64,000 nt of DNA from an uncultured Candidatus Saccharibacteria bacterium (GTDB taxonomy: Bacteria; Patescibacteriota; Saccharimonadia; UBA4664; CAYXHD01). The notes beneath the pieces are model-generated. The model had not been told where the DNA came from and ran no database searches. It was given only the letters and a program-made list of their open reading frames with translations. Position numbers and translations under genes: made by a program. The stretch spans positions 4,804 to 68,803 of the forward strand of contig CAZPDI010000001.1 of NCBI GenBank assembly GCA_964585425.1, read 5' to 3'. This document shows positions 1-64,000 of this stretch, piece by piece. The first letter of the stretch is position 1, and each line of letters starts with the position of its first letter.

Positions 1-2
1 AG

Positions 3-113
3 TGGAGCTCCAACATTAGGGGTATGATCACCTTTGCCGACAGTAGTGAAGTTGAGTCTAAGCTACCGGCGGTTAAGCAAATTATTACACAATGGCTTAG
101 TATACCTGCATGA
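3..113 (+). CDS. 3' end of an unidentified CDS entering from the left window edge (partial)
   Basis: Frame is open from the window edge (..GMITFADSSEVESKLPAVKQIITQWLSIPA) and ends at TGA 111-113. No recognisable motif. Confidence 0.3.
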   Translation, partial: WSSNIRGMITFADSSEVESKLPAVKQIITQWLSIPA

Positions 114-200
114 TAAACTTGTAATAGATAACATAAGGAGGGTGCGTATGGCTAAATACGTAGATGGATTTGTGCTCGTAGTACCCAAGGGCAAACGAGC

Positions 201-647
201 ATGAGTGATGCAGATATGCGCAAAGACATGACGGTAGAACAATACCTCCAATCGCTTGAGGACGAGTCGCTTCAGGCTGATACCAAGCAGCTCATGGGGA
301 TCATGCAGAAAATCAGTGGCGAACAGCCAATATTTTACGGCTACGGTACTATTGGTTATGGCATATACAAATACGAGTATACTAGCGGCCGTAGGGGCGA
401 AGCTCATACTCTGGCCTTCTATCCGCGCAAGGGCAAGATAACCATTTACCTTATGGACGGCACTAAACGCTACTCAGAGCTACTAGCAAAACTAGGCACA
501 CACACTACCACTGGTTACTGCATTTATCTTAAGCGATTAAGCGATATTGACTTAGAGGTTTTAGAAAAAATTCTGCAGGAATCATACAACCATATACGCG
601 AGTTATCGGCGGCCGGGCCCATAGATCACATCTTGTGGCAAAAATAA
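201..647 (+). CDS. DUF1801/YdhG-like domain protein
   Basis: 148 aa. The pattern TVEQYLQSL..GYGTIGYGIYKYEYTSGRRGE..AFYPRKGKITIYL..KLGTHTTTGYCIYLKRLSDIDLEVLE resembles the DUF1801 family as I remember it. Confidence 0.55.
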   Translation: MSDADMRKDMTVEQYLQSLEDESLQADTKQLMGIMQKISGEQPIFYGYGTIGYGIYKYEYTSGRRGEAHTLAFYPRKGKITIYLMDGTKRYSELLAKLGTHTTTGYCIYLKRLSDIDLEVLEKILQESYNHIRELSAAGPIDHILWQK

Positions 648-709
648 GAATCTACATCTTGCACAACAATAGTACTTATGGTAATCTCAAGCTATCAGAC
701 AGGTAAAAA

Positions 710-1390
710 ATGCCATCAAAAAAGAAAAAGACTCAATTTAAGAACATCAAAAAGGGCTGGCTCCCCAGTAGCCGTAAGGCCAGATTTACACTTATCGGCT
801 TATTCGCCTTAATAATTGCCGCTGTCGGTTACGTCGCTATTCGACAAAGTTTTGCCTACTCTGGCTATTTTGTGTACTACAACCAAAAAGACTACCGCTG
901 GGCCAATAAGCCTTACCCTTATATTCCTGGCACTCGAGATCAATCGGACATTGCTATGTCACGCAGCGGCTGTGGGCCAACGGCCATGGCCATGGTAGCC
1001 AGTAGCCTTAGCCGGAGCGCTTCACCGCCCGACGTAGCCCTGTGGTATGGTAAGCGGTTTCACACCAGCGATGGAACCTTGACTAGCGTATATCCAACGT
1101 TCGCTCGAGACTATGGCCTAAAGCAGGCGTATCTGGGTAACTTTGCTAATGGGCAGGGTCGTCAAGCCGTTCAAAATAGACTCAAGATAAGCCGCTCACT
1201 AGTAATCGTTCATGCTGGTCCGGGCCTCTTTACCAGGGGCGGACACATCATCGTGCTGCGCGACTACAACCCCAGGACAAAGCAATACTTAATAGCTGAC
1301 CCTAATAACTCCAACAATAATCGCTGGTTTAGTGATCTTGATCTTATTCGTAACGGAAATCTGAACTACGCCTACGGATTTACCCGCTAA
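710..1390 (+). CDS. Membrane-anchored C39-like cysteine peptidase domain protein
   Basis: 226 aa with a basic N-terminus and one TM helix. SGCGPTAMAMV is the catalytic Cys motif typical of Peptidase_C39_2-like domains. Confidence 0.55.
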   Translation: MPSKKKKTQFKNIKKGWLPSSRKARFTLIGLFALIIAAVGYVAIRQSFAYSGYFVYYNQKDYRWANKPYPYIPGTRDQSDIAMSRSGCGPTAMAMVASSLSRSASPPDVALWYGKRFHTSDGTLTSVYPTFARDYGLKQAYLGNFANGQGRQAVQNRLKISRSLVIVHAGPGLFTRGGHIIVLRDYNPRTKQYLIADPNNSNNNRWFSDLDLIRNGNLNYAYGFTR

Positions 1391-1402
1391 CAAGTCGAGC
1401 TG

Positions 1403-3034
1403 CTAATTATGCGGCATGTGGTCGTAGAGATGCTCCATGCCGTAAGAATGGCGCAGTAGCTTCTTGGTCTGATCGGTGGTGACGCCAATCTTTTTACCGG
1501 GATTCATGATGTTGTGCGGATCAAAGAGCTTTTTAACTTCTACGAATACCTTATACACATCCTGTCCATACAGGTCTTTAAGATAGGGCGCGCGACTCAA
1601 GCCGTCGTTATGTTCACCGCAGGTACTACCGCCAAGACTGATGACCATTTTGTAATACTCATCAGCTAGCTTAAGAACCTTGGTGCGATCTGTGGCTTTA
1701 CTAACATCCATAAAGGGCTGTAAGTGCAGATTAGCGTCGCCGGCATGCCCCCAAACCGCAATATCCAACTTATACTTTTTAAGAAGTTTGTAGGTCCCCT
1801 CTAGGAGCTTCTTAATATTATGGAGCGGCACCACGCCGTCTTCAATGATTGGTAAGGCTTTTTGTTTGCCTTTGTTCATCCAGATTACGGCAGCAGCCGA
1901 GTGACGTATGCGCCAGAGTTGCTGTTGCTCATCTTTTTTAACCGACATGCGGTGACTACGTGCATAGTTTTCGAGTATCCTAATAGCCCGATGAGCTTTG
2001 GTTTGACGCACAACGCTCGAATGATTATCGAACTCACACAACAAGACAATCTTGGGTGTTGGCGAAGGAACTAAACCACGGATCATACTGGGATGGTTCT
2101 TTTGTAAGAACTCCAACAGATTCTTATCGACAAACTCTAGAGCACTAGGCTCGAGCTTAATGAGTTTACGGCACGCCGCGGCCATATGGTCAAGATCATC
2201 AAAAAAGCCAACGAGCAGCGTAGTGTGCGGGTTATAGATAGGCACACTTAATTGAGCCTCGGTAACGATACCAAGCGTACCTTGCGAACCAACGATCATC
2301 GGCGTCAGGTCAAAACTACCGTACTTACCGCGAACGCCCCATAGGTTGTAACCGGCAGCATTTTTGCTGGTATGAGGACGAGCTTTATTAAGTAATGATT
2401 GGTTCTTGGCAATGAGCTCATCGAGCTCTCGGTAGATTTTACCCTCAAGGTTCTGTTGCTGCTTTTTACGAGCCAGTCCAAGCGGTGTAAGGCGTTTCGT
2501 AGTAATGATTTCGCCATTACTGAGCACCACCTGTAGGCTGCGTACATACTCGCGGGTTGATCCGTACTTAATCGTTTTTTCGCCACAAGCATTATTGCCA
2601 ATGGCCCCGCCAATACTACTAAAGTTAATGCTCGATGGATATGGAGGCATAAAGCGATGATGGCTATGAAGCACCCGCTGCAATGATGCATAGTGGACGC
2701 CCGGCTGAACAATCACCAGGTTCTTATCGATTTCTTTAATATGATGCATGTGGGCCGGGAACACCAGGCTCACCCCTTCGCCCAGAGCACCACCAGATTG
2801 ATCGGTGCCGCGGCCACGAGCTGTAATGCCAATGGTTTTGCGCTTACTGCGGGCTTCTTCGTCTAAAATCTTGACCACTTCGCTCACATCCTTGGTACTT
2901 GTAGGGTATACTACCGCCTGAGGTGTTTGGGTAAAAATACTACCATCAACGGCAAAGTAATCACGAATGTTTTGATCGGTAAAAATATCGGCCTTGGTGG
3001 CTTTTTCGATTTTAGTAATAAGTTCTTTGCGCAT
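1403..3034 (-). CDS. FAD-linked oxidase (GlcD / D-lactate dehydrogenase family)
   Basis: 543 aa with an FAD_binding_4-like N-terminal region (VVYPTSTKDVSEVVKI..GRGTDQSGGAL) and an FAD-oxidase C-terminal region (GGSTCGEHNDGLSRAPYL). Confidence 0.8.
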   Translation of the reverse strand: MRKELITKIEKATKADIFTDQNIRDYFAVDGSIFTQTPQAVVYPTSTKDVSEVVKILDEEARSKRKTIGITARGRGTDQSGGALGEGVSLVFPAHMHHIKEIDKNLVIVQPGVHYASLQRVLHSHHRFMPPYPSSINFSSIGGAIGNNACGEKTIKYGSTREYVRSLQVVLSNGEIITTKRLTPLGLARKKQQQNLEGKIYRELDELIAKNQSLLNKARPHTSKNAAGYNLWGVRGKYGSFDLTPMIVGSQGTLGIVTEAQLSVPIYNPHTTLLVGFFDDLDHMAAACRKLIKLEPSALEFVDKNLLEFLQKNHPSMIRGLVPSPTPKIVLLCEFDNHSSVVRQTKAHRAIRILENYARSHRMSVKKDEQQQLWRIRHSAAAVIWMNKGKQKALPIIEDGVVPLHNIKKLLEGTYKLLKKYKLDIAVWGHAGDANLHLQPFMDVSKATDRTKVLKLADEYYKMVISLGGSTCGEHNDGLSRAPYLKDLYGQDVYKVFVEVKKLFDPHNIMNPGKKIGVTTDQTKKLLRHSYGMEHLYDHMPHN

Positions 3035-3123
3035 ATGCTTATTGTAGCAATTTGGCGACTGTTATGCGACAGTTCAGGGGAACATTTATACGAAAAATCC
3101 TTTGGGATGATCCTTGTTCAAAA

Positions 3124-3193
3124 AAACACTTTTTTGCTTATTGCAACTTTGTGGCATTAAGGGGGTCTTATCGCAACTAATTCGCAATAAGCA
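3124..3193. promoter_or_regulatory. Dual-box operator-like module upstream of the FAD-oxidase gene, homologous to the znuA/zur intergenic module
   Basis: Box 1 is TTATTGCAActTTGTGGCATTA (3137-3158) and box 2 is TTATCGCAActAATTCGCAATAA (3167-3189). An 11-bp perfect inverted repeat TTGCTTATTGC (3133-3143) / GCAATAAGCAA (3183-3193) is also present. About 80% identical by eye to 60241-60304. Confidence 0.5.
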
Positions 3194-3279
3194 AACAAGC
3201 CGTTTTTTAGATAGAACCCCGCCCCAGCCCCTGGCTTAAAGGCAAAAGATATGCTAGAATCTGCTAGTTACCCAACCAC

Positions 3280-3365
3280 GCGCGAGTGGTGGAATGGTAG
3301 ACACGCTGGCTTCAGGTGCCAGTGGGGGCAACCCCGTGGAGGTTCAAGTCCTCTCTCGCGCACCA
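3280..3365 (+). tRNA. tRNA-Leu (anticodon CAG), class II with long variable arm, CCA encoded
   Basis: Acceptor stem GCGCGAG/CTCGCGC. Anticodon stem CTGGC/GCCAG with loop TTCAGGT. Variable arm GGGGGCAACCCCGT. T arm GGAGG-TTCAAGT-CCTCT. Discriminator A followed by CCA. Confidence 0.9.
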
Positions 3366-3380
3366 TTTATGAATATTTAG

Positions 3381-5117
3381 TTACATACGCGGGACTAATG
3401 TACTGCGGACCGTCCAGTTTTGAACATTATAAAATCGATCGGCGGCAGTTATGATCTCGCCATCACTAATGCCCTGCACCGTTTCCTCGGTTACATACAG
3501 GTAGTTTGGCGTATAGAGCATAACTGCCGGATCATCGGCACTCCACGTGTCTAGGAAGCTTTTAAGGCGTACTTTGCGTACATTTGGGTCAGTGGTGGCG
3601 CGCGCCGAAACCAGGGCTTTATCGGCCACCGGGCTACTGTATTGTGCAACGTTTAAACCAGGAGCCTTAGCCTGCGAGGAATGCCAGTAGGGATACGGAT
3701 CTAAATCGGCACCGGCATTGAGCCCATACAACAACATGTCGTAATTACGGGGCGTAATATAACTACGCTGCAAGCTGGCGACGTCCAGAACCTCAACATC
3801 CAAAGCAATACCAACAGCAGACAACTGCTTAGTAAGACGCTCGGCGACTGCTTGATAATCATCATTCTGGGCAGTCACCATACTCAAGGTGAGCTGCTTT
3901 CCGTCCTTAGTTCGCACCGAATCGCCACTTTGTGTCCAGCCAGCCGAATCCAACAACTTTTTGGCTTCCTGGATATTCTGTTTAGGTATTTTGTAATCAC
4001 CGGCAGCTGGCAGCTGACTCGTCAAAGCTGGCACAACCAGCGGCTTAGCCTGATCCTGCAAAATAGATGAAATAATTTCTTGACGATCAACGGCCGCAGC
4101 GATGGCTGATCGAACGTTAACGTCGCTCAAAATTGGACTCTGATTCCTCAAGAATAAGGCGACTTCCTCGGGGATCGAAAGGGCATGTAACGTGGTGCCG
4201 CGACCATAGCTGGACCCCGAAGTATTTGCCGAGCGCGCCATACCCATAACTTGATGCTTGCGGAAAGCCGATTGCAGCTCCGCCTGGGTGGCATAGACGC
4301 GCAATACGATACTGTCCAACTTGGGCTTACCACGGAAGTAGTTAGCATTGGCCTGCAAGGTAACTGAGCCGTTTTCGGTATCAAAGTTAGTCACCGCAAA
4401 GGGCCCGCTCCCCACCGGTACCTGGTTAAAGTCGGAGACCCGCAAATCAGCGGCGGCCGTAGTCTTGAGTATGTGTTCCGGCAAAATGCCCACGGTGGTT
4501 GAGTTTAAAAACGCGTCGTAACGTACCGGCAGCGTAACTACCACGGTTGTCGCATTAGGCGTAGCAACCTCAACGCCCTTCCAGGCCGAGGCCATTGGCG
4601 ATCGCGTATCCGGATTTTGAATACGATTAATGGTAAACGCCACGTCGGCCGACGTGACCGGCTGATCATCCTGCCACTTAGCATTGGGCTGGAGCACAAA
4701 CGTATAGGTTCGCCCATCAGGACTTACCGTCCAGGATTTAGCTAGGTCACCCTCAATTTCGGCCTTATGGTTATAGCGAGTCAGGCCAGAGAACACTAGT
4801 CGCGCAGCATCGGCATTGGCGCCGCTATCTGCCAGAATTGGGTTGATGGTAGTAATGCTACCGGTTATACCCTCGGTATAGGTGCCGCCCGGCTGGCCAG
4901 CTAAACGTAAATAAAAACTGCGTAGGGACCTGAGCTGCAAAAAGCTCACGATGCTAATAAGGGCCACGACGCTCAGCCACAACACCGTCACGCGGCGCAC
5001 CGGCTTATTGTTCTTCCAAGGCGTTACGCCCTCATGTTGAACCCGCTCCCAAAAATGTCGAATAGTAAGCGACAAGCGCTCTCTGGTTCTATGTAGGGAT
5101 CGTGGCGTTAGCCCCAT
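3381..5117 (-). CDS. ABC transporter substrate-binding protein, family 5 (peptide/nickel type), membrane-anchored
   Basis: 578 aa with an N-terminal TM anchor. SBP_bac_5-like signature: LAKSWTVSPDGRTYTFVLQPNAKWQDDQPVTSADVAFT. Confidence 0.8.
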   Translation of the reverse strand: MGLTPRSLHRTRERLSLTIRHFWERVQHEGVTPWKNNKPVRRVTVLWLSVVALISIVSFLQLRSLRSFYLRLAGQPGGTYTEGITGSITTINPILADSGANADAARLVFSGLTRYNHKAEIEGDLAKSWTVSPDGRTYTFVLQPNAKWQDDQPVTSADVAFTINRIQNPDTRSPMASAWKGVEVATPNATTVVVTLPVRYDAFLNSTTVGILPEHILKTTAAADLRVSDFNQVPVGSGPFAVTNFDTENGSVTLQANANYFRGKPKLDSIVLRVYATQAELQSAFRKHQVMGMARSANTSGSSYGRGTTLHALSIPEEVALFLRNQSPILSDVNVRSAIAAAVDRQEIISSILQDQAKPLVVPALTSQLPAAGDYKIPKQNIQEAKKLLDSAGWTQSGDSVRTKDGKQLTLSMVTAQNDDYQAVAERLTKQLSAVGIALDVEVLDVASLQRSYITPRNYDMLLYGLNAGADLDPYPYWHSSQAKAPGLNVAQYSSPVADKALVSARATTDPNVRKVRLKSFLDTWSADDPAVMLYTPNYLYVTEETVQGISDGEIITAADRFYNVQNWTVRSTLVPRM

Positions 5118-5136
5118 AACATATCCTATCCGTTAC

Positions 5137-5358
5137 TTACTTCTTAGCCAGTAGACCGAGAATCAGCGACAGCACAAACACGACACCGCTAATGATAGTG
5201 AGGTTAAATACTACCTTTTCGGCTCCTCGTTTGTTTCTAAAATTTCCTGAGCTGCCACCAAAGGCATCACCCAAGCCGCTGCTTTGTTGCTGGAGTAAAA
5301 TCATAATCGTCATGATTATGGCCGATATTACGGTAATAGTGTAAAAGAATGTTTTCAT
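5137..5358 (-). CDS. secG: Preprotein translocase subunit SecG
   Basis: 73 aa with two TM segments and the central motif LLQQQSSGLGDAFGGSS typical of SecG. Confidence 0.7.
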   Translation of the reverse strand: MKTFFYTITVISAIIMTIMILLQQQSSGLGDAFGGSSGNFRNKRGAEKVVFNLTIISGVVFVLSLILGLLAKK

Positions 5359-5720
5359 GCTGTTGCCTTCTCCGATCTGTCATCTAATAAATAATTGACG
5401 CCCCAAATAATAATAACTGCCATTATGGCTGAGCGTACCGAGGTAATGGTGAACTTGGGATATAAAAAGGTTACCAGGTAGAGCATCAAGGCGTTAATCA
5501 CCAGCATAAACAGGCCGAGCGTCACGGCGATGAGCGGCAAGGTAAGCACGACGATCAAGGGGCGCAACAAGGCATTCACGATACTGAAGATGAGTGCCGC
5601 CCAGATGAGCACGCGTAATCGACCAGTATAATCAATACCGCTTAGCAGTGTAGCAGCAGCCCACAACCCTAAAAAGTTGACGATCCAGCGGAGTATAAAG
5701 CTTTTTGCGATGTAACTCAT
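5355..5720 (-). CDS. DUF360 / holin-family-4-like small membrane protein
   Basis: 121 aa with four hydrophobic segments. IVNALLRPLIVVLTLPLIAVTLGLFMLVINAL matches the DUF360 pattern. The 4-nt overlap with secG suggests an operon. Confidence 0.55.
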   Translation of the reverse strand: MSYIAKSFILRWIVNFLGLWAAATLLSGIDYTGRLRVLIWAALIFSIVNALLRPLIVVLTLPLIAVTLGLFMLVINALMLYLVTFLYPKFTITSVRSAIMAVIIIWGVNYLLDDRSEKATA

Positions 5721-5728
5721 TTTGCATT

Positions 5729-7228
5729 CTATTTTAGCATATTGGCGTCTAAATAGCCACGGAGAGCCTTGGCTTTGGCGGGGCCAATAACCTCTGCCAA
5801 TTGCTCACGAGTGGCCTCTTGAACACCTCGACCAGACCCAAAAGCCTTGACCAATTTTTTGCGCGTGGCCGGCCCAATGCCCGGCGCATCATCAAGAATT
5901 GATTTGGTCGCCCGCTTGCCACGCAACAGACTATGATACGTCACCGCAAAACGATGAGCTTCATCGCGTACGCGCTGTAGTAATTGTAAAACGTGCGAGC
6001 TTTCGGGTAGCAAAATGACTTCGAAATCAACATTAGCGTACACCCAGGCCTCATCTTCGTAATGTCCACGCCTATCAATAGCTACATCAGCTGTTCGGCG
6101 ACGAATAATTTCTTCTTCACGCTTAGCCAATCCAATGGCCGGGATGGTGATGCCGAGCTCGTCGAGTACGCCCAAGGCGGCACCAAGTTGCCCCTTACCG
6201 CCATCGATAAGTAGTAAATCGGGCTTCGGCCACGCAGTCAGGTTCTTGGCGCTAAAGCGTCGTCGCATAACTTCGCGCATGTGCCCAAAATCATCATTAC
6301 CCTTAAGTTGCATTTTAAAGCGCCGATACTCATCTTTATGCGGCACGCCATCGGTAAACACCACCATACTAGCAACATTGTCGCTACCCTGCATATGCGA
6401 GATATCATAGGCCTCGATACGCCGCGGTGCGCCCTTGAGTTGCAACCTGTCGGCTAACCCCACGAGAGCTTGATCGTTACGCAGATCAAACGCTTCATTT
6501 TCGCCAAAGATCATCTGCTTTTTAAAGCTCAGGAGCAACTGGAGCTTGTCGCGCAGCTGACCGGCCGCTTCGAACTCCTTCTTTTTTGCGGCTCGATCCA
6601 TATCCTTTTTTACCTGATCAATCAGCTTGGTGTGTTCGCCACGAAGATATAACTTGAGCTGACGGACCGTGCGCGCATATTCCGCTGGTGTAATGGCGTT
6701 TTCTTCGGGCCCCGGGCATAAGCCAAGGTGGAACTGCAAACAACCGCGAGCCGGCATGGTGCTATGAGTAACATACGGAAAGGCTTTACGTAGTATTTTA
6801 AGTGCTTGCCGTACACTGTAGCCATCACTAAACGGTCCATAATAGCTAGCACCGTCATCCAGCGGACGACGAACGTAGCTCAATACTGGATATACATCCT
6901 TACTAAGCCGCACATATTGCCAATGTTTGTCATCGCGCAAATCGATATTAAACTTCGGCATGTAGCGTTTTATAAACTCACTCTCTAAAAAGAGTGCTTC
7001 GACTTCACTATCAACCGTTATCCAGTCTGTCATCGCAATGTTCTGCAGCAGAACCAACGTCTTAGGATCACGATCTTTGCGAGTCTGGAAGTATGAGCTG
7101 ACACGGTTCTTAAGATTGGCGGCCTTACCAATATAAATAATCTTGCCCTTGGCGTCTTTGTGGAAGTAGACACCTGGTTGTTGCGGCAAGGTTTTAAGCT
7201 TATCTTTAAGTTTTTGACTAATTTCCAT
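5729..7228 (-). CDS. uvrC: Excinuclease ABC subunit C (short form)
   Basis: 499 aa with a GIY-YIG N-terminus (GVYFHKDAKGKIIYIGKAANLKNRV), a UVR motif (EFEAAGQLRDKLQLL), an endonuclease domain and a C-terminal HhH. Confidence 0.9.
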   Translation of the reverse strand: MEISQKLKDKLKTLPQQPGVYFHKDAKGKIIYIGKAANLKNRVSSYFQTRKDRDPKTLVLLQNIAMTDWITVDSEVEALFLESEFIKRYMPKFNIDLRDDKHWQYVRLSKDVYPVLSYVRRPLDDGASYYGPFSDGYSVRQALKILRKAFPYVTHSTMPARGCLQFHLGLCPGPEENAITPAEYARTVRQLKLYLRGEHTKLIDQVKKDMDRAAKKKEFEAAGQLRDKLQLLLSFKKQMIFGENEAFDLRNDQALVGLADRLQLKGAPRRIEAYDISHMQGSDNVASMVVFTDGVPHKDEYRRFKMQLKGNDDFGHMREVMRRRFSAKNLTAWPKPDLLLIDGGKGQLGAALGVLDELGITIPAIGLAKREEEIIRRRTADVAIDRRGHYEDEAWVYANVDFEVILLPESSHVLQLLQRVRDEAHRFAVTYHSLLRGKRATKSILDDAPGIGPATRKKLVKAFGSGRGVQEATREQLAEVIGPAKAKALRGYLDANMLK

Positions 7229-7229
7229 A

Positions 7230-7258
7230 TTGCCTATTATAGCTCATTATGATGTAAT
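7230..7258 (+). promoter_or_regulatory. Candidate sigma70-type promoter for the tandem small-protein pair
   Basis: TTGCCT (7230-7235), a 17-nt spacer, then TGTAAT (7253-7258). Confidence 0.35.
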
Positions 7259-7320
7259 CTATGCATCCGTCGAAACAGGGTGCGACGCGAAGCACTTTCT
7301 TACATAATCATCCAGGGGGA

Positions 7321-7596
7321 ATGATGAGTATCTCTACGAGTCGAGAAAACGTCATTCGCAGCGTGGCGCAACATTCGGCCGCCGAGCTCGAGCTCAAGGT
7401 ACTCGATGGCGGCGTAGATCAGTCGGGTGTCACCACATATGTACTGAAAAAAGTCACACTCGTCACGCCAAGTCTAGAAGAAGAGGAGCTTCTACTGCTG
7501 CTTATTAATCAGCAGCTTCGATGCGGTCTGTTCGTTACTGAACTCAGAATCTGTTACCCCATGACCTCGATGGTCAAGTTCATCAGCCTCAACTAG
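7321..7596 (+). CDS. Small hypothetical protein, paralog A of a tandem pair
   Basis: The start was moved to ATG 7321, which follows the SD AGGGGGA; the track ORF starts at 7261. It shares RENVI..AAELE..DQSGVT..LLL..NQQLRCGLFVT..YP..MV with the next ORF. Confidence 0.5.
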   Translation: MMSISTSRENVIRSVAQHSAAELELKVLDGGVDQSGVTTYVLKKVTLVTPSLEEEELLLLLINQQLRCGLFVTELRICYPMTSMVKFISLN

Positions 7597-7615
7597 TATC
7601 CAGGAGGTATGACAT

Positions 7616-7885
7616 ATGCCCGTTCCTGAAAAACGCGAAAACCTGATCCATACAATGGCTATGAATCTGGCTGCCGAGCTAGAGGAGGCTGCCGAAAGCA
7701 AGGCGGACCGATCAGGCCTAACCAGGCACTTGCTTAAAGGTCCAATGCATCAACCGGCCAATAATGATGAACTCGTGCTATTGAGAGATTCACTCAATCG
7801 ACAACTCCAATATGGTCTTTACATCACCTGTATGTACACCCTCTATCCAAATGGCTACATGGTAGATGTGATTTGCGTAAATTAA
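7616..7885 (+). CDS. Small hypothetical protein, paralog B of a tandem pair
   Basis: 89 aa behind the SD AGGAGG. It shares RENLI..AAELE..DRSGLT..LVLL..NRQLQYGLYIT..YP..MV with the previous ORF. A T6 run at 7928-7933 follows a GC-rich segment. Confidence 0.55.
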   Translation: MPVPEKRENLIHTMAMNLAAELEEAAESKADRSGLTRHLLKGPMHQPANNDELVLLRDSLNRQLQYGLYITCMYTLYPNGYMVDVICVN

Positions 7886-8003
7886 CGCCCTACTGCGCGA
7901 GCCTCCGCCGCCTGGTGGGGCGCTCGTCTTTTTTACAACAGATTATTGGATTTCGTGCGTAGGATTTAAGATAATTTTAAGATTTATTCCTTATTCTTGA
8001 TAT

Positions 8004-8204
8004 GTGAATACACAATTACTAGACGCAATGAGAATCATTATCAGAGAAGAGCTTAAACCGTTTTACTTGAGACTGGATGAACACGACTACAAACTCGATG
8101 CCATACTTGAGGCTTGGCAAATTCAAAAACGACACCAAAGCAAACTCGAAGATCATGAACATCGTATACGGCATATTGAGCATCGACTACCCGCTATCAG
8201 GTAA
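8004..8204 (+). CDS. Small charged helical hypothetical protein
   Basis: 66 aa with a GTG start in the track; ATG at 8028 is an alternative. The sequence is His/Glu/Lys-rich and coiled-coil-like, and lies directly upstream of nadD. Confidence 0.3.
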   Translation: MNTQLLDAMRIIIREELKPFYLRLDEHDYKLDAILEAWQIQKRHQSKLEDHEHRIRHIEHRLPAIR

Positions 8205-8222
8205 TCTGCTAAACTAATAGAT

Positions 8223-8693
8223 GTGAAACGCATCGGACTACTCTTTGGCTCGTTTAACCCATTGCATAATGGACATCTATTATTATCTGACTCTGCGCAA
8301 AAAAGTACCGAGCTCGATGAGGTCTGGTTTATAGTACAGCCTCAGAACAGCTACAAGCCCATTACGGAGTTATTAGATTATGACACACGTAAAAATCTGA
8401 TTATTACATCCGGTTTATATCTTTTTGAGCCCAAGACGAAAAATTATGCTCATTATATTCTTGAGACACTTAAAGAGATTAAAGGCGCTGACCTGACGCT
8501 CATTCTTGGCGAAGACCTATCGGCAAGCTTCCCCTATTGGGAGGATTACCACGAGATCAAAGAGTTGGCACAAGTGTATGAATCACCGCGCCTGGACGAT
8601 ATCTCATCCGGACTGGTTCGTGATCGCTTACAGGCCGGCCAGCCTATTGACCATCTGGTTCCACGCTCAGTAGCCGATTACCTTCGGCCGTAA
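8223..8693 (+). CDS. nadD: Nicotinate/nicotinamide-nucleotide adenylyltransferase-like (cytidylyltransferase fold)
   Basis: 156 aa with a GTG start. [17 protein letters not shown] is the (H/T)xGH nucleotidyltransferase motif in NadD context. Confidence 0.65.
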
Positions 8694-9879
8694 TGAGCAC
8701 GTCGTCTTCGATGCGGACACCTATCCCCTCTTCGGCGATATAAATACCCGGCTCACATGTCAGCACCATACCGGCTTCGAAGACTGCTTCACGACTGCCC
8801 ACGTCATGAGCGTCAAGACCTAAAAAGTGTTAGGTAATATGTTTAAAATAACGACGATAAGCTGGCCAACCTAGCTCACCTTCTAACTCATCGGCCTTTT
8901 CTAAAGTTTCAAATAATCCAATCTCAACCAACGTATTAGCCATGATCTGAGCCGCTTGGCGTTCAAATTCGTTGAATTTGACTCCTGGTTTCATCAAAGC
9001 TAATGCCTCTTGCTGGACCAATCGGACTGTATCTATAATCTGCTGTTGGCGTTCACTCAACTCATCAATCGAAAACGTTCGCGAGATATCCGCCGCATAA
9101 CCTTCGACTTCGACGCCGACATCAAACAAGACCAGATCACCCTTATTCATTTTAGTCGCATCTGGCTGATGATGAATAATACAGGTATTTTTGCCAAATG
9201 AGATAATAGGCGGGAAGGCTTGCTCATAGCCTCGCGCGCTACAAAATTTAATAAATTCGGCAGCTATTTCTCGCTCAGTAACCCCCACTTTCAACAATGA
9301 TTTGGCGTGAGCTATGGCTAGATGCGTCTCAGATATAGCCTGGGATATCACATCAACTTCTTCATCAGATTTAATCACGCGCAAATTTTCTATTTCGGGA
9401 TTGATCGCCGCCAACTCTACATCTGGATGAGATTCTTTGATCAGGTTCCATAACTGCCAAGCTGCTATCTGACTCACTGCAGTATCTGGCATGTCTATAT
9501 ACACAATTTGTGGCGAATCCTTCAGGAGCTTTGCTATCAGCTCATCTCGCTCTTTATACTCCTGGATCGAATCTATACCGCTCTGAGTCCTCAGTTCAGC
9601 AATCTGATTGCTACGCCCCTCCCAGACTGCCATAAAGGGATGGAGCTGTGTAATGTACAGCTCTTCAATAATACGCTCATCCTGGGTCTTTTTAAGCACC
9701 AAAATCGCATCTGGCTGACTGATACCGGTCAGATACAAAAAATTATTACTCTGCCGGAACGGATAGGTGGCGTCGGCAGTACGCTCAATCTCTGAATTAC
9801 CCGCCAGTATAAGCATACTATCTGGAGCCATAGTGGCCGCTATCTGTTGACGCCGATGTAGATAAGTCGCGCTATTCAT
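8644..9879 (-). pseudogene. pepP: Xaa-Pro aminopeptidase (M24B, PepP-like) interrupted by one in-frame TAA at 8830-8832
   Basis: The track ORF 8830..9879 ends ..YFKHIT*. The same frame continues [61 protein letters not shown] to TAG 8644-8646. That stretch carries the conserved M24 metal-ligand blocks (GLDxHD, EPG, RIED). Confidence 0.75.
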
Positions 9880-9906
9880 ACCTCTATACTACCATGTCAA
9901 AACCTA

Positions 9907-9936
9907 TTGACATTACTATCACTTGGGAAGATAATA
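9907..9936 (+). promoter_or_regulatory. Candidate promoter of GC-rich cassette 1a
   Basis: TTGACA (9907-9912), an 18-nt spacer, then ATAATA (9931-9936). A 5' stem-loop TGAGCGT/ACGCTCA at 9948-9966 follows. Confidence 0.5.
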
Positions 9937-9977
9937 TCACACATGTTTGAGCGTCTCTGACGCTCAGATAGAAACCC

Positions 9978-10318
9978 GACAAAGCCAACCTACTACCCCG
10001 AAAGAGGTCCCGTGACCAAAATCACGAACCGCAGCATCGCTCCTGCTGGCAGCATCTCCCAGATCGCTCAGCTCCACCAGGACGGAGAGATCGACCGCGA
10101 CCAGACCACTCAGGTGATCGAAGTGGTTGCGGAACATGCCGCAGAGGCGCCAAACACCTGTCCGCGCTGTCAGCGCGCCAACTGCCCAGTGACGAGGGGC
10201 GGCAACTGCCAGTTGCCAGACATGAAGGTGGTGGATCACCTGGTTCGTCAGCTGCAGACCTCCAACTGATCTCGAGTCGGTCCTATGGGATCGAGGGGCG
10301 ACGAGGCTTGGCTTTGTC
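9978..10318 (+). repeat. 11-bp perfect inverted repeat bracketing cassette 1a (leader versus 3' hairpin loop)
   Basis: GACAAAGCCAA at 9978-9988 and TTGGCTTTGTC at 10308-10318. The 3' copy lies in the loop and 3' arm of the hairpin GGGGCGAC(10295-10302)/GTCACCCC(10316-10323). Confidence 0.7.
10012..10269 (+). CDS. GC-rich ORFan, 85 aa, with a C-terminal Cys cluster (CPRCQRANCPVTRGGNC)
   Basis: GTG start 5 nt after the SD AAGAGG. GC3-rich codons. No recognisable family. Confidence 0.55.
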   Translation: MTKITNRSIAPAGSISQIAQLHQDGEIDRDQTTQVIEVVAEHAAEAPNTCPRCQRANCPVTRGGNCQLPDMKVVDHLVRQLQTSN

Positions 10319-10335
10319 ACCCCCTTATAAAATAG

Positions 10336-10364
10336 TTGACTTTACATGATTATTAAAGTATAGT
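10336..10364 (+). promoter_or_regulatory. Candidate promoter of GC-rich cassette 1b
   Basis: TTGACT (10336-10341), a 17-nt spacer, then TATAGT (10359-10364), inside an AT-rich 80-nt spacer between two GC-rich ORFs. Confidence 0.6.
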
Positions 10365-10403
10365 TATTGTCATGCTTGCATACGAAGTATGCGCGCACCT
10401 TAC

Positions 10404-11207
10404 GACAAAGCCAACAACTACACCGAAAGGGGTCCCGATGGGATCTTCTGGAATTCTGGGGTTTCCCAAGGCTGCACACCGCGCCCCCACCATCAGCGAG
10501 GGGTACCAGGAGTACGTCGAGGAGATGACCGGCCTGGCCGTGTGCATGATCTGCGATAGCGGAACATGCCCCGGCGCCAGTGGACGCGCTTGCCCCTATG
10601 AACTCGACGTCTGCACCGTCTGCTGGCAGCTCGACTGCATTAGCGTCTTCGGTCACGACTGCCCTTCGGAGGAACGCTGCAACAACTGCGGTCACCTCCG
10701 GAACGAATTCGGCCATTACAGCAACTGCTCAATGCCCACAATGAAGCTGTGCGACGAGTGCGGGAGCGCAACCTGTCGCGTCAACCCGCCAAAGGAAATG
10801 CGAGAGGAGTACCCGTCGGACTACAATCCGTACTGGGATGACCACCACAGCATCTTCGATACGCTGGGCTGCCTCTTGGGTAGCCCGATCAGCGAGGAAG
10901 AACGGATCGCGGAAGAGATCGCATCGTGTTGGGCTCCGCGCACCGACCAGATGTCCCGAGATCGAGTACGGCAACAGATGCTGAGAACATGGATTGATCG
11001 TGATCTGGACAAAGCAGCTGAGGAAGCTCAGCAGCGCGCCGACCAGATGTCCCAGTCCATGCATCAGCTCACCGAGCTTGCGGACGACTACGACGACGGA
11101 CTGATCTCCGAGAACGTGGTTCTGATGCTCCTCCGGGCTGATCATCGCGGTGTACGGCTCTCCGGGTGACCTTTGAGGGTCGGTGAGCGTCAAGGCTTGG
11201 CTTTGTC
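10404..11207 (+). repeat. Second copy of the same 11-bp inverted repeat pair, bracketing cassette 1b
   Basis: GACAAAGCCAA at 10404-10414 and TTGGCTTTGTC at 11197-11207. The 3' copy lies in the hairpin GGTGAGCGTC(11182-11191)/GTCACTCACC(11205-11214), whose 13-nt loop aAGGCTTGGCTTT is conserved. Confidence 0.7.
10438..11169 (+). CDS. GC-rich ORFan, 243 aa, Cys-rich N-terminal half (14 Cys, four CxxC pairs) and acidic helical C-terminal half
   Basis: The start was moved to ATG 10438, behind the SD GAAAGGGG; the track start 10372 lies in the promoter. CxxC pairs are CMIC, CTVC, CNNC and CDEC. No family recognised. Confidence 0.55.
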   Translation: MGSSGILGFPKAAHRAPTISEGYQEYVEEMTGLAVCMICDSGTCPGASGRACPYELDVCTVCWQLDCISVFGHDCPSEERCNNCGHLRNEFGHYSNCSMPTMKLCDECGSATCRVNPPKEMREEYPSDYNPYWDDHHSIFDTLGCLLGSPISEEERIAEEIASCWAPRTDQMSRDRVRQQMLRTWIDRDLDKAAEEAQQRADQMSQSMHQLTELADDYDDGLISENVVLMLLRADHRGVRLSG

Positions 11208-11275
11208 ACTCACCTAAGTGTATATACACGATAAATACATTTAGGTGAGTATTATTAAGATAAACACAACTTCTA

Positions 11276-11304
11276 TTGACAAATAGGGTTTAGTTTGCTA
11301 TACT
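11276..11304 (+). promoter_or_regulatory. Candidate promoter of GC-rich cassette 1c
   Basis: TTGACA (11276-11281), a 17-nt spacer, then TATACT (11299-11304). Confidence 0.65.
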
Positions 11305-11365
11305 TATGCGCAATCTGGTGGAACACCCATCCGATAGAACACAGACCACAACCCAAGGAAAGCCC

Positions 11366-12103
11366 ATGTCTCAGCTCGTCATCGTCCAGGGCCCCAAGCC
11401 CCGCACGTCCGCGGTGTCCGACAAGGATGCCCACAACCTCCGCCTCCAGGCGGACAAGGTGCTGGCCAGGCACCGCGGTGATCTCCCCCAGGAGATCGTC
11501 ACGCAGCTGACCAGCCCGATGCCCGGCATCGTGGGCATGGGACTGCACGACGCGGCCTCCTGGATCAAGCAGCGCACCGCCAACCTCAAGCTGCAGTACG
11601 TGCAGCAGCACCCCGACTGCGAGGCGGCCATGGCCCTCAAGACCCGAGTCGACAACGTCCTCAACGGCGAGTTCGGCGACAAGGTCAAAAAGAGCCTCGA
11701 CATGCGTGGTCAGCGCATCCTCGAGCTGGACCTGTACCAGATCTTGAGCACCGACCAGCTGAAGAGCTTCGCCCACTTCGTCAAGAAGGCCGAGGCAGTC
11801 GAGGGTCGCTTGCAGACCGAGAAGGCACGCAAGGCGGTGCCGGCCCAATCGCTCCAGATGCTGTTCCCGTCCAAGGAGAAGCGCGAGCGCAAGCCGAAGA
11901 AGGTCAAGCCGGCCTACGCCGGTCTCCCCGCACCGTCCACCGGGATCGTCACCGACTGGAAGAGCGACGTCGGCAGCGTCGGTGCCCCGAACCCCCAGGG
12001 TCCGGCGCCGGCACGCGGCGTCACCCTCCGCAAGTCCGACAAGGCTCGCGCCAAGGGAGTGAAGGGTGGTGGCGTCAAGACCCGTCCGGGGCGACGCAAC
12101 TGA
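11366..12103 (+). CDS. GC-rich ORFan, 245 aa, with a Lys/Arg/Pro/Gly-rich basic C-terminal tail
   Basis: The start was moved to ATG 11366, behind the SD AAGGAAAG; the track start is 11306. The tail reads KEKRERKPKKVKP..KARAKGVKGGGVKTRPGRRN. No family recognised. Confidence 0.55.
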   Translation: MSQLVIVQGPKPRTSAVSDKDAHNLRLQADKVLARHRGDLPQEIVTQLTSPMPGIVGMGLHDAASWIKQRTANLKLQYVQQHPDCEAAMALKTRVDNVLNGEFGDKVKKSLDMRGQRILELDLYQILSTDQLKSFAHFVKKAEAVEGRLQTEKARKAVPAQSLQMLFPSKEKRERKPKKVKPAYAGLPAPSTGIVTDWKSDVGSVGAPNPQGPAPARGVTLRKSDKARAKGVKGGGVKTRPGRRN

Positions 12104-12119
12104 CCAGTTGATCTGCGTT

Positions 12120-12153
12120 CCCCGAGTCATGACATCGTCGTCATGGCTCGGGG
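12120..12153 (+). terminator. GC-rich hairpin closing cassette 1c, convergent with the uvrA 3' end
   Basis: CCCCGAGTCATGAC-atcgtc-GTCATGGCTCGGGG forms a 14-bp stem with one G-U pair. No clear U tract follows. Confidence 0.5.
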
Positions 12154-12163
12154 GATCAACACT

Positions 12164-15016
12164 TTATGACTTATTAGAAAATATACGATTCAAGTAAATA
12201 CCGGTATGGCTGCCTTTTACTTTGGCGACTTTTTCGGGGGTACCTTCGGCTATAACGGTACCGCCACCAGCACCACCTTCGGGGCCCATGTCGACGAGCC
12301 AGTCGCTGGATTTGATGATGTCCAGATTATGTTCGATAATCAGCACTGAGTTACCAGTATCGACGAGACGGTTGAGAACCTGCAGGAGACGTCGGACGTC
12401 TTCGAAGTGCAGACCGGTAGTCGGTTCGTCGAGGATGTAGAGAGTTTTACCGGTGCTACGGCGGCTTAGCTCGGAGGCGAGTTTAATACGCTGAGCTTCG
12501 CCACCACTAAAGGTTGTGGCTGATTGACCGAGGTGAATATAGCCCAGGCCGACATCATTAAGGGTTTCGAACTTGCGGCGAATGGCTGGAATGTTTTCGA
12601 AGAACGCCACCGCTTCTTCGACAGTCATGTCCAAGACTTCGCTAATGTTTTTACCTTTATAACGAATTTCTAAGGCTTCACGGTTATAACGTTTGCCCTT
12701 ACATTCGTCGCAGGTTACATAAACGTCTGGCAAGAAGTGCATTTCGATCTTGATAATACCGTCACCACGGCAGACTTCGCAGCGCCCACCCTTGACGTTA
12801 AAACTAAAGCGCCCGGCTTTATACCCACGAATCTTGGCTTCGGGCGTGGATGCAAATAATTCACGAATGTTGCTAAAGACGCCAGTGTAGGTAGCCGGAT
12901 TAGATCGCGGTGTGCGACCGATTGGCGATTGATCAATACTGATGACTTTGTCCAGATTCTTGAGGCCTTCAATGTCATCGTGTTTGCCAGGAACATCGCC
13001 GGCTCGATGATATACTTGCGCGAGTTTCTTGGAAAGAATGTCGTTAATCAGGCTTGACTTACCAGAGCCCGACACACCGGTAACCGTCGTCATCATGCCC
13101 AGAGGCAATGATACATCGATGCCTTTAAGATTATGCTCGCGGGCATTTTTAATAACTAAGTGCTTGCCATTGCCTGGTCGGCGCTTTTTAGGTATCTCAA
13201 TTTTACGAGCACCACTAATGTACTGGCCGGTTAAACTTTCTTTAACTTTGGCAACTTCGTCTGGCGTACCGGCAGCCACCACGTTACCGCCGTGTTTACC
13301 AGCAGCTGGGCCGATATCGATCACGTAATCGGCCGTGCGGATAGTGTCTTCGTCGTGTTCGACGATAATGACGGTATTACCAAGATTGCGTAGACGCTCC
13401 ATGGTGACGATCAACCGATCATTGTCGCGTTGGTGCAGACCAATGCTTGGTTCGTCCAGGATGTAGAGTACGCCCATCAGACTGGAGCCAATTTGCGTAG
13501 CCAAACGAATACGCTGAGCCTCGCCACCAGCTAGGGTGTTAGCACTGCGATCAAGCGTAAGGTATTGCAGGCCAACATCCTGCAAAAAGCTCAGACGCGC
13601 GCAAATCTCTTTCATGATTTGTTTGGCAATCACTTGATCTTTTTCGCTAAGTTCCAAGCCATCGAAGAACTCTACAGCGTCGCCAATACTATAGGTTGTC
13701 ACATCCGCGATGTTTTTACCGTTGACGGTAACGGCCAACACTTCGGGCTTGAGGCGCTTGCCTTCACACACCGGACAAGGACGTTCGGCCATGTACTTTT
13801 CGATTTCCTTGCGCACAAAGTCACTATCGGTGTCATGATATCGTCGCTCCATATTGGGAATGACGCCCTCAAATGTTGACTGATAGGTACGGCCGCCTGG
13901 ACCGCGTACTGGAATCTTCTCGTCCCCTGTTCCGTACAAAATCGTCTTGAGGTCGTTGGGTTTCATGGCGTTTACGGGCGTATCAATACTAAATCTAAAC
14001 TTATTAGCCACACCATTGAGTAGTTTGGTATACCACGTCATCCGACTCGTAGTACGACTCCATGGGCGAATAGCTCCTTCGTTAATGCTGAGGCGACGAT
14101 TTGGGATGACAAGCTCAGGGTCAACTTCTAAGCGTATACCAAGTCCCGTACAGTGCGGGCAGGCACCATGCGGTGAGTTAAAACTAAAGTTACGGGGAGC
14201 AATTTCTGGAAAACTGATCTCGCGGTGCACCGGACAGGCAAAGTGCTCGCTAAAGTCTTTTTCTTCATCAGTATCCACAAAGTGAACCTTAACGATGCCG
14301 TCACCCAGGCCCAACGCTTGTTCCACCGATTCGCTCAATCGCTTAACGACATCTTCGGCAATAACCAATCGATCGACGATGGCCTCTACGGTGTGCTTTT
14401 TTTGTTTATCGAGATCCGGGAATTCATCAATATCATATAGAGTGCCGTTAACCCGCAAGCGCGAATACCCAGCTTTTTTAAGTTCTTGCACGACACCGCG
14501 ATGCTCGCCCTTTTTGTCGCTAACTACTGGCGCAATAATCATGATTTTAGAATCTTGCGGGGATTTCATGATTTGGCTCACAATTTGATCGGCCGATTGT
14601 TTGGTGACTTCGCGACCGCAGACGGGACAATGTGGCACGCCAACGCGCGCGTACAAAAGACGCAAATAATCATAAATTTCCGTAACGGTACCAACCGTAC
14701 TGCGCGGATTACGGCTCGACGATTTTTGATCAATAGAAATCGCTGGGCTCAGACCGTCAATTTGATCGACGTCTGGTTTTTCCATAAGACCCAAAAACTG
14801 CCGGGCGTAGGCACTTAGGCTCTCGACGTAACGGCGCTGACCTTCGGCATAAATGGTATCGAATGCCAAGCTAGACTTGCCTGATCCAGAAAGGCCAGTA
14901 ATAACGACCAGCTTATCGCGTGGAATCTCCACGTTAATATTTTTGAGATTATGCTCCCGGGCACCACGAACTACGATTTTGTCATGCATAACAGACGGTT
15001 CTCCACGGTGACTCAC
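12164..15016 (-). CDS. uvrA: Excinuclease ABC subunit A
   Basis: 950 aa with two ABC ATPase modules ([18 protein letters not shown]) and zinc-finger Cys clusters. The true start may be the internal Met at 14989. Confidence 0.95.
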
Positions 15017-15131
15017 ATGTCACGTTAGGCTCAAATTATACACAGTTTAGACGAACTTTACAAGTCTCTACAAGCGCTTTCAACAGATATAACTATGTCA
15101 AAAGTGTTCATTATGAATGACAATTTAGTTA

Positions 15132-15938
15132 TTACTTATTTGTAGCAAACTTTTCGTTATAGATGGCGCTGGCTCTATTCCCCATACGGTCTTGGATAGT
15201 TCGTAATTCTGTCCGAACGTCATCATTAACCTGTCGAATTTGTCGACGCACACCCTCGACCACATTCTGTCGTAGGTCCTGAGCAGATATGTCAAAACTG
15301 CTCCTATTACCAGCGTCAGTAATATCCAATGACCCCTGTTGAATTGCGGACAGTTGACTTGCGATAGCATCAATATCTTGTTCATACGAGTCAGCCGCAG
15401 AAGAAACTACAAATCGTAAATTATCTAATGCGCCGAACAATTGCGAATCATTATTACGATACGCTTGAGTATCGGTAGCTCGCAATAACGTGTCTGCACT
15501 GTCGCTGCCAAGTGTTTCGGTGACAAACAATTGTTTACGGACTTCTACGCTACCTGCCCTGGTATCCTTTGAAGGCTGATCTTTGTCAGGCTCCTCCATG
15601 TCTTTGACGGCGGTCTGAATTCGAGTAATTAAGCCTTTAATACTCGTTTCCAGTGAGGTACCATCTGCTAATTCTTGTAGTCGTGGCAATTCTTCGGCAG
15701 CTAACTTATGCAATGTGACGGCTTGCGCGGCGATCACCTCAGTAAACTGATTTACGTCATCTATTACTTGATTAAAATCATTTTGATACTCTCTGAGTAA
15801 GTCTTGGATCTTTTCTTCACTAAACTGGGTTACTTCTTCTGGGGCGGATTCAACAATAAGTTCGCTAGCGTCTACCGCTGGCGTTATTGCTTCGGAATGA
15901 TCTTCGTTTTCTGGTCCATTTGCTCCTTGTTCTGGCAT
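15132..15938 (-). CDS. Acidic helical hypothetical protein
   Basis: 268 aa, the longest ORF in the gap between uvrA and uvrB. No motif recognised. Confidence 0.45.
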   Translation of the reverse strand: MPEQGANGPENEDHSEAITPAVDASELIVESAPEEVTQFSEEKIQDLLREYQNDFNQVIDDVNQFTEVIAAQAVTLHKLAAEELPRLQELADGTSLETSIKGLITRIQTAVKDMEEPDKDQPSKDTRAGSVEVRKQLFVTETLGSDSADTLLRATDTQAYRNNDSQLFGALDNLRFVVSSAADSYEQDIDAIASQLSAIQQGSLDITDAGNRSSFDISAQDLRQNVVEGVRRQIRQVNDDVRTELRTIQDRMGNRASAIYNEKFATNK

Positions 15939-15941
15939 CTT

Positions 15942-17921
15942 CTATCTCCTTTTGGCTTTCTTTAATTCTTTTAAATCGGCAATTTGATCGCGCAACGCAG
16001 CAGCTTTTTCGAACTGTAAATTTTCTGCCGCAAGATCCATTTGAGCGGTCAGTTCTTTAATAAGGCGACCACGCTCTTCCTGAGGTATTTCTTTAGTGTT
16101 GAGCTTTTGAATATCTTCGACCTCAGCTTCTTTTTCGGCCTGCATACGTTCGGCCAATGCCTTCTTGATTCCAGCTGGCGTGATGCCATGCTCTTTATTA
16201 TAAGCCTCTTGTCGCTCACGACGTTCACGAGTAGTGGTGATGGCTCGGTCCATAGATCCGGTAATGTTATCGGCATACATAATTACGCGACCTTCGACGT
16301 GACGTGCCGCACGCCCCATGGTCTGGATCAAGGCTGATTCACTACGCAGGAAACCTTCTTTATCGGCATCCATAATAGCGACGAGTGACACTTCGGGCAG
16401 ATCAAGCCCTTCTCGGAGAAGGTTAATACCGACTAGGACGTCGTATACGCCTAGTCGCAGATCATGAAGAATATCAGTTCGATCCAAGGTATGTACTTCG
16501 CTGTGGAGGTACTGAACTTTAATACCTGCTTCTTTGAGGTACTCGGTTAAATCCTCGGCCATGCGCTTAGTAAGGGTAGTCACTAATACGCGCTCGTGTT
16601 TGGCGATTGTGTCGCGGATCTCGCCCATAAGGTCATCAATCTGGCCTTTGATTGGGCGGACATCGATTATCGGATCAAGAAGGCCGGTGGGGCGAATTTC
16701 TTGCTTGGCGATTTGTTTACTGACGCTCAGTTCGTAATCACTAGGCGTGGCCGATACATAGATAGCCTTGTTGATATGACGATCGAATTCGGCAAAGTTC
16801 AGTGGGCGGTTATCCAGGGCACTGGGCAGGCGGAAGCCATAATCAACCAAGGTAGTTTTACGAGCCCGATCACCATTAAACATACCGCGGACCTGCGGAA
16901 TCGTGATGTGACTTTCATCCACAAACATTAAAAAGTCGTCCGGGAAATAATCGAGCAAAGTTGCTGGCTGCTCACCGGCTTCGCGATCGCTTAAGTAACG
17001 CGAGTAGTTTTCGATACCACTCACAAAGCCAGTTTGCTCCAGCATCTCCACATCAAAATTAGTGCGCTGTTCAATGCGCTGGGCTTCGATCAGTTTACCT
17101 TCTTGTTTGAACTTAGCAACTTGAATCTCGAGATCAGCCTTAATATTGGTAATGGCATTACGCAGCTTTTCCTGGGGCGTTACAAAGTGTTTACCCGGAA
17201 AGACCTTGAGGTTATCGAGCTTCTTAACTACTTCGCCGGTGAGGGGGTCAACTTGTTTGATGTCGTCAACTTCATCGCCGAAGAACTCGACGCGATAAGC
17301 TGTTTCCTCGCCAATCGGAAAAATGTCGACATTGTCGCCACGTACGCGGAAGGTACCACGATGAAAGTCGGTATCGTTGCGCGTATATTGAATATCCGTC
17401 AGTTGGCGGAGCATTTTGTCACGCTTACGGGCAGTCCCTTTTTGGATATCCATGGTTAGAGCGGTATAGTCGGCTACATTTCCTAGACCATAAATACAAC
17501 TCACACTGGCGATAATAATGACATCCTTACGAGTCAACAAGCTCATGGTTGCGGCGTGACGCAGTCGATCAATTTCTTCGTTAATCGACGAATCTTTTTC
17601 GATAAAGGTATCACTACGAGCAATGTACGCTTCCGGCTGGTAGTAATCGTAGTAGCTCACAAAGTACTGTACAGCGTTATCTGGGAAGAATTGCTTAAAT
17701 TCGCTATACAGTTGGGCTGCCAATGTTTTATTGTGACACAGGACCAACGTGGGCTTTTGTTGATCTTGAATAATATTAGCCATCGTAAACGTCTTACCCG
17801 AGCCAGTTACACCGAGTAAGGTTTGGTCGCGATAATTCTTTTGCAAACCATCTACCAGCTCGCCGATCGCTCGGGGCTGATCACCAGTCGGTTTGTAATC
17901 ACTTTTAAGGGTAAACTTCAT
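15942..17921 (-). CDS. uvrB: Excinuclease ABC subunit B
   Basis: 659 aa with helicase motifs ([14 protein letters not shown]) and a C-terminal UVR motif ([15 protein letters not shown]). Confidence 0.95.
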
Positions 17922-17944
17922 ACCCTAAGTATAGCACTGTCCAG

Positions 17945-19036
17945 TTAGTCTTTACCTATACCCTTGAGCACTACAGCGGTTTTGATTCCATCCGGTAATG
18001 GTTCTCCCTCGTGTCCCATTTCTGCCCAACGCAGTTGCATTCTTTCCTCAATATGACTAAGTCTTTCAGTTTTATCTTGATATATATTTCTAAACGATTC
18101 AGGGTCAGGATCCATTTTTGAACGCAAAAAAGGTGATACCACCTCTACTGCCAGCACGACTTTTATATAGGATTTTTCAGTAACGAGCTGTAATAGCTTC
18201 TTTAAGTAAACAGTTTCAGTTGCATCGACGCGCAATGTATATGTTAAATCAGGATATTGAAGATGAAGCTGATCAATTTGCTGCAAAGTTTCGTCATAGG
18301 TTAAAGAGTTAACGTCATCATAAACAATCGTCTCTGCATCGCGTAGCCCGACCTCGTCTAGTATTAAAGCCTCAGCATAACCTCGGTAACTGTCGTTTTC
18401 ACCGGTTTGTCTACGTTGACTCTGTAATTCCCTGCTGCGTAAGGCACTCATCATGTCAACCGGAGGTTCGCCAGTTTGCAAGCTATCCCCAGTAGTATAA
18501 ACTGATCTGTTACTCACATCTTCTTTAAAAACAATTTCAACTGGCCCATAACTTTGTGCCAGATCCTGCTCCCCCAGTAGATCTACATCTTCTAAAAAAC
18601 CATGGATGATTTCTGATCCGTCCTCCTGTCGTAATCCATATTTTTCCTCATAATCTCGACGAACTTTTTGATATGAGTCCATATTGGTACGCGCTCCGCC
18701 CTGGGTTATACCGGTATCGAAGAAAGATTTGAGATCACCACCTGAGTCAATTAATTTGTTAAAATTTTCTCTCGAGATACGGTGTGCCACACGCACAAAC
18801 GGCTCACGCTCTTGAGCTCTTTCGATGATCGTTTTAGCTACTTCAGAATCTTTTATTCCCCACTGTCGAGAAAACCCTGCAACATCATCAGGATATGGCC
18901 GTTGGATTTCTTGAGCCCGCTTTTCGGCACGCTCATGTCGGCCAACAATGAGCATGCCGTGTAGCTCTTGATTAAAATCCGGATTAGCAGAATCTTGATC
19001 ACCAAGCAGATTGTTATCTTGAAGTGTCTCAACCAT
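17945..19036 (-). CDS. Hypothetical protein
   Basis: 363-aa ORF with backbone composition. No motif recognised. Confidence 0.45.
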   Translation of the reverse strand: MVETLQDNNLLGDQDSANPDFNQELHGMLIVGRHERAEKRAQEIQRPYPDDVAGFSRQWGIKDSEVAKTIIERAQEREPFVRVAHRISRENFNKLIDSGGDLKSFFDTGITQGGARTNMDSYQKVRRDYEEKYGLRQEDGSEIIHGFLEDVDLLGEQDLAQSYGPVEIVFKEDVSNRSVYTTGDSLQTGEPPVDMMSALRSRELQSQRRQTGENDSYRGYAEALILDEVGLRDAETIVYDDVNSLTYDETLQQIDQLHLQYPDLTYTLRVDATETVYLKKLLQLVTEKSYIKVVLAVEVVSPFLRSKMDPDPESFRNIYQDKTERLSHIEERMQLRWAEMGHEGEPLPDGIKTAVVLKGIGKD

Positions 19037-19048
19037 ACGTCAAGTATA

Positions 19049-19615
19049 TCACTTCAGTTTTCGGTAGCGGTGATCGACCATTTGTGTGAGGCGGGAAACG
19101 AGGGTAGCCGGGTCATCGTCAAAGATGATTCCGGAGCGATTCCGTTTAGCTGCCTTGAGTACGGTTTCGACGGCGTCAGTCATGCCGCCAGACCCGACAA
19201 GCACACCCACTGGTGTTTTTTCTTCCAACGCGATCATGAGTTCGTTGAGGGTTCCAAGCCGTCCGCCGACCATTATTAAGGCGTCGCTAGATCGGACCAG
19301 CAATACATCGCGCCCCATGTAGCCAAAGCCCGTGTAAATGATGCTGCCATAAGCATCGGTTGGTAACTTATATTTATTGCGATGATCAATGCGGCTGGTA
19401 GCCGGCGAAAAGCCCAGACTGGTGACATAGTTGCTATCCTGATCATGGGCGGCTTTGGCGGCATAGTACGGTAAGCCGGTGGTAGCACCAGTTACAACTA
19501 CATGGCCCTGCTGAACAATTTGTACGCCCACAGCCTTGGCCAAGCCTTTGGCCAAATTAACACCATCACCCTTGGCTGCGCCTGACACGCAAATATTGTA
19601 TTTAAGTTTGGCCAT
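19049..19615 (-). CDS. LOG / TIGR00725-family Rossmann-fold protein
   Basis: 188 aa. The VGGRLGTLNELMIALE motif (GGxGTxxE) is typical of the LOG/TIGR00725 superfamily. Confidence 0.6.
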   Translation of the reverse strand: MAKLKYNICVSGAAKGDGVNLAKGLAKAVGVQIVQQGHVVVTGATTGLPYYAAKAAHDQDSNYVTSLGFSPATSRIDHRNKYKLPTDAYGSIIYTGFGYMGRDVLLVRSSDALIMVGGRLGTLNELMIALEEKTPVGVLVGSGGMTDAVETVLKAAKRNRSGIIFDDDPATLVSRLTQMVDHRYRKLK

Positions 19616-20841
19616 TATAGTTCCTCCGGTTTAATAATTTCGTTATCTAGGCGCTCCAGAATCTGTTGCCGTAATACATCTGAGCCCATGTAGCGCGCAA
19701 AGACCTCGTTCCACAGACTTTCGCGAAAATGATAGCTATAGCGATCCTCAAAACTAACGCCGTTAGAGTAACCAAAGGCATTGTCTATAAGGTTAAAGCT
19801 AATGATACCGCCCTCCAGCTGCGTACCAATAAAATCCAGTCCTTGCCAAAATTTGAGCTGTGGATCGATATCAAACAATGCCTCATCTGCGGCCCGCCAA
19901 TGTAAGTCCTCGGGCTGAACATGCGGTTCAAAAATCTCGGGGTGCTGTTCGTCGCCGAGCTTGGCGAAGTAGCGCTGGATTACGCGCCAATGGACATGAT
20001 GATTGGCATGGATGGAGACCTTTGGCGTACCAGCGATCAAGGTCTTACTGAGTACCTCGCCAAAATTTTTCTTAGCCGAAATGAGCTTAAAGTAGGCGCT
20101 ATAGAGGCGAATCTCGTTATGATAATGCAGCAACATCGACAGTATCTTGAGTGGTGCGCCGGGCATGCGCTCCACCGTCATTGGCACCACACCAACTACC
20201 CCCATTTCTTTACTATGCGTTAAGTTATGAAGTTTTTTAGTTACAAAATGCTCGGCGACATCACCCCACTTGTGCGGATCAAAGACAATTACCTTAATCT
20301 GGCGCTCTTCAAAGTCGTCCGGCGTCATATGGTTATATATTTCGTTAAATTTATTAAGCCAGTCGGGAGTTTCGGCAAAGCGTAAGGCTACGAACAGCTC
20401 GGCAACATCCTCGTGTCGCAACAGGGTCTCGATGGAGTCGTACCCGAGTCGTCGCATGATTGTTGTGGGCGTAAACTCCGTAAGCAGCGTTTGAGCCACA
20501 GACTCCTTAAGCGCAAAACAAGTCCGCTCAATATTAGCCTGTTGCACCGTCTCGATGAGCTTTGGAATTAAGGTGGCCAACGTCTCGTCGTCTGGAGCCC
20601 CAACCACCTGCGCCAGTCGACGGTTATCATCTTTGGACCGCTGCATTAACGCCGCAAAGGCTTCTTGTGCAGTCGCTTGGGTAGTAAGGCCAAGTTCGGT
20701 CAAAACAGCGGCCGAGCGCGTGGCCAACTCCGCCAACAATTGTACGTCGGCACCAATGTGACCGCTGCGCTGCTCAAGCTCTTTGATGCTTTCGGTAAAT
20801 AACGGTTCTTTAGCTAGTAATAAATCTGCAAGCTTACTCAA
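19615..20841 (-). CDS. Hypothetical protein
   Basis: 408-aa ORF that overlaps the downstream gene by 1 nt, suggesting an operon. No motif recognised. Confidence 0.45.
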   Translation of the reverse strand: MSKLADLLLAKEPLFTESIKELEQRSGHIGADVQLLAELATRSAAVLTELGLTTQATAQEAFAALMQRSKDDNRRLAQVVGAPDDETLATLIPKLIETVQQANIERTCFALKESVAQTLLTEFTPTTIMRRLGYDSIETLLRHEDVAELFVALRFAETPDWLNKFNEIYNHMTPDDFEERQIKVIVFDPHKWGDVAEHFVTKKLHNLTHSKEMGVVGVVPMTVERMPGAPLKILSMLLHYHNEIRLYSAYFKLISAKKNFGEVLSKTLIAGTPKVSIHANHHVHWRVIQRYFAKLGDEQHPEIFEPHVQPEDLHWRAADEALFDIDPQLKFWQGLDFIGTQLEGGIISFNLIDNAFGYSNGVSFEDRYSYHFRESLWNEVFARYMGSDVLRQQILERLDNEIIKPEEL

Positions 20842-20848
20842 CGCAACC

Positions 20849-21817
20849 TCACAAACGAATGGTAGTTAGCTCAATGGGCTTGAGTTTTTGGGGCTTTAAA
20901 ATTCCCGCCTTAGCGCCATAGTGCTGCACCACCGACGTGGCGTTGGCGCTTGCAAAGGTTACCGCCTCGGCCAGACTACCGCCAGCTGCCAGAACCGCAA
21001 CGAATCCAGACCCAAAGGCATCGCCGGCGCCGGTTCTATCAATAACGTTAACTTTTTTATAGGCGCCAGCCTTATAAATTTTGTCGCTGTCGCTTACGTA
21101 CACGCCGCGAGGACCATCGGTAACCACTACGTAATGACAGGCGCCTATAGTGTTCAGCATCAATTCTTTCGTATCACGTATACCAAACAGTTCCTGTATC
21201 TCTTGGGCGTTACCAAGCAATACATCAATATCTGGCAATACGGCCCTAAGCTTTTTGGGCTTAGCTAGCTCCGCGCTACCCGGCGCCAAGGCAATCTTGA
21301 TGCTGCGGGTTTTGGCTTGCTTAATAAGTTGCTTTAGTACATCAAAGTTTCCGGCCAAGGAGGTGATGTACACCCAATCACCCTTAAAGCGATCCCATTT
21401 TATTTCTTTAGCCGACAGGTTGTGCGACGCCCCGCGGTAATTTAACACAACTCGTTCGCCGCTAGGAGCCACCAGTATTGTGGAGTACGACGTACCGTAC
21501 TTTTGATCCTGCATAGCCAGATCAACATTCACCCCTTCGCGCCGCAATACACGCACTATCTCGGCTCCAGCCGCATCGCTACCAATCTTGCCTAAAAAAC
21601 TCACATTAAATCCCTGGCGAGCAAAGGTTACCGCGGCATTGGTAGCACCACCCCCGGTGCTATGATACACATTATCAACCTCGACCTTAGCGCCTAGAGG
21701 GAACTGCTCAACCGTGGCTTTAGTGCGAACATCGCGCTTGGCGGTCAAAGACTTACCCGTTAAATAAACGTCCTGAACCGCCGCACCAACACAAATAATT
21801 TTAGATGCTGGCTTCAT
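20849..21817 (-). CDS. PfkB-family carbohydrate kinase (ribokinase-like)
   Basis: 322 aa with the N-terminal GGGATNAA motif and the C-terminal DRTGAGDAFGSGFV PfkB signature. Confidence 0.8.
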   Translation of the reverse strand: MKPASKIICVGAAVQDVYLTGKSLTAKRDVRTKATVEQFPLGAKVEVDNVYHSTGGGATNAAVTFARQGFNVSFLGKIGSDAAGAEIVRVLRREGVNVDLAMQDQKYGTSYSTILVAPSGERVVLNYRGASHNLSAKEIKWDRFKGDWVYITSLAGNFDVLKQLIKQAKTRSIKIALAPGSAELAKPKKLRAVLPDIDVLLGNAQEIQELFGIRDTKELMLNTIGACHYVVVTDGPRGVYVSDSDKIYKAGAYKKVNVIDRTGAGDAFGSGFVAVLAAGGSLAEAVTFASANATSVVQHYGAKAGILKPQKLKPIELTTIRL

Positions 21818-22833
21818 GAGCTGCTCTTTTCGGTATTAATTAACCACCGCCCCGATGATGATACATACACCACGGTATAGGTAAAGCTGGTGGTGTACTG
21901 ATCGGTGGTATTGGTTTCGCTGTTTTTATACTTATTAAGTACATTGACCTGCACCACGTATCCGGCATCACCAGACTTAGTGTTACTTACTACGCGATAA
22001 CTGGCTGGATAGGTATATTTTCGGCTATCGGCACTGATCTGGGAAAAGTTGTACTCACTGGCAAAGGCCGGCGTCATATAACGCTTCATTTTCGTTGCAT
22101 CACCCGAGATATAGCCGTCCATAAAGCCAGTGATACTTGACTCAACAAGCTGCTTGTCTAAAACGTCTTGTTCGGCCTGCTGCTTCTTAGTCTTTATTTC
22201 GGCAGCCGCTTTAGCCTTGGCTTCATCACTTAGTTTCTTAAGTGATTCCAAATACTCATCAACGTTAAACAGTGCCTGATTTACATCTTCGGTAAGGTAG
22301 GTTAAGTCTTTTTTAGTCTTGGCGGTTTGATCAGCAGCTTCATTCGATAACTTCTGGGCCTTTGCCAGATCATCTTCGGTAATAGCGGTGATGTCATCGC
22401 TCATACCAGCTATTTGTGAGGAATATGAACCCATTTTAGTAACGAAGGCGCCGTAGGAGTCGATGGCTCGTTTATCGTTAAGGAGTAATGGGATGAGGGA
22501 CAAACTAATTTTCTGATCCTTCATCGTGCTATCGAGTTTTCGCAGACTTGTGGCCAATACGCTAGTTTTTTCGAGGCTAGCATCGCCCTTAGTTATGCCG
22601 GCAATTTCATCAGATTGCACGGTTACGTCGTGCCAACCCTCGATAGTAAATTGCTTAGTGTAGCTCATGCGACGATTACGCCAGAATAAAAGACCCCCGA
22701 TGATAAGCAGTAAAATCAATCCGCCAGCAATCCAGGCATTGCGTTTATTAATATGCCGTTTAAGACCCGGCTTGGACGCTTGAGGCTCGACGGTACTTTC
22801 GACTTCTACCGCAGGATTTTCAGATTGTTCCAT
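21814..22833 (-). CDS. Membrane-anchored hypothetical protein
   Basis: 339 aa with one N-terminal TM helix (WIAGGLILLLIIGGLLFW), a coiled-coil middle section and a beta-rich C-terminus. Confidence 0.45.
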   Translation of the reverse strand: MEQSENPAVEVESTVEPQASKPGLKRHINKRNAWIAGGLILLLIIGGLLFWRNRRMSYTKQFTIEGWHDVTVQSDEIAGITKGDASLEKTSVLATSLRKLDSTMKDQKISLSLIPLLLNDKRAIDSYGAFVTKMGSYSSQIAGMSDDITAITEDDLAKAQKLSNEAADQTAKTKKDLTYLTEDVNQALFNVDEYLESLKKLSDEAKAKAAAEIKTKKQQAEQDVLDKQLVESSITGFMDGYISGDATKMKRYMTPAFASEYNFSQISADSRKYTYPASYRVVSNTKSGDAGYVVQVNVLNKYKNSETNTTDQYTTSFTYTVVYVSSSGRWLINTEKSSS

Positions 22834-22857
22834 GGTGTTCCTTATTTGTTATGCTTA

Positions 22858-23745
22858 TCATACCTTAGCTTGGCCAGTACTGCCAAATACGTCCATATGG
22901 GACTCTACGATATGCTGTATCGAGTCCTCAACGGGACCCATGAGCTTCATAACAGCGTACTCGTCGGGATTGGCCTTTAGCTGCTCTTCCAGTGTCGCCC
23001 GGAAGGCTCGACGCATCTCGGAGTTTATATTTATTTTGGTGACACCGATCTTGGCCGCATCCCGGAAGAAATGCGGTGGCGTGCCAGAACCACCGTGCAG
23101 TGAAATGTAGCAATCAATGCTATCGCGAATGGCTTGAAGCAATTGCAAATCAAGCTTTTTTGGCACGGGGTACAGGCCATGGAGATTACCAATACTGGCT
23201 GCTAACGTATCAATACCTGTAGCACGAACAAAAGCGGCTGCCTCCTCTGGTTTTGTAAATGTCTGCTTGACCTCATCATAGTTAATGGCTTCGGTGTGCA
23301 CATTAGAGCTGCCAGCAAAATAATGCATCTCGCTCTCCACCAGCGCACCAGTCTTGGTGGCATAATTAACGACTTGTTTTGTTTCTTTAACAATCTCATC
23401 ATACGTCGCATTGTGTCGCTCTTGAGAAATATCAATATGAATAAATTCAAAGCCGGCATCCACCGCCGCCATGGACGCTTCGACACTGGGCGAATGGTCC
23501 AAGTTAAGATACATTTCTATCTTGTATTCCTGCTTGTAGTTATCGACCATGTCACAAATATTTTGCAAGCCTATGGCCTGTACTTCGCCATGACTGACCT
23601 CAACTAAACAAGGAGCATTTTTGGCTTTGGCAGCTCGAGCAATCGCGACCAAAGTTTCTTGATTATCAATGTTAAACGCACCAAGAGCGTAATGATTAGC
23701 GCGTGCCCGTTTAAATGCCGCTCGAGCCTTATGTTGATTGGTCAT
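22858..23745 (-). CDS. fba: Class II fructose/tagatose-bisphosphate aldolase
   Basis: 295 aa with the motifs NLDHS, HIDIS and SLHGGSGTP typical of class II aldolases. Confidence 0.8.
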   Translation of the reverse strand: MTNQHKARAAFKRARANHYALGAFNIDNQETLVAIARAAKAKNAPCLVEVSHGEVQAIGLQNICDMVDNYKQEYKIEMYLNLDHSPSVEASMAAVDAGFEFIHIDISQERHNATYDEIVKETKQVVNYATKTGALVESEMHYFAGSSNVHTEAINYDEVKQTFTKPEEAAAFVRATGIDTLAASIGNLHGLYPVPKKLDLQLLQAIRDSIDCYISLHGGSGTPPHFFRDAAKIGVTKININSEMRRAFRATLEEQLKANPDEYAVMKLMGPVEDSIQHIVESHMDVFGSTGQAKV

Positions 23746-24725
23746 GAATTCTTCCTCTTGATTACTTCTTTGGCTGCCTGGGCAATATCAGCACTAGTTA
23801 ACTTATAATGTTTAAGGAGTTCTGTCGGTGCACCCGATTGTCCGAATTCGTCCTGCACACCAATACGGGTCAGTGGTGTTGGACGCTGCTCACCTAACAC
23901 CTCGGCCACGGCCCCGCCCAAACCCCCAGTTATCTGCGCTTCTTCGGCCGTAACCACCGCACCTGTTTTTCGAGCACTAGCAATAACCGTATGGCCATCT
24001 AACGGTTTGATGACGGCTGCATTTATTACCTCGGCTTCAATACCATCTTTGCTTAACTTGTCTGCTGCAACTAGTGCCTGATACACCATGGTTCCAGTAG
24101 CCACGATGGTCACATCTGTTCCTTGGCGATATACTTCGGCCTTACCAAACGTAAAAGGCGTGTCGGCAGTAGTTACGATAGGTGTAGCTTCGCGTGCCAA
24201 GCGGAGATAGGCCGGCTTAGCTGATTTGGCCAGTAGTTCTGTAGCCTTTTGAGCCTGAACCGAATCACAAGGAATAATCACCTGCATATTTGGTAAGGAT
24301 CGCATCAGCGCGATATCCTCGAGCATTTGATGCGTAGCGCCATCCGGACCAACACTAACACCAGCGTGAGAACCGACGATCTTAACGTTTACGTCATTCA
24401 ATGCAACGGTGGTACGAATCTGCTCCCAATTACGCCCCGGGCTAAAAGCAGCATAACTTGAAGTAAAGGGAATTTTACCCATAGCTGCCATACCGGCCGC
24501 CACGGTGACTAAGTTCTGCTCGGCAACTCCGACCTCAATAAAACGCTCAGGAAATTCTTTCGCGAAAGCATCCATTTTGGTACTTTCCGTTAAGTCTGCG
24601 CATAAGGCTACAACCTGCTTATTGTGCCTGGCGGCTTCGACTAAACCACGACCGAAACCCGCACGAATCGGTTCATACTTGAGTTCTGGCTGGAACAATT
24701 GAGGATTGAGATACATAGTACTCAT
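23742..24725 (-). CDS. Transketolase, C-terminal (pyrimidine-binding) subunit
   Basis: 327 aa, part of a split transketolase. FIEVGVAEQNLVTVAAGMA and GSHAGVSVGPDGATHQ are present. Confidence 0.85.
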   Translation of the reverse strand: MSTMYLNPQLFQPELKYEPIRAGFGRGLVEAARHNKQVVALCADLTESTKMDAFAKEFPERFIEVGVAEQNLVTVAAGMAAMGKIPFTSSYAAFSPGRNWEQIRTTVALNDVNVKIVGSHAGVSVGPDGATHQMLEDIALMRSLPNMQVIIPCDSVQAQKATELLAKSAKPAYLRLAREATPIVTTADTPFTFGKAEVYRQGTDVTIVATGTMVYQALVAADKLSKDGIEAEVINAAVIKPLDGHTVIASARKTGAVVTAEEAQITGGLGGAVAEVLGEQRPTPLTRIGVQDEFGQSGAPTELLKHYKLTSADIAQAAKEVIKRKNS

Positions 24726-25567
24726 TACTGGTGCTCCGATCTGATTTTACCGCCCAGGGTGCGCAGTTCATGAAGGGCTTTTTTGGCTTCATCAGCTACT
24801 GGCGGCTTACCATGCCAATGGAAATCATTTTCCATAAAGTCCACGCCTTTGCCCGGTACGGTATGTGCGATGATGACAGTCGGTCGAAGCGAGATACGCG
24901 CTGCAGTACAAGCATCGATGACAGATTGAACGTCATTGCCATCAATCTCTTGCACCGCCCAACCATTGGCCTTCCATTTATCAGCTAAGTTTTCGAGTGG
25001 CATGACTTGCTCGGTCGGGCCATCAATTTGGATATTATTACGATCGATTATGACCGTTACATTTTTAAGCTGGTATTTGCCGACGAACATAGCGGCTTCC
25101 CATACGTTGCCTTCGTCAAGCTCACCGTCGCCCATAATACAAAATACATGCCGCTTCGTGTTACAGTCGATGCGCAAGGCGGTTGCCATGCCGGCCGCCT
25201 GACTGAGGCCAGAACCCAGCGGGCCGCTGGTCGTCTCCAGGCCTGGCAGCTTCGTACGTTCCGGATGACCTTGCAAGCGACTGCCAAATTTACGCAATGT
25301 TTTTAACTCTTTTCGATCAAAATAGCCCGCTCGAGCCATAGCCGCATAACGCACTGGAGCCGTATGGCCATTACTTGTAATCAATAAATCGCGCTCTTCC
25401 CAGTCTGGCTTTTTTGGGTCATGATGGAGTACCTTAAAGTACAATGCAGCATAGATATCGGCCAATCCCAATGGTCCAGCGGAGTGGCCACTGCCAGCCT
25501 CGAGCAGCATAGTAATAATATCTTCCCGGATCCCATTGGCAGCTAGTTCGAGTTCCTGAATGCTCAT
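24725..25567 (-). CDS. Transketolase, N-terminal (TPP-binding) subunit
   Basis: 280 aa with SGHSAGPLGLADIYAALYF and GDGELDEGNVWEAAMF, the TPP-binding motifs. Confidence 0.85.
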   Translation of the reverse strand: MSIQELELAANGIREDIITMLLEAGSGHSAGPLGLADIYAALYFKVLHHDPKKPDWEERDLLITSNGHTAPVRYAAMARAGYFDRKELKTLRKFGSRLQGHPERTKLPGLETTSGPLGSGLSQAAGMATALRIDCNTKRHVFCIMGDGELDEGNVWEAAMFVGKYQLKNVTVIIDRNNIQIDGPTEQVMPLENLADKWKANGWAVQEIDGNDVQSVIDACTAARISLRPTVIIAHTVPGKGVDFMENDFHWHGKPPVADEAKKALHELRTLGGKIRSEHQ

Positions 25568-26139
25568 TCGCCCACCATCGATAAATACGCCGATCCAACG
25601 TACAGGACATCGGCATTCAACTCACCGACATTTTCGGGTGCTACGCCGCCATCGATCGAAACTTCGAGATCCGGATTAATAGCCCGAGCAGCCTCAATCT
25701 TAGGTAACTGAGCTTTATCCATCACCCCGCCGTAATGACCGAGTTTGCCAGTAAAGATCAGGGCGTGATCAGCTTGCTGTAATAAATTATCAGGCTGGCT
25801 TTCGGGCAAATAGGCCACGCCGGCATCAACGCCAAAAGACTGAATTTCCTCAATACATTTTGCGTGATCACCATCGGCTTCGGCATGAACAATCACGAGA
25901 TTAGGTTTTAAAGCTAATGCAGATTCGAGATGACTCAAAGGATCTTTAACCATTAAATGAAGATCTAACGCTACATCCTCGGGGACGTAGACTTGTGCAA
26001 GATTGATAGTTTTGGTCGGCGCAAAAACTCCATCACAGATGTCAACATGAATGCGTTTTGTATGAGGGATGAGCTTTTCCAGCCGATCATGGTACTCGCC
26101 CGGAGTCGTAGCCAGAATAGTTGGTACGATCTCAGCCAT
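25564..26139 (-). CDS. rpe: Ribulose-phosphate 3-epimerase-like protein (short)
   Basis: 191 aa. IVPTILA..IHVDICDGVFAP resembles the Rpe HvDvMDGhFVP motif, and the gene sits in pentose-phosphate context. Confidence 0.6.
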   Translation of the reverse strand: MAEIVPTILATTPGEYHDRLEKLIPHTKRIHVDICDGVFAPTKTINLAQVYVPEDVALDLHLMVKDPLSHLESALALKPNLVIVHAEADGDHAKCIEEIQSFGVDAGVAYLPESQPDNLLQQADHALIFTGKLGHYGGVMDKAQLPKIEAARAINPDLEVSIDGGVAPENVGELNADVLYVGSAYLSMVGE

Positions 26140-26587
26140 ATATGTCCTCGATCTCCTTGAGTCGTCGTTCGTATTTTGGATTGGTGCTGAATTCTTCTTC
26201 TAGCCACGCTTCGGCCACATCAAAGGCTTCTTGCCGCGTTAAAAAACGGGCCGGGATACACAGCACATTGCTATTGTTGTCCTGGCGAGTCTCGCGAGCT
26301 ACGGCAACATTCCAACATACTGCGGCGCGAATACCACGAACCCGATTTGCAGCTATGGCCATACCCTCGCCTGATCCACAGAGCAAGATGGCCCGTGCAT
26401 CATCGTCATCGCCAATTACTTGAGTAGCTGCGGCAAAAGCATATTGGGGGTAATCGTCTTGATCATCAAAGGTATCGGCGCCCAAATCTTTTACCTGGTA
26501 TCCGTTATGATGCAGGTGTTCGAGCAAAGCGTTCTTGTACTCAAAACCACCGTGATCGGCTGCTAAATAAATTGTTGATACTCCCAT
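26132..26587 (-). CDS. rpiB: Ribose-5-phosphate isomerase B
   Basis: The start was moved to Met14 (26587), giving MGVSTIYLAADHGGFEYKN..LLCGSGEGMAIAANR, typical of RpiB/LacA. Confidence 0.8.
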   Translation of the reverse strand: MGVSTIYLAADHGGFEYKNALLEHLHHNGYQVKDLGADTFDDQDDYPQYAFAAATQVIGDDDDARAILLCGSGEGMAIAANRVRGIRAAVCWNVAVARETRQDNNSNVLCIPARFLTRQEAFDVAEAWLEEEFSTNPKYERRLKEIEDIYG

Positions 26588-26594
26588 ATACCCC

Positions 26595-27611
26595 CTACGA
26601 TTTAAGACTTTGACCAGCCAGCGCAACCATCTCGACTAAGCGGTTAGAATATCCCCATTCATTGTCGTACCAAGCCACAACCTTTACGAGATTTCCACCG
26701 ACCACTTTGGTAAGTCCAAGGTCGACAATCGAAGAATGACTGTCACCAATAAGATCACTGGAGACCAATGGCTCGTTAGTCACGGCCAGGATGCCTTTAT
26801 AGCGATGTTCTTTGCTGGCAGCAATCAAGATTTCATTAACTTGCTCAACAGTAGTGTTCTTTTTTGACACCAAAGTAATGTCGCTCAAGCTCACTACTGG
26901 GGTTGGCACGCGAATACTTAACCCGTCAAATAAATCTTGGAGCTCGGGCACGGTCAGCGCGGCAGCCTTAGCGGCACCCGTAGTGGTTGGTACGATGTTT
27001 TCGGCAGCATTGCGACCCTCGCGCAGATCTTTGCTTGGACCGTCCTGCAGCGACTGGCTGGCAGTATAACTATGTACGGTGGTCATCATGGATTTTTCAA
27101 TACCGAGTTTCTCGCTTAATACCGCCATAACTGGCGCGATACAGTTAGTGGTACACGAGGCATTCGAAATGATTGCCTGATCATGACCAAGCTTGTCTTC
27201 GTTGGCGCCAAACACGAAGGTATCGTGGCTATGCTCGGTCTTTTCGGGCGCGCTCAATACCACCTTTTTAGCACCAGCATCAAGATGTAACTGCAAGTCC
27301 TCAGGCGTAGTAAAGCGACCGGAGCTCTCGATGACGACATCGATGCCAAGATCGGCCCACGGTAACTTGTTCGGCTCCTTCTCAGCTAAGACCTTAACGG
27401 GATGCTTATCGACGATCAGATGATCCTCGTCAAAGCTGACGTCATGACCATACGTTCCATAGTTTGAATCGTGCTTAAGTAGGTAAGCAAGAGTTTTAGT
27501 TTCACCTAAGTCGTTGATGGCAATAACTTGCATATCATCACGCGCGGCGGCGATTTTAAAGGCGTTGCGCCCAATGCGACCAAACCCATTTATAGCAATT
27601 TTTAGTTTCAT
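26595..27611 (-). CDS. gap: Type I glyceraldehyde-3-phosphate dehydrogenase
   Basis: 338 aa with INGFGRIGR, the SNASCTTNC active-site motif and WYDNEWGYS. Confidence 0.95.
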   Translation of the reverse strand: MKLKIAINGFGRIGRNAFKIAAARDDMQVIAINDLGETKTLAYLLKHDSNYGTYGHDVSFDEDHLIVDKHPVKVLAEKEPNKLPWADLGIDVVIESSGRFTTPEDLQLHLDAGAKKVVLSAPEKTEHSHDTFVFGANEDKLGHDQAIISNASCTTNCIAPVMAVLSEKLGIEKSMMTTVHSYTASQSLQDGPSKDLREGRNAAENIVPTTTGAAKAAALTVPELQDLFDGLSIRVPTPVVSLSDITLVSKKNTTVEQVNEILIAASKEHRYKGILAVTNEPLVSSDLIGDSHSSIVDLGLTKVVGGNLVKVVAWYDNEWGYSNRLVEMVALAGQSLKS

Positions 27612-27704
27612 AGAAGCGTCTTTCTTATGCTTCTATTGTACCCCGCTTATGGTTATTTTCTCAAGAGATACCAAAGCATGTTATACGGATTCGAGATGCG
27701 GTAT

Positions 27705-28223
27705 TTATCTAAGATTATCTACTGATTGAGACTGAACCCATATCGGTCCACCAGGGTACTTGTTGAATATATTCCCGTACACTAAATAACTAGCCTTAGT
27801 TGCGGTGAATTCTGCACTGCAATGTAGCTCAGTAGAAGTTCCGTATGTTTTAGTCGAAACGGCCCTCTTGCCAACATACTTGTAATTTAAATCGTACATT
27901 CGCATACTCAATTCTACCGTGGCCCGTCTGCCGCCCGACGCATAAGCACGCACACAGTATCTATATGTGCCACCCTTAGCTATTTTGACAAGCTTTGGCT
28001 CAAAGTCACTACTCTGCACTTCCTTACCCTCTGATATAGACATTTGCCGCTGCGTGCGCCAAAGGGAAACCCATGAGCTAGCGCTACTAAAGCGCACCAC
28101 CAGGGCACCAATGATTGCGACAGCCGCAATGCCGCCAACAATAAGCCATTTATTAACTTTCTTTTTTTGACCGGCTTTAAGTTTTGACTTAGTTACTGGT
28201 TTCTTTGTTGCCTTCGCAGCCAT
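27705..28223 (-). CDS. Membrane-anchored hypothetical protein
   Basis: 172 aa with a Lys-rich N-terminus, one TM helix and a beta-rich ectodomain. Confidence 0.45.
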   Translation of the reverse strand: MAAKATKKPVTKSKLKAGQKKKVNKWLIVGGIAAVAIIGALVVRFSSASSWVSLWRTQRQMSISEGKEVQSSDFEPKLVKIAKGGTYRYCVRAYASGGRRATVELSMRMYDLNYKYVGKRAVSTKTYGTSTELHCSAEFTATKASYLVYGNIFNKYPGGPIWVQSQSVDNLR

Positions 28224-28315
28224 AAGTGTTCCTTTGTTTTTATTTGATAAACCTTATGGTTACTTTATAGCGCGTTAACAGCACAGCGTCAAGTTTTTTA
28301 TTATCATTACGAAAG

Positions 28316-28915
28316 CTATTTGCGGACTAAATACTCAGGAATAACATCGGCTGCAAACTCTGGCAGTAAGTTTTTTCCGTAAAATAATCGACTAAAAGCT
28401 TCGGCCTCCCACTTGGCGCCGGTCAGAGCGTTGTGTGGATCAACTTCGTTGGGCAAACCTACATATTGGCAAATATAATGAGAATTAACCGCGCTCATAT
28501 TATTGTTTACCGGAATTCCTATGCCGCGTGCCATCATGTGTGCATAGACCACGCTATGCAGATCCAAGATGCGGTGACCAAGGTCCCAATCGATCTGGTT
28601 GCGACTAAAGGCGGCGTTAAGCATGGCCCAGTCGTTCCAAACGTTCTGACCAGCTAGCGTACGATCTTTGGCTTGATTGGCCCATTCTATAAATTGTTTA
28701 GCAAGCTCACCGAGTGTCGGTTTATTGGAATCTTTGATTTCTTCTTGGCTGAAGCCGTTGATCTGCATCGCGATCGGATCGGTGGTGGCCCAATCGGGCA
28801 ACTGACATTCACCATAAAACTCACGACTCGGATCATTCATATCTATTGCACCCAAGCTCAAAATGGCGTGCTTATTTGGATCTAAACCGCTAAATTCTCC
28901 ATCAACAACTATCAT
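28316..28915 (-). CDS. DEDD-type 3'-5' exonuclease-like protein
   Basis: 199 aa. VVDGEFSGLD matches the ExoI DxE motif, and later H/D motifs (DLHSVVYAH) are present. Confidence 0.55.
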   Translation of the reverse strand: MIVVDGEFSGLDPNKHAILSLGAIDMNDPSREFYGECQLPDWATTDPIAMQINGFSQEEIKDSNKPTLGELAKQFIEWANQAKDRTLAGQNVWNDWAMLNAAFSRNQIDWDLGHRILDLHSVVYAHMMARGIGIPVNNNMSAVNSHYICQYVGLPNEVDPHNALTGAKWEAEAFSRLFYGKNLLPEFAADVIPEYLVRK

Positions 28916-29496
28916 ACTTCTAGTTCCTTTCCTCTGAACTCGGGCAGCTGCATAAGTTCTTCGATCGAGTTTGCATTTTTAAATATGTCTGAATAATAAC
29001 GTAAACGCTGCTTAGCTCCAAGTGATTTGAACTCATCAAGGGTCATATATTCTACAACTATCTTCTCACCATTATCCATATTTTGATCAATTTGCTCATC
29101 AAAATCAGTTGCGACAAACGTATATACAAGCCAATCCACCTTATGAACCGGCGCCGATACGGTAACAAGTTTCCAGCTCTTAAATCGTAAGCCAGTCTCT
29201 TCGGCGAGCTCACGTTGCGCGGCCTGAAGTTCAGTTTCGGCCTCAACGTCGTGACGACCCGCCGGAATATCATAGAACTCTTTTGTGCCGGGCTGCTGCT
29301 CATGCACTACTACCAACTTATCGTCCTTAATAGCTATTACTTCAACGGTGTCAGGGCGCTTAAGCATCTCAAAGGTTTCGACGCTGCCATCAAACATGGT
29401 TTGTTGCCAGTGATATACATCAAAAATAACTCCATCAAAAACTTTCTGCGCCTTGTCCGGCAGGAGCTGTGCGTTCTCAGGAACAACCGTTCGCAT
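28912..29496 (-). CDS. NUDIX hydrolase
   Basis: 194 aa with a Nudix-box-like sequence: GRHDVEAETELQAAQRELAEETGL. Confidence 0.7.
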   Translation of the reverse strand: MRTVVPENAQLLPDKAQKVFDGVIFDVYHWQQTMFDGSVETFEMLKRPDTVEVIAIKDDKLVVVHEQQPGTKEFYDIPAGRHDVEAETELQAAQRELAEETGLRFKSWKLVTVSAPVHKVDWLVYTFVATDFDEQIDQNMDNGEKIVVEYMTLDEFKSLGAKQRLRYYSDIFKNANSIEELMQLPEFRGKELEV

Positions 29497-29500
29497 AGGT

Positions 29501-30028
29501 CTACTGTGCGGCTTCGATTGATTTCTTAATTACTTCGCGAGCTTCGGCGGCGTTGCCCCAGCCGTTAAAGCTAACTGGCGTACCTGCCCAATCCTTCTTC
29601 CAATCCTTGTAGTGAGTATAGAAATGCTCCACAACTTTTTTAAATTCTGGGCCAAGATCTTCTACTTCTTGTATGTGGCTCTTGCTAACATCATCTGCGG
29701 CTACACAAATGAGTTTTTCGTCACCTTCGCCATCATCAATCATATTAAGCACGCCAATGGCGCGAGCCGGAACAACGATACCGGCTGGAACAGATTCGTC
29801 AATTATCACTAAGGCGTCGAGTGGATCGCCGTCATCACAAAGCGTTTCTGGCACATACCCATAATCGGCCGGATAGCCAAGAACTGTTCCGTTTACACGA
29901 TCAAGCGTGATCATGCCCGTTTCTTTATCCATTTCGTATTTGTTGCGACTACCTTTTTGAATTTCGATAATAACGTTGATTTCGTCTGGGGCGTTTTTGC
30001 CCGGACCAATGTGGGTGTGATGACTCAT
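29501..30028 (-). CDS. ppa: Inorganic pyrophosphatase (family I)
   Basis: 175 aa with NVIIEIQKGSRNKYE, YGYVPETLCDDGDPLDALV and the DDGEGDEK motifs. Confidence 0.9.
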   Translation of the reverse strand: MSHHTHIGPGKNAPDEINVIIEIQKGSRNKYEMDKETGMITLDRVNGTVLGYPADYGYVPETLCDDGDPLDALVIIDESVPAGIVVPARAIGVLNMIDDGEGDEKLICVAADDVSKSHIQEVEDLGPEFKKVVEHFYTHYKDWKKDWAGTPVSFNGWGNAAEAREVIKKSIEAAQ

Positions 30029-30088
30029 ATAAGCTTCCTTTTATCTGGTTAGATTATAGCAAAGCCGGCACATTTGCACCACAATTAC

Positions 30089-30117
30089 TTGATTAAATAT
30101 TACTTTTATAGTAGAGT
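30089..30117 (+). promoter_or_regulatory. Candidate promoter of GC-rich cassette 2
   Basis: TTGATT (30089-30094), a 17-nt spacer, then TAGAGT (30112-30117). Confidence 0.45.
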
Positions 30118-30181
30118 TTGCTTATTCTTTTACAATCTAGCTAATCAGCCCACCACAACCAAACAAACAAAGGAGCGAGCG

Positions 30182-30556
30182 ATGATCACATGTGAAGTGC
30201 AGGACCAGGCTGGCGGGAAGTCCACGAGCGTCATCACCCTCGGTGATGCCCTGGCTGCCGTTGCCTACCTGATCGGCATCAGCGGGAACTCCCAGCTTGA
30301 GTACCACGAGCTGATCGAGGGCCAGTCGTTGACCATCATCTCGGAAGGACATGCCCTCGTTGGGCAGATCGAGATGCCGGACTTCGAGGAGGAGGAGCCC
30401 TACTTCGGCCTGATGTACACCTTCTCCAGCAACGGCGATCGCGACTTCGAGCTGTTCAGCCTGCTGGTTCTGCCGGCAATGTTGCTGAACCTGCAGCAAT
30501 GCGAACCGCAGGTGATCATCGAGCTCGAGCGGATGCGCCAACCGGTGACCGCCTGA
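30182..30556 (+). CDS. GC-rich ORFan, 124 aa, acidic
   Basis: The start was moved to ATG 30182, behind the SD AAAGGAG and a CA-rich leader; the track start 30074 lies in the AT-rich promoter. No family recognised. Confidence 0.55.
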   Translation: MITCEVQDQAGGKSTSVITLGDALAAVAYLIGISGNSQLEYHELIEGQSLTIISEGHALVGQIEMPDFEEEEPYFGLMYTFSSNGDRDFELFSLLVLPAMLLNLQQCEPQVIIELERMRQPVTA

Positions 30557-30573
30557 GGTTGCGGTGAGTAGGC

Positions 30574-30595
30574 CAGGTTCCCTCCGGGGAATCTG
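30574..30595 (+). terminator. Hairpin with C(UCCG)G tetraloop closing cassette 2
   Basis: CAGGTTCCC-tccg-GGGAATCTG forms a 9-bp stem with one G-U pair. No U tract. It is convergent with the HAD gene. Confidence 0.45.
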
Positions 30596-30630
30596 TGCCG
30601 ACCACCGGCTGATTGGCTAGATAAAAAGAT

Positions 30631-31191
30631 TTATGATAAAAGTTTTTGAACTTGCGAGATCGAGGTATACAGCTCGGCTTGTAAGCCGGCTCGCAGGGCG
30701 CCGTCGACGTTGGCTTGGCGATCATCAAAGAATATAACATCTTGAGCCTCAAAACCTAATTGCTGTACAGCATACTGGTAAATACGAGCATCGGGCTTCA
30801 TCATATTTAATTCACCCGAAATAAAGATTTGATCAAAATGCCGAGTAATACCATGACCTTCCATATACGGCCGTAAGCTTGAGCCATCATTAGAAAGCAC
30901 GGCGGTTTTTATTCCCTTTTGTCGCAACTGATCAATGACTGCCAGCAAGGGGTGGTTGATAGCTACTTCGTTTTTAAGCTCCTGCTTAACAACCGAAACG
31001 GGACGTCCCACCCCGGCGGCTAATGCTTCGAAATACTGGTCTAGGCTAATCTCGTCCAGATCAATTTTGCGAGATGCCTCTTTTACCACATCATGGATGT
31101 CAGGATGTTGCGCTACTTGGTTTTCGGCCCAAATAATAACTTCGTCCGTTTGGATAACGCCATAAAAATCAAAGATGGCCGCTTTAATCAT
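30631..31191 (-). CDS. HAD-superfamily hydrolase (subfamily IA-like)
   Basis: 186 aa with AAIFDFYGVI (motif I), LSND (motif II) and FFDD (motif IV). Confidence 0.7.
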   Translation of the reverse strand: MIKAAIFDFYGVIQTDEVIIWAENQVAQHPDIHDVVKEASRKIDLDEISLDQYFEALAAGVGRPVSVVKQELKNEVAINHPLLAVIDQLRQKGIKTAVLSNDGSSLRPYMEGHGITRHFDQIFISGELNMMKPDARIYQYAVQQLGFEAQDVIFFDDRQANVDGALRAGLQAELYTSISQVQKLLS

Positions 31192-32144
31192 GAGATATGA
31201 TGCGAGGCCAACCAGCGCTCGGCGTCAATGGCCGCCATGCAACCCGAACCGGCCGAAGTAACTGCCTGACGATATTCGTGGTCTTGCACGTCGCCAGCAG
31301 CAAATACACCCTCGACGTTCGTCATGGTGCCGTGATGCGTTTTGATATAGCCATTTTCCAGCAGATGAATCTGATCGGCAAAGAGCTCGGTATTTGGTCG
31401 ATGGCCAATAGAATAAAAGAGTCCTTGGAGCGGCATCTCCGTGTATTCATTGGTGTGATTATTGTGGAGCTTGGCCGCGGTGAGCTCAGGCTTACCAATA
31501 AGTTCTTTGACTTCGGTATTCCAATGGAATTCTATCTTTTCATTGGCTTTGGCGCGATCCTGCATAATCTGGCTGGCGCGCAAGTGGTTGCCGCGCACGA
31601 AAACATTTACCTTAGTGGCAAATTTGGTAAGGAATACTGCCTCCTCCATGGCGGCGTCACCACCACCAACAATACCAACTTCTTTACCAGTAAAGAAGAA
31701 CCCGTCGCAGGTGGCACAAGTACTCAAGCCGTGACCAATCATCTCGTCTTCGCGGTCCAGACCAAGCATAATAGACTTGGCACCAGTCGAGATGATAATA
31801 GCTTCGGATTGAAACTCTTTATCGCCCACCCATACCCTAAACGGACGCTTGCTAAAGTCGACCTTGGTAACATCTTCGGTTAAGAAGTCGACATCAAAGC
31901 GTTGAGCTTGCTTACGCATAGTACTCATAAGCTCGGGGCCAAGAATACCATTTTCGAAACCCGGATAATTTTCTACTTCCGTCGTCCACATTAACTGACC
32001 GCCCGGCAAATTGCCTTGTGGGCCAGCGCCACCACCCTCGATAACCAAGGGCTTGAGCGCTGCTCGACCGGTATAAATGGCAGCTGTCAGACCGGCAGGG
32101 CCGGAACCTATGATTATTACTTTGCGGGTGGTGTTGCCTGTCAC
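31188..32144 (-). CDS. trxB: Thioredoxin-disulfide reductase
   Basis: 318 aa with IIGSGPAGLTAAIY, the CATCDG redox-active motif and GGGDAAMEEA. Confidence 0.9.
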   Translation of the reverse strand: MTGNTTRKVIIIGSGPAGLTAAIYTGRAALKPLVIEGGGAGPQGNLPGGQLMWTTEVENYPGFENGILGPELMSTMRKQAQRFDVDFLTEDVTKVDFSKRPFRVWVGDKEFQSEAIIISTGAKSIMLGLDREDEMIGHGLSTCATCDGFFFTGKEVGIVGGGDAAMEEAVFLTKFATKVNVFVRGNHLRASQIMQDRAKANEKIEFHWNTEVKELIGKPELTAAKLHNNHTNEYTEMPLQGLFYSIGHRPNTELFADQIHLLENGYIKTHHGTMTNVEGVFAAGDVQDHEYRQAVTSAGSGCMAAIDAERWLASHHIS

Positions 32145-32401
32145 TACGCCAGACCTAGTGCTGCATCAATTTTAGGCTTATCGAAGCCAAGGATGTGAAC
32201 ATCGTCTTTACCATCCTGGGCAATAACAGTAAAGGGTACACCCATTTGGCCACTGAGTTCAATCATCTCTTTGGCTTTGTCCTGATCAAGGTCGACCATG
32301 ACGTCCTCAAAAGCAATGCCCTTCTCGGCCAAATACTCTTTTTCCTTCTTGCAGAAACCGCACCAAGTTGTGCTGTAAATTGTGATTTTTGGCTTACTCA
32401 T
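32144..32401 (-). CDS. Glutaredoxin-like (NrdH/Grx family) protein
   Basis: 85 aa. ITIYSTTWCGFCKKEKEYL carries the CxxC motif. The gene is adjacent to trxB. Confidence 0.75.
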   Translation of the reverse strand: MSKPKITIYSTTWCGFCKKEKEYLAEKGIAFEDVMVDLDQDKAKEMIELSGQMGVPFTVIAQDGKDDVHILGFDKPKIDAALGLA

Positions 32402-32638
32402 AATTGTTTTCCTCCTATTCCCATTGTAGCAAACATGTCAAATAATGTAAGTGGCTAACATATTGCTTTGTGGTTATTTTGAGCGGCGAACAACCAGCCA
32501 TGTATGACTACCTACCCCCGCGGGTAACCATCTACGGCTGGCAGCTCGCACCTCAAACACTCACCTGTTTCTAGAATAACAAATTTAGTGACGCGGGGCT
32601 AGGAGTGGTATACAATACATGCATAACGAGGATGGAAG

Positions 32639-33031
32639 ATGCTCAAAGATTTTAAAAAGTTTTTACTCCGTGGCAATGTAGTTGATCTAGCTGTTGGTAT
32701 TGTCGTTGGTGCCGCCTTTACGGCCGTAGTTAACAGTTTTGTAACCGCCTTTATTAACCCACTGCTTGGTATATTCTTGGGTAAAACTGATTTCTCTAAG
32801 GTCGTGTTTACCCTTGGGAAAACCACCTTCCCCATCGGCGTGTTTATTAGTTCGCTGATTTCGTTTGTAATTATCGCCAGCGTCATCTTCTTCTTTGTCA
32901 TTACCCCAATTAATAAACTGATGATGGCAGCGCAGCGCAAAGAAGACAAAAAAGAAGCCGAGGAAATCAAGACTGATGCCGCAATACTAGAAGAGTTAAA
33001 ACAGATCAACAAAACGCTAGCTAAAAAGTAG
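32639..33031 (+). CDS. mscL: Large-conductance mechanosensitive channel
   Basis: 130 aa. MLKDFKKFLLRGNVVDLAVGIVVGAAFTAVVNSFV is the canonical MscL N-terminus. Confidence 0.9.
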   Translation: MLKDFKKFLLRGNVVDLAVGIVVGAAFTAVVNSFVTAFINPLLGIFLGKTDFSKVVFTLGKTTFPIGVFISSLISFVIIASVIFFFVITPINKLMMAAQRKEDKKEAEEIKTDAAILEELKQINKTLAKK

Positions 33032-33034
33032 CTG

Positions 33035-34966
33035 TTATTTAATTAGATTCAGCGCGTCGCCGCGAACAACCAGATCAGAGACCTTGGCCAAGGCTGATTG
33101 CTCATCATACACAATCTTGCAGGCCGATAGCGCAGTTACCCTGTGGTCATCTGCCTTATAGCAGGTGCCGCTTTCGAACTTACCGTCGCCAGGGTTAGTA
33201 TAGAGTACATCGTTAGTCTCGATTATTTCTATAGACCCAGCGGTATTGCGTCGTATTGCTACTGGCTTACGTGGACTTAAGAGGTCCTGACCAAGCATGG
33301 TCCGTGGCGTTTTGATGCCTAATAACCCCAGGATTGTTGGGGCGTAATCCAAATGACTGGCCGGTGCATCATCCTGAACAATAATGCTACTACCTGGAAC
33401 ATGCACGATCAGCGGAACATTTTCGCCATTGGTAAAGAACGTTTTTTGATCAAAGGCGTCGAGACCGCGGAACTTAGCAAAACCCTTGTCGTTTTCGCTA
33501 CTCATAAAAGCACGGTGATCGCCGTAGAGTGCAAAGATGCTGCTGTCGTACAGGCCGTTGGCTTTGAGTTTATCGATCAACAGACCCACCTGCTTATCGA
33601 CGTAGGCCAGACTTTGAATGTAGTTGATCTGGAACTGACTTAAACCTTCGGTACCCTTAATGCCGAGCACTTGCTCATCTTTAGGTATATCAAACGGCGT
33701 ATGCGAGGTAAGCATGGTTAGCTGGGCGTAGAATGGCTGCGGTAACTTGGTAAGGTACGGCACGCTCTGTTCCACGAACTCTTTGTCGCTCAAGCCCCAA
33801 CCAATAGGCTTGGTGACTTTATAAGAATTTATATCGTAATACTTTTGCCATCCAAGATAAGGATAGGCTACATTGCGATTCCAAAACGTAGCAGCGTCGC
33901 CATGGAAGACATTCGTGCTATAACCGGCATCACGCAGGAGCTCAGGCAAGCCAGCATAATCGTGCGTAGGATACTCAAAGAAGGCGACTCGATCCATGGT
34001 AGGTAAGAGTGAGTTCTGCGTCTCAAACTCACCATCAGCGGTGCGGCCGGTGCTCACTTGATCATGATATTTAGAATAATAGGCACTTTCTTTAACCAGC
34101 TTATTGAGGTTTGGCGTGATCTCTTGACCCTGGATGCTTCGACCAATCGCAAAGGCCTCGTATGATTCGAGCTGGACGGCGATCACGTTTTTACCCTTGG
34201 CGATACCAAAATTTGGACCAGGCTGCTGCTCGGGCGATCGACCCTTAGCCCACTGGGTAATATAGGTTTTATCGGCCTCGCTAATGCCGCGGGAGCTGGT
34301 GAAGTAGCGATAGGTATCGAGCACCGAGTACATATGCACGCCGACTTTAGCTACCATAGTACTGTTGTCGTATGGCACCTCCAGCAACTCGCGCAAACCG
34401 CCGTGCTTGCGCCGCTCTAGGCTCAGCATGCCGCCAAAGGCTATTACAAAAACAAGACCCACGCCCACCAAGGCGATGAGTCGGGTGCGCAAACGATAGC
34501 GCGGCTGTGGCTTTTTGCGATCAATGAACCAATACCACAGCGCAATTATTGGAAGCATGGCCACAAACACTAGTAGAATGGGTGATATTTTTACCTTAAT
34601 CGAATCGCCAACCGAACCAACATACATTACGTACCGGAGTGCCGAACCACGAATAAAGGTGTTAAACGAAAGGAAGTAAATAAATTGGGCAACAAATAAT
34701 AACTCAGCCAGAAATGCGGCAACACTCAGCCAAACATAGCGCCCGCGTCGATACAAGACGACGGCCGGACCAAATAAAAAGATACCAATGGCCAAGGCAG
34801 CAATAGTTCGTTGCCGCGATACCAAACCAGATATGTCCAGCCAACTATTAAATAAATGAGTCTGAACCACAAACACAAATATAAGAATAACCGGCAGCGA
34901 CCATTGCTGACGGGCAGCCCAAACTTTAATGGCGAGCCTTTTTGCCCCCCGAACGATATTTGTCAT
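33035..34966 (-). CDS. LTA synthase family protein (membrane sulfatase-fold, LtaS-like)
   Basis: 643 aa with five N-terminal TM helices and an extracellular sulfatase-like domain (LESYEAF..TADGEF..LTSHTPF). Confidence 0.7.
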   Translation of the reverse strand: MTNIVRGAKRLAIKVWAARQQWSLPVILIFVFVVQTHLFNSWLDISGLVSRQRTIAALAIGIFLFGPAVVLYRRGRYVWLSVAAFLAELLFVAQFIYFLSFNTFIRGSALRYVMYVGSVGDSIKVKISPILLVFVAMLPIIALWYWFIDRKKPQPRYRLRTRLIALVGVGLVFVIAFGGMLSLERRKHGGLRELLEVPYDNSTMVAKVGVHMYSVLDTYRYFTSSRGISEADKTYITQWAKGRSPEQQPGPNFGIAKGKNVIAVQLESYEAFAIGRSIQGQEITPNLNKLVKESAYYSKYHDQVSTGRTADGEFETQNSLLPTMDRVAFFEYPTHDYAGLPELLRDAGYSTNVFHGDAATFWNRNVAYPYLGWQKYYDINSYKVTKPIGWGLSDKEFVEQSVPYLTKLPQPFYAQLTMLTSHTPFDIPKDEQVLGIKGTEGLSQFQINYIQSLAYVDKQVGLLIDKLKANGLYDSSIFALYGDHRAFMSSENDKGFAKFRGLDAFDQKTFFTNGENVPLIVHVPGSSIIVQDDAPASHLDYAPTILGLLGIKTPRTMLGQDLLSPRKPVAIRRNTAGSIEIIETNDVLYTNPGDGKFESGTCYKADDHRVTALSACKIVYDEQSALAKVSDLVVRGDALNLIK

Positions 34967-34968
34967 GC

Positions 34969-36009
34969 TTATAGCTTATCCTGTTCGGGTGGGTTAGTAA
35001 ATATTGTGGCAGCCTGCTCTTGTATCGCTCGGTAGCTACGACCCACTGGCACGAGGTTACCGTTGGCGCCGCTGGTAAGCAATCCACCGGGTGCCGTGGA
35101 TAATACCCATCGTATAGGTTCGCCAGTTTTTTGCGACCACATCCAGGCCAAACGCACCATATTAGGGCCGCTAATATCAGTATCCATGCCAGTGCGCAGA
35201 GCATTGCTGACGGCCGCCGCACTTACCGGATTGAGCCAAACACGCGGCTGAACGAGCTTGGCCATTAATAAGGAAATCACTTCTTGCTGACGCGCCGCTC
35301 GACCAAAATCATTACCACACGTCCCCTTACGGCAGCGGGTGTACTCCAGGGCGCGGGCGCCATCCATGTGTTGCAAACCGGGCTGAATATTTATGCCGCA
35401 CGAACGATATTCATTATCGGCACACGGATATTCGTTATCGATCAAGGCCTCTTTAACATCGACGTCTATGCCACCGACAGCATCAACCAGTTTACTCAAT
35501 CCACTAAAGTTAGTTACTACCGTGTAATCAATCGGTAGATCTAAAAATTCACTAACGGTTTGTGTTGCCAACTTACTCCCGCCCAGCGCGTTAGCATTGT
35601 TAATCTTACGATAACCATAACCCGGGATATTCGCCTCGGTGTCGCGTGGGATACTAATAGTCGCCACTTGTTTAGTAGCCTTATTAAAACTCACAACCAT
35701 AATGCTGTCGCTTAATTCTTGGCCGGCATGGCCAGGATCACCTTTACCGAGAATAAGTACATTAGTGCGTCCGTTGTTATCGGCTGATAATCCGGCCGGA
35801 TCAAACGGCTTACTACTGACGCCCCGCAGAGTATGGATACCAAACCAACCCAGGGCAACGGCCGAAAGTATAATAATAGCCAAGAGCGCCAGGAAAAATC
35901 GTTTTACCCAGCGCCACGGCGAACTGCCTGCCGACTGCAATTTGCGTCGGTTTTCCTCTTCTTCTATCTGTCGTAAGTAATCATCGGGGCTCTGCATATG
36001 TGCTGCCAT
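34969..36009 (-). CDS. LytR-CpsA-Psr (LCP) family protein
   Basis: 346 aa with one TM helix. NVLILGKGD..SDSIMVVSFN..SIPRDT..INNANALGG is the LCP signature. Confidence 0.8.
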   Translation of the reverse strand: MAAHMQSPDDYLRQIEEEENRRKLQSAGSSPWRWVKRFFLALLAIIILSAVALGWFGIHTLRGVSSKPFDPAGLSADNNGRTNVLILGKGDPGHAGQELSDSIMVVSFNKATKQVATISIPRDTEANIPGYGYRKINNANALGGSKLATQTVSEFLDLPIDYTVVTNFSGLSKLVDAVGGIDVDVKEALIDNEYPCADNEYRSCGINIQPGLQHMDGARALEYTRCRKGTCGNDFGRAARQQEVISLLMAKLVQPRVWLNPVSAAAVSNALRTGMDTDISGPNMVRLAWMWSQKTGEPIRWVLSTAPGGLLTSGANGNLVPVGRSYRAIQEQAATIFTNPPEQDKL

Positions 36010-36034
36010 ACCCCCATTATACTCCTATTAACGG

Positions 36035-36457
36035 TTATTTGTGGCTATGCTTCTCCCAGCGCTGCTCACGGCGATCTTGGAACTTATCGAGCTTAGCGAG
36101 TCGAGCGGCGATCTCTTTTTCGCCAACACCATCGGCCTTCCAGGTGGCAATTAATTCATCTTTAACCTTCTGGCTAAACTGAATGGGCGTTAAACCGGCA
36201 TCTTTGACCAGCTGATCAAGCTTCTTGGTACCACGCGCCTCTTTAAACTGCTCGATGGTCATCCCCAGAGCCTTAGCCTCGGCAGCTTTAAGCCCCACTC
36301 GCCAGGCCGGAGCCTTACGTTGGATGCTGGCATGACGATGCGTGGGCGCGCCATCAGCCGCACTGGCCATAGCTGGCGTCATTACCATACCTACGGCGAC
36401 AGCCGAGGTAACGATTCCGGTGGCTATTCGTTTGTAACGCTTGCGTTGTTTCTTCAT
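36035..36457 (-). CDS. Secreted small hypothetical protein
   Basis: 140 aa with a signal-peptide-like N-terminus (..AVAVGMVMTPAMASAADG) and a Lys/Glu-rich helical body. Confidence 0.45.
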   Translation of the reverse strand: MKKQRKRYKRIATGIVTSAVAVGMVMTPAMASAADGAPTHRHASIQRKAPAWRVGLKAAEAKALGMTIEQFKEARGTKKLDQLVKDAGLTPIQFSQKVKDELIATWKADGVGEKEIAARLAKLDKFQDRREQRWEKHSHK

Positions 36458-36483
36458 TGGGCAACCTCCTTGTTACCTCTGTA

Positions 36484-36996
36484 CTACAACGCTGGCGGTA
36501 AGTTTCTTTCGTTTTGAATCGACCTTGGTATAGGTTGCTCGTAAAAAGGACGGAACGGTCCTTGGCGCTGCAAATCGCGATTAATTGAGCTACGCGACAG
36601 ACCGGATCCTAGGCAAATCACAAAGACGATTACCCCTAAGACAATGCTCCACTCTGGCAAATTTCTGGCATAATGCGAGCGATGGCGGAGCAGGTAAATC
36701 ACCCCGGCGATAGATAAAGCAGCGATAAGCAAGAAGCCCAGCGGCAAATGATGCACATCAAAATAATAGCGGCCAAGCAGCCACGGCTTAAGTCCGCTGC
36801 GCGCAATCTCAAAACGTAGTACAGCCAAGTTAACTGCATAAATGCCAACTACCAGCGTAAAGGCTAATGCCGCCGCAAAGCCGGTACTAAGCAAGGCAAA
36901 ATACCAGTCGGCATGCATGCGCACCTGTCCGTCCTTGATCTGGTCGAGAACCTGATTGCTAATGGTTGGTTGTTTACTTGTTCTTTTATTACTCAT
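36484..36996 (-). CDS. Membrane protein, putative anti-sigma factor partner of the ECF sigma
   Basis: 170 aa with about four TM segments. It overlaps the 3' end of the ECF sigma gene by 4 nt. The function is inferred from position only. Confidence 0.4.
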   Translation of the reverse strand: MSNKRTSKQPTISNQVLDQIKDGQVRMHADWYFALLSTGFAAALAFTLVVGIYAVNLAVLRFEIARSGLKPWLLGRYYFDVHHLPLGFLLIAALSIAGVIYLLRHRSHYARNLPEWSIVLGVIVFVICLGSGLSRSSINRDLQRQGPFRPFYEQPIPRSIQNERNLPPAL

Positions 36997-37580
36997 GGCG
37001 ACACTCCCTGCGATGACAATAATGTTCTCATCTGCTCCTTAGCTCGACGGATGCGAGTAGCAACGGTATTGATTGGTAATTCTAGAATATCAGCAATTTC
37101 TTGGTAGCCATAGCCTTCTACCAGATTCAATAATAATGGCTCACGATACTTCGGCTGCAGTTCTTTAAACGATAATCGCAAGTTTTCGCCGAGTAGCTTC
37201 TGATCAGCCTCATCGGCCAGCGTATCGGGTACCGAAAACTCTGGCAGCGAATCAATCACCTGATCATCGGGTATGGCCACATAGCGCTTATTCTTTTTGG
37301 CGACGTTAATGGCCGTGTTATGAGCAATACGGTATATCCAGGCACTAAAGCTGTACTTGGGTTTATAGCTACGCAAGTTGGTGTAGGCCTTAATAAACGT
37401 CTCTTGTACCACGTCGGCACTGGCGTAATCCCCGCCCAATACGTAGGTCACATAGCGCAATAACTTGGCCTCATAGCGCTGCATAAGCTCTCCGTACACC
37501 TCAAGATCCCCGGCGATAACCTGGGCTACAAGATCGGCATCGCTGGCGGTCTGATGTTTGCTCATACGCCTATTATACAA
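36993..37580 (-). CDS. ECF-type RNA polymerase sigma-70 factor
   Basis: 195 aa with region 2 (DVVQETFIKAY) and region 4 (GYGYQEIADILELPINTVATRIRRAKEQM). Confidence 0.85.
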   Translation of the reverse strand: MYNRRMSKHQTASDADLVAQVIAGDLEVYGELMQRYEAKLLRYVTYVLGGDYASADVVQETFIKAYTNLRSYKPKYSFSAWIYRIAHNTAINVAKKNKRYVAIPDDQVIDSLPEFSVPDTLADEADQKLLGENLRLSFKELQPKYREPLLLNLVEGYGYQEIADILELPINTVATRIRRAKEQMRTLLSSQGVSP

Positions 37581-37606
37581 CCGTGGACGACAAAAACTTT
37601 CAGAAA

Positions 37607-38416
37607 TTAGGCGCTGGCAATATTGCGGCGAGCAAAGACTATGCCACCAATAATGAGCAGAACAATTGATGCAGCCACCATTATTGCGACGTGACTGTAA
37701 TTTAACCCTTTGATCAGTACGTTCTCGGAACCATAGTAATAATAGACCGAAAGTTTATCATACGGTTTGAGGGCTTCGACGCCAGCGGCCATAGCGTTTA
37801 AGAAATATCCGGAAACCGCCAATATGCTGCTGACGGCAATGGCGATGCTACGCTTACCGAATATCGCGGCCACGGCATAGGTTAAGGAGAGGAAGAAGAC
37901 GAGGAAGAGCCAGACGTTAGCGGTGGCGGCAATAACCTTAAATACATCGAGGCTTAGGCCTTGTTGCCAGAGGCTGATACCTAAACCAATACACAAGCCC
38001 ACCATCAGTAAGGCAAAGATAATAACGGGGGCGATCCACTTACTAAGATACACTCGGGTGCGACTAACTGGTGCAGCCAGGAGGGTTTGCAGGGTGCCAT
38101 CTTCTTCTTCGGTAGCCAAACCAATACCCAGCATAATGCCCAGCACGGCGGCAATCATTGGCATGGTTTTACCAAAGATTTGTGAGCCAAAATACCCGGG
38201 CACGGTATTAAAGTCGCCACTCAAGCCGGCAATACTCTTGAGTGCCGGTGGCAGCGTCTGGAACTGCTGGTTGATAACGTCGCTACTGCCAAAGGTGCTG
38301 TAAAACACGCCGACAAACCAGGCGAGGAAGGCGAAGCCCAGGAACCAGCCGAGCAAGAACCAGCGTCGATCATATAGGGTTTTAGTAATTACACCGTGTG
38401 GCTTATACTTACTCAT
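37607..38416 (-). CDS. ABC-2 type transporter permease
   Basis: 269 aa with about six TM segments. It overlaps the upstream ABC ATPase gene by 4 nt. Confidence 0.6.
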   Translation of the reverse strand: MSKYKPHGVITKTLYDRRWFLLGWFLGFAFLAWFVGVFYSTFGSSDVINQQFQTLPPALKSIAGLSGDFNTVPGYFGSQIFGKTMPMIAAVLGIMLGIGLATEEEDGTLQTLLAAPVSRTRVYLSKWIAPVIIFALLMVGLCIGLGISLWQQGLSLDVFKVIAATANVWLFLVFFLSLTYAVAAIFGKRSIAIAVSSILAVSGYFLNAMAAGVEALKPYDKLSVYYYYGSENVLIKGLNYSHVAIMVAASIVLLIIGGIVFARRNIASA

Positions 38417-39303
38417 TTGATTTCTCCGTACAGCTTCATAAATACTTCTTCGAGCTCCAGCTCACGGTTGGATATGCTAACAACTTCATACTTACTGAGT
38501 GCTTTTAAGAATTCGCTAACATTGCCAGTAACGGTGCACGTCATGACATTGTCTTCAAAATGTATATCCTTCATACTCTTAAACGATTTAAAGGCGTCAT
38601 GGGCTGGCTCTTTGGCAAAACGCACTTCGAATTCCTGTAATGAAGATTGGCGAAGCTTATTAACGGTGCTGACTTCGGCCAATTCGCCGCCCCGGATAAA
38701 GCCGACGCGATCACAAACCTTTTGGACCTCACTTAAGTTATGACTACTCATAAAGGTGGTGCCGCCATTAGCTTGATGATCGGCCAGTAACTCATAAAAT
38801 GCCTCTTGCATCAATGGGTCTAGCCCAGTAGTTGGCTCATCCATAATAAGCAGCTGCGGTTTGTGCATCATGGCAGCAATCAAACCAATCTTTTGTTTGT
38901 TGCCGCGCGAGAGGTGCTTGATGCGCGGTCGCAAATCGGCCTGTAGCTTACTGGCCAAGATGGCAATCTGACCACTCTCCACATCGCCATGGAGGTTTGC
39001 CATGTAGCCGATGTATTGCTCAGCCCGCAAATTATCGTACATACTCATATCCCCGGCCAAGTAGCCGATGTGCTTGTGGAGCTCTTTATAATCTTGTACC
39101 GAATCATATCCCAAGATTTTAATCGAGCCGGAAGTAGGATGTATCAAATTCAACATGGCGCGTATAGCAGTAGTTTTACCAGCACCGTTTGGCCCTAAAA
39201 ACCCGAAAATCTCTTTTTCTTTAAAGGTCAGGTTTATGTCTTTAAGCGCAGTCAGGTTACCGAATTGCTTGCATAAATCCTTAATTTCTACCGCATACTT
39301 CAT
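38413..39303 (-). CDS. ABC transporter ATP-binding protein
   Basis: 296 aa with Walker A GPNGAGKTT, signature LSRGNKQK and Walker B LLIMDEPTTGLD. Confidence 0.9.
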   Translation of the reverse strand: MKYAVEIKDLCKQFGNLTALKDINLTFKEKEIFGFLGPNGAGKTTAIRAMLNLIHPTSGSIKILGYDSVQDYKELHKHIGYLAGDMSMYDNLRAEQYIGYMANLHGDVESGQIAILASKLQADLRPRIKHLSRGNKQKIGLIAAMMHKPQLLIMDEPTTGLDPLMQEAFYELLADHQANGGTTFMSSHNLSEVQKVCDRVGFIRGGELAEVSTVNKLRQSSLQEFEVRFAKEPAHDAFKSFKSMKDIHFEDNVMTCTVTGNVSEFLKALSKYEVVSISNRELELEEVFMKLYGEIK

Positions 39304-39315
39304 ATGCTTATTGTA

Positions 39316-39942
39316 CTACCAGTCGAAGTATTTCTCAATTTCGGCATGCAGTACGGCTAACGGATCTTGATCATCCGTATGCTTAGCATCTTCCGGGGCA
39401 GCAGCATCGGCTTTATTCTTTGGCTTAGCCTTGGGTCGCTTCTTTTTATAGGCCAAGGTGCTTTTGAGGTTGTTCATAAAATGGAGGTAAGGCTCAAACA
39501 TTTCTTCTTTATACAGGGCCGAGTATTTATTTCGATTCGGTATGATGAGCGTTTCAAGCTTGTCTTGTTCTATAAAGTACTTCACCAAGCACTGGAAGTC
39601 GCCGTCACCGCTTATCACAATTGCTTTATCGTATTTGTCATAATCTATCATGGCCTGCAGCACCAGCTCGGCGTCACAGTTACCCTTGGTGGTGCCGTCT
39701 TTATGCTCGATAGTCGGTTTATAAATACATACAAAACCGGCCGCCTCCAAGGTGTTATAGAGGTCTTCGTGCCCCTCAATAAAACCCACAAAAATATAGG
39801 CCTTCACCACGTTGTAATTTTCGGCTAGATAGGCTCGGAAACGCTTATGATCAAGCGGCCAGCCCATTTCGCGAATGGAGAGGTTGAGGTTTTGACTATC
39901 GATAAATGCATAATTGCCGAGCTGGTCGGTCTTGGGTTCCAT
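39316..39942 (-). CDS. NYN-domain (LabA/DUF88-like) protein with a Lys-rich C-terminal tail
   Basis: 208 aa. FIDSQNL..GNCDAELV..ISGDGDFQCLV matches the LabA-like NYN pattern. The tail reads KKKRPKAKPKNK. Confidence 0.65.
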   Translation of the reverse strand: MEPKTDQLGNYAFIDSQNLNLSIREMGWPLDHKRFRAYLAENYNVVKAYIFVGFIEGHEDLYNTLEAAGFVCIYKPTIEHKDGTTKGNCDAELVLQAMIDYDKYDKAIVISGDGDFQCLVKYFIEQDKLETLIIPNRNKYSALYKEEMFEPYLHFMNNLKSTLAYKKKRPKAKPKNKADAAAPEDAKHTDDQDPLAVLHAEIEKYFDW

Positions 39943-39977
39943 GCAAAGATTGTATCACATACAGCCCCTCATTGCTA

Positions 39978-40006
39978 TTGCATTATGTCGCAAAATATGA
40001 TTAAAT
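39978..40006 (+). promoter_or_regulatory. Candidate promoter of GC-rich unit 3a
   Basis: TTGCAT (39978-39983), a 17-nt spacer, then TTAAAT (40001-40006) with TG two nt upstream. The aaatNtgaTTAAAT block is shared with the unit 3b promoter. Confidence 0.5.
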
Positions 40007-40040
40007 AGTATGGTTCTGCTACCTATCCCTAAGGATTCCA

Positions 40041-40415
40041 ATGAATGCACCTGCCCGTCCCATGCCCGACATCACCGATGTGGAGCTGACCAAGAAGATC
40101 ATCGATGAACGTGTGAAGCACCACAACCTGCGCCATGAAGATGGTGAAGCGATCTGGATGGTAGTCACGGCCATCGGTCATGCCATCAAGATCGGTGATC
40201 CTCAGTACAGCCCGATGATCGACCGCAACGTCACGGGGCTGCGCAACGAGGCGAGGCCAGGCGAAGTTCCGGTCATCTTGCTGTCCGACCTGAACCGCAT
40301 CTTCTGTGACGACACGTTGATACGCGAGCTGCAGCGGGTGTTCCCGAGCATCGTCAATGATGCGGCGCGCGTTGCCTGCTGGAAGTTCCGCAACTGCATG
40401 TACGGATGCGACTGA
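40041..40415 (+). CDS. GC-rich ORFan, 124 aa (variable partner of module copy 1)
   Basis: ATG follows the SD TAAGGA. GC3-rich codons. It ends in the junction GAC TGA TC ATG. Confidence 0.55.
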   Translation: MNAPARPMPDITDVELTKKIIDERVKHHNLRHEDGEAIWMVVTAIGHAIKIGDPQYSPMIDRNVTGLRNEARPGEVPVILLSDLNRIFCDDTLIRELQRVFPSIVNDAARVACWKFRNCMYGCD

Positions 40416-40417
40416 TC

Positions 40418-40627
40418 ATGCGCCTTCGGATCCCCTGGCGCAAGCAAACCGTGCCGCCGCCACCCGCGACTGTCGCGATGAAGGCTGCGCCCCTGGTGCC
40501 GCCACCTCATCGCCGGATGACGGCCGAAGAACGCGCTGCGTGCTGCCAAGATCAGAGGAAGATCAAGCTGCGTGCTGCCAAGCGTTGTCGGCGCAAGGCC
40601 CGAAAGCGCCGACTGCGCAACAAGTAA
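40418..40627 (+). CDS. Pro-rich / strongly basic mini-protein, 69 aa (conserved partner, copy 1)
   Basis: The start was set at ATG 40418, matching the paralog junction TGATCATG; the track start is 40406. It shares the core VAMKxAPLxPPPxRRMTAEERAA and a K/R tail with ORF 42234..42467. Confidence 0.55.
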   Translation: MRLRIPWRKQTVPPPPATVAMKAAPLVPPPHRRMTAEERAACCQDQRKIKLRAAKRCRRKARKRRLRNK

Positions 40628-40647
40628 CCCCCGTGAGGCGGATCGCC

Positions 40648-40680
40648 GAAAGGTCCCTCTTGCGGGGGATCTTTCGTTAT
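40648..40680 (+). terminator. Terminator hairpin, divergent copy of the conserved island-3 terminator
   Basis: GAAAGGTCCC-tcttgcg-GGGATCTTTC followed by GTTAT. Confidence 0.55.
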
Positions 40681-40687
40681 GGTGATA

Positions 40688-40716
40688 TTGATTTATACCT
40701 GTAAATGTGATTAAAT
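40688..40716 (+). promoter_or_regulatory. Candidate promoter of GC-rich unit 3b
   Basis: TTGATT (40688-40693), a 17-nt spacer, then TTAAAT (40711-40716) with upstream TG. Confidence 0.5.
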
Positions 40717-40750
40717 TTCCCTATTCCGTTTCGAGTCCAAAGGAGAGACC

Positions 40751-40984
40751 ATGACGGACGCACATGCCACGGCCGTCTCCACGGTCTATTTTTGGCTCGA
40801 GTACGAGTTGGGTATCGATAATCCTGATCACGTTGAACTGACCATGATTATCGAGAATGGCTGGCTGCGCTATCGGTGCCCGGCCCACGACATCACCCCG
40901 CTTGAAATCGCCCGCCTCGAAGCTGCCTGCCGGCACCACGCCCATTCTCTTGAAGTGCACCTGAACCTGGAGGTTCAATCATGA
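40751..40984 (+). CDS. GC-rich ORFan, 77 aa
   Basis: ATG follows the SD AAAGGAGAG. ATGA overlap at 40981-40984 couples it to the next ORF. Confidence 0.5.
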   Translation: MTDAHATAVSTVYFWLEYELGIDNPDHVELTMIIENGWLRYRCPAHDITPLEIARLEAACRHHAHSLEVHLNLEVQS

Positions 40985-41733
40985 TTGTCCACAAGCACGA
41001 CATCGATACCGCAGCTCGTCTGGCCGCCAAAGAGCGGTTCATGAACGAGTCATGGCTGGATGATCGCAAGGTGCGATCATGGTTCGCTTGGCTCGGTATC
41101 CGTCCTGACGGTCATCAAGCATTGCGCATCTTGCGCGCTGTGCATGCCACGGCTGCCACCGTGCGTGAGTACAAGATCCACCATCGCCACACGCGCTTCG
41201 GTCGAACGATGCGCCTGCAGCGCCGGCTCCCACCGTGGCCCGCCAAGTACGCGGATACCCCGGTCATCAATGCCGCGCAGATGCTGCTGGTGACTCAGCG
41301 CACGGACTACATCCACCTCACGGAGCTGACGCGACCAATTACGGGTACCAGTTATCGGCACGGCGACAATCGACGCGTCGATATGGAAACGTGCAAGATG
41401 TTCCTGGAGAACGTGCAGAGCAAGTTCATGCGCGAAGCCGTTTGGTCAGATGAGTTGGTATGTATCGAGAGCTTTGCGCGGCTCGGCCTGACGCCCGATG
41501 AGCTGCTGGTGGCCGAGATGGCTCTGATCCGTCTGATGAGTAGGTATCGGCACGAAAAGGGGCTTACCTGGTATCTGATGCCGACCTATGGCAGCCGGAG
41601 CCGCCGCTTGCACACCCTCACCATGGGTGATTTCTTGAACATCACCCGATTTCTCCAACCCAACTATGGCGACACCGACATGGAGTTTCTCATGACGCTG
41701 GCCGATCGTCTGCGTTCGCGACTTGCGACCTGA
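40981..41733 (+). CDS. GC-rich ORFan, 250 aa, Arg/His-rich
   Basis: Translationally coupled to the 77-aa ORF. No motif recognised. Confidence 0.55.
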   Translation: MIVHKHDIDTAARLAAKERFMNESWLDDRKVRSWFAWLGIRPDGHQALRILRAVHATAATVREYKIHHRHTRFGRTMRLQRRLPPWPAKYADTPVINAAQMLLVTQRTDYIHLTELTRPITGTSYRHGDNRRVDMETCKMFLENVQSKFMREAVWSDELVCIESFARLGLTPDELLVAEMALIRLMSRYRHEKGLTWYLMPTYGSRSRRLHTLTMGDFLNITRFLQPNYGDTDMEFLMTLADRLRSRLAT

Positions 41734-41753
41734 TCTCGACACATACCCTCGCG

Positions 41754-41796
41754 GGGGCTTTTCTACGGAAAGGTCCCTGCGGGGGATCTTTCGTTT
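41754..41796 (+). terminator. Conserved 43-nt terminator element, copy A
   Basis: The element reads GGGGCTTTTCTACGGAAAGGTCCCTGCGGGGGATCTTTCGTTT. It contains the mini-hairpin CTTTTC-tacg-GAAAGG plus a 10-bp stem GAAAGGTCCC/GGGATCTTTC and a T-rich tail. Confidence 0.65.
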
Positions 41797-41801
41797 ATAG
41801 C

Positions 41802-41830
41802 TTGCAATATCAATACTTTAAATGTATAAT
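41802..41830 (+). promoter_or_regulatory. Candidate promoter of GC-rich unit 3c
   Basis: TTGCAA (41802-41807), a 17-nt spacer, then TATAAT (41825-41830) preceded by TG. Confidence 0.65.
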
Positions 41831-41859
41831 TTGTAAATCCGTACGACCAAGGAGTACCC

Positions 41860-42231
41860 TTGACCGAAGCCAATACCCTACCCAAGGCCGATGCCAGCGT
41901 CAAGCTGTCCGACGACATCATCGCAAGCTGCTACGAGGGCTGCGATCCCCGTGAGTCCGATCGAGCTCGCGGCTGCATCGCCGCCCTCAAGGACCTGCTA
42001 CGGCTCGCCGAGAAGACGCCGAACGACGCGCGCTACCAGGAGATCCGGGAGTTCGACGCCGACACCCTGACCGTTGGCCAGTTCATCACCCTGATGTACC
42101 TGCCGGCGATGTCGCCGAATCAGCCCCGCCAGCTGATGCGCAACGTGCGTAGCAACTGGGGGCGACTCAACCAGCGAGTTCTCATCGAGCTGCGAGACAA
42201 GCTGGATGAGCGCTACGAGCCCCAGGACTGA
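41860..42231 (+). CDS. GC-rich ORFan, 123 aa (variable partner of module copy 2)
   Basis: TTG start 5 nt after the SD AAGGAG. It ends in the same GAC TGA TC ATG junction as 40041..40415, but the two proteins show no visible similarity. Confidence 0.5.
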   Translation: MTEANTLPKADASVKLSDDIIASCYEGCDPRESDRARGCIAALKDLLRLAEKTPNDARYQEIREFDADTLTVGQFITLMYLPAMSPNQPRQLMRNVRSNWGRLNQRVLIELRDKLDERYEPQD

Positions 42232-42233
42232 TC

Positions 42234-42467
42234 ATGGGCATCTGGAACTCTCGGCGCAAGAAGACGACACCACCGCCACCTCCTCCTGCACCTCCTCCGC
42301 CGCCCGCGGCTGTCGCGATGAAGACTGCACCACTGGCGCCGCCACCGCGTCGCCGAATGACGGCCGAAGAACGCGCCGCTCTCAAGCTGCCCAAAGTGAA
42401 GGCCCGGCAGCGCCTGGCCAAGAACCGACGCGCCAAGGTCAGGAAGCGCAAGCACAAGAAGTCCTGA
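42234..42467 (+). CDS. Pro-rich / strongly basic mini-protein, 77 aa (conserved partner, copy 2)
   Basis: Paralog of 40418..40627. It contains PPPPPPAPPPPPAAVAMKTAPLAPPPRRRMTAEERAA and the tail KARQRLAKNRRAKVRKRKHKKS. Confidence 0.6.
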   Translation: MGIWNSRRKKTTPPPPPPAPPPPPAAVAMKTAPLAPPPRRRMTAEERAALKLPKVKARQRLAKNRRAKVRKRKHKKS

Positions 42468-42479
42468 TCGCGCCCCTGT

Positions 42480-42523
42480 GGGGACTTTTCTACGGAAAGG
42501 TCCCTGCGGGGGATCTTTCGTTT
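42480..42523 (+). terminator. Conserved 44-nt terminator element, copy B
   Basis: The element reads GGGGACTTTTCTACGGAAAGGTCCCTGCGGGGGATCTTTCGTTT. It is identical to copy A except for one inserted base. Confidence 0.65.
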
Positions 42524-42534
42524 TTAAATGAGAA

Positions 42535-42558
42535 AGACCCAGGATTTCTCCTAGGTCT
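42535..42558 (-). terminator. Hairpin with GAAA tetraloop terminating the minus-strand 143-aa cassette
   Basis: On the minus strand: AGACCTAGGA-gaaa-TCCTGGGTCT, a 10-bp stem with one G-U pair, followed by TTCTCATTT. Confidence 0.55.
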
Positions 42559-42603
42559 AGGGGCCAGGGATTCGACTACCCTGCACCCCCATCCACAACC
42601 TGT

Positions 42604-43035
42604 TCACGCCTGCATATCAGGCGGCAAGGTGAAGGCGTCAGGGTACGAGATGACCAGATCATTATCGTTCAACGGATAGATCGCGCCCCAGTCCGTAAGC
42701 ACGAACCGTTCGCAGAACGTCTGATCCACAGCACGAGCATACGCTGGTATATCACGCAGATCGTCTTTCGTCAGCTCTTGCCCCCAGTAAAAGGTCCCTT
42801 TGTCATGAGAGTTGTGAGTAACGACCTTGTCATCAGGACATATGAATGTGTAGATCTCTGTGAAATCAAAGCCGATAGCCCCTTGCTGGTGCTTAACCCC
42901 GAGAGGGTCACGGCCTGCCGTGACGATGGCATCAACTCGAGACAACACGCCAGTCGGGTATATGTAGCGAGCCACCAACAACTTGGTGGCGACCACGTCG
43001 ATGTGCTTGGTCTGGCTTTCACCCTCGGTATCCAT
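42604..43035 (-). CDS. ORFan, 143 aa, intermediate GC, own promoter and terminator
   Basis: ATG follows the leader ..CCAACCAACGAAGGGG, which carries the SD. No motif recognised. Confidence 0.5.
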   Translation of the reverse strand: MDTEGESQTKHIDVVATKLLVARYIYPTGVLSRVDAIVTAGRDPLGVKHQQGAIGFDFTEIYTFICPDDKVVTHNSHDKGTFYWGQELTKDDLRDIPAYARAVDQTFCERFVLTDWGAIYPLNDNDLVISYPDAFTLPPDMQA

Positions 43036-43076
43036 GATGCGCCCCTTCGTTGGTTGGACTTGAAAAGGATAGTTGC

Positions 43077-43105
43077 ATAATACTCCCGGCAGTTCACTGC
43101 CGCAA
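43077..43105 (-). promoter_or_regulatory. Candidate promoter of the 143-aa cassette
   Basis: On the minus strand: TTGCGG (43105-43100), a 17-nt spacer, then TATTAT (43082-43077). Confidence 0.45.
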
Positions 43106-43119
43106 GAGTAAGCGGTTTA

Positions 43120-43545
43120 CTAGAGCCCCTCTATAAATGTCTCGATAAAGCTATTCAGCTTGCTGCCAACTCGAGTAATGATCGAGTCTCGCTCCAAAAT
43201 CTTGGGCTTAGCTATTAATGTAGCGGCAATCTCATTGCGGCGTGGCTTGCGGCCAGTGAATAAGTAATCGTTAATCAGTTTTTGCAATTCATCGGTCATT
43301 AGACCTTCTTCAACACACATGGCCTCAAAAGCTTTAGCGCGCTCGACATTCCAGAACGAATCAAACTCACCAGCTACATCTTCAGGATTCTCGATCTTGG
43401 GTAGCGATCGGGCAATAAATTTCTCAATCAGCTCGCGCTTGCTACGCAGCACGGCATTGCCCATAAGCGTGTTATTAAGATTATCGATTATCTGAGCTTT
43501 TTTTGATCTTCCGACATAACCCCTCGCTTTGTGTCTATTGTACAC
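43120..43545 (-). pseudogene. hsdR: Fragment resembling the C-terminal domain of a type I restriction enzyme R subunit (EcoR124-type HsdR)
   Basis: 141 aa. LRSKRELIEKFIARSLPKI..FDSFWNVERAKAFEAMCVEEGL..LINDYLFTGRKP..KLNSFIETFIEGL matches my memory of the HsdR C-terminal domain. The helicase and nuclease body is absent. Confidence 0.55.
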
Positions 43546-43577
43546 GTTTTCTTCTAATGTTTATATCTGTCGCCATC

Positions 43578-43606
43578 TTGACATATCGCTTGTGCTAGCA
43601 TATTAT
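43578..43606 (+). promoter_or_regulatory. Strong orphan promoter in the hsdR-fragment / NYN intergenic gap
   Basis: TTGACA (43578-43583), a 17-nt spacer, then TATTAT (43601-43606). Confidence 0.6.
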
Positions 43607-43612
43607 ACGTAT

Positions 43613-43690
43613 ATCCAATGGTTGTACCATTCAACTGTCGGGGAATTACATCCGAGAGCGACCTTCTTTAAAGAGGGTCGTTATTTTTTT
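43613..43690 (+). ncRNA. Candidate small RNA of about 78 nt (promoter to intrinsic terminator, no convincing ORF)
   Basis: Downstream of the promoter above lie an internal hairpin AATGGT-tgt-ACCATT and a terminator CGACCTTCT-ttaa-AGAGGGTCG (43659-43680). The run TTATTTTTTT follows. Confidence 0.4.
43659..43690 (+). terminator. Intrinsic terminator (plus-strand orientation)
   Basis: A 9-bp stem with one G-U pair, loop TTAA, then TTATTTTTTT. It overlaps the stop codon of the minus-strand NYN gene. Confidence 0.6.
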
Positions 43691-44229
43691 GCGCGGTACA
43701 CCAGCGGCTTGCCCCAAATATCCTCACTTATTCTCAAAATATCAATGTAGCCATCGCCCCCTGTAAGAAGTTCACTAGATACATTATTTTTAGATGATAC
43801 AATATATACTTTTTTATCACGATTGCGGATAAAACTCACAAGTTCGAGGAAGTCTGAGTCGCCACTAAACAGGACGGCCACATCGTACGAATTGACTAGG
43901 GCTACAGCATCAATGGTAAGCTCAACATCCATATTACCCTTTTCAATAATTAATCCACTACCAGTTTTTATCTGCTTGAGTGGTTTTTTGCGGACTATAT
44001 ATCCCATTCTTTTTTGCAGTGCAGTGTAGAAAGAATGCTTATTCGAAACACTATACTCTCGAGTACCAACCTCGGGATAGGCATCATAATAGTAAATCTC
44101 TAATACACTTGCATGGTATTTTACTTTCAGATAGTTTTTGAGTTTTTTCATATCTAAAAGAACCCCTTTGGTCTTTTGGGCCTGCCAGAGATTAGAGGCA
44201 TCAATAAAAACGTGAACTCTTTTATTCAT
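43681..44229 (-). CDS. NYN-domain (LabA/DUF88-like) protein
   Basis: The start was moved to Met19 (44229). VHVFIDASNL..GNMDVELT..FSGDSDFLELV matches the LabA-like NYN pattern. Confidence 0.65.
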   Translation of the reverse strand: MNKRVHVFIDASNLWQAQKTKGVLLDMKKLKNYLKVKYHASVLEIYYYDAYPEVGTREYSVSNKHSFYTALQKRMGYIVRKKPLKQIKTGSGLIIEKGNMDVELTIDAVALVNSYDVAVLFSGDSDFLELVSFIRNRDKKVYIVSSKNNVSSELLTGGDGYIDILRISEDIWGKPLVYRAKK

Positions 44230-44393
44230 ATCATTAATTATACGGTATTTGTTCGGTATTAGTCGAGGCCGTAATGTCCCCACCGTGTCCGTTCTTCAAA
44301 GTGGGGTTTTTGAGCTCGAGAAAGTCGATGATGGGTTGGATACCTACCTTGGCCGAAGTAGTAACTTCTAGGCCTTTATCATTTATGTAGTGC

Positions 44394-44422
44394 TTGCTTT
44401 TTTATAAGTTTTATGCTAGTAT
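44394..44422 (+). promoter_or_regulatory. Candidate promoter of GC-rich cassette 4
   Basis: TTGCTT (44394-44399), a 17-nt spacer, then TAGTAT (44417-44422). Confidence 0.45.
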
Positions 44423-44457
44423 ATACGCATCTTGGCCGTCTAGCAAAAGGAAACATC

Positions 44458-44868
44458 ATGCCAAGCGCACAGACCATCCTCCCTCTGACCGCCGAACAGG
44501 TGGCCATGCCCGTGACCGCTGCCATCCTCACCACGGAGGACATCATCGGCGACCACGGGAGGTACCCGAAGGACATCGCTCACAGCTTGTCCACCATCTG
44601 CGAGTTCCTGCAGGAGGTCAAGCGGGAGGTCAAGCAGAGTCCAAGGGCCTACCTCGGCTGGTTGGAGTTGGCGGATGAGAACGGGGTGCGCTTCAGCGAG
44701 CGCGATTACCCCAGCATCACCGCAGGGTTCCTCCTGGCCGTGATGGAATCCAGCGCCGCCTGGGGCACCGTGATGAAGCACGGTCCGGAGGACTACTGCT
44801 TCGAGCAGCTGAACATGCTGAGGACGGCGGTCTACGCCCTCCTCTTCAAGCGGTCGCTGGCTGGCTGA
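44458..44868 (+). CDS. GC-rich ORFan, 136 aa
   Basis: The start was moved to ATG 44458, behind the SD AAAAGGAAA; the track start 44413 lies in the promoter. No motif recognised. Confidence 0.55.
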   Translation: MPSAQTILPLTAEQVAMPVTAAILTTEDIIGDHGRYPKDIAHSLSTICEFLQEVKREVKQSPRAYLGWLELADENGVRFSERDYPSITAGFLLAVMESSAAWGTVMKHGPEDYCFEQLNMLRTAVYALLFKRSLAG

Positions 44869-44893
44869 GGTTCTTCCTCCGCCAGCACCACGC

Positions 44894-44940
44894 CCCACTC
44901 GGGGTCTTCTACGGAAGACTCCGAGTGGGTTTTTCGTTTA
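44894..44940 (+). terminator. Intrinsic terminator with C(UACG)G tetraloop closing cassette 4
   Basis: CCCACTCGGGGTCTTC-tacg-GAAGACTCCGAGTGGG forms a 16-bp stem with one G-U pair, followed by TTTTTCGTTTA. It is convergent with typA. Confidence 0.75.
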
Positions 44941-44944
44941 TGCC

Positions 44945-46777
44945 TTACTTTTTGTTATTAGCGGCGCGCTTGCGCATGGAGGGGTTGAGTTCGCGTTTGC
45001 GGAGGCGGAGACTCTTGGGTGTGACTTCCAATAGCTCGTCGTTTTCCAGGAAGTCGATGCATTGTTCGAGGCTAAAAATAGTGTGTGGCGTGAGGCGGAC
45101 AGTGCCGTCACTGGATGAGCTACGCATGTTAGTGAGGTGTTTTTCTTTACAGACATTCATTTCCATATCGTCACCGCGGCTGTTGAGACCGACGATCTGA
45201 CCAGCGTAGACTTTGACGCCAGGACCAACGTACATGGTGCCGCGTTCTTCGGCCATTTGCAGGGCGTACGGCGTGGTCGTGCCAGTTTCGAAGGCAATCA
45301 GGGCACCGTTACGAAGTTGCTGCAGGGCGGGACCTTGCGGTTCGTAACCAACCATCAAGCTGTTCATGATAATTGTGCCCTTAGTGGCAGTTACTAAGAC
45401 GTTTCGAAGACCAAGTAAGGCTCGGGTTGGGAGTTCGTACACCAGTTTAGTGACGCCAGCGGCGTTGGCGAACTGCTCTTTAACGGTGGCGCGGCGTTGG
45501 CCAAGCTCCATTTGGACGGCACCGACGTATTCGGCCGGAACTTCGATGATGAGCTCTTCGATTGGCTCCATGGTCTTGCCGTTTTCTTGCTTGGTAACAA
45601 CTTGCGGGCGGCCAACTTCTAGCTCGTATCCTTCGCGGCGCATAGTTTCGATGAGCACCGACAGGTGTAGTTCGCCACGACCACTAACTAAATTGCCAAT
45701 TCCGCTGGGCTCGACACGCAGGCCAATATTGGTCTCCAGTTCTTTTTCGAGCCGTTCACCGATTTGACGGCTGGTAGTAAACTCACCTTCTAGACCCTTG
45801 AATGGACTAGTGTTTGGTCCTAGGTAAATCTGCAATGTTGGAGCTTCGATTTCCAGCACTGGTAGAGCTTCGGGCTGTTCGGCATCAGCAATGGTTTCAC
45901 CAATCTTGGCGTTAGCAATACCAGTAAGCTGGATAATCTCACCAGCAATGGCGCTGTCCACCGGATACTTGCTCACGCCTTGGCTGGCAAACACGCCATC
46001 AACTTTGGCTTTAGATTGCTTACCGTCTTTATCGATAAGGGTAACAGCATCACCAGTTTTAACACTACCGCGGGTAATGCGACCAACAGCGTATTTACCC
46101 TTAAATGAATCATACGAGAGAGCAGTGACAAGCATCTGGAAAGGCTTATCGAGCTCTACGTCTGGCGCAGGAATATCGTTCTTAATGGCAGTAAAGATTA
46201 CCTCCAGGTTAGCATCTTCTTCGGGATTAGCTGGCACCCCGGCCCAAGCTTTACCGGCGCGACCAATGGCGTAATAAATTGGGTAAAAGAGTTGATCTTC
46301 GTGCACGGCCAGCTCGAGGAAGAGGTCAGCTAATTCTTCTTCGACTTCGGCAATACGACTACCTGGCTTATCAATTTTGTTAATAACAACGATAGGCTTG
46401 AGACCCATGGCAAGTGCCTTAGAAAGCACAAACTTAGTTTGTGGCATCGGACCTTCTTGGGCGTCGACTATCAGTAAACAGCCGTCTGCCATATTAAGGG
46501 TTCGCTCTACCTCACCACCAAAGTCGGCGTGTCCAGGCGTATCGATAATATTAATGCGGATATCATCGTGCTGCACGGCCGTAACTTTAGCGGTAATAGT
46601 AATACCGCGCTCGCGCTCTTGGTCGCCACTATCCATGATCAGTTCTTGACCCATCTCGGCCTGGTTATCACGAAAGATTTTTGACTGCTTTAACAGGCCA
46701 TCTACCAGGGTAGTTTTACCGTGATCGACGTGAGCAATAATAGCAATATTACGAATGTTTTTTGGATCTTGTTGCAT
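44945..46777 (-). CDS. typA: Translational GTPase TypA/BipA
   Basis: 610 aa with [33 protein letters not shown] and NKID, plus the TypA-specific C-terminal domain. Confidence 0.95.
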
Positions 46778-46883
46778 TAAAAAACGCCTCCCCGGCGTGC
46801 TAGGTATTATTAGAGTAATTATAGCATAAATATCCTAAATATCATACAATTAGACAGTTCGCCCATCTACTAAAGGGGAAGTA

Positions 46884-47258
46884 GTGCACCTCACTAATCC
46901 AAGTCGCCGCCGAACTGATTCTGACGTGGTCATGCTGGTTCGTACGCCAGGTGGCCACCTGGCTGTGCTGGTCTTTACTGCTACAGCCCGTGGACAACGC
47001 CTTCGTCTGGATAGTCAAACATGGAATGGTGTGACGTTTGACGATATGGATGACGCCATCAAAGCGCTCCAGGAAACGGCCGACGCTCACTTGATTACCG
47101 AGAACAACCGTGTGACGGACACGTTGCTTCATGCCAATCCATTGGATTCGCACTTCTTCTTGATGGAGCCCTGGGATCACAAACGCTTCATCGAAGCGAT
47201 CAAACGGGATGGTCTGTTCGATTGTCAGCGTCCGGTGTTCACACCCGTCACCCGCTGA
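46884..47258 (+). CDS. ORFan, 124 aa, moderately GC-enriched
   Basis: GTG start follows the SD AAAGGGGAAG. No motif recognised. Confidence 0.45.
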   Translation: MHLTNPSRRRTDSDVVMLVRTPGGHLAVLVFTATARGQRLRLDSQTWNGVTFDDMDDAIKALQETADAHLITENNRVTDTLLHANPLDSHFFLMEPWDHKRFIEAIKRDGLFDCQRPVFTPVTR

Positions 47259-47269
47259 TTTCAGTAGCA

Positions 47270-47320
47270 CCCACCTACGACAAGCCCACCGCTGGTTGTA
47301 GGTGGGCTTCGTCGTTTATA
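47270..47320 (+). terminator. Hairpin region with two alternative pairings after the 124-aa ORFan
   Basis: CCCACCTAC (47270-47278) can pair with GTAGGTGGG (47298-47306). Alternatively ACGACAAGCCCACC (47277-47290) pairs with GGTGGGCTTCGTCGT (47301-47315). TTTATA follows. Confidence 0.45.
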
Positions 47321-47326
47321 AGGTTA

Positions 47327-48412
47327 TTAGATGTTGTAGACAGGTTTGCCGAGAGCACGACCAACGGCTTGCGTAAGAGCACCCATGCCCATAATGTACA
47401 CCGCCATACCGGCAAAGATATTTAGCACCGGTACGAGATAAACCAGCAAGACTACGAGTGAACCGACGGCCATGATTACTAGCGGCTGATGCGAGTCTTG
47501 CAGTAATTTTCGACCGACAACGTAGGCTACCACCGGCCCAGACAAAATGCCAGCTCCTGCCCATACTATTCCAAGCAACAGAGCTAATGGAATGCCGACT
47601 ATTGTTACCAGGAGCAAGACCAAGACAAAAGGAAGTAAAAAGGTGGTTATGAGGCCAATGGCCAAGGTTTTGCTAGGTTTGGTTAGCACCAACTCCGCTA
47701 ACCCATTAAAGCGACGAGGAGCTACTATCACCAGCAGCATAGCAGTAATGAACATCATTAAATTAATGAAGAACAAGAAGCCCAGCCCAGCTTTAGGCGC
47801 GCTCTCTTTTGCTGATTCCTTGGCTTTGTTGTCTGGCGATTTGACCTGATTTACGGTTCCGTCCACCGAACCGGCGGAGACTGTTAAGTCATCGGTGCGG
47901 GCATCGAAATTACGAGCAACGTTGCCGGTAACTGTAACGGTAGCCCCGGCAGCATAAGCATCACGCGCTAGATTACCGGCTACCAAAACACTGGATCCGG
48001 CCAGTGTGGCGTCACCGCCAATTTTGGCATCTGGTTCAACGCTAACACTCTGGCCGGCTAGACTAATGGCACGCTGCACAGTGCCCGCTATACTCACGCT
48101 TTGGCCCGCAGCTCTGACACTGCCGTTAACCGTACCGCCGATTCTCACCTCTTGACCGGCGCACATCACATCGCCGTTAACCGTGCCGGTAACAAATACC
48201 GTTTTACCTGCACAAAATACATCGCCGTTAACTGTGCCCGCAATAGTAACGGTACTACCGGTAACAAATAAACTATGATCCACCACTTCCGTCGGTGATA
48301 CGACTGTATTGGTTCCAGATCGATATGGTTGATTGGCTGCTACAGCTACGCCGCCAAAGACAAAAATAGCCAACACCGCTGTAAGTGTCGACGTGAATGC
48401 TAATCGCTTCAT
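47327..48412 (-). CDS. Bactofilin-like (polymer-forming, DUF583-type repeats) protein fused to a polytopic membrane domain
   Basis: 361 aa with a signal/TM N-terminus, repeated GTVNGDV / G.V.G.V beta-helix units and about four C-terminal TM helices. Confidence 0.6.
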   Translation of the reverse strand: MKRLAFTSTLTAVLAIFVFGGVAVAANQPYRSGTNTVVSPTEVVDHSLFVTGSTVTIAGTVNGDVFCAGKTVFVTGTVNGDVMCAGQEVRIGGTVNGSVRAAGQSVSIAGTVQRAISLAGQSVSVEPDAKIGGDATLAGSSVLVAGNLARDAYAAGATVTVTGNVARNFDARTDDLTVSAGSVDGTVNQVKSPDNKAKESAKESAPKAGLGFLFFINLMMFITAMLLVIVAPRRFNGLAELVLTKPSKTLAIGLITTFLLPFVLVLLLVTIVGIPLALLLGIVWAGAGILSGPVVAYVVGRKLLQDSHQPLVIMAVGSLVVLLVYLVPVLNIFAGMAVYIMGMGALTQAVGRALGKPVYNI

Positions 48413-48436
48413 AATGCTCCTGCCCTTATAGTTGTA

Positions 48437-49159
48437 TCATACGCCCGCATTACGGCGCTTGGCAAGCCACATTTTTCGCTCTTGGGAGTTAAAATGTTCA
48501 ATGGCATAACGCAAGGTTGTTCGTGGCATAGTCGCAGCATGTTTTTGTAAAAAATCACGTAACAAATTGGGGTCGACTCGCTTACCCATTTCGCGTAACA
48601 TCCAACCGACGGCTTTATGCATTAAGTCTTGTTTATCATTGATGAGCAGTTCGGCAATTTCGAGGGTTGGACCAGGCTCACCCTTAGTGAGGTAATAATG
48701 GGTGGCGATCATGGCGATGCGCCGCTCCCACATATTTGAAGAGGCGGCGAGGTCCGGCAGTACTTTCGAGTTGGGATACGCAAAGAGATATCCCCCAACG
48801 ATTTGCCGGGCGCTACTATCGACGATATCCCAGTTATTTATATGCGCGGTATTTGCCAAATAGAAATCATATATAATTTTTTGTTGCTGGGTGGCGCCGC
48901 GTTCAAATTGCTTAACGAGTATGATGACGGCTAATAATCGATCTTCGTGCCAAGTACTTTGCAGCAATTTCTTTATCTCAGACAATGACAAATCTTTTCC
49001 AGTTTTGGCCACCTTACGAATATTCGGTACCGTCACGCCAATAAATTCATCGCCTTCGCCATACTCACCCGGTCCAGTCTTAAAAAAATGTGGAAAAAAG
49101 GCGGCCTTTTCTGGGTTAACATAGTCGAGCAATAATTGATGTAAAGACTCGGCGCTCAT
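48437..49159 (-). CDS. DNA alkylation repair protein (AlkD/AlkC-like HEAT-repeat glycosylase family)
   Basis: 240 aa. PEKAAFFPHFFKTGPGEYGEGDEFIGVTVPNIRKVAK..WHEDRLLAV is typical of this family as I remember it. Confidence 0.65.
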   Translation of the reverse strand: MSAESLHQLLLDYVNPEKAAFFPHFFKTGPGEYGEGDEFIGVTVPNIRKVAKTGKDLSLSEIKKLLQSTWHEDRLLAVIILVKQFERGATQQQKIIYDFYLANTAHINNWDIVDSSARQIVGGYLFAYPNSKVLPDLAASSNMWERRIAMIATHYYLTKGEPGPTLEIAELLINDKQDLMHKAVGWMLREMGKRVDPNLLRDFLQKHAATMPRTTLRYAIEHFNSQERKMWLAKRRNAGV

Positions 49160-49188
49160 ACTACACTCTTAATACGTTAAAAATCATT

Positions 49189-50709
49189 TTAGCTAAACAA
49201 ACTCGGTTGCGTGCCGGCAGTTCCCCTGGTTATTTCATCGAGCACTTCGTAAATGCGCACCATGGCCAAGGTATCGAGCGCACAATAGACCAGCAAATCA
49301 TCGAAAACCTTTTGCGCCTCATCGGCCGGCATGTCGCCAAACACCGCACGCATGTATGAACCTTGGGCATCACCACCATTTTGAATACCAAGTTCTTTAT
49401 AGCTTAAATCAGGTGCCAACACTGGTAGGACATTTTTAATACTGGCACTGCCCATAAAACGGGAGTCAACATAGAGCTGTTGCTGGAAGGGATCGATGAG
49501 ATCAACCACACGAGCATTTAGATCAAGCAAGAAGTCGGCGTGCTCCGGGAACATCTCGGCCATTTCGCTGTGGCGCCCGCATTCGAACGCTTTATACCAT
49601 ACGGCGATACTACCAGTAGGGCCAATATCGCGCTTGAGCTGCTCAATGAGTGGCGGCATGGGATTACTCTGCTCCGTCCATAAAAATTCGGTGTGACGCA
49701 ACTCTTGGCCCGGCGCATCAAGAATATGCAAACTGTACTGCATAGGAATTTGCTGATACGGCTTGGTGCCGTCGTATAGTGGCACCGCATCGGCCGCCGT
49801 TTCGTAATCTAAAAAGTAAATTGGGAATTGGATGGTTTGCATAAATTTAGCGATGGCTGGGGCGTCGATGCGCACCTCTCCACTCTTGGTGGTAGCGATT
49901 TGCATTTGCTGAGCCGGCGCCAGCGTACTAATAATCTCCGCGGGTACGTCTTGGATTTTAGTAACTCCGGCGGCCTCCAGCTGCTCAATAAGTTTTGGAT
50001 TCAACCGAGCGAGATTAAGGATGCTGTCAGTCGGCACTTCGCCTTTGAGTTTCTTGTAAATAGGCATCCAATCAAAATAGCCACCATAACTTGCCAGTCG
50101 CGGTGACAAGCTTGGACAATCCGGACTTAGAATCACGTCAAAGGCTTCTTGGACTTTAGCGTCCATGGCCAACATTGTATTATGTACGTCATCAGTCACA
50201 TCGGTGATGCTAGTGAGAGCCATAACATCGATATCACCATTCCGCACATACTGACCATTAACATGGACCACGGCAGTTTTGCGCACCCGATAGCCGCAAG
50301 CCTCTATGGTACGCTTTTGGAATGCCAGATCCCAGGTGTGATCCGGCTTGGCTTTGGTACTAACTTTAATTTCATAAATATCAAACTCATCACCGCCGAC
50401 GCGAACCATGACATCGGTTAAGCAAGCCGTGTTATCAGGCGCCGTGAATTTGGCCTGAAATAATGTTTGAGCGCCAGTCGCCAATAAACGCGCCGTGACT
50501 CGATCCTTTTCGAAGTAATCACCAGTGATGCGTTGACCATCACTAAACAGTTGCTCGGCAAGAGCTTCGAAGCGAAAGCCCATATCAAAAAGAGCTTGGG
50601 TATTAGCATCAATCGGCGGCAGCTTATTGGGCTCAAACTTTTTAAGCCACAACCAAGCCGGGTGTTTTAAAAATACCATAAAGTCAGATTTAGAAAGTTG
50701 ACGTGCCAT
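49189..50709 (-). CDS. DUF2779-like protein (putative PD-(D/E)xK nuclease N-terminus plus exonuclease-like C-terminus)
   Basis: 506 aa. The N-terminus LSKSDFMVFLKHPAWLWLKK resembles the DUF2779 family start. The assignment is from memory only. Confidence 0.45.
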   Translation of the reverse strand: MARQLSKSDFMVFLKHPAWLWLKKFEPNKLPPIDANTQALFDMGFRFEALAEQLFSDGQRITGDYFEKDRVTARLLATGAQTLFQAKFTAPDNTACLTDVMVRVGGDEFDIYEIKVSTKAKPDHTWDLAFQKRTIEACGYRVRKTAVVHVNGQYVRNGDIDVMALTSITDVTDDVHNTMLAMDAKVQEAFDVILSPDCPSLSPRLASYGGYFDWMPIYKKLKGEVPTDSILNLARLNPKLIEQLEAAGVTKIQDVPAEIISTLAPAQQMQIATTKSGEVRIDAPAIAKFMQTIQFPIYFLDYETAADAVPLYDGTKPYQQIPMQYSLHILDAPGQELRHTEFLWTEQSNPMPPLIEQLKRDIGPTGSIAVWYKAFECGRHSEMAEMFPEHADFLLDLNARVVDLIDPFQQQLYVDSRFMGSASIKNVLPVLAPDLSYKELGIQNGGDAQGSYMRAVFGDMPADEAQKVFDDLLVYCALDTLAMVRIYEVLDEITRGTAGTQPSLFS

Positions 50710-50789
50710 GTTATTAGTATAGCAGTGGGAGCACCTAGGTTAAAAACAACTTTTCTGGTTATTGCGACTAATTCGCAGTAAGTAAAAAT

Positions 50790-51470
50790 CTACTTTTTTA
50801 GAGTCCTCTGGAACAAACGATGCCAGCGCCAAAACGCACCAATACCCTTAATGGTGGTAGCCGTATGATTACCAACATTGTAGCGATGCACCTTCATGCC
50901 AGGTAAAGCCGTAATAAGTAACTCGGTATTAGTAGGCGGAATAACAGTGTCTTTTTGTGAATAGATCAGATACACCGGACGCCCATCAAGCAACCCCATA
51001 TCTTTGAGCGGTTCGACCGGACTTAGCTCTTGTGAAAGCTGCGTGAAATCATAACCATTCTTTGTATATGCTGGTTTAAAAGATTTGCCGGCCGGGCTCT
51101 TCCAGATAAATCGCGCAATTGAACCACGAGCTGTCACTAAGGCGGCGGCTCGCAATTGTGGCGTATGCTTGAGCGCGTACAGTGCACTCTCGGAGCCTAA
51201 CGAGTTCCCCATCGTGTAGGACGGAATATCTTTTGGCAAGGTTGCAAGCGTAGCGGCGATATCGCGCTGAACAGCCTCAATCTGCCCAACGTAGGCCATA
51301 ATGTTAGAGGATACTACCGTTTGCGAATCCAGCACATAGGCATAGACTCGGTAGCCGAGCAGTCGCATCATCCAGTAGGCTGGCAGATAGGTGCCAATCC
51401 TCGTACGGTAGCCACCGATAAAAAAGATGACGCGACGCCTGGACAAACCAAACTGGCGCCGCTCAAACAT
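50790..51470 (-). CDS. Alpha/beta hydrolase fold protein
   Basis: 226 aa with the nucleophile elbow GNSLGS and a length and pattern consistent with a small alpha/beta hydrolase. Confidence 0.5.
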   Translation of the reverse strand: MFERRQFGLSRRRVIFFIGGYRTRIGTYLPAYWMMRLLGYRVYAYVLDSQTVVSSNIMAYVGQIEAVQRDIAATLATLPKDIPSYTMGNSLGSESALYALKHTPQLRAAALVTARGSIARFIWKSPAGKSFKPAYTKNGYDFTQLSQELSPVEPLKDMGLLDGRPVYLIYSQKDTVIPPTNTELLITALPGMKVHRYNVGNHTATTIKGIGAFWRWHRLFQRTLKK

Positions 51471-53113
51471 TAGTGACCGGCCATGGCTTTCTCATCTTTT
51501 TCGAGGTTCTGGACGTTGGGCAATTGTGTCGAGAGACCAAGGGCAATCAGCACAAATACCGACATCAAAGCAAGGGCCGTCTTGTTGGCATCAACAGTTG
51601 CCTGATGAGCAATAGTAACCATTTCTTTAGCAATTATCGGGTTGGTTTTACTGCTCTGCTTTTCGGTCCCAAACTGAATTTCGCCAGCATGACCAGCGAC
51701 AGCCTGAACTACAGCAGCTTTGGCTGGATCGGGAATGACCTTACTATCCTTAATACCGGTGGTGAGATTGGTAGCGATGCTGCTTAAAACTACAGCGCCA
51801 ATAATAGCCGAGCCCAGCGTTGAGCCGACATTACGCAGAGTATTATTAACACCCGAAGCTTCACCAGATTGCTGGACGCTCACGGCAGACAACGTGAGGT
51901 TAGAAATCATACCCATCACAAAGCCCATACCAATGCCATAGACGAAGAGCATGGGGGCCATGTCCATAACACCAACCGAAGGTGTCAAAGTAGCCCGCAA
52001 CCACAAGGTACTAGCGATACTAATCGCCAAACCAATCTGAATAATGCGCTTTGGCGTAAGTTTTTTACGTAATGCGATTGAACCAGGCGCGCCTAAGAAA
52101 ATACCCAGTGGTAAGGGCAAGAGAGCCAAGCCAGTATGGAAGGCATCCAAACCGAGAACACCCTGCAAGAAGACCGGCAGCGCAAAGAACAACCCGACTT
52201 GACCAAGCGAAAGTACCGAAACTACTACGCTACCACTCACAAACTGCTTGTTTTTAAACAAACTCATGCTCACTAACGGCGTCTTACCAATTTTTTCCTG
52301 ATGGAACTGCCAACGCACGAACAAGAACAGGACGAATAAACCAAAGGCAATAGCGAGCGGAACTGGCGATAATCCAAACGGTGTGGCGCTGTTACCAAAG
52401 ATCGCAAAGTTCTGCGTTGCCCTCCACCAGCCATAGGTACTGGTTTCGATAAAGCCATAGACCAACCAGAATAAACCGACGGCCGAAAGCAATACGCCAA
52501 GTATATCTAACTCGGCTTTTTCCTCGGTGTCGCGTGATTCTTTAACAAAGAGAACGGTACCCACAACTAATACGGCGGCGACAAAAATATTAATCAGGAA
52601 CGCCCAGCGCCAGGTGTAATTGGTGCCGAGCCAGCCCCCAAGGATTGGCCCAATGGCGGCACTGGCAGCAGCCATGCTCCCCCACACACCAAACGCAATG
52701 GCGCGATCTTTGCCTTTATAGGTAGCTACTAATAGCGAGGCGGTGGCTGGCATCATTAGGGCTGCACCAATACCCTCGATGATCGACTCGCCGGCTAGCA
52801 ACATCGGGAATCCATTGGCGGCTGCTGCCATGCCAGAACCAATGGCAAACAAAATTGCGCCCAGCATAAACATCTTTTTACGGCCGTAGAGATCGCCCAA
52901 ACGGCCACCAGTAATGGTAAAGGCTGCCAAGGTTAAAGAATATGCAGCGATTACCCACTGCAAGTTTTGAACCGTTGTATTAAGATCACTAATAATAGCC
53001 TTAATCGATACGTTCAAAATAGTGGTATCAATAATAATAATGGACAGCGCCAGCGCTAAGACGACAAGTGGTATCCACTTGCGCACGCCGGACATAATTC
53101 TACTTTTTGTCAT
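51470..53113 (-). CDS. MFS transporter, DHA2 (14-TMS, EmrB/QacA-like) family
   Basis: 547 aa with about 14 TM segments and the motif GGRLGDLYGRKKMF. Confidence 0.8.
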   Translation of the reverse strand: MTKSRIMSGVRKWIPLVVLALALSIIIIDTTILNVSIKAIISDLNTTVQNLQWVIAAYSLTLAAFTITGGRLGDLYGRKKMFMLGAILFAIGSGMAAAANGFPMLLAGESIIEGIGAALMMPATASLLVATYKGKDRAIAFGVWGSMAAASAAIGPILGGWLGTNYTWRWAFLINIFVAAVLVVGTVLFVKESRDTEEKAELDILGVLLSAVGLFWLVYGFIETSTYGWWRATQNFAIFGNSATPFGLSPVPLAIAFGLFVLFLFVRWQFHQEKIGKTPLVSMSLFKNKQFVSGSVVVSVLSLGQVGLFFALPVFLQGVLGLDAFHTGLALLPLPLGIFLGAPGSIALRKKLTPKRIIQIGLAISIASTLWLRATLTPSVGVMDMAPMLFVYGIGMGFVMGMISNLTLSAVSVQQSGEASGVNNTLRNVGSTLGSAIIGAVVLSSIATNLTTGIKDSKVIPDPAKAAVVQAVAGHAGEIQFGTEKQSSKTNPIIAKEMVTIAHQATVDANKTALALMSVFVLIALGLSTQLPNVQNLEKDEKAMAGH

Positions 53114-53136
53114 AAAACTACCTCGTTTTATTTACG

Positions 53137-53586
53137 TTATTTACAGTCTTTGTCGGCGCCACAACTGTGAGCCAACTTTTTGAGCAGCACCAAGAGCTCG
53201 GTAATGTCTTGGTCACTTAAACCGGCCAGTAACTCTACAATGTGACCGTGTGCAGCCAATCGCAAACCCTCGACCTTCTTTTTACCGGCTACCGTTAAAC
53301 GCACATCGACGACTCGACGGTCCTCGGTTGAAGCCTCACGACTCACAAGCTCCATTTGTACCAAACCTTCGGTTAGCTGGGTAGCGGCACTGCTGCTAAT
53401 ACCCAACAGCTCGGCCATCAGCTTAATGGTAGCTGACTCGCGGCAACTCAAAAGATGCAGGGCTTCGGCTTGAGGGCGGCTCAAGCCTTGCGACGCTGCC
53501 GAGCTAGCCTTAATCGGCAGCACCTGGCGTTGCACCATGGCCATGACTTGCATGTATTCTTTTACGAGTTCTTCGCGCTTGGTCAT
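53137..53586 (-). CDS. MarR-family transcriptional regulator
   Basis: 149 aa with a winged-helix pattern (LSRPQAEALHLLS..TIKLMAELLGISSSAATQLTEGLVQMELVSR..DRRVV). It lies upstream of the MFS gene. Confidence 0.8.
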   Translation of the reverse strand: MTKREELVKEYMQVMAMVQRQVLPIKASSAASQGLSRPQAEALHLLSCRESATIKLMAELLGISSSAATQLTEGLVQMELVSREASTEDRRVVDVRLTVAGKKKVEGLRLAAHGHIVELLAGLSDQDITELLVLLKKLAHSCGADKDCK

Positions 53587-53646
53587 GTAATTATGTTAGT
53601 TTCTTAATTAATTACTGTCAAGCGCATGAGGGTGCAAAACGCCCTA

Positions 53647-54582
53647 TTATTTAGTAAAGTAGGTGGTCTTTACCAGGGTATAGACTTTTGATCCCAGCGG
53701 GATAAGCAACAATACGATGCCGAGCCCAAGCAAGTAATAGGTTTGGCTGTTAAAGGTGGCAATGAAGGCGTTGTAGACATTTTCTACGACGATACGCAAG
53801 TTCTGCTGGTTGACCTGAGCCAATACTGGCGGCTTAAACAATGGACCGACCAAGAGTGCCAGCAAGCCTGCGGTTGAGACAGCGATACCCTGCCCGACCA
53901 GTAACTTGTTAGTTGGATAGCGTTTTTTCACATGTGGCCAGACCAGCAAGAAGAGCGCCAACAGGAAGGCTAATGGTGCTACAAAGGTCAGCACTACACC
54001 AGCCTGATAGAATGATGGGATCTTATCGATATTTTTAAAGATAGTAATAGTGTCAGGTACTTGATCAACCTTAACTACCGCTTCATCCTTATTAGCCAAG
54101 GTCAGCAACTTGGTAATGGTGGTTTTGATACCGCTTAGATCATAGGTGATTGGCTCTGGTCGCTTAGAGGTAAACAAGATCTGCACTTTACCCACTACGG
54201 CATTCAGAGCATTCTGCGCTTGCTGAGTATTAAGCAATCCAGCAATAAAGTTGGTGGCTGGCTCGGCCACTACGGCACGAGCGGCTGGCTGGCTTTGCAA
54301 AGCGGTATCGACAATTTCGCCAGCTAGCGCATTACGGCTGCTTTGCGAGAGTAGTGCTTGACTGGTTACCGTAGTAAACTCCTTGGTATCAAACATCGTA
54401 CGGTTCACCCAAATAGCTGAGTTCGCCACTACTAAAAGCAGCGCAGCCAAGATGGTACTTAGAATAAAATTACGCTTCTTATGTGATTTCTTAGTTGGCG
54501 CAGCAACCGTCTGGCTGGCAACGGACTGAGTTTTTTTCTTTACAGGTGTTTTTGTTGTCTTCTTAGGTGCGGTCCTTGCCAT
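53647..54582 (-). CDS. Membrane hypothetical protein
   Basis: 311 aa with a Lys-rich N-terminus and TM helices at the N- and C-terminal parts. Confidence 0.45.
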   Translation of the reverse strand: MARTAPKKTTKTPVKKKTQSVASQTVAAPTKKSHKKRNFILSTILAALLLVVANSAIWVNRTMFDTKEFTTVTSQALLSQSSRNALAGEIVDTALQSQPAARAVVAEPATNFIAGLLNTQQAQNALNAVVGKVQILFTSKRPEPITYDLSGIKTTITKLLTLANKDEAVVKVDQVPDTITIFKNIDKIPSFYQAGVVLTFVAPLAFLLALFLLVWPHVKKRYPTNKLLVGQGIAVSTAGLLALLVGPLFKPPVLAQVNQQNLRIVVENVYNAFIATFNSQTYYLLGLGIVLLLIPLGSKVYTLVKTTYFTK

Positions 54583-54611
54583 AACAAATCCTTTTCTTGC
54601 TTTATAGCGCT

Positions 54612-54639
54612 ATTATACATCTATTTTCATAAATTGCGA
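54612..54639 (-). promoter_or_regulatory. Candidate promoter of the backbone gene 53647..54582; its sequence is repeated upstream of pyrC
   Basis: On the minus strand: TCGCAA-tttatgaaaatagatg-TATAAT, with a 16-nt spacer. Confidence 0.45.
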
Positions 54640-54642
54640 GCT

Positions 54643-54672
54643 GGCGCCGAGCGAGTCTTCCCGCCCGGCGCC
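54643..54672 (-). terminator. GC hairpin after pyrC
   Basis: GGCGCCG (54643-54649) pairs with CGGCGCC (54666-54672), a 7-bp GC stem 17 nt after the pyrC stop. No U tract. Confidence 0.45.
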
Positions 54673-54688
54673 AATCTCATGCTGCTGG

Positions 54689-55771
54689 CTACCCTGTCCA
54701 GCGCTGACGCTGCAGATCCTCTACCTGCCAACGCAACGTTTGTCCCGCCCGGAATGGCACCACCCCGCCGATCTCTTCAGGCACAGCCCAGGGGATCCTC
54801 GACAACAACACATAATTGTCGTCTTGTGGGGGCTCGACGCCGTAGAACTTGCAACCAGCAATGGAGACAAACTGCTCCAGCCTCTCCGGCCAGTCCTCCA
54901 GACCACTGTCCTCGAACAGTTCCGCCAGCACCGGCAGAGCAACTGGTCCGGAATACACGCCGTTGTTAGGCTTTGCCTTCAGCTTGTCCTCGATTCGATG
55001 AGGCGCCGAGTCGCTACCGAAGAAGATCTTGGGCGGATCACCCGGCTTGACACTGAGCATCGCAGCCAAGATGGCTTGACGATCTTCCTCGGTCTTGGCT
55101 CGCGGCAAACAGGCATGATGCGGCTGATCGATGACACCATCGTGCTCAACGTCATTAATGGTCAAGCATGGATGATGAGCCGTGATGGTGGCAGCGACGT
55201 TGGCCGGCAGCTCCATGATGAGGTTGATGGCATCGGCAGAAGAGACGTGCTCGAAGACGATTCGCAGACCCGGGAATGCCTCATGCACCTCCATGAACAG
55301 CTCGAGGAACATCTGCTCAGCATGAGCGAGATCGTCGGTTGAGACTTCGCCGTGCACGTTAAGCACGACATCAAGCTCCTGCATCACTTCAAATACTGGC
55401 CACCCGTCGTGGATATCCCGCAAACCAAAACCCGAATGAGTCGTGGTGTTGTACGGATAATACTTGACCGAACAGAATCCGTTGCGACGTTCGTACATCA
55501 GACGGATGATCGCTTCATCAGTGTCTGGCGTGAGGTACAAGGTCGGCCACAAGTTCACCATGTTCAGGCCTTTCAGCCCTGCCTGCACCTCTTGCAGATA
55601 GTGGAACGCATGCATAGCGTCACTTACTGGCACCGGGTTGAGGTTTGGCATGAGCAAGGCGTAATGGAGATGACCAATGCTGGGACGAACAACATCTTTC
55701 AGCAGACGTCCTTGACGAACATGAACGTGCCAATCGCTCGGACGACGCATCTTGAGTGCCAAGTAGGGCAT
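54689..55771 (-). CDS. pyrC: Dihydroorotase, short homodimeric (E. coli-like class II) type, GC-rich
   Basis: 360 aa. Motifs line up with E. coli PyrC as I remember it: KMRRPSDWHVHVRQG, MPNL, VKYYPYNTTT (carboxylated Lys position), HGEV, VFEHVSS, ATITAHH, FFGSDSAPH, FYG, VPFRAGQTLRW. Confidence 0.85.
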   Translation of the reverse strand: MPYLALKMRRPSDWHVHVRQGRLLKDVVRPSIGHLHYALLMPNLNPVPVSDAMHAFHYLQEVQAGLKGLNMVNLWPTLYLTPDTDEAIIRLMYERRNGFCSVKYYPYNTTTHSGFGLRDIHDGWPVFEVMQELDVVLNVHGEVSTDDLAHAEQMFLELFMEVHEAFPGLRIVFEHVSSADAINLIMELPANVAATITAHHPCLTINDVEHDGVIDQPHHACLPRAKTEEDRQAILAAMLSVKPGDPPKIFFGSDSAPHRIEDKLKAKPNNGVYSGPVALPVLAELFEDSGLEDWPERLEQFVSIAGCKFYGVEPPQDDNYVLLSRIPWAVPEEIGGVVPFRAGQTLRWQVEDLQRQRWTG

Positions 55772-55839
55772 GGTGAGTCCTTTCGGGACGTTGTGAGTGA
55801 ACGAACAAAGGTGTGCCTAAGCACACCTCCATAACCATT

Positions 55840-55867
55840 ACTATACACTATTATTCATAAATTGCGA
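55840..55867 (-). promoter_or_regulatory. Candidate pyrC promoter, near-duplicate of the 54612-54639 promoter
   Basis: On the minus strand: TCGCAA-tttatgaataatagtg-TATAGT. The shared string is GCTCGCAATTTATGAAnAATAGnTGTATA. A leader hairpin AGGTGTGC-ttag-GCACACCT follows. Confidence 0.45.
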
Positions 55868-55871
55868 GCGT

Positions 55872-55901
55872 CTGGGCCAGGGGAACTCTCCCCCGGCCCA
55901 G
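55872..55901 (-). terminator. GC hairpin after the pyrE-like gene
   Basis: CTGGGCCAGGGGA-actc-TCCCCCGGCCCAG forms a 13-bp stem with one mismatch. No U tract. Confidence 0.45.
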
Positions 55902-55923
55902 CGCGAACCGTTGAATACGGGGC

Positions 55924-56583
55924 TCAGGCTGCGAGTAACTGGACCCAGCCACCCTCGTACTGCGGGTTGACCTCATCGCGGTAGTGGGCACCGTGACCCA
56001 GCGCACCATCGACAACAATGGGCTTGCCAGCTTCACAGAGCGGACAAGCTTCGGCGTCGTAGGACGCGAAGTCCACGTGCGTCAGCTGCTCCAACCGGGG
56101 AACTCCGATGGCGTCAGCCTCCACACCGCCTCGGTTGCAGACGGCACTGATGCCGATCACCTCACCACCACAGGCTTCGATGGCCGCGCAGGTGCCCTGA
56201 ACCGAACTGCCAGTGGTCAGCAGATCCTCGATCACGAGAACGCGTTTGTTCTGCAGGTGCTGCGGGAAGCTCAGGCGATCGACCACGAAGTTGTTGCCCT
56301 CCTTGTCGGCCCACAGGCCAGGCACACGAAGACCCTTCTTGTGCAGTAGCCAGTTCGAGGCAGTGCTGGTGAGCGCCACGCCACCGGTTGCCGGTGATGC
56401 GACAACATCGAAACCGCCGTCGAATGGTCTGAGGAGATCCGAGACGATCTGGCTGAGCATCACTGGATCAGCGAAGATCGGGTCCATGCAGATGTAGCCC
56501 TCACCGTGTCCACCCTTCTTGTACACGAAGTGGTTGTCGAGAAAGACGGCTCCGACCTTCTGGAGGTACTCGAGAATGTCCAT
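55924..56583 (-). CDS. pyrE: Type I phosphoribosyltransferase, probable orotate phosphoribosyltransferase, GC-rich
   Basis: The start was moved to Met14 (56583), behind the SD AGGAA. The PRPP-binding motif is RVLVIEDLLTTGSS. The position between pyrC and pyrF supports the call. A C-terminal CPLCEAGKP motif is present. Confidence 0.6.
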   Translation of the reverse strand: MDILEYLQKVGAVFLDNHFVYKKGGHGEGYICMDPIFADPVMLSQIVSDLLRPFDGGFDVVASPATGGVALTSTASNWLLHKKGLRVPGLWADKEGNNFVVDRLSFPQHLQNKRVLVIEDLLTTGSSVQGTCAAIEACGGEVIGISAVCNRGGVEADAIGVPRLEQLTHVDFASYDAEACPLCEAGKPIVVDGALGHGAHYRDEVNPQYEGGWVQLLAA

Positions 56584-56631
56584 GTGCGTTCCTAACGTGA
56601 GACGAATGCGCCAACTGGTCACATCCGAATT

Positions 56632-56660
56632 ATTATCCTATTCATAAAAGTTATTTACAA
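56632..56660 (-). promoter_or_regulatory. Candidate promoter of the pyrE-like gene
   Basis: On the minus strand: TTGTAA-ataacttttatgaatag-GATAAT, with a 17-nt spacer. It shares TTTATGAATAG with the two promoters downstream. Confidence 0.45.
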
Positions 56661-56675
56661 GCATAAGTGTGTCGC

Positions 56676-56736
56676 CGGACGGGTGGGCAAAAAGTTTACA
56701 GTCCGAAGACCTTCTTCCTCCTCGCCCACCCGTCCG
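56676..56736 (-). terminator. Long hairpin after pyrF
   Basis: A perfect 13-bp stem joins CGGACGGGTGGGC (56676-56688) and GCCCACCCGTCCG (56724-56736), with a 35-nt loop that contains an inner mini-hairpin. Confidence 0.45.
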
Positions 56737-56742
56737 AGCATG

Positions 56743-57675
56743 TCAGGCCGCCAGGCGAACTCGCTCGATGGTCTCGTGCATGTTGGAGGCCTCAGCTTCC
56801 GACGCCTCAGCCGGAGCCAGACCCTCGTACTGCTGGTTGTCGTGAGCATGGGTGATGCCGCTCGAGGAGTTGATGGCGATGCCAGCCTGCTGGCTGTTGT
56901 GTCCGTTCTGGTAGGCGGCTGCAGCGTCACCGCCCTGCTTGTTTCCTACCCCAGGGATCAGGATCGGAACCTGCTCGCCAACACAACGACGAACGTTGGC
57001 AAGGTCGTCGATGGACTCGGGACTTGCGCCGGCCACCACACCGACGTTGCCTCGCTTGTTCCAGCCCTCCAGGCTGGCGACGTTCTGTGCGACTCGCTCG
57101 TACAGGAAGCCCTCCATAGTCACGCCCATGAGGGTTGACGAGCAGGTATCAAGCTTCTGGAACTCCTCGGCGCCAGGGTTGGATGTACGAGTCAGTACGA
57201 AGACCCCCTTGTCGCCACGGTCCAGCCACGGGGCCATGGCCTGTGCACCCATGTAGTTGTGGACGGTGACTGCATCAGCTCCGCAGACGTCGTAGGCGAA
57301 CGAGGCGTAGGTGTCATTGGTCGCTCCGATGTCGCCGGCCTTGAGGTCAAGGATCTTGACGACATCTGGCGCGTGGGTACGCATGTGCTTGAAGAGCAAC
57401 TCCAATGCCTGGATGCCTTCATGGCCATGCTTGAGGTAGAACCCCAAGTTGGGTTTCATCCAGCCGACTTTGCCGGCCAGGGCCTCGACGATCGGGAACA
57501 AGAAGGTGGTGAGCGTACCGCAGATGCTGGCCCGCTGGAAGCCCTCCGGGATGCGTGTGATCACCGGATCATCCTCGCGATAGGTGCTCTTGAGCGTTGG
57601 GTCGAGACCGGCGCAGACTGCACGGTGCTGCCCGGCGTTCAAGGCCACGAGCTCCGAAAAGCTGAGGTCGGACAT
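56743..57675 (-). CDS. pyrF: Orotidine 5'-phosphate decarboxylase, subfamily 2 (long form), GC-rich
   Basis: The start was moved to Met7 (57675), behind the SD GGAGAGGAG. Motifs are MKPNLGFY, the LDLKAGDIGATN signature (DxKxxDIxxT) and PGVGNKQGGD. Confidence 0.8.
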   Translation of the reverse strand: MSDLSFSELVALNAGQHRAVCAGLDPTLKSTYREDDPVITRIPEGFQRASICGTLTTFLFPIVEALAGKVGWMKPNLGFYLKHGHEGIQALELLFKHMRTHAPDVVKILDLKAGDIGATNDTYASFAYDVCGADAVTVHNYMGAQAMAPWLDRGDKGVFVLTRTSNPGAEEFQKLDTCSSTLMGVTMEGFLYERVAQNVASLEGWNKRGNVGVVAGASPESIDDLANVRRCVGEQVPILIPGVGNKQGGDAAAAYQNGHNSQQAGIAINSSSGITHAHDNQQYEGLAPAEASEAEASNMHETIERVRLAA

Positions 57676-57778
57676 GTCAGACTCCTCTCCCATCTGACGA
57701 TGAGATAGATTCGTGCGACCGAATTAGCCACATCCATATTAGTATGGTTTCTGGGACGCTTAAGAGCAAGCGTAAGAG

Positions 57779-58597
57779 TTATTTACTGCGCAACCGTGCG
57801 ATGACAAAGCGAGCGAGGAAGTAAATGAGGAAGCTAAGGAATGTTACAAAAACACTTGGCTTAATAGTTCCGCTGGCTAAGCTCAGGAGTACACCCCCAG
57901 CTCCGGCAACGAAGGCAAAGCCAACGGAAAGACTAGCGACCATGGCGGGTCTGGCCGATAAACGCATAGCGGCAGCGGCTGGTGTAATGGCTAAACTTAA
58001 GACGAGTAGGGTGCCGACGATTTGGGCCGCGGCAGTTACGGTCAGCGCCAAGAGGATCAAGAACGCTATACCAAGCGCACGAACTGGCACGCCACGAGCA
58101 GCGGCGACCTGCGGGTCAATCGAAGCAAACTGTAATGGTCGATACATAATAATGAGGCCCACGATGACGAGCACACAAATTCCTATTAAGAATCCGAGTT
58201 GCGTGGCACTTACGCCATATACATTACCAAAGAGGATGTTGGTCGCCGCGGTGGCGAAGCCACGATAATAACTCAGGAACAACACGCCAAGCCCAAGCCC
58301 AAAGGCCAAGATGACGCCAATGGATGAATCACGTTCTTTTTCACGCACGCCAAGTAAACCGATTGATACGGCGACGATAAGTGCGCCAATAATTGAGCCA
58401 AGCGGCGCATTATTGAGGAACAATAGTCCGGCGGCCGCACCAGTAAAGGCCAGTTCGCTAATGCCATGCACCGCAAACGCCATGCTGCGACGAATCACAA
58501 AAGGGCCCACCAGACCACAAATCATGGCAATGATGGTTGCCGCCAATAAAGCGTGTTGCGCAAAGGGCTGACCTAAATAGAATAGGAAGTTATTCAT
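57779..58597 (-). CDS. znuB: Metal (Zn/Mn) ABC transporter permease, ABC-3 family
   Basis: The start was moved to Met32 (58597), which overlaps the znuC stop. The protein has about eight TM segments in ZnuB/TroD-like context. Confidence 0.8.
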   Translation of the reverse strand: MNNFLFYLGQPFAQHALLAATIIAMICGLVGPFVIRRSMAFAVHGISELAFTGAAAGLLFLNNAPLGSIIGALIVAVSIGLLGVREKERDSSIGVILAFGLGLGVLFLSYYRGFATAATNILFGNVYGVSATQLGFLIGICVLVIVGLIIMYRPLQFASIDPQVAAARGVPVRALGIAFLILLALTVTAAAQIVGTLLVLSLAITPAAAAMRLSARPAMVASLSVGFAFVAGAGGVLLSLASGTIKPSVFVTFLSFLIYFLARFVIARLRSK

Positions 58598-59330
58598 GAT
58601 GCCCTCCCAGTGCCTCGGCGTGTAAACTATCTTCGGCGCCAAGCACCACCATGCGACCGTGGATATTGAGCACTTCGACGGGTGAGCCATACAGCTTACT
58701 CAGGGTCTTAGTTGTCAGGATTTCCTCAGGCGTGCCTAGCAACCACTTCTGCCCCACTAAATATAAAACCTTATCAACCATTGGCAGAATCGGATTAATG
58801 TCGTGCGTCACAAATACCACCGCCGTATTATGTTTGGTACGACGTTCATTAATGAGATTGCTGACGATTTGCTGTTGCGTTAAATCGAGCGAAAGCAGCG
58901 GCTCGTCACATAGCAAAATACTTGGATCTTCAACTAAGGCCTGGGCCACACGCAATCGCTGTTGCTGACCACCACTCAGGGTGCCGAGCGGTTTGTGCGC
59001 AAACTCTTCGGCACCGACGGCTTTAATTGCCTTATCGACGGCCGTCTTCTTGCCTAAGCCTACACCATACTTATGGCCATCTAAACCAAATCGCACTAAG
59101 TCGTAGCCGCGAATGGCGGTGTCATCATCAAAGCCACGGTGCTGCGGAATGTAGCCAATACACTGATCGGCGTGATTTTCTAACAGGCGTTTTAACAAGC
59201 TCGTCTTGCCCGACCCGTTTGGCCCCAGCACCACCAAAAACTCACCGGGCTCTATATTAAGATTAAGATTTTGCCAAAGCTTATGCTCGCCAAATTGCAA
59301 GCTAACGTTCTTTAAGGAAATGAGACTCAT
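58590..59330 (-). CDS. znuC: Metal ABC transporter ATP-binding protein
   Basis: 246 aa with Walker A GPNGSGKTS, signature LSGGQQQR and Walker B ILLCDEP. Confidence 0.85.
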   Translation of the reverse strand: MSLISLKNVSLQFGEHKLWQNLNLNIEPGEFLVVLGPNGSGKTSLLKRLLENHADQCIGYIPQHRGFDDDTAIRGYDLVRFGLDGHKYGVGLGKKTAVDKAIKAVGAEEFAHKPLGTLSGGQQQRLRVAQALVEDPSILLCDEPLLSLDLTQQQIVSNLINERRTKHNTAVVFVTHDINPILPMVDKVLYLVGQKWLLGTPEEILTTKTLSKLYGSPVEVLNIHGRMVVLGAEDSLHAEALGGHHE

Positions 59331-60226
59331 AATGCCCCTAGTATGGCACTAAGTTGTTGCATTTGCCAGGTCTGAAAGTTCTTAACCTTGGGAATCGTTT
59401 CGCTGACCCCTACTACCGCTACGCCGGCTTGCTGGGCAGTCTTTTGCAACTGCTCCGTGACATCATTTACCGCCTGATTGTTATAGAGGAGTACTTTTAC
59501 CTGCCCCGACTTTAATACTGCTTCGAATGCTTGTATTTGCTGTGGGGTTGGCTCACTGCCGTTTTCGACCGATTGCGAAAAGCCAGTCGGAGTTTTGTCG
59601 GTCAAACCAAGATCCTCGATCAAATAGCCGGCCACTCGTTCGGTATAGGCCACGCCGCCATTCACCTGAGTAATTTTGCTGGTTAATTTTTGCATATCGG
59701 CAATAAAGTTTTGAGTGTTTGCCTTATAGCTGATCTCGTGCTCTGGGTCAATTGCAATCAGGTCATTCTGGATGGCTAAGGCCACCTCCTGGATGCGCGG
59801 CAGATCATACCAGAGATGCGGGTTATCATCCTGGTTGGATTTAAGAACTTCGCTGACATTGAGTATTGTTTTATCATTTTGTGGAGCCGCCTCTAAGAGC
59901 TTGTCCATAAACTCGTCGTAGCCCAGACCATTAACTATGATGAGCTGGGCAGATCCTAGCTGCGAGGCAGTTTTAGCGTCGGACTCAAATAAGTGCGGAT
60001 CAGCTTCGGGGTCGCTTAATATAGAAGTAACTTCGACATGCTCGCCACCTACCTGGGCCGCAATATCACCCCAAACGTTGGTGCTCGCAACGATTTGAAC
60101 TTTATTACTATCGTGCGCAACTTGATTCTTTGACTGCAAATATACCACCCCCCATATAAAGAATAGGGCCGATATAAGCATGGCGGCGCCGAGAGCAAAT
60201 GTTCGTTTTTTCGATATATGTGACAT
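59327..60226 (-). CDS. znuA: Metal ABC transporter substrate-binding protein (ZnuA/TroA family)
   Basis: The start was moved to ATG 60226; the track GTG at 60244 lies inside the operator module. The protein has a TM/signal N-terminus and the motifs DPHLFE and NPHLWYD. Confidence 0.8.
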   Translation of the reverse strand: MSHISKKRTFALGAAMLISALFFIWGVVYLQSKNQVAHDSNKVQIVASTNVWGDIAAQVGGEHVEVTSILSDPEADPHLFESDAKTASQLGSAQLIIVNGLGYDEFMDKLLEAAPQNDKTILNVSEVLKSNQDDNPHLWYDLPRIQEVALAIQNDLIAIDPEHEISYKANTQNFIADMQKLTSKITQVNGGVAYTERVAGYLIEDLGLTDKTPTGFSQSVENGSEPTPQQIQAFEAVLKSGQVKVLLYNNQAVNDVTEQLQKTAQQAGVAVVGVSETIPKVKNFQTWQMQQLSAILGAL

Positions 60227-60240
60227 GTCTTTAAAATAAA

Positions 60241-60304
60241 ACACCTTTTTGCTTATTGCAAATTTGTCGCATTAGTGATATCTTATTGCAACAAAGTCGC
60301 ATTA
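60241..60304. promoter_or_regulatory. Dual-box operator-like module in the divergent znuA / zur promoter region (candidate Zur boxes)
   Basis: Box 1 is TTATTGCAAatTTGTCGCATTA (60253-60274) and box 2 is TTATTGCAAcaAAGTCGCATTA (60283-60304). Each is an imperfect palindrome, TATTGCAA..TCGCATTA. The boxes overlap TTGCAA -35-like hexamers on both strands. Confidence 0.55.
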
Positions 60305-60321
60305 ACGAAAGATTAATAAAA

Positions 60322-60765
60322 ATGAAGTCGGACCTACACGTCTACCTCTTAAATCATAAAAAACGCTTAACTCCCTCTAAGGAGCTCGTTTTTGAGCTAC
60401 TCAATAATCACCAGGCAATTACAATCAATGAGCTCTATTCCAAAGTTTCGAAGCAGATGGACAGGGCGACCATGTACCGTATCCTGCAACAATTTTATGA
60501 GCTTAAAGTTATTAAGGACGTAGTTATAAATGGCGTACGCAAGATTGAGTTAGCCGACTACTTTAACAGCCATCACCATCATTTAATTTGCGGCAGATGT
60601 GGCAACGTAGTAAACATTAACGACATGAAACTTGAGCAATACCTTAAGCGGCTTGCTCTCGTTAATAAATTTGTGCATGTATCACATAGTTTTGAAATTG
60701 TCGGTCTATGCCCCACTTGCCGACCACAACCTACCGCTGACTTGCCTTGGGCGGGCGTAGAATAA
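60322..60765 (+). CDS. zur: Fur-family metalloregulator, probably Zur
   Basis: The start was moved to ATG 60322. The protein has a winged helix (RATMYRILQQF), HHHH and two CxxC pairs (CGRC, CPTC). It is divergent from znuABC. Confidence 0.75.
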   Translation: MKSDLHVYLLNHKKRLTPSKELVFELLNNHQAITINELYSKVSKQMDRATMYRILQQFYELKVIKDVVINGVRKIELADYFNSHHHHLICGRCGNVVNINDMKLEQYLKRLALVNKFVHVSHSFEIVGLCPTCRPQPTADLPWAGVE

Positions 60766-61513
60766 GTATACTAGTACGCTTCTTGTATTCTTTATAAGCA
60801 GGGTTACTTCCCCACTTTTTATCGGCGGATTTCTCTAATATGGGTATCCCCGAAGCAAAGATAAGTGTGCCGGCAATGGCCAGGGGGCTGATTAAACCTA
60901 TGAGTCTTTCAAGATTTGTAAGCGATACGAAGAGCGTGATGTACATACCAACCCATACCGTGATTTCACCAAAATAGTTTGGATGACGTGACCAGCTCCA
61001 CAAGCCCTCTTGGATCCATTTGCCTTTATTCTTTGCGTTCTGGGTAAACCGAAACTTTTGTATGTCGGCTACCGCTTCTACAACAAAGCCAAAGGCCCAG
61101 ATTAAGAATCCGAGGACTGCCACGTAACCCAAGGTGACATTGGTTTTTTGGAGCGCAAACAATAATGGCAGCAAGACCACCCAGGCAACGATGGCCTGGA
61201 GCACCCAAAAGCGGCCGAGTAACCAAAAGCTATTGCGCCAGGCATCAAAGCGCTGATCACGGCCAGTTTTTTGGATGCGATACAGCAAGAAGCCACCCAG
61301 TCGGAATGCCCAAACAGCCACCATACCGGTCACCAATAAACGCTGCAAGGTTGCATCACCGCTCAAGTAACCAAACATAGCTAAGACAAAAAAGCTCAGA
61401 GCGTAAGCCGCGTCGGTCAATTTATCGGTCTTAAATGTATAGGCGATTAAAAATAAAACAATGTTGATTCCGAGCGAATAAAGCAGGGCATTGAGTAAAT
61501 AGTATGATGTCAT
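60731..61513 (-). CDS. DUF1295 / steroid-5-alpha-reductase-like membrane protein
   Basis: 260 aa, polytopic, with the WSWSRHPNYFGE motif typical of the DUF1295/ICMT-like superfamily. Confidence 0.6.
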   Translation of the reverse strand: MTSYYLLNALLYSLGINIVLFLIAYTFKTDKLTDAAYALSFFVLAMFGYLSGDATLQRLLVTGMVAVWAFRLGGFLLYRIQKTGRDQRFDAWRNSFWLLGRFWVLQAIVAWVVLLPLLFALQKTNVTLGYVAVLGFLIWAFGFVVEAVADIQKFRFTQNAKNKGKWIQEGLWSWSRHPNYFGEITVWVGMYITLFVSLTNLERLIGLISPLAIAGTLIFASGIPILEKSADKKWGSNPAYKEYKKRTSILILRPPKASQR

Positions 61514-61549
61514 AATTGCAGTTTACCATAAGTAGGTTACAATGAAGAT

Positions 61550-61948
61550 ATGGAATTTATAAAACTCTACGTACTAAGCTTTTTGTGCTTCTTGGGCCTC
61601 GACTCGTTATGGCTAACTAAGGTTTCGCCAAAACTCTATAAAGAACAAATTGGCCACCTGATGGCCGACAAGCCTAACCTAGGAGCGGCTGGACTTTTTT
61701 ATCTGATCTATATTACCGGGCTGGTTGTTTTTGTAGTGCAGCCAGCCGTACAAAAAGAATCAATTATGTATGCCGCCAGCCGCGGCGCATTGTTTGGGTT
61801 GGTCGCCTATGCCACCTTTGACCTTACAAGTTTAGCGGTTCTTAAAAACTGGCCGGTCAAGATAACGGTAATTGACCTCATTTGGGGATCGGTACTAACT
61901 GCCAGCGTCTGTGCCCTGGCCAGCTTCTTAGCCTTACGCGTTAAATAG
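61550..61948 (+). CDS. DUF2177-like small membrane protein
   Basis: 132 aa with four TM segments. The N-terminus MEFIKLYVLSFLCFLGLDSLWL resembles DUF2177 as I remember it. Confidence 0.45.
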   Translation: MEFIKLYVLSFLCFLGLDSLWLTKVSPKLYKEQIGHLMADKPNLGAAGLFYLIYITGLVVFVVQPAVQKESIMYAASRGALFGLVAYATFDLTSLAVLKNWPVKITVIDLIWGSVLTASVCALASFLALRVK

Positions 61949-61956
61949 GACCAACT

Positions 61957-62445
61957 ATGGAGATTGCCAAGAACCAATATATCCGCACCATCATCTTTGC
62001 GGTCGAAGACAGCTTGGTTTCGACCACCGGCCTGATTGCCGGTATTAGCGTCGGCGTCAACAACAAGGCCGTGGTCATCGTGAGCGGTATCGTGGCTATT
62101 GCCGTAGAGGCCATCAGTATGGGTGCCAGTCAGTATATTAGCGATGACGCCATCGAGCAAGCCATTAAAAAGCGTGGTGACAGCCAAGCGTTTAAGGATG
62201 GGCTTCTTATGCTGGCCTCGTACTTTGCAGCCGGCCTCATCCCGCTCCTGCCAGTGGTGTTCTTTACCTATCCAACATCCCTTTACTTTTCGGTGCTCTT
62301 CGCCCTGGTGGGCTTAATAATTCTGGGTTATGTAAAAAGCAGGGTGCTACGCACCAACCCCCTACGTGGTGCCGTAAAAGTCGTCGTAGTTGGTGGTTTA
62401 GCCACCATACTCGGCATCATCGTTGGGCTTATCTTTAAGATTTAA
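61957..62445 (+). CDS. VIT1/CCC1-family (iron/manganese) transporter-like protein
   Basis: 162 aa. IIFAVEDSLVSTTGLIAGIS and AVEAISMGASQYIS match the VIT-family pattern. Confidence 0.6.
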   Translation: MEIAKNQYIRTIIFAVEDSLVSTTGLIAGISVGVNNKAVVIVSGIVAIAVEAISMGASQYISDDAIEQAIKKRGDSQAFKDGLLMLASYFAAGLIPLLPVVFFTYPTSLYFSVLFALVGLIILGYVKSRVLRTNPLRGAVKVVVVGGLATILGIIVGLIFKI

Positions 62446-63458
62446 GCTTCTAGATTGCGGTGTTTAAGAAGAACATTAATGGTTTCTTTGCACGTGGCCG
62501 CCACCGGAATAGCCAGCAGCGTACCTAGCACACCAGCAATCGCCGCGCCAATTAAAACTGCAATTAGCACCGTTAGTGGCGAAATATCAACTTTTTTAGA
62601 GTAGACAAGTGGATTCAGTACGGCATTTTCGAGCTGGACGTAGACGATGGTGAAGGCCACAAAAATAGCAGCCACCCAGGCTTGCCCAGAAAGCAAGGCT
62701 ACGACGGCGATCAAGATGGCGGCCATAGTCGAGCCAACCAGCGGGATCAAATCCAGCAACGCAGCAATGAGGCCTAAAATCAAGAAATAAGGATTGCCCA
62801 ATATCCAGAGAAGCAAGCCACTAGCCACGCCGTACATCATGCTTAGTAAAAAGTTGCCGACGACATAGCCGTTAATAATGCCGTAGACTTTACTGCCAAG
62901 CTCACTCACATCCTTGCGCATAGCAAGGGGCGTCAGCCGAGCTACCGTTTGTTTGATGCTCTTGCCCTCAAGGGTCATAAAGAACATTAGGGCAATAATG
63001 GTCACAAAGGCTACCACAATTTGCACGGTGCTACTCACCAGCGAGACCACCACGCCGCTCAACTGACCAAAGGAGTTGGCAATTTGATTGGCATTAGTCT
63101 TAATGGTATCTGCCCACGGCAAACCAGCAATCACCTGCTCGGCTTTGGCGGTAAGCTCCGGAAGATTAGCGGCAAGATTAGCAGCCTGCTGCGCTACTGG
63201 CGTAAACAGCGCCCAAGCCAAAGCAAAACTAGCTCCACAAAAAACAACTAACAGTAAAAAGGTGGCCAGGCCAATACTCTTTTTGGGCATAAATCGCTGC
63301 AACCAATGAACAATTGGGTTAATGGCAACCGCTAAAAACGCCGCAATGCCAACCCATACCAGGGGCGTACGAGCCAGAAATGCTAAATACAATACGATGG
63401 CTAGCCCTAGCGTAACACCAACTTTTTTTACAAAGGGAGCAATTGATTGATCAGTCAT
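62442..63458 (-). CDS. AI-2E family transporter (PerM/UPF0118)
   Basis: 338 aa, polytopic. LIAALLDLIPLVGSTMAAI matches the family signature. Confidence 0.7.
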   Translation of the reverse strand: MTDQSIAPFVKKVGVTLGLAIVLYLAFLARTPLVWVGIAAFLAVAINPIVHWLQRFMPKKSIGLATFLLLVVFCGASFALAWALFTPVAQQAANLAANLPELTAKAEQVIAGLPWADTIKTNANQIANSFGQLSGVVVSLVSSTVQIVVAFVTIIALMFFMTLEGKSIKQTVARLTPLAMRKDVSELGSKVYGIINGYVVGNFLLSMMYGVASGLLLWILGNPYFLILGLIAALLDLIPLVGSTMAAILIAVVALLSGQAWVAAIFVAFTIVYVQLENAVLNPLVYSKKVDISPLTVLIAVLIGAAIAGVLGTLLAIPVAATCKETINVLLKHRNLEA

Positions 63459-63471
63459 GCCGAATCCTCAT

Positions 63472-64000
63472 TTAAAATAATATCTTAACTTTAGCATTTG
63501 CTACCAAAATACCAACCATAACGGCACTAAATCCGACCATAAAACTCAGGTTCGAGACCGCCAATTGCGCAAAGGCTACTGCCACGCTGGCCGCAAAGAC
63601 ACTCGGAAACACCAATCCACCACGATACCCAAGCGCCTTACTCCAGGCAATAGCTAAAATTTTGATGCCAAATATCCAGGCCAGACCAACATAGCCCAAT
63701 GATGCAGCTTGTTGAATCATGGGTGCTATGGCTTGATTTCCGGTAAACTGCACCAGCGGGCCGCCAAATAGGTAAAGTGCCGACAAACCAGTCCCAGCCA
63801 AAAGTGCCCTGCCCCACCAGGAGCCACTCGTCACAAACTCAAAGTCATTAACGAATACCCGATGAGCAATGGCTATAAGATGCGTTATCGCAAAACCTAC
63901 CGCCACCAACAAGACGCAAGCCAAGACAGCTGCCGAATCGGGACTTGCTACATGGCTGGGCAAGCTTACGTAGGCTGATCCATCGATCAGCTGCAGCGTA
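63472..64000 (-). CDS. C-terminal part of a ClC-type chloride channel-like membrane protein (partial; the frame stays open to the window edge)
   Basis: YRGGLVFPSVFAASVAVAF resembles the ClC GGxFxP motif. The reading frame upstream of the track TTG start (63963) remains open to position 64000. Confidence 0.45.
   Translation of the reverse strand, partial: TLQLIDGSAYVSLPSHVASPDSAAVLACVLLVAVGFAITHLIAIAHRVFVNDFEFVTSGSWWGRALLAGTGLSALYLFGGPLVQFTGNQAIAPMIQQAASLGYVGLAWIFGIKILAIAWSKALGYRGGLVFPSVFAASVAVAFAQLAVSNLSFMVGFSAVMVGILVANAKVKILF

Follow-up and report, generated by a model that had tools for sequence, protein, structure and literature searches.

A variable pyrF, pyrE-like and pyrC module in a conserved slot of a Candidatus Saccharibacteria genome

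Gene content and composition

The 64-kb stretch of DNA analysed here (the window), from an uncultured Candidatus Saccharibacteria bacterium, contains three consecutive minus-strand ORFs for predicted pyrimidine enzymes. The original prediction read them as a partial pathway of foreign composition and as a possible acquired metabolic gain. The locus raises the question of whether these ORFs encode the enzymes proposed and how they came to occupy this site. The features discussed are as follows.

53647-54582, minus strand: hyp311, membrane protein of 311 aa, downstream anchor of the slot, syntenic in all relatives
54612-54639, minus strand: P4, promoter-like element for hyp311, the resident gene downstream; TCGCAA-16-TGTATAAT, i.e. 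(TG)TATAAT, extended -10
54641-54674, minus strand: T3, GC-rich hairpin after pyrC; -29.7 kcal/mol, z = -3.8
54642-57772, no strand: the island as an indel; 3131 nt in the window and 44 nt in the closest relative, L089
54689-55771, minus strand: pyrC, E. coli-type (class II) dihydroorotase, 360 aa
55805-55832, minus strand: conserved 12-bp hairpin where the pyrC transcript is predicted to begin; z = -3.25
55840-55867, minus strand: P3, promoter-like element upstream of pyrC; TCGCAA-16-TGTATAGT, i.e. (TG)TATAGT, extended -10
55868-55904, minus strand: T2, GC-rich hairpin after the PRT gene; -39.8 kcal/mol, z = -4.8
55924-56583, minus strand: pyrE-like phosphoribosyltransferase (PRT type 1), 219 aa
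56632-56660, minus strand: P2, promoter-like element upstream of the PRT gene; TTGTAA-17-GATAAT, found by promoter scan and kept in six lineages
56676-56736, minus strand: T1, GC-rich hairpin after pyrF; -32.1 kcal/mol, z = -4.5
56743-57675, minus strand: pyrF, OMP decarboxylase subfamily 2 (type A), 310 aa
57741-57769, minus strand: P1, promoter-like element upstream of pyrF; TTGCTC-17-CATACT, a paralogue of P2 by alignment
57779-58597, minus strand: znu-type ABC-3 permease, upstream anchor of the slot, with Pfam ABC-3 matches in relatives

Two ORFs were called longer before start correction (PRT gene, 55924-56622; pyrF, 56743-57693). Family alignments moved the PRT start from the GTG at 56622 to the ATG at 56583, while alignment with lineages L059 and L012 makes the ATG at 57675 the probable start of pyrF (the alternative is the upstream ATG at 57693). 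The corrected spacers are 103, 159, 152 and 106 nt in length.

The island genes have a GC content of 0.56-0.62 and a GC3 of 0.66-0.78, as compared with a GC3 of 0.51-0.58 (about 0.5) in six flanking genes, so their composition is foreign to the flanks as had been proposed. This atypical composition and the presence or absence of the segment between close relatives are both hallmarks of a horizontally acquired genomic island. Other hallmarks (mobility genes, a bordering tRNA or att site, or a recognizable donor) were not found at this slot; specifically, ORF calls and the Pfam survey of the window placed no integrase, transposase or tRNA near it. Because the same island junctions recur in independent assemblies from other samples, the island is not a chimera. 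Of the two anchors, the permease shows 78-92% protein identity across lineages, and hyp311 has no Pfam or NCBIfam match.

Enzyme assignments

PyrF scores 152.8 bits against TIGR02127 (pyrF_sub2), above the cut-off of 110.6. In an alignment with 122 relatives, the GLDP Asp, KPN Lys, DxKxxD, PG and QGG residues are all conserved, and the catalytic and phosphate-loop residues D, K, D-K-D, P and Q never vary. Based on this score and these residues, the protein is assigned to subfamily 2 of the OMP decarboxylases (the Mycobacterium, Leishmania and Plasmodium type). It shares all catalytic residues with this type but differs in that the phosphate-gripper Arg is replaced by Ser; as Ser is also found in 40 of the 122 relatives, about a third, this replacement is read from the alignment as a natural variant. 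The nearest proteins outside the island clade are approximately 43% identical, and among the best 120 matches seven of the nine taxon-labelled proteins are from Patescibacteria.

PyrC is a near miss to the curated TIGR00856 (pyrC_dimer) model, scoring 274.1 bits against a cut-off of 292.95 (19 bits under) in an end-to-end alignment. It resembles the family members in the PDB (1j79, 4lfy and 6cty) in its full-length alignment, its size (about 350 aa in the family) and its complete set of ligands (HxH, Arg, MPN Asn, carboxylated Lys, HGE, EH, DSAPH and the Thr-Thr loop), and matches dihydroorotases in the PDB with an E-value of 1e-53. Its DWHVHVR, MPNL, VKYYP, NTTTHSG, VHGEV, FEHV and GSDSAPH segments all have aligned counterparts in 4lfy and 6cty. 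It differs from them in falling below the cut-off and in its low identity to proteins outside the island group: the nearest is from an unplaced relative, P0003 (49%), and every other protein is at or below 44%. Seven of the 13 taxon-labelled proteins among the best 120 matches are from Patescibacteria, at approximately 40% identity.

The transferase is more divergent. It matches Pfam Pribosyltran and carries the PRPP-binding loop motif (VLVIEDLLTTGSS) of the type I PRT fold, but falls below the cut-offs of both pyrE models (TIGR01367 pyrE_Therm, 89.2 bits, cut-off 150.25; TIGR00336, 52.6 bits, cut-off 106.8). When the family profile was searched against the PDB, the top match was Helicobacter pylori OPRT 4paw (E-value: 2e-18) and the remaining best matches were also OPRTs. 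Similarly, the AlphaFold model (pLDDT 90.3) has 4paw as its best fold match, with OPRT chains at ranks 3-15 and OPRTs only among the top 15. The protein shares with the Thermus/Helicobacter enzymes (TIGR01367, HP1257, 4paw) the fold (TM 0.72-0.79) and the PRPP, NRGG and C-terminal CxLC motifs, but is only approximately 25% identical to them. The segment corresponding to the N-terminal orotate/PRPP-contact motif (F-x-L-x-S-G-x-x-S) is HFVYKSGKHGSGY in the family consensus and HFVYKKGGHGEGY in the window protein: the GHFLLSSGxHS of the Thermus/Helicobacter enzymes becomes HFVYKKGGHG, with the SGxHS-like part altered to KKGGHG. An additional conserved tail (D-x-GHG...HPDY-GGY-LL) forms a C-terminal extension of approximately 25 aa that is unique to the small PRT type 1 family, which has 51 members, nearly all from Saccharibacteria or Actinomycetota. 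By sequence and model, the window protein is a divergent relative of the Thermus/Helicobacter-type OPRTs.

Genomic context is also informative. PRT type 1 genes adjoin pyrF in every context examined, with three different kinds of pyrF as partners in Saccharibacteria and Actinomycetota; in L005-L008 they are accompanied by both pyrD and pyrC, and in L018 and L020 by pyrD. Taken together, the sequence, fold and neighbourhood suggest that the transferase is best read as orotate-type. The three enzyme assignments made originally are thus supported by family models, catalytic residues and fold matches.

Pathway reach

We infer the functions of all three enzymes from sequence, fold and neighbourhood. 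The transferase would convert orotate and PRPP into OMP, PyrF would decarboxylate OMP to UMP, and the two together could let the cell make UMP from scavenged orotate. For PyrC, interconversion of carbamoyl-aspartate and dihydroorotate is predicted. As noted originally, pyrD, pyrB and carAB are absent from the 64-kb window: a Pfam survey of 30 further ORFs there turned up neither a DHO_dh nor an OTCase or CPSase domain, and the complete de novo pathway to UMP is not present there. Because the window has no dihydroorotate dehydrogenase, nothing in it joins PyrC to the orotate-to-UMP steps; of the suggestion that scavenged orotate or dihydroorotate is turned into UMP, the orotate part is retained as a prediction, and for the dihydroorotate part the connecting step is missing from the window.

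The accompanying premise that Saccharibacteria lack such genes was too broad. Pairs of pyrF and PRT genes occur in many labelled Saccharibacteria MAGs, some with an adjoining DHODH or DHODH-like gene, and partial to near-complete pyrimidine pathways have already been reported in the class (PMC7786006; bioRxiv 10.64898/2026.09.16.751625).

Promoter-like elements and hairpins

Each of the three genes has its own promoter-like element and hairpin, as originally described. The four sigma-70-type candidates, two of them with an extended -10 (TGnTATAAT-like), are conserved across lineages. A generic scanner passed only P2; these putative promoters are counted as real elements because of their conservation in six lineages rather than their consensus score. 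Transcription of hyp311 is assigned to P4. P3 and P4 lie within a 31-nt direct repeat (55839-55869 and 54611-54641, 81% identity), copies of which flank pyrC on both sides.

For each of T1-T3, none of 200 shuffled sequences folded as stably. T1 has perfectly complementary arms of 13 nt, T2 is present in every lineage, where base pairs have changed on one side or on both, and T3 is conserved in L003, L059 and L061. The hairpin at the 5' end of pyrC shows one compensatory pair change and wobble pair changes across four lineages. T1-T3 are not followed by a T-run, and a scanner for intrinsic (Rho-independent) terminators reported none of the three because these hairpins lack a U-tract. Based on the arrangement of these putative elements, it is plausible that the three genes are transcribed separately and do not form an operon.

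A fixed slot with variable contents

The island lies between the znu-type permease and a conserved block of membrane-protein, marR and MFS genes, and it occupies this one fixed slot in eight or more related lineages. In L089 it is empty: blastn alignment shows 44 nt in place of 3131 nt, with 93.3% identity over window positions 57773-64000 and 90.7% over 54200-54641. Since the alignment of L089 runs from 54641 onward, the P4 copy of the repeat flanks the indel, and this copy is identical in the two genomes. The slot is filled differently in seven other lineages and is partly decayed in one (L003). The module is therefore variable cargo of a conserved slot rather than a single acquired gain in this genome, as the comparison with sister genomes proposed originally has revealed.

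In the relatives, the slot contains PyrF proteins of two clades, PyrC proteins of two clades, three OPRT-like types unrelated to one another and, in one case, a deletion remnant. L059 and L061 have an E. coli-type OPRT at the PRT position (RKEAKDHGEGG loop; TIGR00336, 102 and 93 bits), L087 has a third OPRT-like protein, and L003 retains an in-frame deletion remnant of the PRT gene. The slots of L010 and L012, two lineages that fall within a set of pyrC carriers, lack pyrC. In the PyrF tree, clade A (86% bootstrap) is separate from clade B (98%), and the two PyrC clades (98% and 100%) are likewise apart. The unrelated PyrF and PRT types, together with a repeat-bracketed pyrC present in only some relatives, bear out the proposal that the genes have separate histories.

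The flanks are mosaic. L059 is nearest to the window for the ABC ATPase, permease, MarR and MFS genes, whereas L003, L010 and L012 are nearest for hyp311, PyrC and the PRT. The PRT-pyrC and pyrC-hyp311 spacers are 77-86% identical between lineages, compared with 60-69% for adjacent island coding sequence and 72-78% for flank coding sequence. Island ORFs are GC-rich in all lineages (GC3 0.66-0.94), and their dN is three to five times that of the flanks. In a search of 5.8 billion proteins, nothing outside the syntenic group and the nearest unplaced relatives exceeded 53% (PRT), 49% (PyrC) or 43% (PyrF) identity. Without a close donor, recent import is not demonstrated.

Origin and maintenance of the island

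We think it probable, with real room for doubt, that the island is a dispensable, recombining accessory module for conversion of orotate to UMP, with pyrC as an add-on, in a Saccharibacteria-type genome. Its accessory status is indicated by the empty slot of L089, the PRT remnant of L003 and the absence of pyrC from L010 and L012, and ORF replacement by the separate grouping of the PyrF and PyrC clades and the mosaic flanks. Comparison of the lineages indicates that the regulatory DNA of the slot (promoters, leaders and hairpins) is inherited along with the flanks. The ORFs between these elements, by contrast, are lost, deleted or swapped for enzymes of the same kind that are not orthologous, by recombination between related lineages and, now and then, by import. 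The position of pyrC between duplicated promoter copies would allow gain by duplication or loss by recombination between the repeats. We know of no simple mechanism by which ORF replacement would end within a few bases of start and stop codons, and this counts against the proposal. Also counted against it were the lack of pathway context in the window, the sub-threshold pyrE scores and altered N-terminal motif of the transferase, and the lack of a close donor and of mobility genes.

A same slot and regulatory scaffold in at least eight lineages, with the scaffold about as diverged as the flanks, would also be expected of an old resident locus, present since the common ancestor of these lineages, in which high GC3 and fast protein evolution were generated locally, with selection on codon usage or GC-biased gene conversion at a hot spot of recombination as possible causes. 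The lack of a close donor in very large databases, the visibly recombinant locus and the single clades formed by PyrC of the window, L003 and L061 and by PyrF of the window, L012, L059 and L061 fit this account, as does a pS of 0.52-0.66 between island orthologues with GC3 nevertheless high in both members of each pair. However, the TIGR01367-like, TIGR00336-like and third OPRT-like types cannot have arisen by divergence in place, and the same is true of PyrF clades A and B. Furthermore, outside Saccharibacteria the PRT type 1 family is shared almost exclusively with Actinomycetota, and the L003 pseudogene remnant still has a GC3 of 0.92, which argues against codon selection. We therefore regard long residence as unlikely, although the persistence of high GC3 despite large synonymous differences is a difficulty for plain old- and plain recent-acquisition models alike.

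Two further readings concern function, and we give each of them little weight. If the genes were non-functional leftovers of a broken pyrimidine pathway in the course of being lost, then the missing DHODH, ATCase and CPSase, the absence of the island from the closest relative, the PRT deletion in L003, the loss of pyrC from two lineages, the elevated dN and a dN/dS of 0.6-0.76 in two comparisons would all be explained. Such decay is very doubtful, since all three window ORFs are complete and retain their full set of catalytic residues, dN/dS is 0.18-0.38 in most orthologous pairs, promoters, Shine-Dalgarno sites and hairpins are conserved across lineages, and the OPRT position has been refilled rather than abandoned. 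Alternatively, the transferase, and possibly its PyrF-like partner, might use a substrate other than orotate or OMP, so that the module would not serve pyrimidine synthesis. The scores below both pyrE cut-offs, the altered N-terminal motif and the small, sharply bounded family with its unique extension are compatible with this, and the pair in a Solirubrobacterales genome of 5.3 Mb might be an additional set alongside canonical genes. It is nonetheless highly improbable given that OPRTs are the best sequence, profile and fold matches, that the gene always adjoins pyrF and in several lineages is found with pyrD, or with pyrD and pyrC, as well, and that a canonical OPRT type takes its position in the same slot.

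Comparison with known systems

The pyrF-pyrE(-pyrD) clusters of other Saccharimonadia share their late-pathway enzymes and the PRT type 1 family with the accessory module proposed here, and near-complete de novo pathways have been reported for Ca. Lutisaccharimonas (bioRxiv 10.64898/2026.09.16.751625). In those clusters the genes are tightly packed, and the L030-type group has native GC content and an adjoining DHODH-like gene. The window island, in contrast, is GC-rich, has separately promoted genes with pyrC in place of pyrD, and varies among close relatives.

In its fixed slot, presence or absence, alternative cargo, atypical composition and mosaic flanks, the island resembles strain-variable islands and replacement hot spots. 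It is different from these in that it has no integrase, tRNA or transposase, its alternative cargos for the most part encode the same enzymes in different versions and not unrelated functions, and the regulatory DNA between the ORFs is kept while the ORFs change. The enzymes themselves are ordinary; the unusual pattern is that of swapped ORFs inside conserved regulatory DNA.

Island genes and regulatory elements

Three minus-strand ORFs, with Pfam matches to OMPdecase, Pribosyltran and Amidohydro_2, occupy a slot between a znu-type ABC permease gene and hyp311. Based on alignment with relatives, the start of the phosphoribosyltransferase (PRT) gene was shifted from GTG 56622 to ATG 56583 and ATG 57675 was preferred for pyrF. 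The features of the locus, in window positions, are as follows:

57779-58597, minus strand: znu-type ABC permease gene, one border of the three-ORF island
56743-57675, minus strand: pyrF, 310 aa; TIGR02127 pyrF_sub2, 152.8 bits (cut-off 110.6)
56676-56736: T1, GC-rich hairpin after pyrF
55924-56583, minus strand: PRT gene, 219 aa; TIGR01367 pyrE_Therm, 89 bits (cut-off 150)
55868-55904: T2, GC-rich hairpin after the PRT gene
55839-55869: 31-nt direct repeat, copy at promoter-like element P3
55805-55832: 12-bp hairpin at the predicted 5' end of the pyrC transcript
54689-55771, minus strand: pyrC, 360 aa; TIGR00856 pyrC_dimer, 274 bits (cut-off 293)
54641-54674: T3, GC-rich hairpin after pyrC
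54611-54641: 31-nt direct repeat, copy at promoter-like element P4
53647-54582: hyp311, 311-aa membrane protein of no known family, the other border of the island

There is nothing unusual about the enzymes, each of which is a member or near-member of a known family. The island has a GC content of 0.56-0.62 and a GC3 of 0.66-0.78, compared with a GC3 of 0.51-0.58 for six flanking genes. Several plus-strand ORFs of 100-200 aa lie antisense to the pyr genes of the window. In a relative, L009, the gene caller set a 415-aa minus-strand ORF (bp 8728-9975) over a plus-strand pyrF, the DNA being identical in L010; annotation of GC-rich islands can thus be misled by long antisense ORFs.

The spacers measure 103, 159, 152 and 106 nt after start correction. 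T1-T3 fold at -30 to -40 kcal/mol (z = -3.8 to -4.8; 0/200 shuffles fold equally well), and downstream of each hairpin is a promoter-like element. An extended -10 is present in the two elements closest to pyrC and hyp311 (TGTATAGT and TGTATAAT). P1 and P2 are paralogous, while P3 and P4 form the direct repeat (81% identity) that brackets pyrC. A generic terminator scan reported none of the three island hairpins because their stems lack a U-tract behind them, and a generic scanner recognised only one of the four promoters; as so few elements are recognised in this way, the functional case rests on conservation across lineages. It was originally predicted that the genes are not an operon and have one promoter and one hairpin each. 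Each does have its own promoter-like element and hairpin, but separate transcripts are only inferred from these.

The 12-bp hairpin is kept in four lineages, among which it shows one compensatory pair change as well as wobble pair changes. An Rfam search of the whole window, and of the island at a permissive threshold, found no known pyrimidine leader and no PyrR site; the only match, to Acido-1 (E = 0.68), is at chance level.

Contents of the slot in related genomes

Syntenic contigs from independent samples were recovered via exact-protein look-ups. Among these, the flank proteins (ABC ATPase, permease, MarR and MFS) are 73-92% identical, while the slot is empty in one contig (L089) and variably filled in the others, so that presence and absence of the island do vary among relatives.

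Slot contents of the window and syntenic contigs (pyrF-A and pyrF-B, two PyrF clades; PRT1, the PRT family of the window; percentages, identity)
Window: pyrF-A, PRT1, pyrC
L003 and L004: pyrF-B, 49-aa in-frame PRT1 remnant, pyrC (61%)
L010 and L011: 193-aa ORF, pyrF-B, PRT1; without pyrC (L009 is the same DNA with genes called differently)
L012: pyrF-A, PRT1; without pyrC
L059: pyrF-A (63%), E. coli-type OPRT with RKEEKKHGEGG loop, pyrC (43%)
L061: pyrF-A (50%), other E. coli-type OPRT (38% to that of L059), pyrC (36%)
L087 and L088: third, very divergent OPRT-like ORF, then DUF998-like membrane protein; without pyrF and pyrC
L089: empty

Upstream, L089 and the window share 93.3% nucleotide identity over 6228 ungapped bases; downstream, the identity is 90.7%. 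In place of window 54642-57772 it has 44 nt, and the P4 promoter and leader are identical in the two sequences. The best match of these 44 nt to the island is no better than that obtained in 113 of 500 shuffles, and the change may be either an insertion or a deletion. An assembly chimera was ruled out, as the junctions recur in independent assemblies. Logan contig SRR13208893 (L001) matches window 54612-58004 exactly and ends inside the P4 repeat copy, which suggests that short-read assemblies break at P4 through the repeat or strain heterogeneity.

In L087 (bp 5745-7615) and L088, the OPRT-like ORF (230 aa, GC3 0.77) lies between the usual leader and the usual T2 hairpin, and in L087 it is without its usual partner pyrF. 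The DUF998-like gene of L087 has native GC, and the four flank proteins of this contig are 87-92% identical to those of the window. In L009 and L012, heliorhodopsin genes (PF18761) lie upstream of the znu genes at a distance of 3-5 kb; the corresponding place in the window is taken by a DUF1295 gene (60731-61513), and there is no heliorhodopsin among the scanned ORFs of the window.

Conservation of the spacers

Between lineages, the PRT-pyrC and pyrC-hyp311 spacers share 77-86% identity, which equals or exceeds the best flank coding DNA (72-78%), while neighbouring island coding DNA reaches only 60-69%. Window-by-window identity plots give the non-homologous OPRT ORFs a score of 0.38, approximately chance. 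The pyrF leaders of L003 and L012 are ~80% identical despite their ORFs being of types B and A, and in L059 and L061 the conserved sequence restarts within ~10-20 nt of the point where an OPRT ORF of a different type ends. Elsewhere, short native spacers (hyp311-marR, for example) show similar conservation (85-88%), and conservation of the island scaffold is therefore attributed to ordinary regulatory constraint. The oddity is the exchange of ORFs between fixed regulatory units, not the conservation of the scaffold. An integron-like cassette model was ruled out, as the hairpins track the slot and not the ORF type. A scan of JGI metagenome contigs with the P3/P4 promoter pattern found no further islands, and a protein scan with the flanking permease as query matched distant relatives only (≤65% identity), none of them close to pyr genes.

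Replacement, recombination and composition

In neighbour-joining trees with bootstrap, the PyrF proteins of the window, L012, L059 and L061 form one clade (86%) and those of L003 and L010 another (98%), and the two stay apart among 115 homologues. The PyrC proteins of the window, L003 and L061 cluster (98%), while that of L059 falls elsewhere with two unplaced proteins (100%). As the three OPRT-like types belong to different subfamilies, they cannot be the product of divergence in place. Taken together, the clades and OPRT types therefore indicate that divergence within the slot is partly fast evolution of orthologues and partly true replacement. That the three genes might have separate histories was part of the original prediction, and non-orthologous versions of PyrF, OPRT and PyrC do occur, with pyrC missing from some slots.

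The flanks are themselves mosaic: by four genes, on both sides, L059 is closest to the window (91-92%), while L003, L010 and L012 are closest by hyp311, PyrC and PRT. L010 and L012, which are without pyrC, are nested among pyrC-bearing lineages, and each has one P3/P4-type promoter after T2. Such an arrangement is just what recombination between the 31-nt repeats would leave, and recombination of this kind may account for the loss of pyrC.

The island genes have dN values of 0.21-0.42 and dN/dS values of 0.18-0.38 (Nei-Gojobori), with higher ratios in two comparisons (PyrF-B, 0.76; the two type-2 OPRTs, 0.61). In the flanks, dN ranges from 0.05 to 0.15 for the ABC ATPase, permease, MarR and MFS genes, with higher values (0.17-0.39) for hyp311 and ZnuA. 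The island genes are thus under purifying selection that is weaker than that on the flanks. Synonymous rates were considered as a measure of age and found to be uninformative, as flank sites are saturated and island sites compositionally constrained. In all lineages, pyr-type island ORFs have a GC3 of 0.66-0.94 compared with ~0.5 in the flanks, and even the L003 PRT1 pseudogene remnant has a GC3 of 0.92. High GC3 maintained through large synonymous divergence suits neither a simple old nor a simple recent acquisition. The cause may be GC-biased gene conversion at a recombining locus or independent import from an unsampled GC-rich pool.

What is unusual here is the behaviour of the locus, documented from nine slot states: one slot, conserved regulatory units, repeated non-orthologous refilling and persistent GC-richness. 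A tentative and rather doubtful reading is that the slot may be a fixed "expression rack" in which promoter, leader and hairpin units stay, ORFs are repeatedly swapped for non-orthologous versions of the same enzyme (three OPRT types, two PyrF clades and two PyrC clades) and GC-richness is kept up through a locus-specific process. The cause of such swapping could be selection on these enzymes in an epibiont dwelling on Actinomycetota, for example by host-made pyrimidine antimetabolites. Alternatively, the cause could lie in recombination of a kind that exchanges DNA one ORF at a time.

Origin of the genes

Beyond the syntenic group and its nearest unplaced relatives, the closest relatives have 53% (PRT), 49% (PyrC) and 43% (PyrF) identity. 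In GTDB representative genomes, PRT1 is found in Saccharibacteria and Actinomycetota (Solirubrobacterales, Thermoleophilia, Mycobacteriales and Acidimicrobiales), plus one Verrucomicrobiae MAG. The Saccharibacteria and Actinomycetota clades interleave in the PRT1 tree, in which the island clade has 100% bootstrap. Five labelled Saccharibacteria MAGs with a GC content of 0.46-0.48 (L025, L028, L032, L033 and L035) carry a GC-rich two-gene pyrF-PRT1 island at other genomic sites, with a subfamily-1-like pyrF of ~250-265 aa; the PyrF proteins of L035 and L018 are 71-74% identical to Solirubrobacterales PyrF. There is good evidence from these comparisons to suggest exchange between Saccharibacteria and Actinomycetota. 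The known hosts of Saccharibacteria are Actinomycetota.

Labelled relatives of the other two proteins are mostly Patescibacteria (7/13 named matches for PyrC and 7/9 for PyrF). With PRT1 shared with Actinomycetota and the labelled relatives of PyrC and PyrF mostly from Patescibacteria, the earlier doubt about a single actinobacterial donor was well placed. The view of the island as an acquired metabolic gain stands only in part, the module being optional, recombining and partly decaying, and late pyrimidine genes being common in the lineage.

Enzyme function

No inactivating substitutions were found in PyrC or PyrF. PyrC aligns end-to-end with solved class II dihydroorotases (E = 1e-53) and has all metal and substrate ligands and the Thr-Thr loop, and PyrF has kept all of its catalytic residues. 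An Arg-to-Ser change in the PyrF phosphate gripper (phosphate loop) was ruled out as inactivating because Ser is present in 40 of 122 relatives.

PRT1 is a family of 51 proteins among 5.8 billion searched, set off from all others by a sharp gap in score. Its members have the conserved motifs HFVYKSGKHGSGY, WADK, EDLLTTGGS, CNRGG and CxLC and an additional C-terminal tail. The best match of the family profile is Helicobacter pylori OPRT (4paw, E = 2e-18), followed by further OPRTs; 4paw is also the top fold match of the AlphaFold model of the PRT (pLDDT 90.3), with ranks 3-15 also OPRT chains. Genomic context is the strongest functional evidence for the PRT as a putative OPRT. PRT1 adjoins a pyrF in all arrangements seen. 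Many labelled Saccharibacteria MAGs combine it with pyrF subfamily 2 and a DHODH-like gene, Solirubrobacterales and other Saccharibacteria have it beside a subfamily-1-like pyrF, and in four loci of 60% GC (L005-L008; GCA_009772815.1, GCA_009772875.1 and ENA contigs) it lies together with pyrD and pyrC. The gene order in these four loci is pyrD, PRT1, pyrC, a pentapeptide-repeat protein gene, an 80-aa ORF and pyrF, and the cluster adjoins genes for a 1581-1622-aa domainless protein and a DDE transposase. No other context was found with all four late pyrimidine genes beside the PRT1 family.

DHO_dh, OTCase and CPSase domains were absent from the ORFs of the window. The island most likely serves to convert orotate to UMP, with the dihydroorotase step unconnected.

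The usual description of Saccharibacteria and other ultra-small bacteria is that they depend on their hosts for nucleotides. The last steps to UMP are here an optional, strain-variable trait within one lineage, the transferase of the locus belongs to a small family that Saccharibacteria share almost only with Actinomycetota, and the same enzyme positions have been refilled repeatedly with unrelated versions while the regulatory DNA is unchanged. If the swapping holds, it becomes testable which pressure favours the turnover of orotate-utilising enzymes in an epibiont and by what means single genes are exchanged between reduced, naturally competent genomes. With three natural variants of OPRT and two of PyrF in a single genetic context, the locus also lends itself to functional comparison. 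Saccharibacteria have been said to be unable to make nucleotides, yet 10 of 14 pyrimidine enzymes were reported in two genomes (PMC7786006), and near-complete de novo pathways are described in Ca. Lutisaccharimonas (2026 preprint, bioRxiv 10.64898/2026.09.16.751625). Saccharibacteria and orotate were not found together in the literature searched, and, among the top literature matches listed for Saccharibacteria with pyrE, pyrF and related terms, none mentions Saccharibacteria.

Remainder of the window

The rest of the window encodes UvrABC, glycolysis and pentose-phosphate enzymes, thioredoxin reductase, NYN-domain proteins and BipA. The Saccharibacteria-type taxonomy is supported by BipA, which is 78.5% identical to that from a locus of a labelled Saccharibacteria MAG, and by UvrA, which is 69.5% identical to that of a Patescibacteria MAG.

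Two further GC-rich islands were observed, whose ORFs have no Pfam or NCBIfam match. The second island (9964-12130, GC 0.58-0.66), between the aminopeptidase P gene and uvrA, contains two mutually dissimilar plus-strand ORFs of 265 aa (10372-11169, GC3 0.71; 11306-12103, GC3 0.88) on the strand opposite to their neighbours. The third (40000-43050), between NYN-domain genes at 39316-39942 and 43681-44283, contains plus-strand ORFs at 40041-40415, 40981-41733 and 41860-42231 with a GC3 of 0.73-0.85.

What the first reader, a model, noticed from the sequence alone, without database searches (positions are those of the whole stretch)
54612..56660. The promoter of a backbone gene is reiterated in front of the inserted pyr genes
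On the minus strand, GCTCGCAATTTATGAAAATAGATGTATAAT precedes the backbone membrane-protein gene, at 54612-54643. GCTCGCAATTTATGAATAATAGTGTATAGT precedes pyrC, at 55840-55870. That is about 27 of 30 positions identical. A third, looser version, CTTGTAAATAACTTTTATGAATAGGATAAT, precedes the pyrE-like gene.

So the AT-rich promoter segments in this island are copies of a local sequence rather than imports. This fits insertion of promoterless GC-rich genes just downstream of a resident promoter with duplication of that promoter. It also fits promoter copying by recombination. That offers a concrete clue to how all the cassettes in the window became promoter-equipped.
Basis: seen in the sequence. 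Interest (0 to 1): 0.7.

Follow-up and report, generated by a model that had tools for sequence, protein, structure and literature searches.

The report
Duplicated promoter module bracketing pyrC
Two adjacent genes in a Saccharibacteria genome, pyrC and a membrane-protein gene, carry old copies of the same unusual promoter; it belongs to a conserved set of promoters and hairpins between which related genomes hold different GC-rich pyrimidine genes.

Summary
The two-copy repeat is real. On the minus strand, 54641..54612 (before the membrane gene) and 55869..55840 (before pyrC) match at 24/30 positions ungapped and 27/31 gapped. They share the exact 15-mer GCTCGCAATTTATGA and a TATAAT/TATAGT box 9 nt downstream. 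It belongs to a second promoter family (P_I) shared by pyrE and pyrF.

The window is from Candidatus Saccharibacteria. In 631 kb of related DNA the 15-mer occurs only before pyrC or the membrane gene, so it is not a generic consensus. Every locus with pyrC has two copies and every locus without it has one. Copies group by position rather than by genome. The duplication is therefore old, and the near-identity reflects selection on a -36..-22 box plus the -10.

Each pyr gene looks like its own unit: AT-rich promoter, 5' stem-loop, gene, very stable 3' hairpin. Across relatives these non-coding modules are 74-100% identical, while the genes between them are reassorted (pyrF 33-41% identity between types, unrelated OPRTase-like proteins).

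Three of its points are not: that the event is recent, that the template is a "backbone" promoter, and that it explains all cassettes. Whether pyrC was gained or lost is unresolved.

The parts
57738..57776 (-). P_I-F: promoter-like segment before pyrF, directly after the znuB stop. Sequence CTTACGCTTGC..N..CATACTAAT.
   Evidence: It belongs to the same family as the pyrE promoter (CTTAyGCTTGC, then about 17 nt, then a GATAAT-type -10).
57713..57731 (-). 5' stem-loop of the pyrF leader (GTGGCTAATTCGGTCGCAC).
   Evidence: Folded. In the 17-sequence alignment, 3 of 6 pairs show compensatory changes.
56743..57675 (-). pyrF, type-2 orotidine-5'-phosphate decarboxylase, GC3 0.78. The likely start is the second ATG at 57675, preceded by GGAGAGGAG.
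   Evidence: Pfam OMPdecase. NCBIfam pyrF_sub2 scores 153 bits against a cut-off of 110.6. The database protein P0205 is 310 aa. GC3.
56676..56736 (-). H_F: long GC-rich hairpin after pyrF.
   Evidence: -43.6 kcal/mol, z -6.6. Related hairpins follow pyrF in all relatives.
56632..56667 (-). P_I-E: promoter before pyrE (CTTATGCTTGTAA-17-GATAAT).
   Evidence: Called by the sigma-70 scan as TTGTAA-17-GATAAT. Score 20 against the pyrC promoter, which is background.
56603..56627 (-). 5' stem-loop of the pyrE leader.
   Evidence: covarying helix that starts about 8 nt after the -10.
55924..56583 (-). pyrE-like phosphoribosyltransferase (219 aa from the ATG at 56583), GC3 0.73.
   Evidence: Pfam Pribosyltran. 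NCBIfam pyrE_Therm scores 89.5 bits, below the 150 cut-off.
55872..55901 (-). H1: 13-bp GC-rich hairpin after pyrE, directly upstream of the pyrC promoter.
   Evidence: -35 kcal/mol, z -5.05. One pair is GC in 5 sequences, CG in 5 and UA in 1, out of 12.
55840..55869 (-). P_II-C: pyrC copy of the duplicated promoter. Box GCTCGCAATTTATGA, 9-nt spacer, TATAGT.
55800..55832 (-). pyrC leader. An ATG lies exactly 7 nt after the -10. It is followed by a 12-bp hairpin (ATGGAGGTGTGC-TTAG-GCACACCTTTGT) and a T-rich tract.
   Evidence: Fold of the 64-nt leader including this hairpin: -21 kcal/mol, z -2.4. All cells are paired in 5 lineages and the only changes are wobble changes.
54689..55771 (-). pyrC-like dihydroorotase (360 aa), GC3 0.66.
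   Evidence: Pfam Amidohydro_2. NCBIfam pyrC_dimer scores 274 bits, just below the 293 cut-off.
54642..54674 (-). H2: GC-rich hairpin after pyrC, directly upstream of the second promoter copy.
   Evidence: -34.3 kcal/mol, z -6.2. Two pairs show compensatory changes in 4 lineages.
54612..54641 (-). P_II-M: membrane-gene copy of the duplicated promoter. Box GCTCGCAATTTATGA, 9-nt spacer ending in TG, TATAAT.
54583..54611 (-). Conserved 5' UTR of the membrane-protein gene (..CTATAAAGCAAGAAAAGG..).
   Evidence: Alignment A2.
53647..54582 (-). Membrane-protein gene (311 aa), with no Pfam or NCBIfam family. Specific to Saccharibacteria.

Best explanation
The two strings are paralogous copies of one promoter module, which I call P_II. 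It has three parts: an invariant box GCTCGCAATTTATGA at about -36 to -22, a free 9-nt spacer, and a TATAAT-type -10. The copies bracket the pyrC transcription unit.

The setting is a small, old and variable pyrimidine island between znuB and a membrane-protein gene in one clade of Candidatus Saccharibacteria. The island encodes OMP decarboxylase and an OPRTase-like enzyme, with or without dihydroorotase. Each GC-rich gene looks like a self-contained unit: an AT-rich promoter, a stem-loop at or near the 5' end of the transcript, the gene, and a very stable GC-rich 3' hairpin.

Two promoter families are each used twice. P_I (CTTAyGCTTGC..GATAAT plus a 5' hairpin) precedes pyrF and pyrE. P_II precedes pyrC and the membrane gene.

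Shown: the duplication is tied one-to-one to the presence of pyrC, and it predates the split of at least four lineages. The copies are kept alike by purifying selection, not by recency or gene conversion.

Inferred: one copy starts the pyrC transcript, H2 ends it, and the second copy restarts transcription for the membrane gene. The 15-nt box is a protein contact site overlapping a poor -35, which would put both genes under the same control.

Inferred origin: the pyrC unit (leader, gene, hairpin) joined the island just downstream of a pre-existing hairpin-plus-promoter, which was duplicated. Recombination between the two copies can remove pyrC again. That would explain its patchy distribution.
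For: Repeat and significance.

Lineage: the record titles read Candidatus Saccharibacteria.

Specificity: the 15-mer has 14 exact hits in 631 kb, all before pyrC or the membrane gene. The 28 hits in IMG/VR are all in unrelated contexts.

Copy number tracks pyrC in 11 independent loci. In genomes without pyrC, the hairpin before the single copy is H1. In genomes with pyrC, H1 is the hairpin that precedes the pyrC copy (alignment A2).

Copies group by position. Spacer matches are 6-7 of 9 between some orthologous copies, against 3-6 of 9 within a genome, which is no better than between genomes.

Constraint: H1 plus P_II is 74-98% identical, while backbone coding DNA is 64-83%.

Hairpins are very stable (z -5 to -6.6) and keep their pairs through compensatory changes.

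In all five pyrC lineages the pyrC leader starts exactly 7 nt after the -10.

The same junctions appear in assemblies from NCBI, JGI, ENA and Logan, so this is not a chimeric assembly.
Against: There is no transcript data, so the promoter, transcription start and terminator roles are inferred from sequence alone. The -35 region is poor and the consensus scan does not call P_II. The 3' hairpins lack a T-run and are not called as intrinsic terminators.

Loci with pyrC are scattered on the membrane-protein tree. The pyrC proteins are only 43-60% identical, while the neighbouring membrane protein reaches 88%. The history therefore includes transfer or replacement, and whether pyrC was inserted or lost is not settled.

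No protein that binds the box is known. The similarity between H1 and H2 is weak in the window lineage; only L005 has two near-identical hairpins around pyrC.
Confidence: 0.6

Rival explanations
1. The promoter came with the cassette. On this view the pyrC unit arrived already carrying hairpin H2 and a P_II promoter at its 3' end, or P_II at its 5' end. It would have come from a pool of Saccharibacteria cassettes that all use these modules. The membrane gene's promoter would then be an import that displaced the resident one, not the template.
For: The P_II box is never found before the membrane-gene ortholog in about 35 relatives that lack the island. Several of those carry the P_I-type CTTATGCTTGC there instead. 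Genes move between lineages independently of the backbone. Another GC-rich cassette, between the membrane gene and marR in L012, L057, L060, L064 and L067, brings its own AT-rich promoter.
Against: Genomes without pyrC, including the most basal ones (L066, L037), already have P_II before the membrane gene, preceded by H1. P_II at the membrane gene therefore does not depend on pyrC. In the L012/L060 comparison the modules follow the backbone, not the genes.
Confidence: 0.22
2. One reading: a recent local event in this genome. A promoterless GC-rich gene was inserted behind the resident promoter of a backbone gene, and the promoter was duplicated in the process.
For: The structure fits: hairpin and promoter, then leader and pyrC, then hairpin and promoter again, as direct repeats around the insert. 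Laboratory work shows promoter capture by duplication or deletion after gene transfer (PMC6614815).
Against: The same two-copy arrangement, with orthologous flanks, is present in L003, L057 and L067. Their backbone DNA is only 64-78% identical to the window's. The copies do not group by genome. The spacer between the box and the -10 has diverged freely while the box has not.
Confidence: 0.08
3. Convergence: both strings are independent approximations to a common strong-promoter consensus of this organism.
For: Both have a near-perfect -10, and the window copies have an extended TG. The other family (P_I) does contain a motif that recurs before other genes in the phylum.
Against: The 15-mer is found nowhere else in 631 kb, nor elsewhere in the window. 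Its -35 departs from the TTGACA/TTGTAA-type -35 boxes of backbone promoters in the window. Fifteen invariant bases are more than a -35 hexamer needs.
Confidence: 0.03
4. Artefact: GC-rich contigs from another organism were mis-joined into a Saccharibacteria bin, and the repeat is an assembly join.
For: There are sharp GC steps at the gene boundaries.
Against: The same junctions recur in at least 12 independent assemblies made by four pipelines and from different samples.
Confidence: 0.01

Closest known systems
Putative mobile promoters / promoter propagation (Matus-Garcia, Nijveen, van Passel 2012, PMC3488235)
   Same: A promoter-bearing upstream segment is found again, within one genome, in front of a non-homologous gene. 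That paper presents this as a route to rewiring the transcription of silent or new genes.
   Different: Those families were defined as upstream segments of 50-100 nt with at least 80% identity. Here the clearly alike part is 30 nt. The copies are adjacent and bracket one gene, they are ancient, and they are conserved across deeply diverged lineages.
Promoter capture after horizontal transfer by deletion or amplification (Li and Bock 2019, PMC6614815; follow-up PMC11111574)
   Same: A duplication can place a copy of a resident promoter in front of a newly arrived gene. Microhomology is involved. Here, the L058 deletion junction (CTGGCC) and the in-frame pyrE deletion in L003 (between HG.GY motifs) show events of that kind at this locus.
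   Different: Those are fresh laboratory events in E. coli. Here the outcome is fixed and old, and I cannot recover the junction microhomology of the original event.
Integron gene cassettes (established knowledge, recalled, not from a paper read here)
   Same: Variable genes sit one after another, each followed by an imperfect inverted repeat. Cassette content differs between close relatives.
   Different: I found no integrase gene at the locus or in the relatives' flanks. The hairpins are about 30 nt with no R/L boxes or GTTRRRY core. They are conserved by position rather than forming one repeat family. Each gene has its own promoter.
Variable loci exchanged between conserved flanks by homologous recombination, such as capsule or O-antigen loci (established knowledge, recalled)
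   Same: Functionally equivalent but deeply divergent genes occupy the same slot in related genomes, and their similarity does not follow the backbone tree.
   Different: The conserved flanks here are non-coding modules of 70-120 nt inside the locus, not flanking genes. The swapped genes have a much higher GC3 than the genome.
Enterobacterial pyrC and pyrBI leader control (established knowledge, recalled)
   Same: A pyrimidine gene has a hairpin at the very 5' end of its transcript. Here it is followed by a T-rich tract, and an ATG sits at the predicted +1.
   Different: There is no sequence similarity and no Rfam match. The hairpin does not cover the pyrC ribosome-binding site, which lies about 45 nt downstream. 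No regulation has been tested.

Membership tests
Sigma-70-type promoter | -10 hexamer close to TATAAT | tested here: met
   TATAAT (54612-54617) and TATAGT (55840-55845). In relatives the hexamer is TATAAT in all but one copy, which has TACAAT.
Sigma-70-type promoter | -35 hexamer close to TTGACA, 16-18 nt upstream of the -10 | tested here: not met
   CTCGCA or TCGCAA matches 3 of 6 positions (my count). The consensus scan does not call P_II, but it does call the pyrE promoter (TTGTAA-17-GATAAT).
Sigma-70-type promoter | Transcription starts a few bases downstream of the -10 | not testable with these tools
   No transcript data. Indirect support: the conserved pyrC leader hairpin begins exactly 7 nt after the -10 in five lineages.
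Putative mobile promoter family (PMC3488235) | Upstream segments of 50-100 nt with at least 80% identity before non-homologous genes in one genome | tested here: not met
   The genes are non-homologous and identity is 80-87%, but only over 30-31 nt. The adjoining hairpins H1 and H2 are only loosely alike.
Integron cassette array | attC site (R''-L''..L'-R' with a GTTRRRY core, 57-141 nt) after each gene | tested here: not met
   The hairpins are 30-61 nt perfect or near-perfect palindromes with no such core.
Integron cassette array | An integrase and a common promoter at one end, with cassettes mostly lacking promoters | tested here: not met
   The flanking genes are zur, znuABC, marR and an MFS transporter. 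The precomputed Pfam labels for the relatives' flanks list no recombinase. Each gene has its own promoter-like segment.
Dispersed palindromic repeats (REP/MITE) | Many similar copies scattered over the genome | tested here: not met
   No further copies of H1, H2 or H_F in the window. They are conserved by position across genomes.
Canonical intrinsic terminator | GC-rich stem-loop immediately followed by a T-run | tested here: inconclusive
   The stems are very stable, but no T-run follows within 0-2 nt, so the scan does not list them. Tail-less terminators are known in other phyla (recalled).
Known pyrimidine leader RNAs (for example the PyrR-binding site) or any Rfam family | Match to the covariance model | tested here: not met
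   The best Rfam matches in 54400-57900 have E-values of 0.7-6 to unrelated families, all far below their gathering scores.
De novo pyrimidine genes pyrC, pyrE, pyrF | Score above the curated NCBIfam cut-off | tested here: inconclusive
   pyrF_sub2 is met (153 against 110.6). pyrC_dimer is just below (274 against 293). pyrE_Therm is below (89.5 against 150).

The most novel reading that the evidence does not exclude
The locus may be a fixed 'expression rack'. The promoter-leader and hairpin modules would belong to the recipient chromosome and be inherited with it. Functionally equivalent genes of foreign composition (GC3 up to 0.94) would be swapped in and out of the slots between modules, using modules only 70-120 nt long as recombination anchors. 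That would be a slot-wise gene replacement system in an ultra-small, probably naturally competent epibiont. The duplicated P_II would be the trace of a third slot being added.
Probability: 0.3. Interest if true: 0.75.

Novelty: new variant of a known kind. Interest (0 to 1): 0.45.

Why it matters
The finding gives a concrete natural example of a promoter copy that stays attached to an added gene for a very long time. It also shows that the near-identity of such copies can be due to selection rather than recency.

It defines candidate native expression parts for Saccharibacteria: two promoter types, 5' stem-loops and strong 3' hairpins. I found no published description of the promoters or of this locus in the library searches.

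It points to a 15-nt cis element that may co-regulate pyrimidine salvage and an unknown membrane protein.

The wider pattern, conserved non-coding modules with reassorted GC-rich genes between them, bears on how reduced epibiotic genomes take up and express foreign genes.

Tried and rejected
- Generic consensus: rejected. The 15-mer is unique to this locus.
- Third copy as a true copy: rejected on score. I reassigned it to family P_I.
- Concerted evolution of the two copies: no signal.
- Pre-insertion site: the only 'empty' relative (L058/L059) keeps a P_I promoter, a leader and the first 16 or so codons of a PRT gene, fused to the right arm of H1. It is therefore a deletion product. More distant relatives lack the znuB synteny.
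- Donor of the GC-rich genes: the best hits outside the locus for pyrC and pyrF are other Patescibacteria at 44% identity or less. A GC-rich organism with a pyrD-pyrE-pyrC..pyrF cluster (L006-L009) has none of the modules.
- Rfam: no family matched.
- Viral contigs: only chance hits to the box, and none to the pyrC leader.
- Mobile-element genes at the locus: none seen. A 415-aa reverse ORF that replaces pyrF in L065 has no Pfam, NCBIfam or PHROG match, and neither do the other GC-rich cassettes.
- Leader peptide in the pyrC leader: rejected. The frame and the stop differ among lineages, and a 2-nt loop insertion in L067 changes the peptide but not the hairpin.
- Literature: no paper found on this locus or on Saccharibacteria promoters.
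- The source genome could not be named; the cluster look-up returned no accession.
Full report
OBSERVATION

On the minus strand, GCTCGCAATTTATGAAAATAGATGTATAAT lies at 54641..54612, 29 nt before the ATG of a 311-aa membrane-protein gene (54582..53647). GCTCGCAATTTATGAATAATAGTGTATAGT lies at 55869..55840, 68 nt before the ATG of a pyrC-like gene (55771..54689). By my own count the two match at 24/30 positions without gaps and 27/31 with two one-base indels. The repeat finder lists the pair as D18. CGCAATTTATGAA occurs exactly twice in the window.

I ran a local-alignment scan of the whole window with the pyrC copy. The second copy scored 46, and the best unrelated tiles scored 25 (6394 tiles, mean 11, sd 2.6). 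So the two-copy repeat is real and the 'third copy' is not a copy of the same string.

CONTEXT

The genes are zur (+), then on the minus strand znuA, znuC, znuB, pyrF (type 2), a pyrE-like phosphoribosyltransferase, a pyrC-like dihydroorotase, the membrane protein, marR and an MFS transporter. The three pyr genes have 56-62% GC, against about 47% for their neighbours. Their GC3 is 0.66-0.78 against 0.52-0.58.

Each pyr gene is followed by a very stable GC-rich hairpin:
- H_F, 56736..56676, -43.6 kcal/mol
- H1, 55901..55872, -35 kcal/mol
- H2, 54674..54642, -34.3 kcal/mol

Their z-scores are -5 to -6.6. Directly after each hairpin comes an AT-rich promoter-like segment. The homologs of the membrane protein, and the record titles of the loci fetched with them, place the window in Candidatus Saccharibacteria.

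RELATIVES

I fetched the same locus from independent assemblies. Their membrane proteins are 59-88% identical to the window's and ZnuB is 81-90% identical to it (identities). The segment between znuB and the membrane gene varies:
- window and L067: pyrF-pyrE-pyrC
- L003: pyrF, a 49-aa in-frame remnant of pyrE, pyrC
- L057: an unknown 180-aa gene, then pyrC
- L060, L064, L037: pyrF-pyrE
- L012 and L066: an unknown gene, then pyrF-pyrE
- L062: a PRT gene only
- L065: like L066, but pyrF is replaced by a reverse 415-aa ORF
- L058/L059: no gene

L058/L059 still hold a P_I promoter, its leader and about 16 codons of a PRT gene, joined to the right arm of H1 through the microhomology CTGGCC. They are therefore deletion products, not virgin sites.

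IS THE SHARED STRING A GENERIC CONSENSUS?

No. Across 631 kb (the window plus 61 loci) the 15-mer GCTCGCAATTTATGA has 14 exact hits. Every hit is directly before pyrC or the membrane gene. One further hit with a single mismatch (L037) is also before the membrane gene. Backbone promoters in the window look like ordinary TTGACA/TTGTAA..TATAAT promoters. The box matches the -35 consensus at only 3 of 6 positions (my count) and the consensus scan does not call it. The 28 exact hits in IMG/VR are in unrelated, mostly coding contexts.

DUPLICATION TIED TO pyrC

Every locus with pyrC has two copies (window, L003, L057, L067). Every locus without pyrC has one (L012, L060, L062, L064, L065/66, L037, L058).

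In the loci without pyrC, the hairpin in front of the single copy is H1. In pyrC-bearing loci, H1 is the hairpin in front of the pyrC copy, and a different hairpin (H2) precedes the membrane-gene copy (alignment A2). In L005, a more distant locus with pyrC, the two hairpins around pyrC are nearly identical while the promoters have diverged. The repeated unit is therefore hairpin plus promoter, and it brackets leader plus pyrC.

This structure is what insertion just downstream of a promoter, with duplication of that promoter, would leave. It is equally what recombination between the copies would resolve by deleting pyrC.

AGE AND CONSTRAINT

The 9-nt spacer between the box and the -10 varies freely and groups by position. 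The pyrC copies of the window and L067 match at 7/9. The membrane-gene copies of the window and L057 match at 7/9. Within-genome comparisons give 3-6/9, no better than between genomes.

The flanks (H1 against H2, pyrC leader against membrane-gene UTR) also group by position. The duplication therefore predates the split of lineages whose backbone coding DNA is only 64-83% identical, whereas H1 plus P_II is 74-98% identical.

The box is identical in 13 of 15 copies. One exception is L037, with one change. The other is L058, which has lost all its pyr genes and has three changes. Fifteen invariant bases spanning -36 to -22 are more than a -35 hexamer needs. I infer a protein contact site overlapping the -35; this is not tested.

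A SECOND DUPLICATED FAMILY

The segments before pyrF (57776..57738) and pyrE (56667..56632) share CTTAyGCTTGC, a spacer of about 17 nt and a GATAAT-type -10. A stem-loop begins about 8 nt after the -10. In 17 leaders from 10 loci, 3 of its 6 pairs change on both sides while staying paired.

The -35 part, TATGCTTGC, lies 43-56 nt before the membrane-gene ortholog in three distant lineages without the island (L019, L021/25/43, L035). It also occurs before other genes (L028, L030). P_I is therefore the phylum-typical type and possibly the original promoter of the membrane gene. P_II is private to this locus. This weakens the label 'backbone promoter' for P_II.

THE pyrC LEADER

In five lineages an ATG lies exactly 7 nt after the -10. 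It opens a 12-bp hairpin followed by TTTGTTCGTT. All cells are paired. The only changes are U-A to U-G and G-C to G-U, and the loop varies. The reading frame from that ATG is not conserved, so the constraint is on the structure rather than on a peptide. No Rfam family matches it. A role in mRNA stability or attenuation is speculation on my part.

GENES ARE REASSORTED BETWEEN CONSERVED MODULES

- pyrF falls into three types: A (window, L064, L067), B (L003, L060) and C (L012, L066). Identity within a type is 63-87%. B and C are about 50% identical, and A is 33-41% identical to either.
- Slot E holds OPRTase-like proteins of different subfamilies that are 12-36% identical between types.
- pyrC proteins are 43-60% identical.

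Gene type does not follow the backbone. L012 and L060 have ZnuB 96% and MarR 99% identical, yet pyrF is 50% and slot E 25% identical. Their identity profile is 83-100% across the three non-coding module stretches (most 30-nt windows 90-100%), about 65% in pyrF, and 40-45% in slot E, which is the unrelated level.

The nearest homologs outside the locus are other Patescibacteria at 44% or less, so no donor is identified. GC3 reaches 0.94 in some variants. This pattern is the most unusual thing at the locus. I have not explained it. It is compatible with slot-wise replacement by recombination in the modules.

GAIN OR LOSS OF pyrC

On a neighbour-joining tree of the membrane protein, the loci with pyrC (window plus L057; L003; L067) are scattered. 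The backbone genes themselves give conflicting groupings. Several losses or transfers are needed either way, so the direction is unresolved.

OTHER CASSETTES

The P_II string occurs nowhere else in the window. Other GC-rich islands repeat their own flank modules: D3 at 10288 and 11177, and D5/D11 at 40661, 41778 and 42505. Repetition of flank modules within an island is thus common here, but this particular promoter does not explain the other cassettes.

COMPARISON WITH KNOWN THINGS

Reuse of promoters before non-homologous genes has been catalogued (PMC3488235). Promoter capture by duplication or deletion after gene transfer has been shown experimentally (PMC6614815). The present case is the same kind of outcome. 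It differs in that the copies are short, adjacent, ancient and under strong constraint, and they sit in a conserved scaffold of modules.

It is not an integron: there is no attC core, no integrase, and each gene has its own promoter. It is not a REP or MITE family: the hairpins are conserved by position and not dispersed.

VERDICT

I rate it a new variant of a known kind, of moderate interest. The reassortment of genes between conserved modules is the part most worth following up.

Noticed in passing
L012:3900-5950 compared with L060:5990-8010; also the window's 54600-57780 compared with all related loci: The non-coding promoter/leader and hairpin modules are 83-100% identical between two genomes with near-identical backbones (most 30-nt windows 90-100%). 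The genes between them are of different types (pyrF 50% aa identity, slot-E proteins 25%). Gene type does not follow backbone relatedness. GC3 of these genes is 0.66-0.94, against about 0.5 in the backbone.
   Followed up: partly
window 55800-55832 (-); L003:9939-9970; L057:6769-6800; L067:3727-3760; L005:704-735: The pyrC leader is conserved. An ATG sits exactly 7 nt after the -10 and opens a 12-bp hairpin followed by a T-rich tract. Pairing is kept in five lineages, while the reading frame from that ATG is not. It could be a 5' stabiliser or an attenuator. It has no Rfam match.
   Followed up: partly
window 60235-60310, 3120-3211, 50759-50802: Repeated near-palindromic boxes (TTATTGCAA-N5/6-TCGCATTAA type) occur twice in the divergent zur/znuA region. 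They occur again before the 543-aa gene at 3034 and the DUF2779 gene at 50709. They are candidate Zur operators (repeat families D2 and D9).
   Followed up: no
L003:9699-9848: The pyrE slot is reduced to a 49-aa in-frame ORF that keeps the N- and C-termini of the window-type protein. The deletion lies between two HG.GY motifs.
   Followed up: partly
L058:4379-4570 and L059:3253-3444: This apparently empty site keeps a P_I promoter, a leader and about 16 codons of a PRT gene, fused to the right arm of hairpin H1 through the microhomology CTGGCC. It is the only locus where the 15-nt box carries three substitutions, and it is also the only one that has lost all its pyr genes.
   Followed up: partly
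L065:5955-7202 compared with L066:3786-5106: These two contigs encode the identical membrane protein. In L065, pyrF, its hairpin and the pyrE promoter are replaced by a reverse-oriented 415-aa ORF with no Pfam, NCBIfam or PHROG match. This leaves pyrE without its promoter.
   Followed up: partly
L012:6936-7523, L057:8963-9499, L060:9014-9532, L064:8991-9488, L067:5932-6462: A reverse-oriented GC-rich orphan gene (165-195 aa), with its own AT-rich promoter and a downstream hairpin, is inserted between the membrane gene and marR in five relatives. It is absent from the window.
   Followed up: no
window 53584-53622 (-): The marR promoter (CTTGACA-17-TAACAT) is followed by the ATG after only 6 nt, which suggests a leaderless mRNA. 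It is nearly identical in five relatives (L012, L057, L060, L064, L067).
   Followed up: no
window 57673-57693 (-): The longest pyrF ORF starts at 57693. The second ATG at 57675 is preceded by GGAGAGGAG and agrees with the 310-aa database protein, so it is the likelier start.
   Followed up: yes
window 9964-12130, 40041-42679, 44440-44898: Other GC-rich islands in the window encode proteins with no Pfam, NCBIfam or PHROG match. They carry their own repeated flank modules: hairpins at 10288 and 11177, and terminator-like repeats at 40661, 41778 and 42505, each followed by an AT-rich promoter-like segment.
   Followed up: partly
L019:5919, L021:5936, L025:1649, L035:4457, L043:5921, L028:8494, L030:8453: The motif (C)TTATGCTTGCA recurs in promoter position before the membrane-gene ortholog and before other genes in distant Saccharibacteria. 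It may be a phylum-typical extended -35 region.
   Followed up: partly
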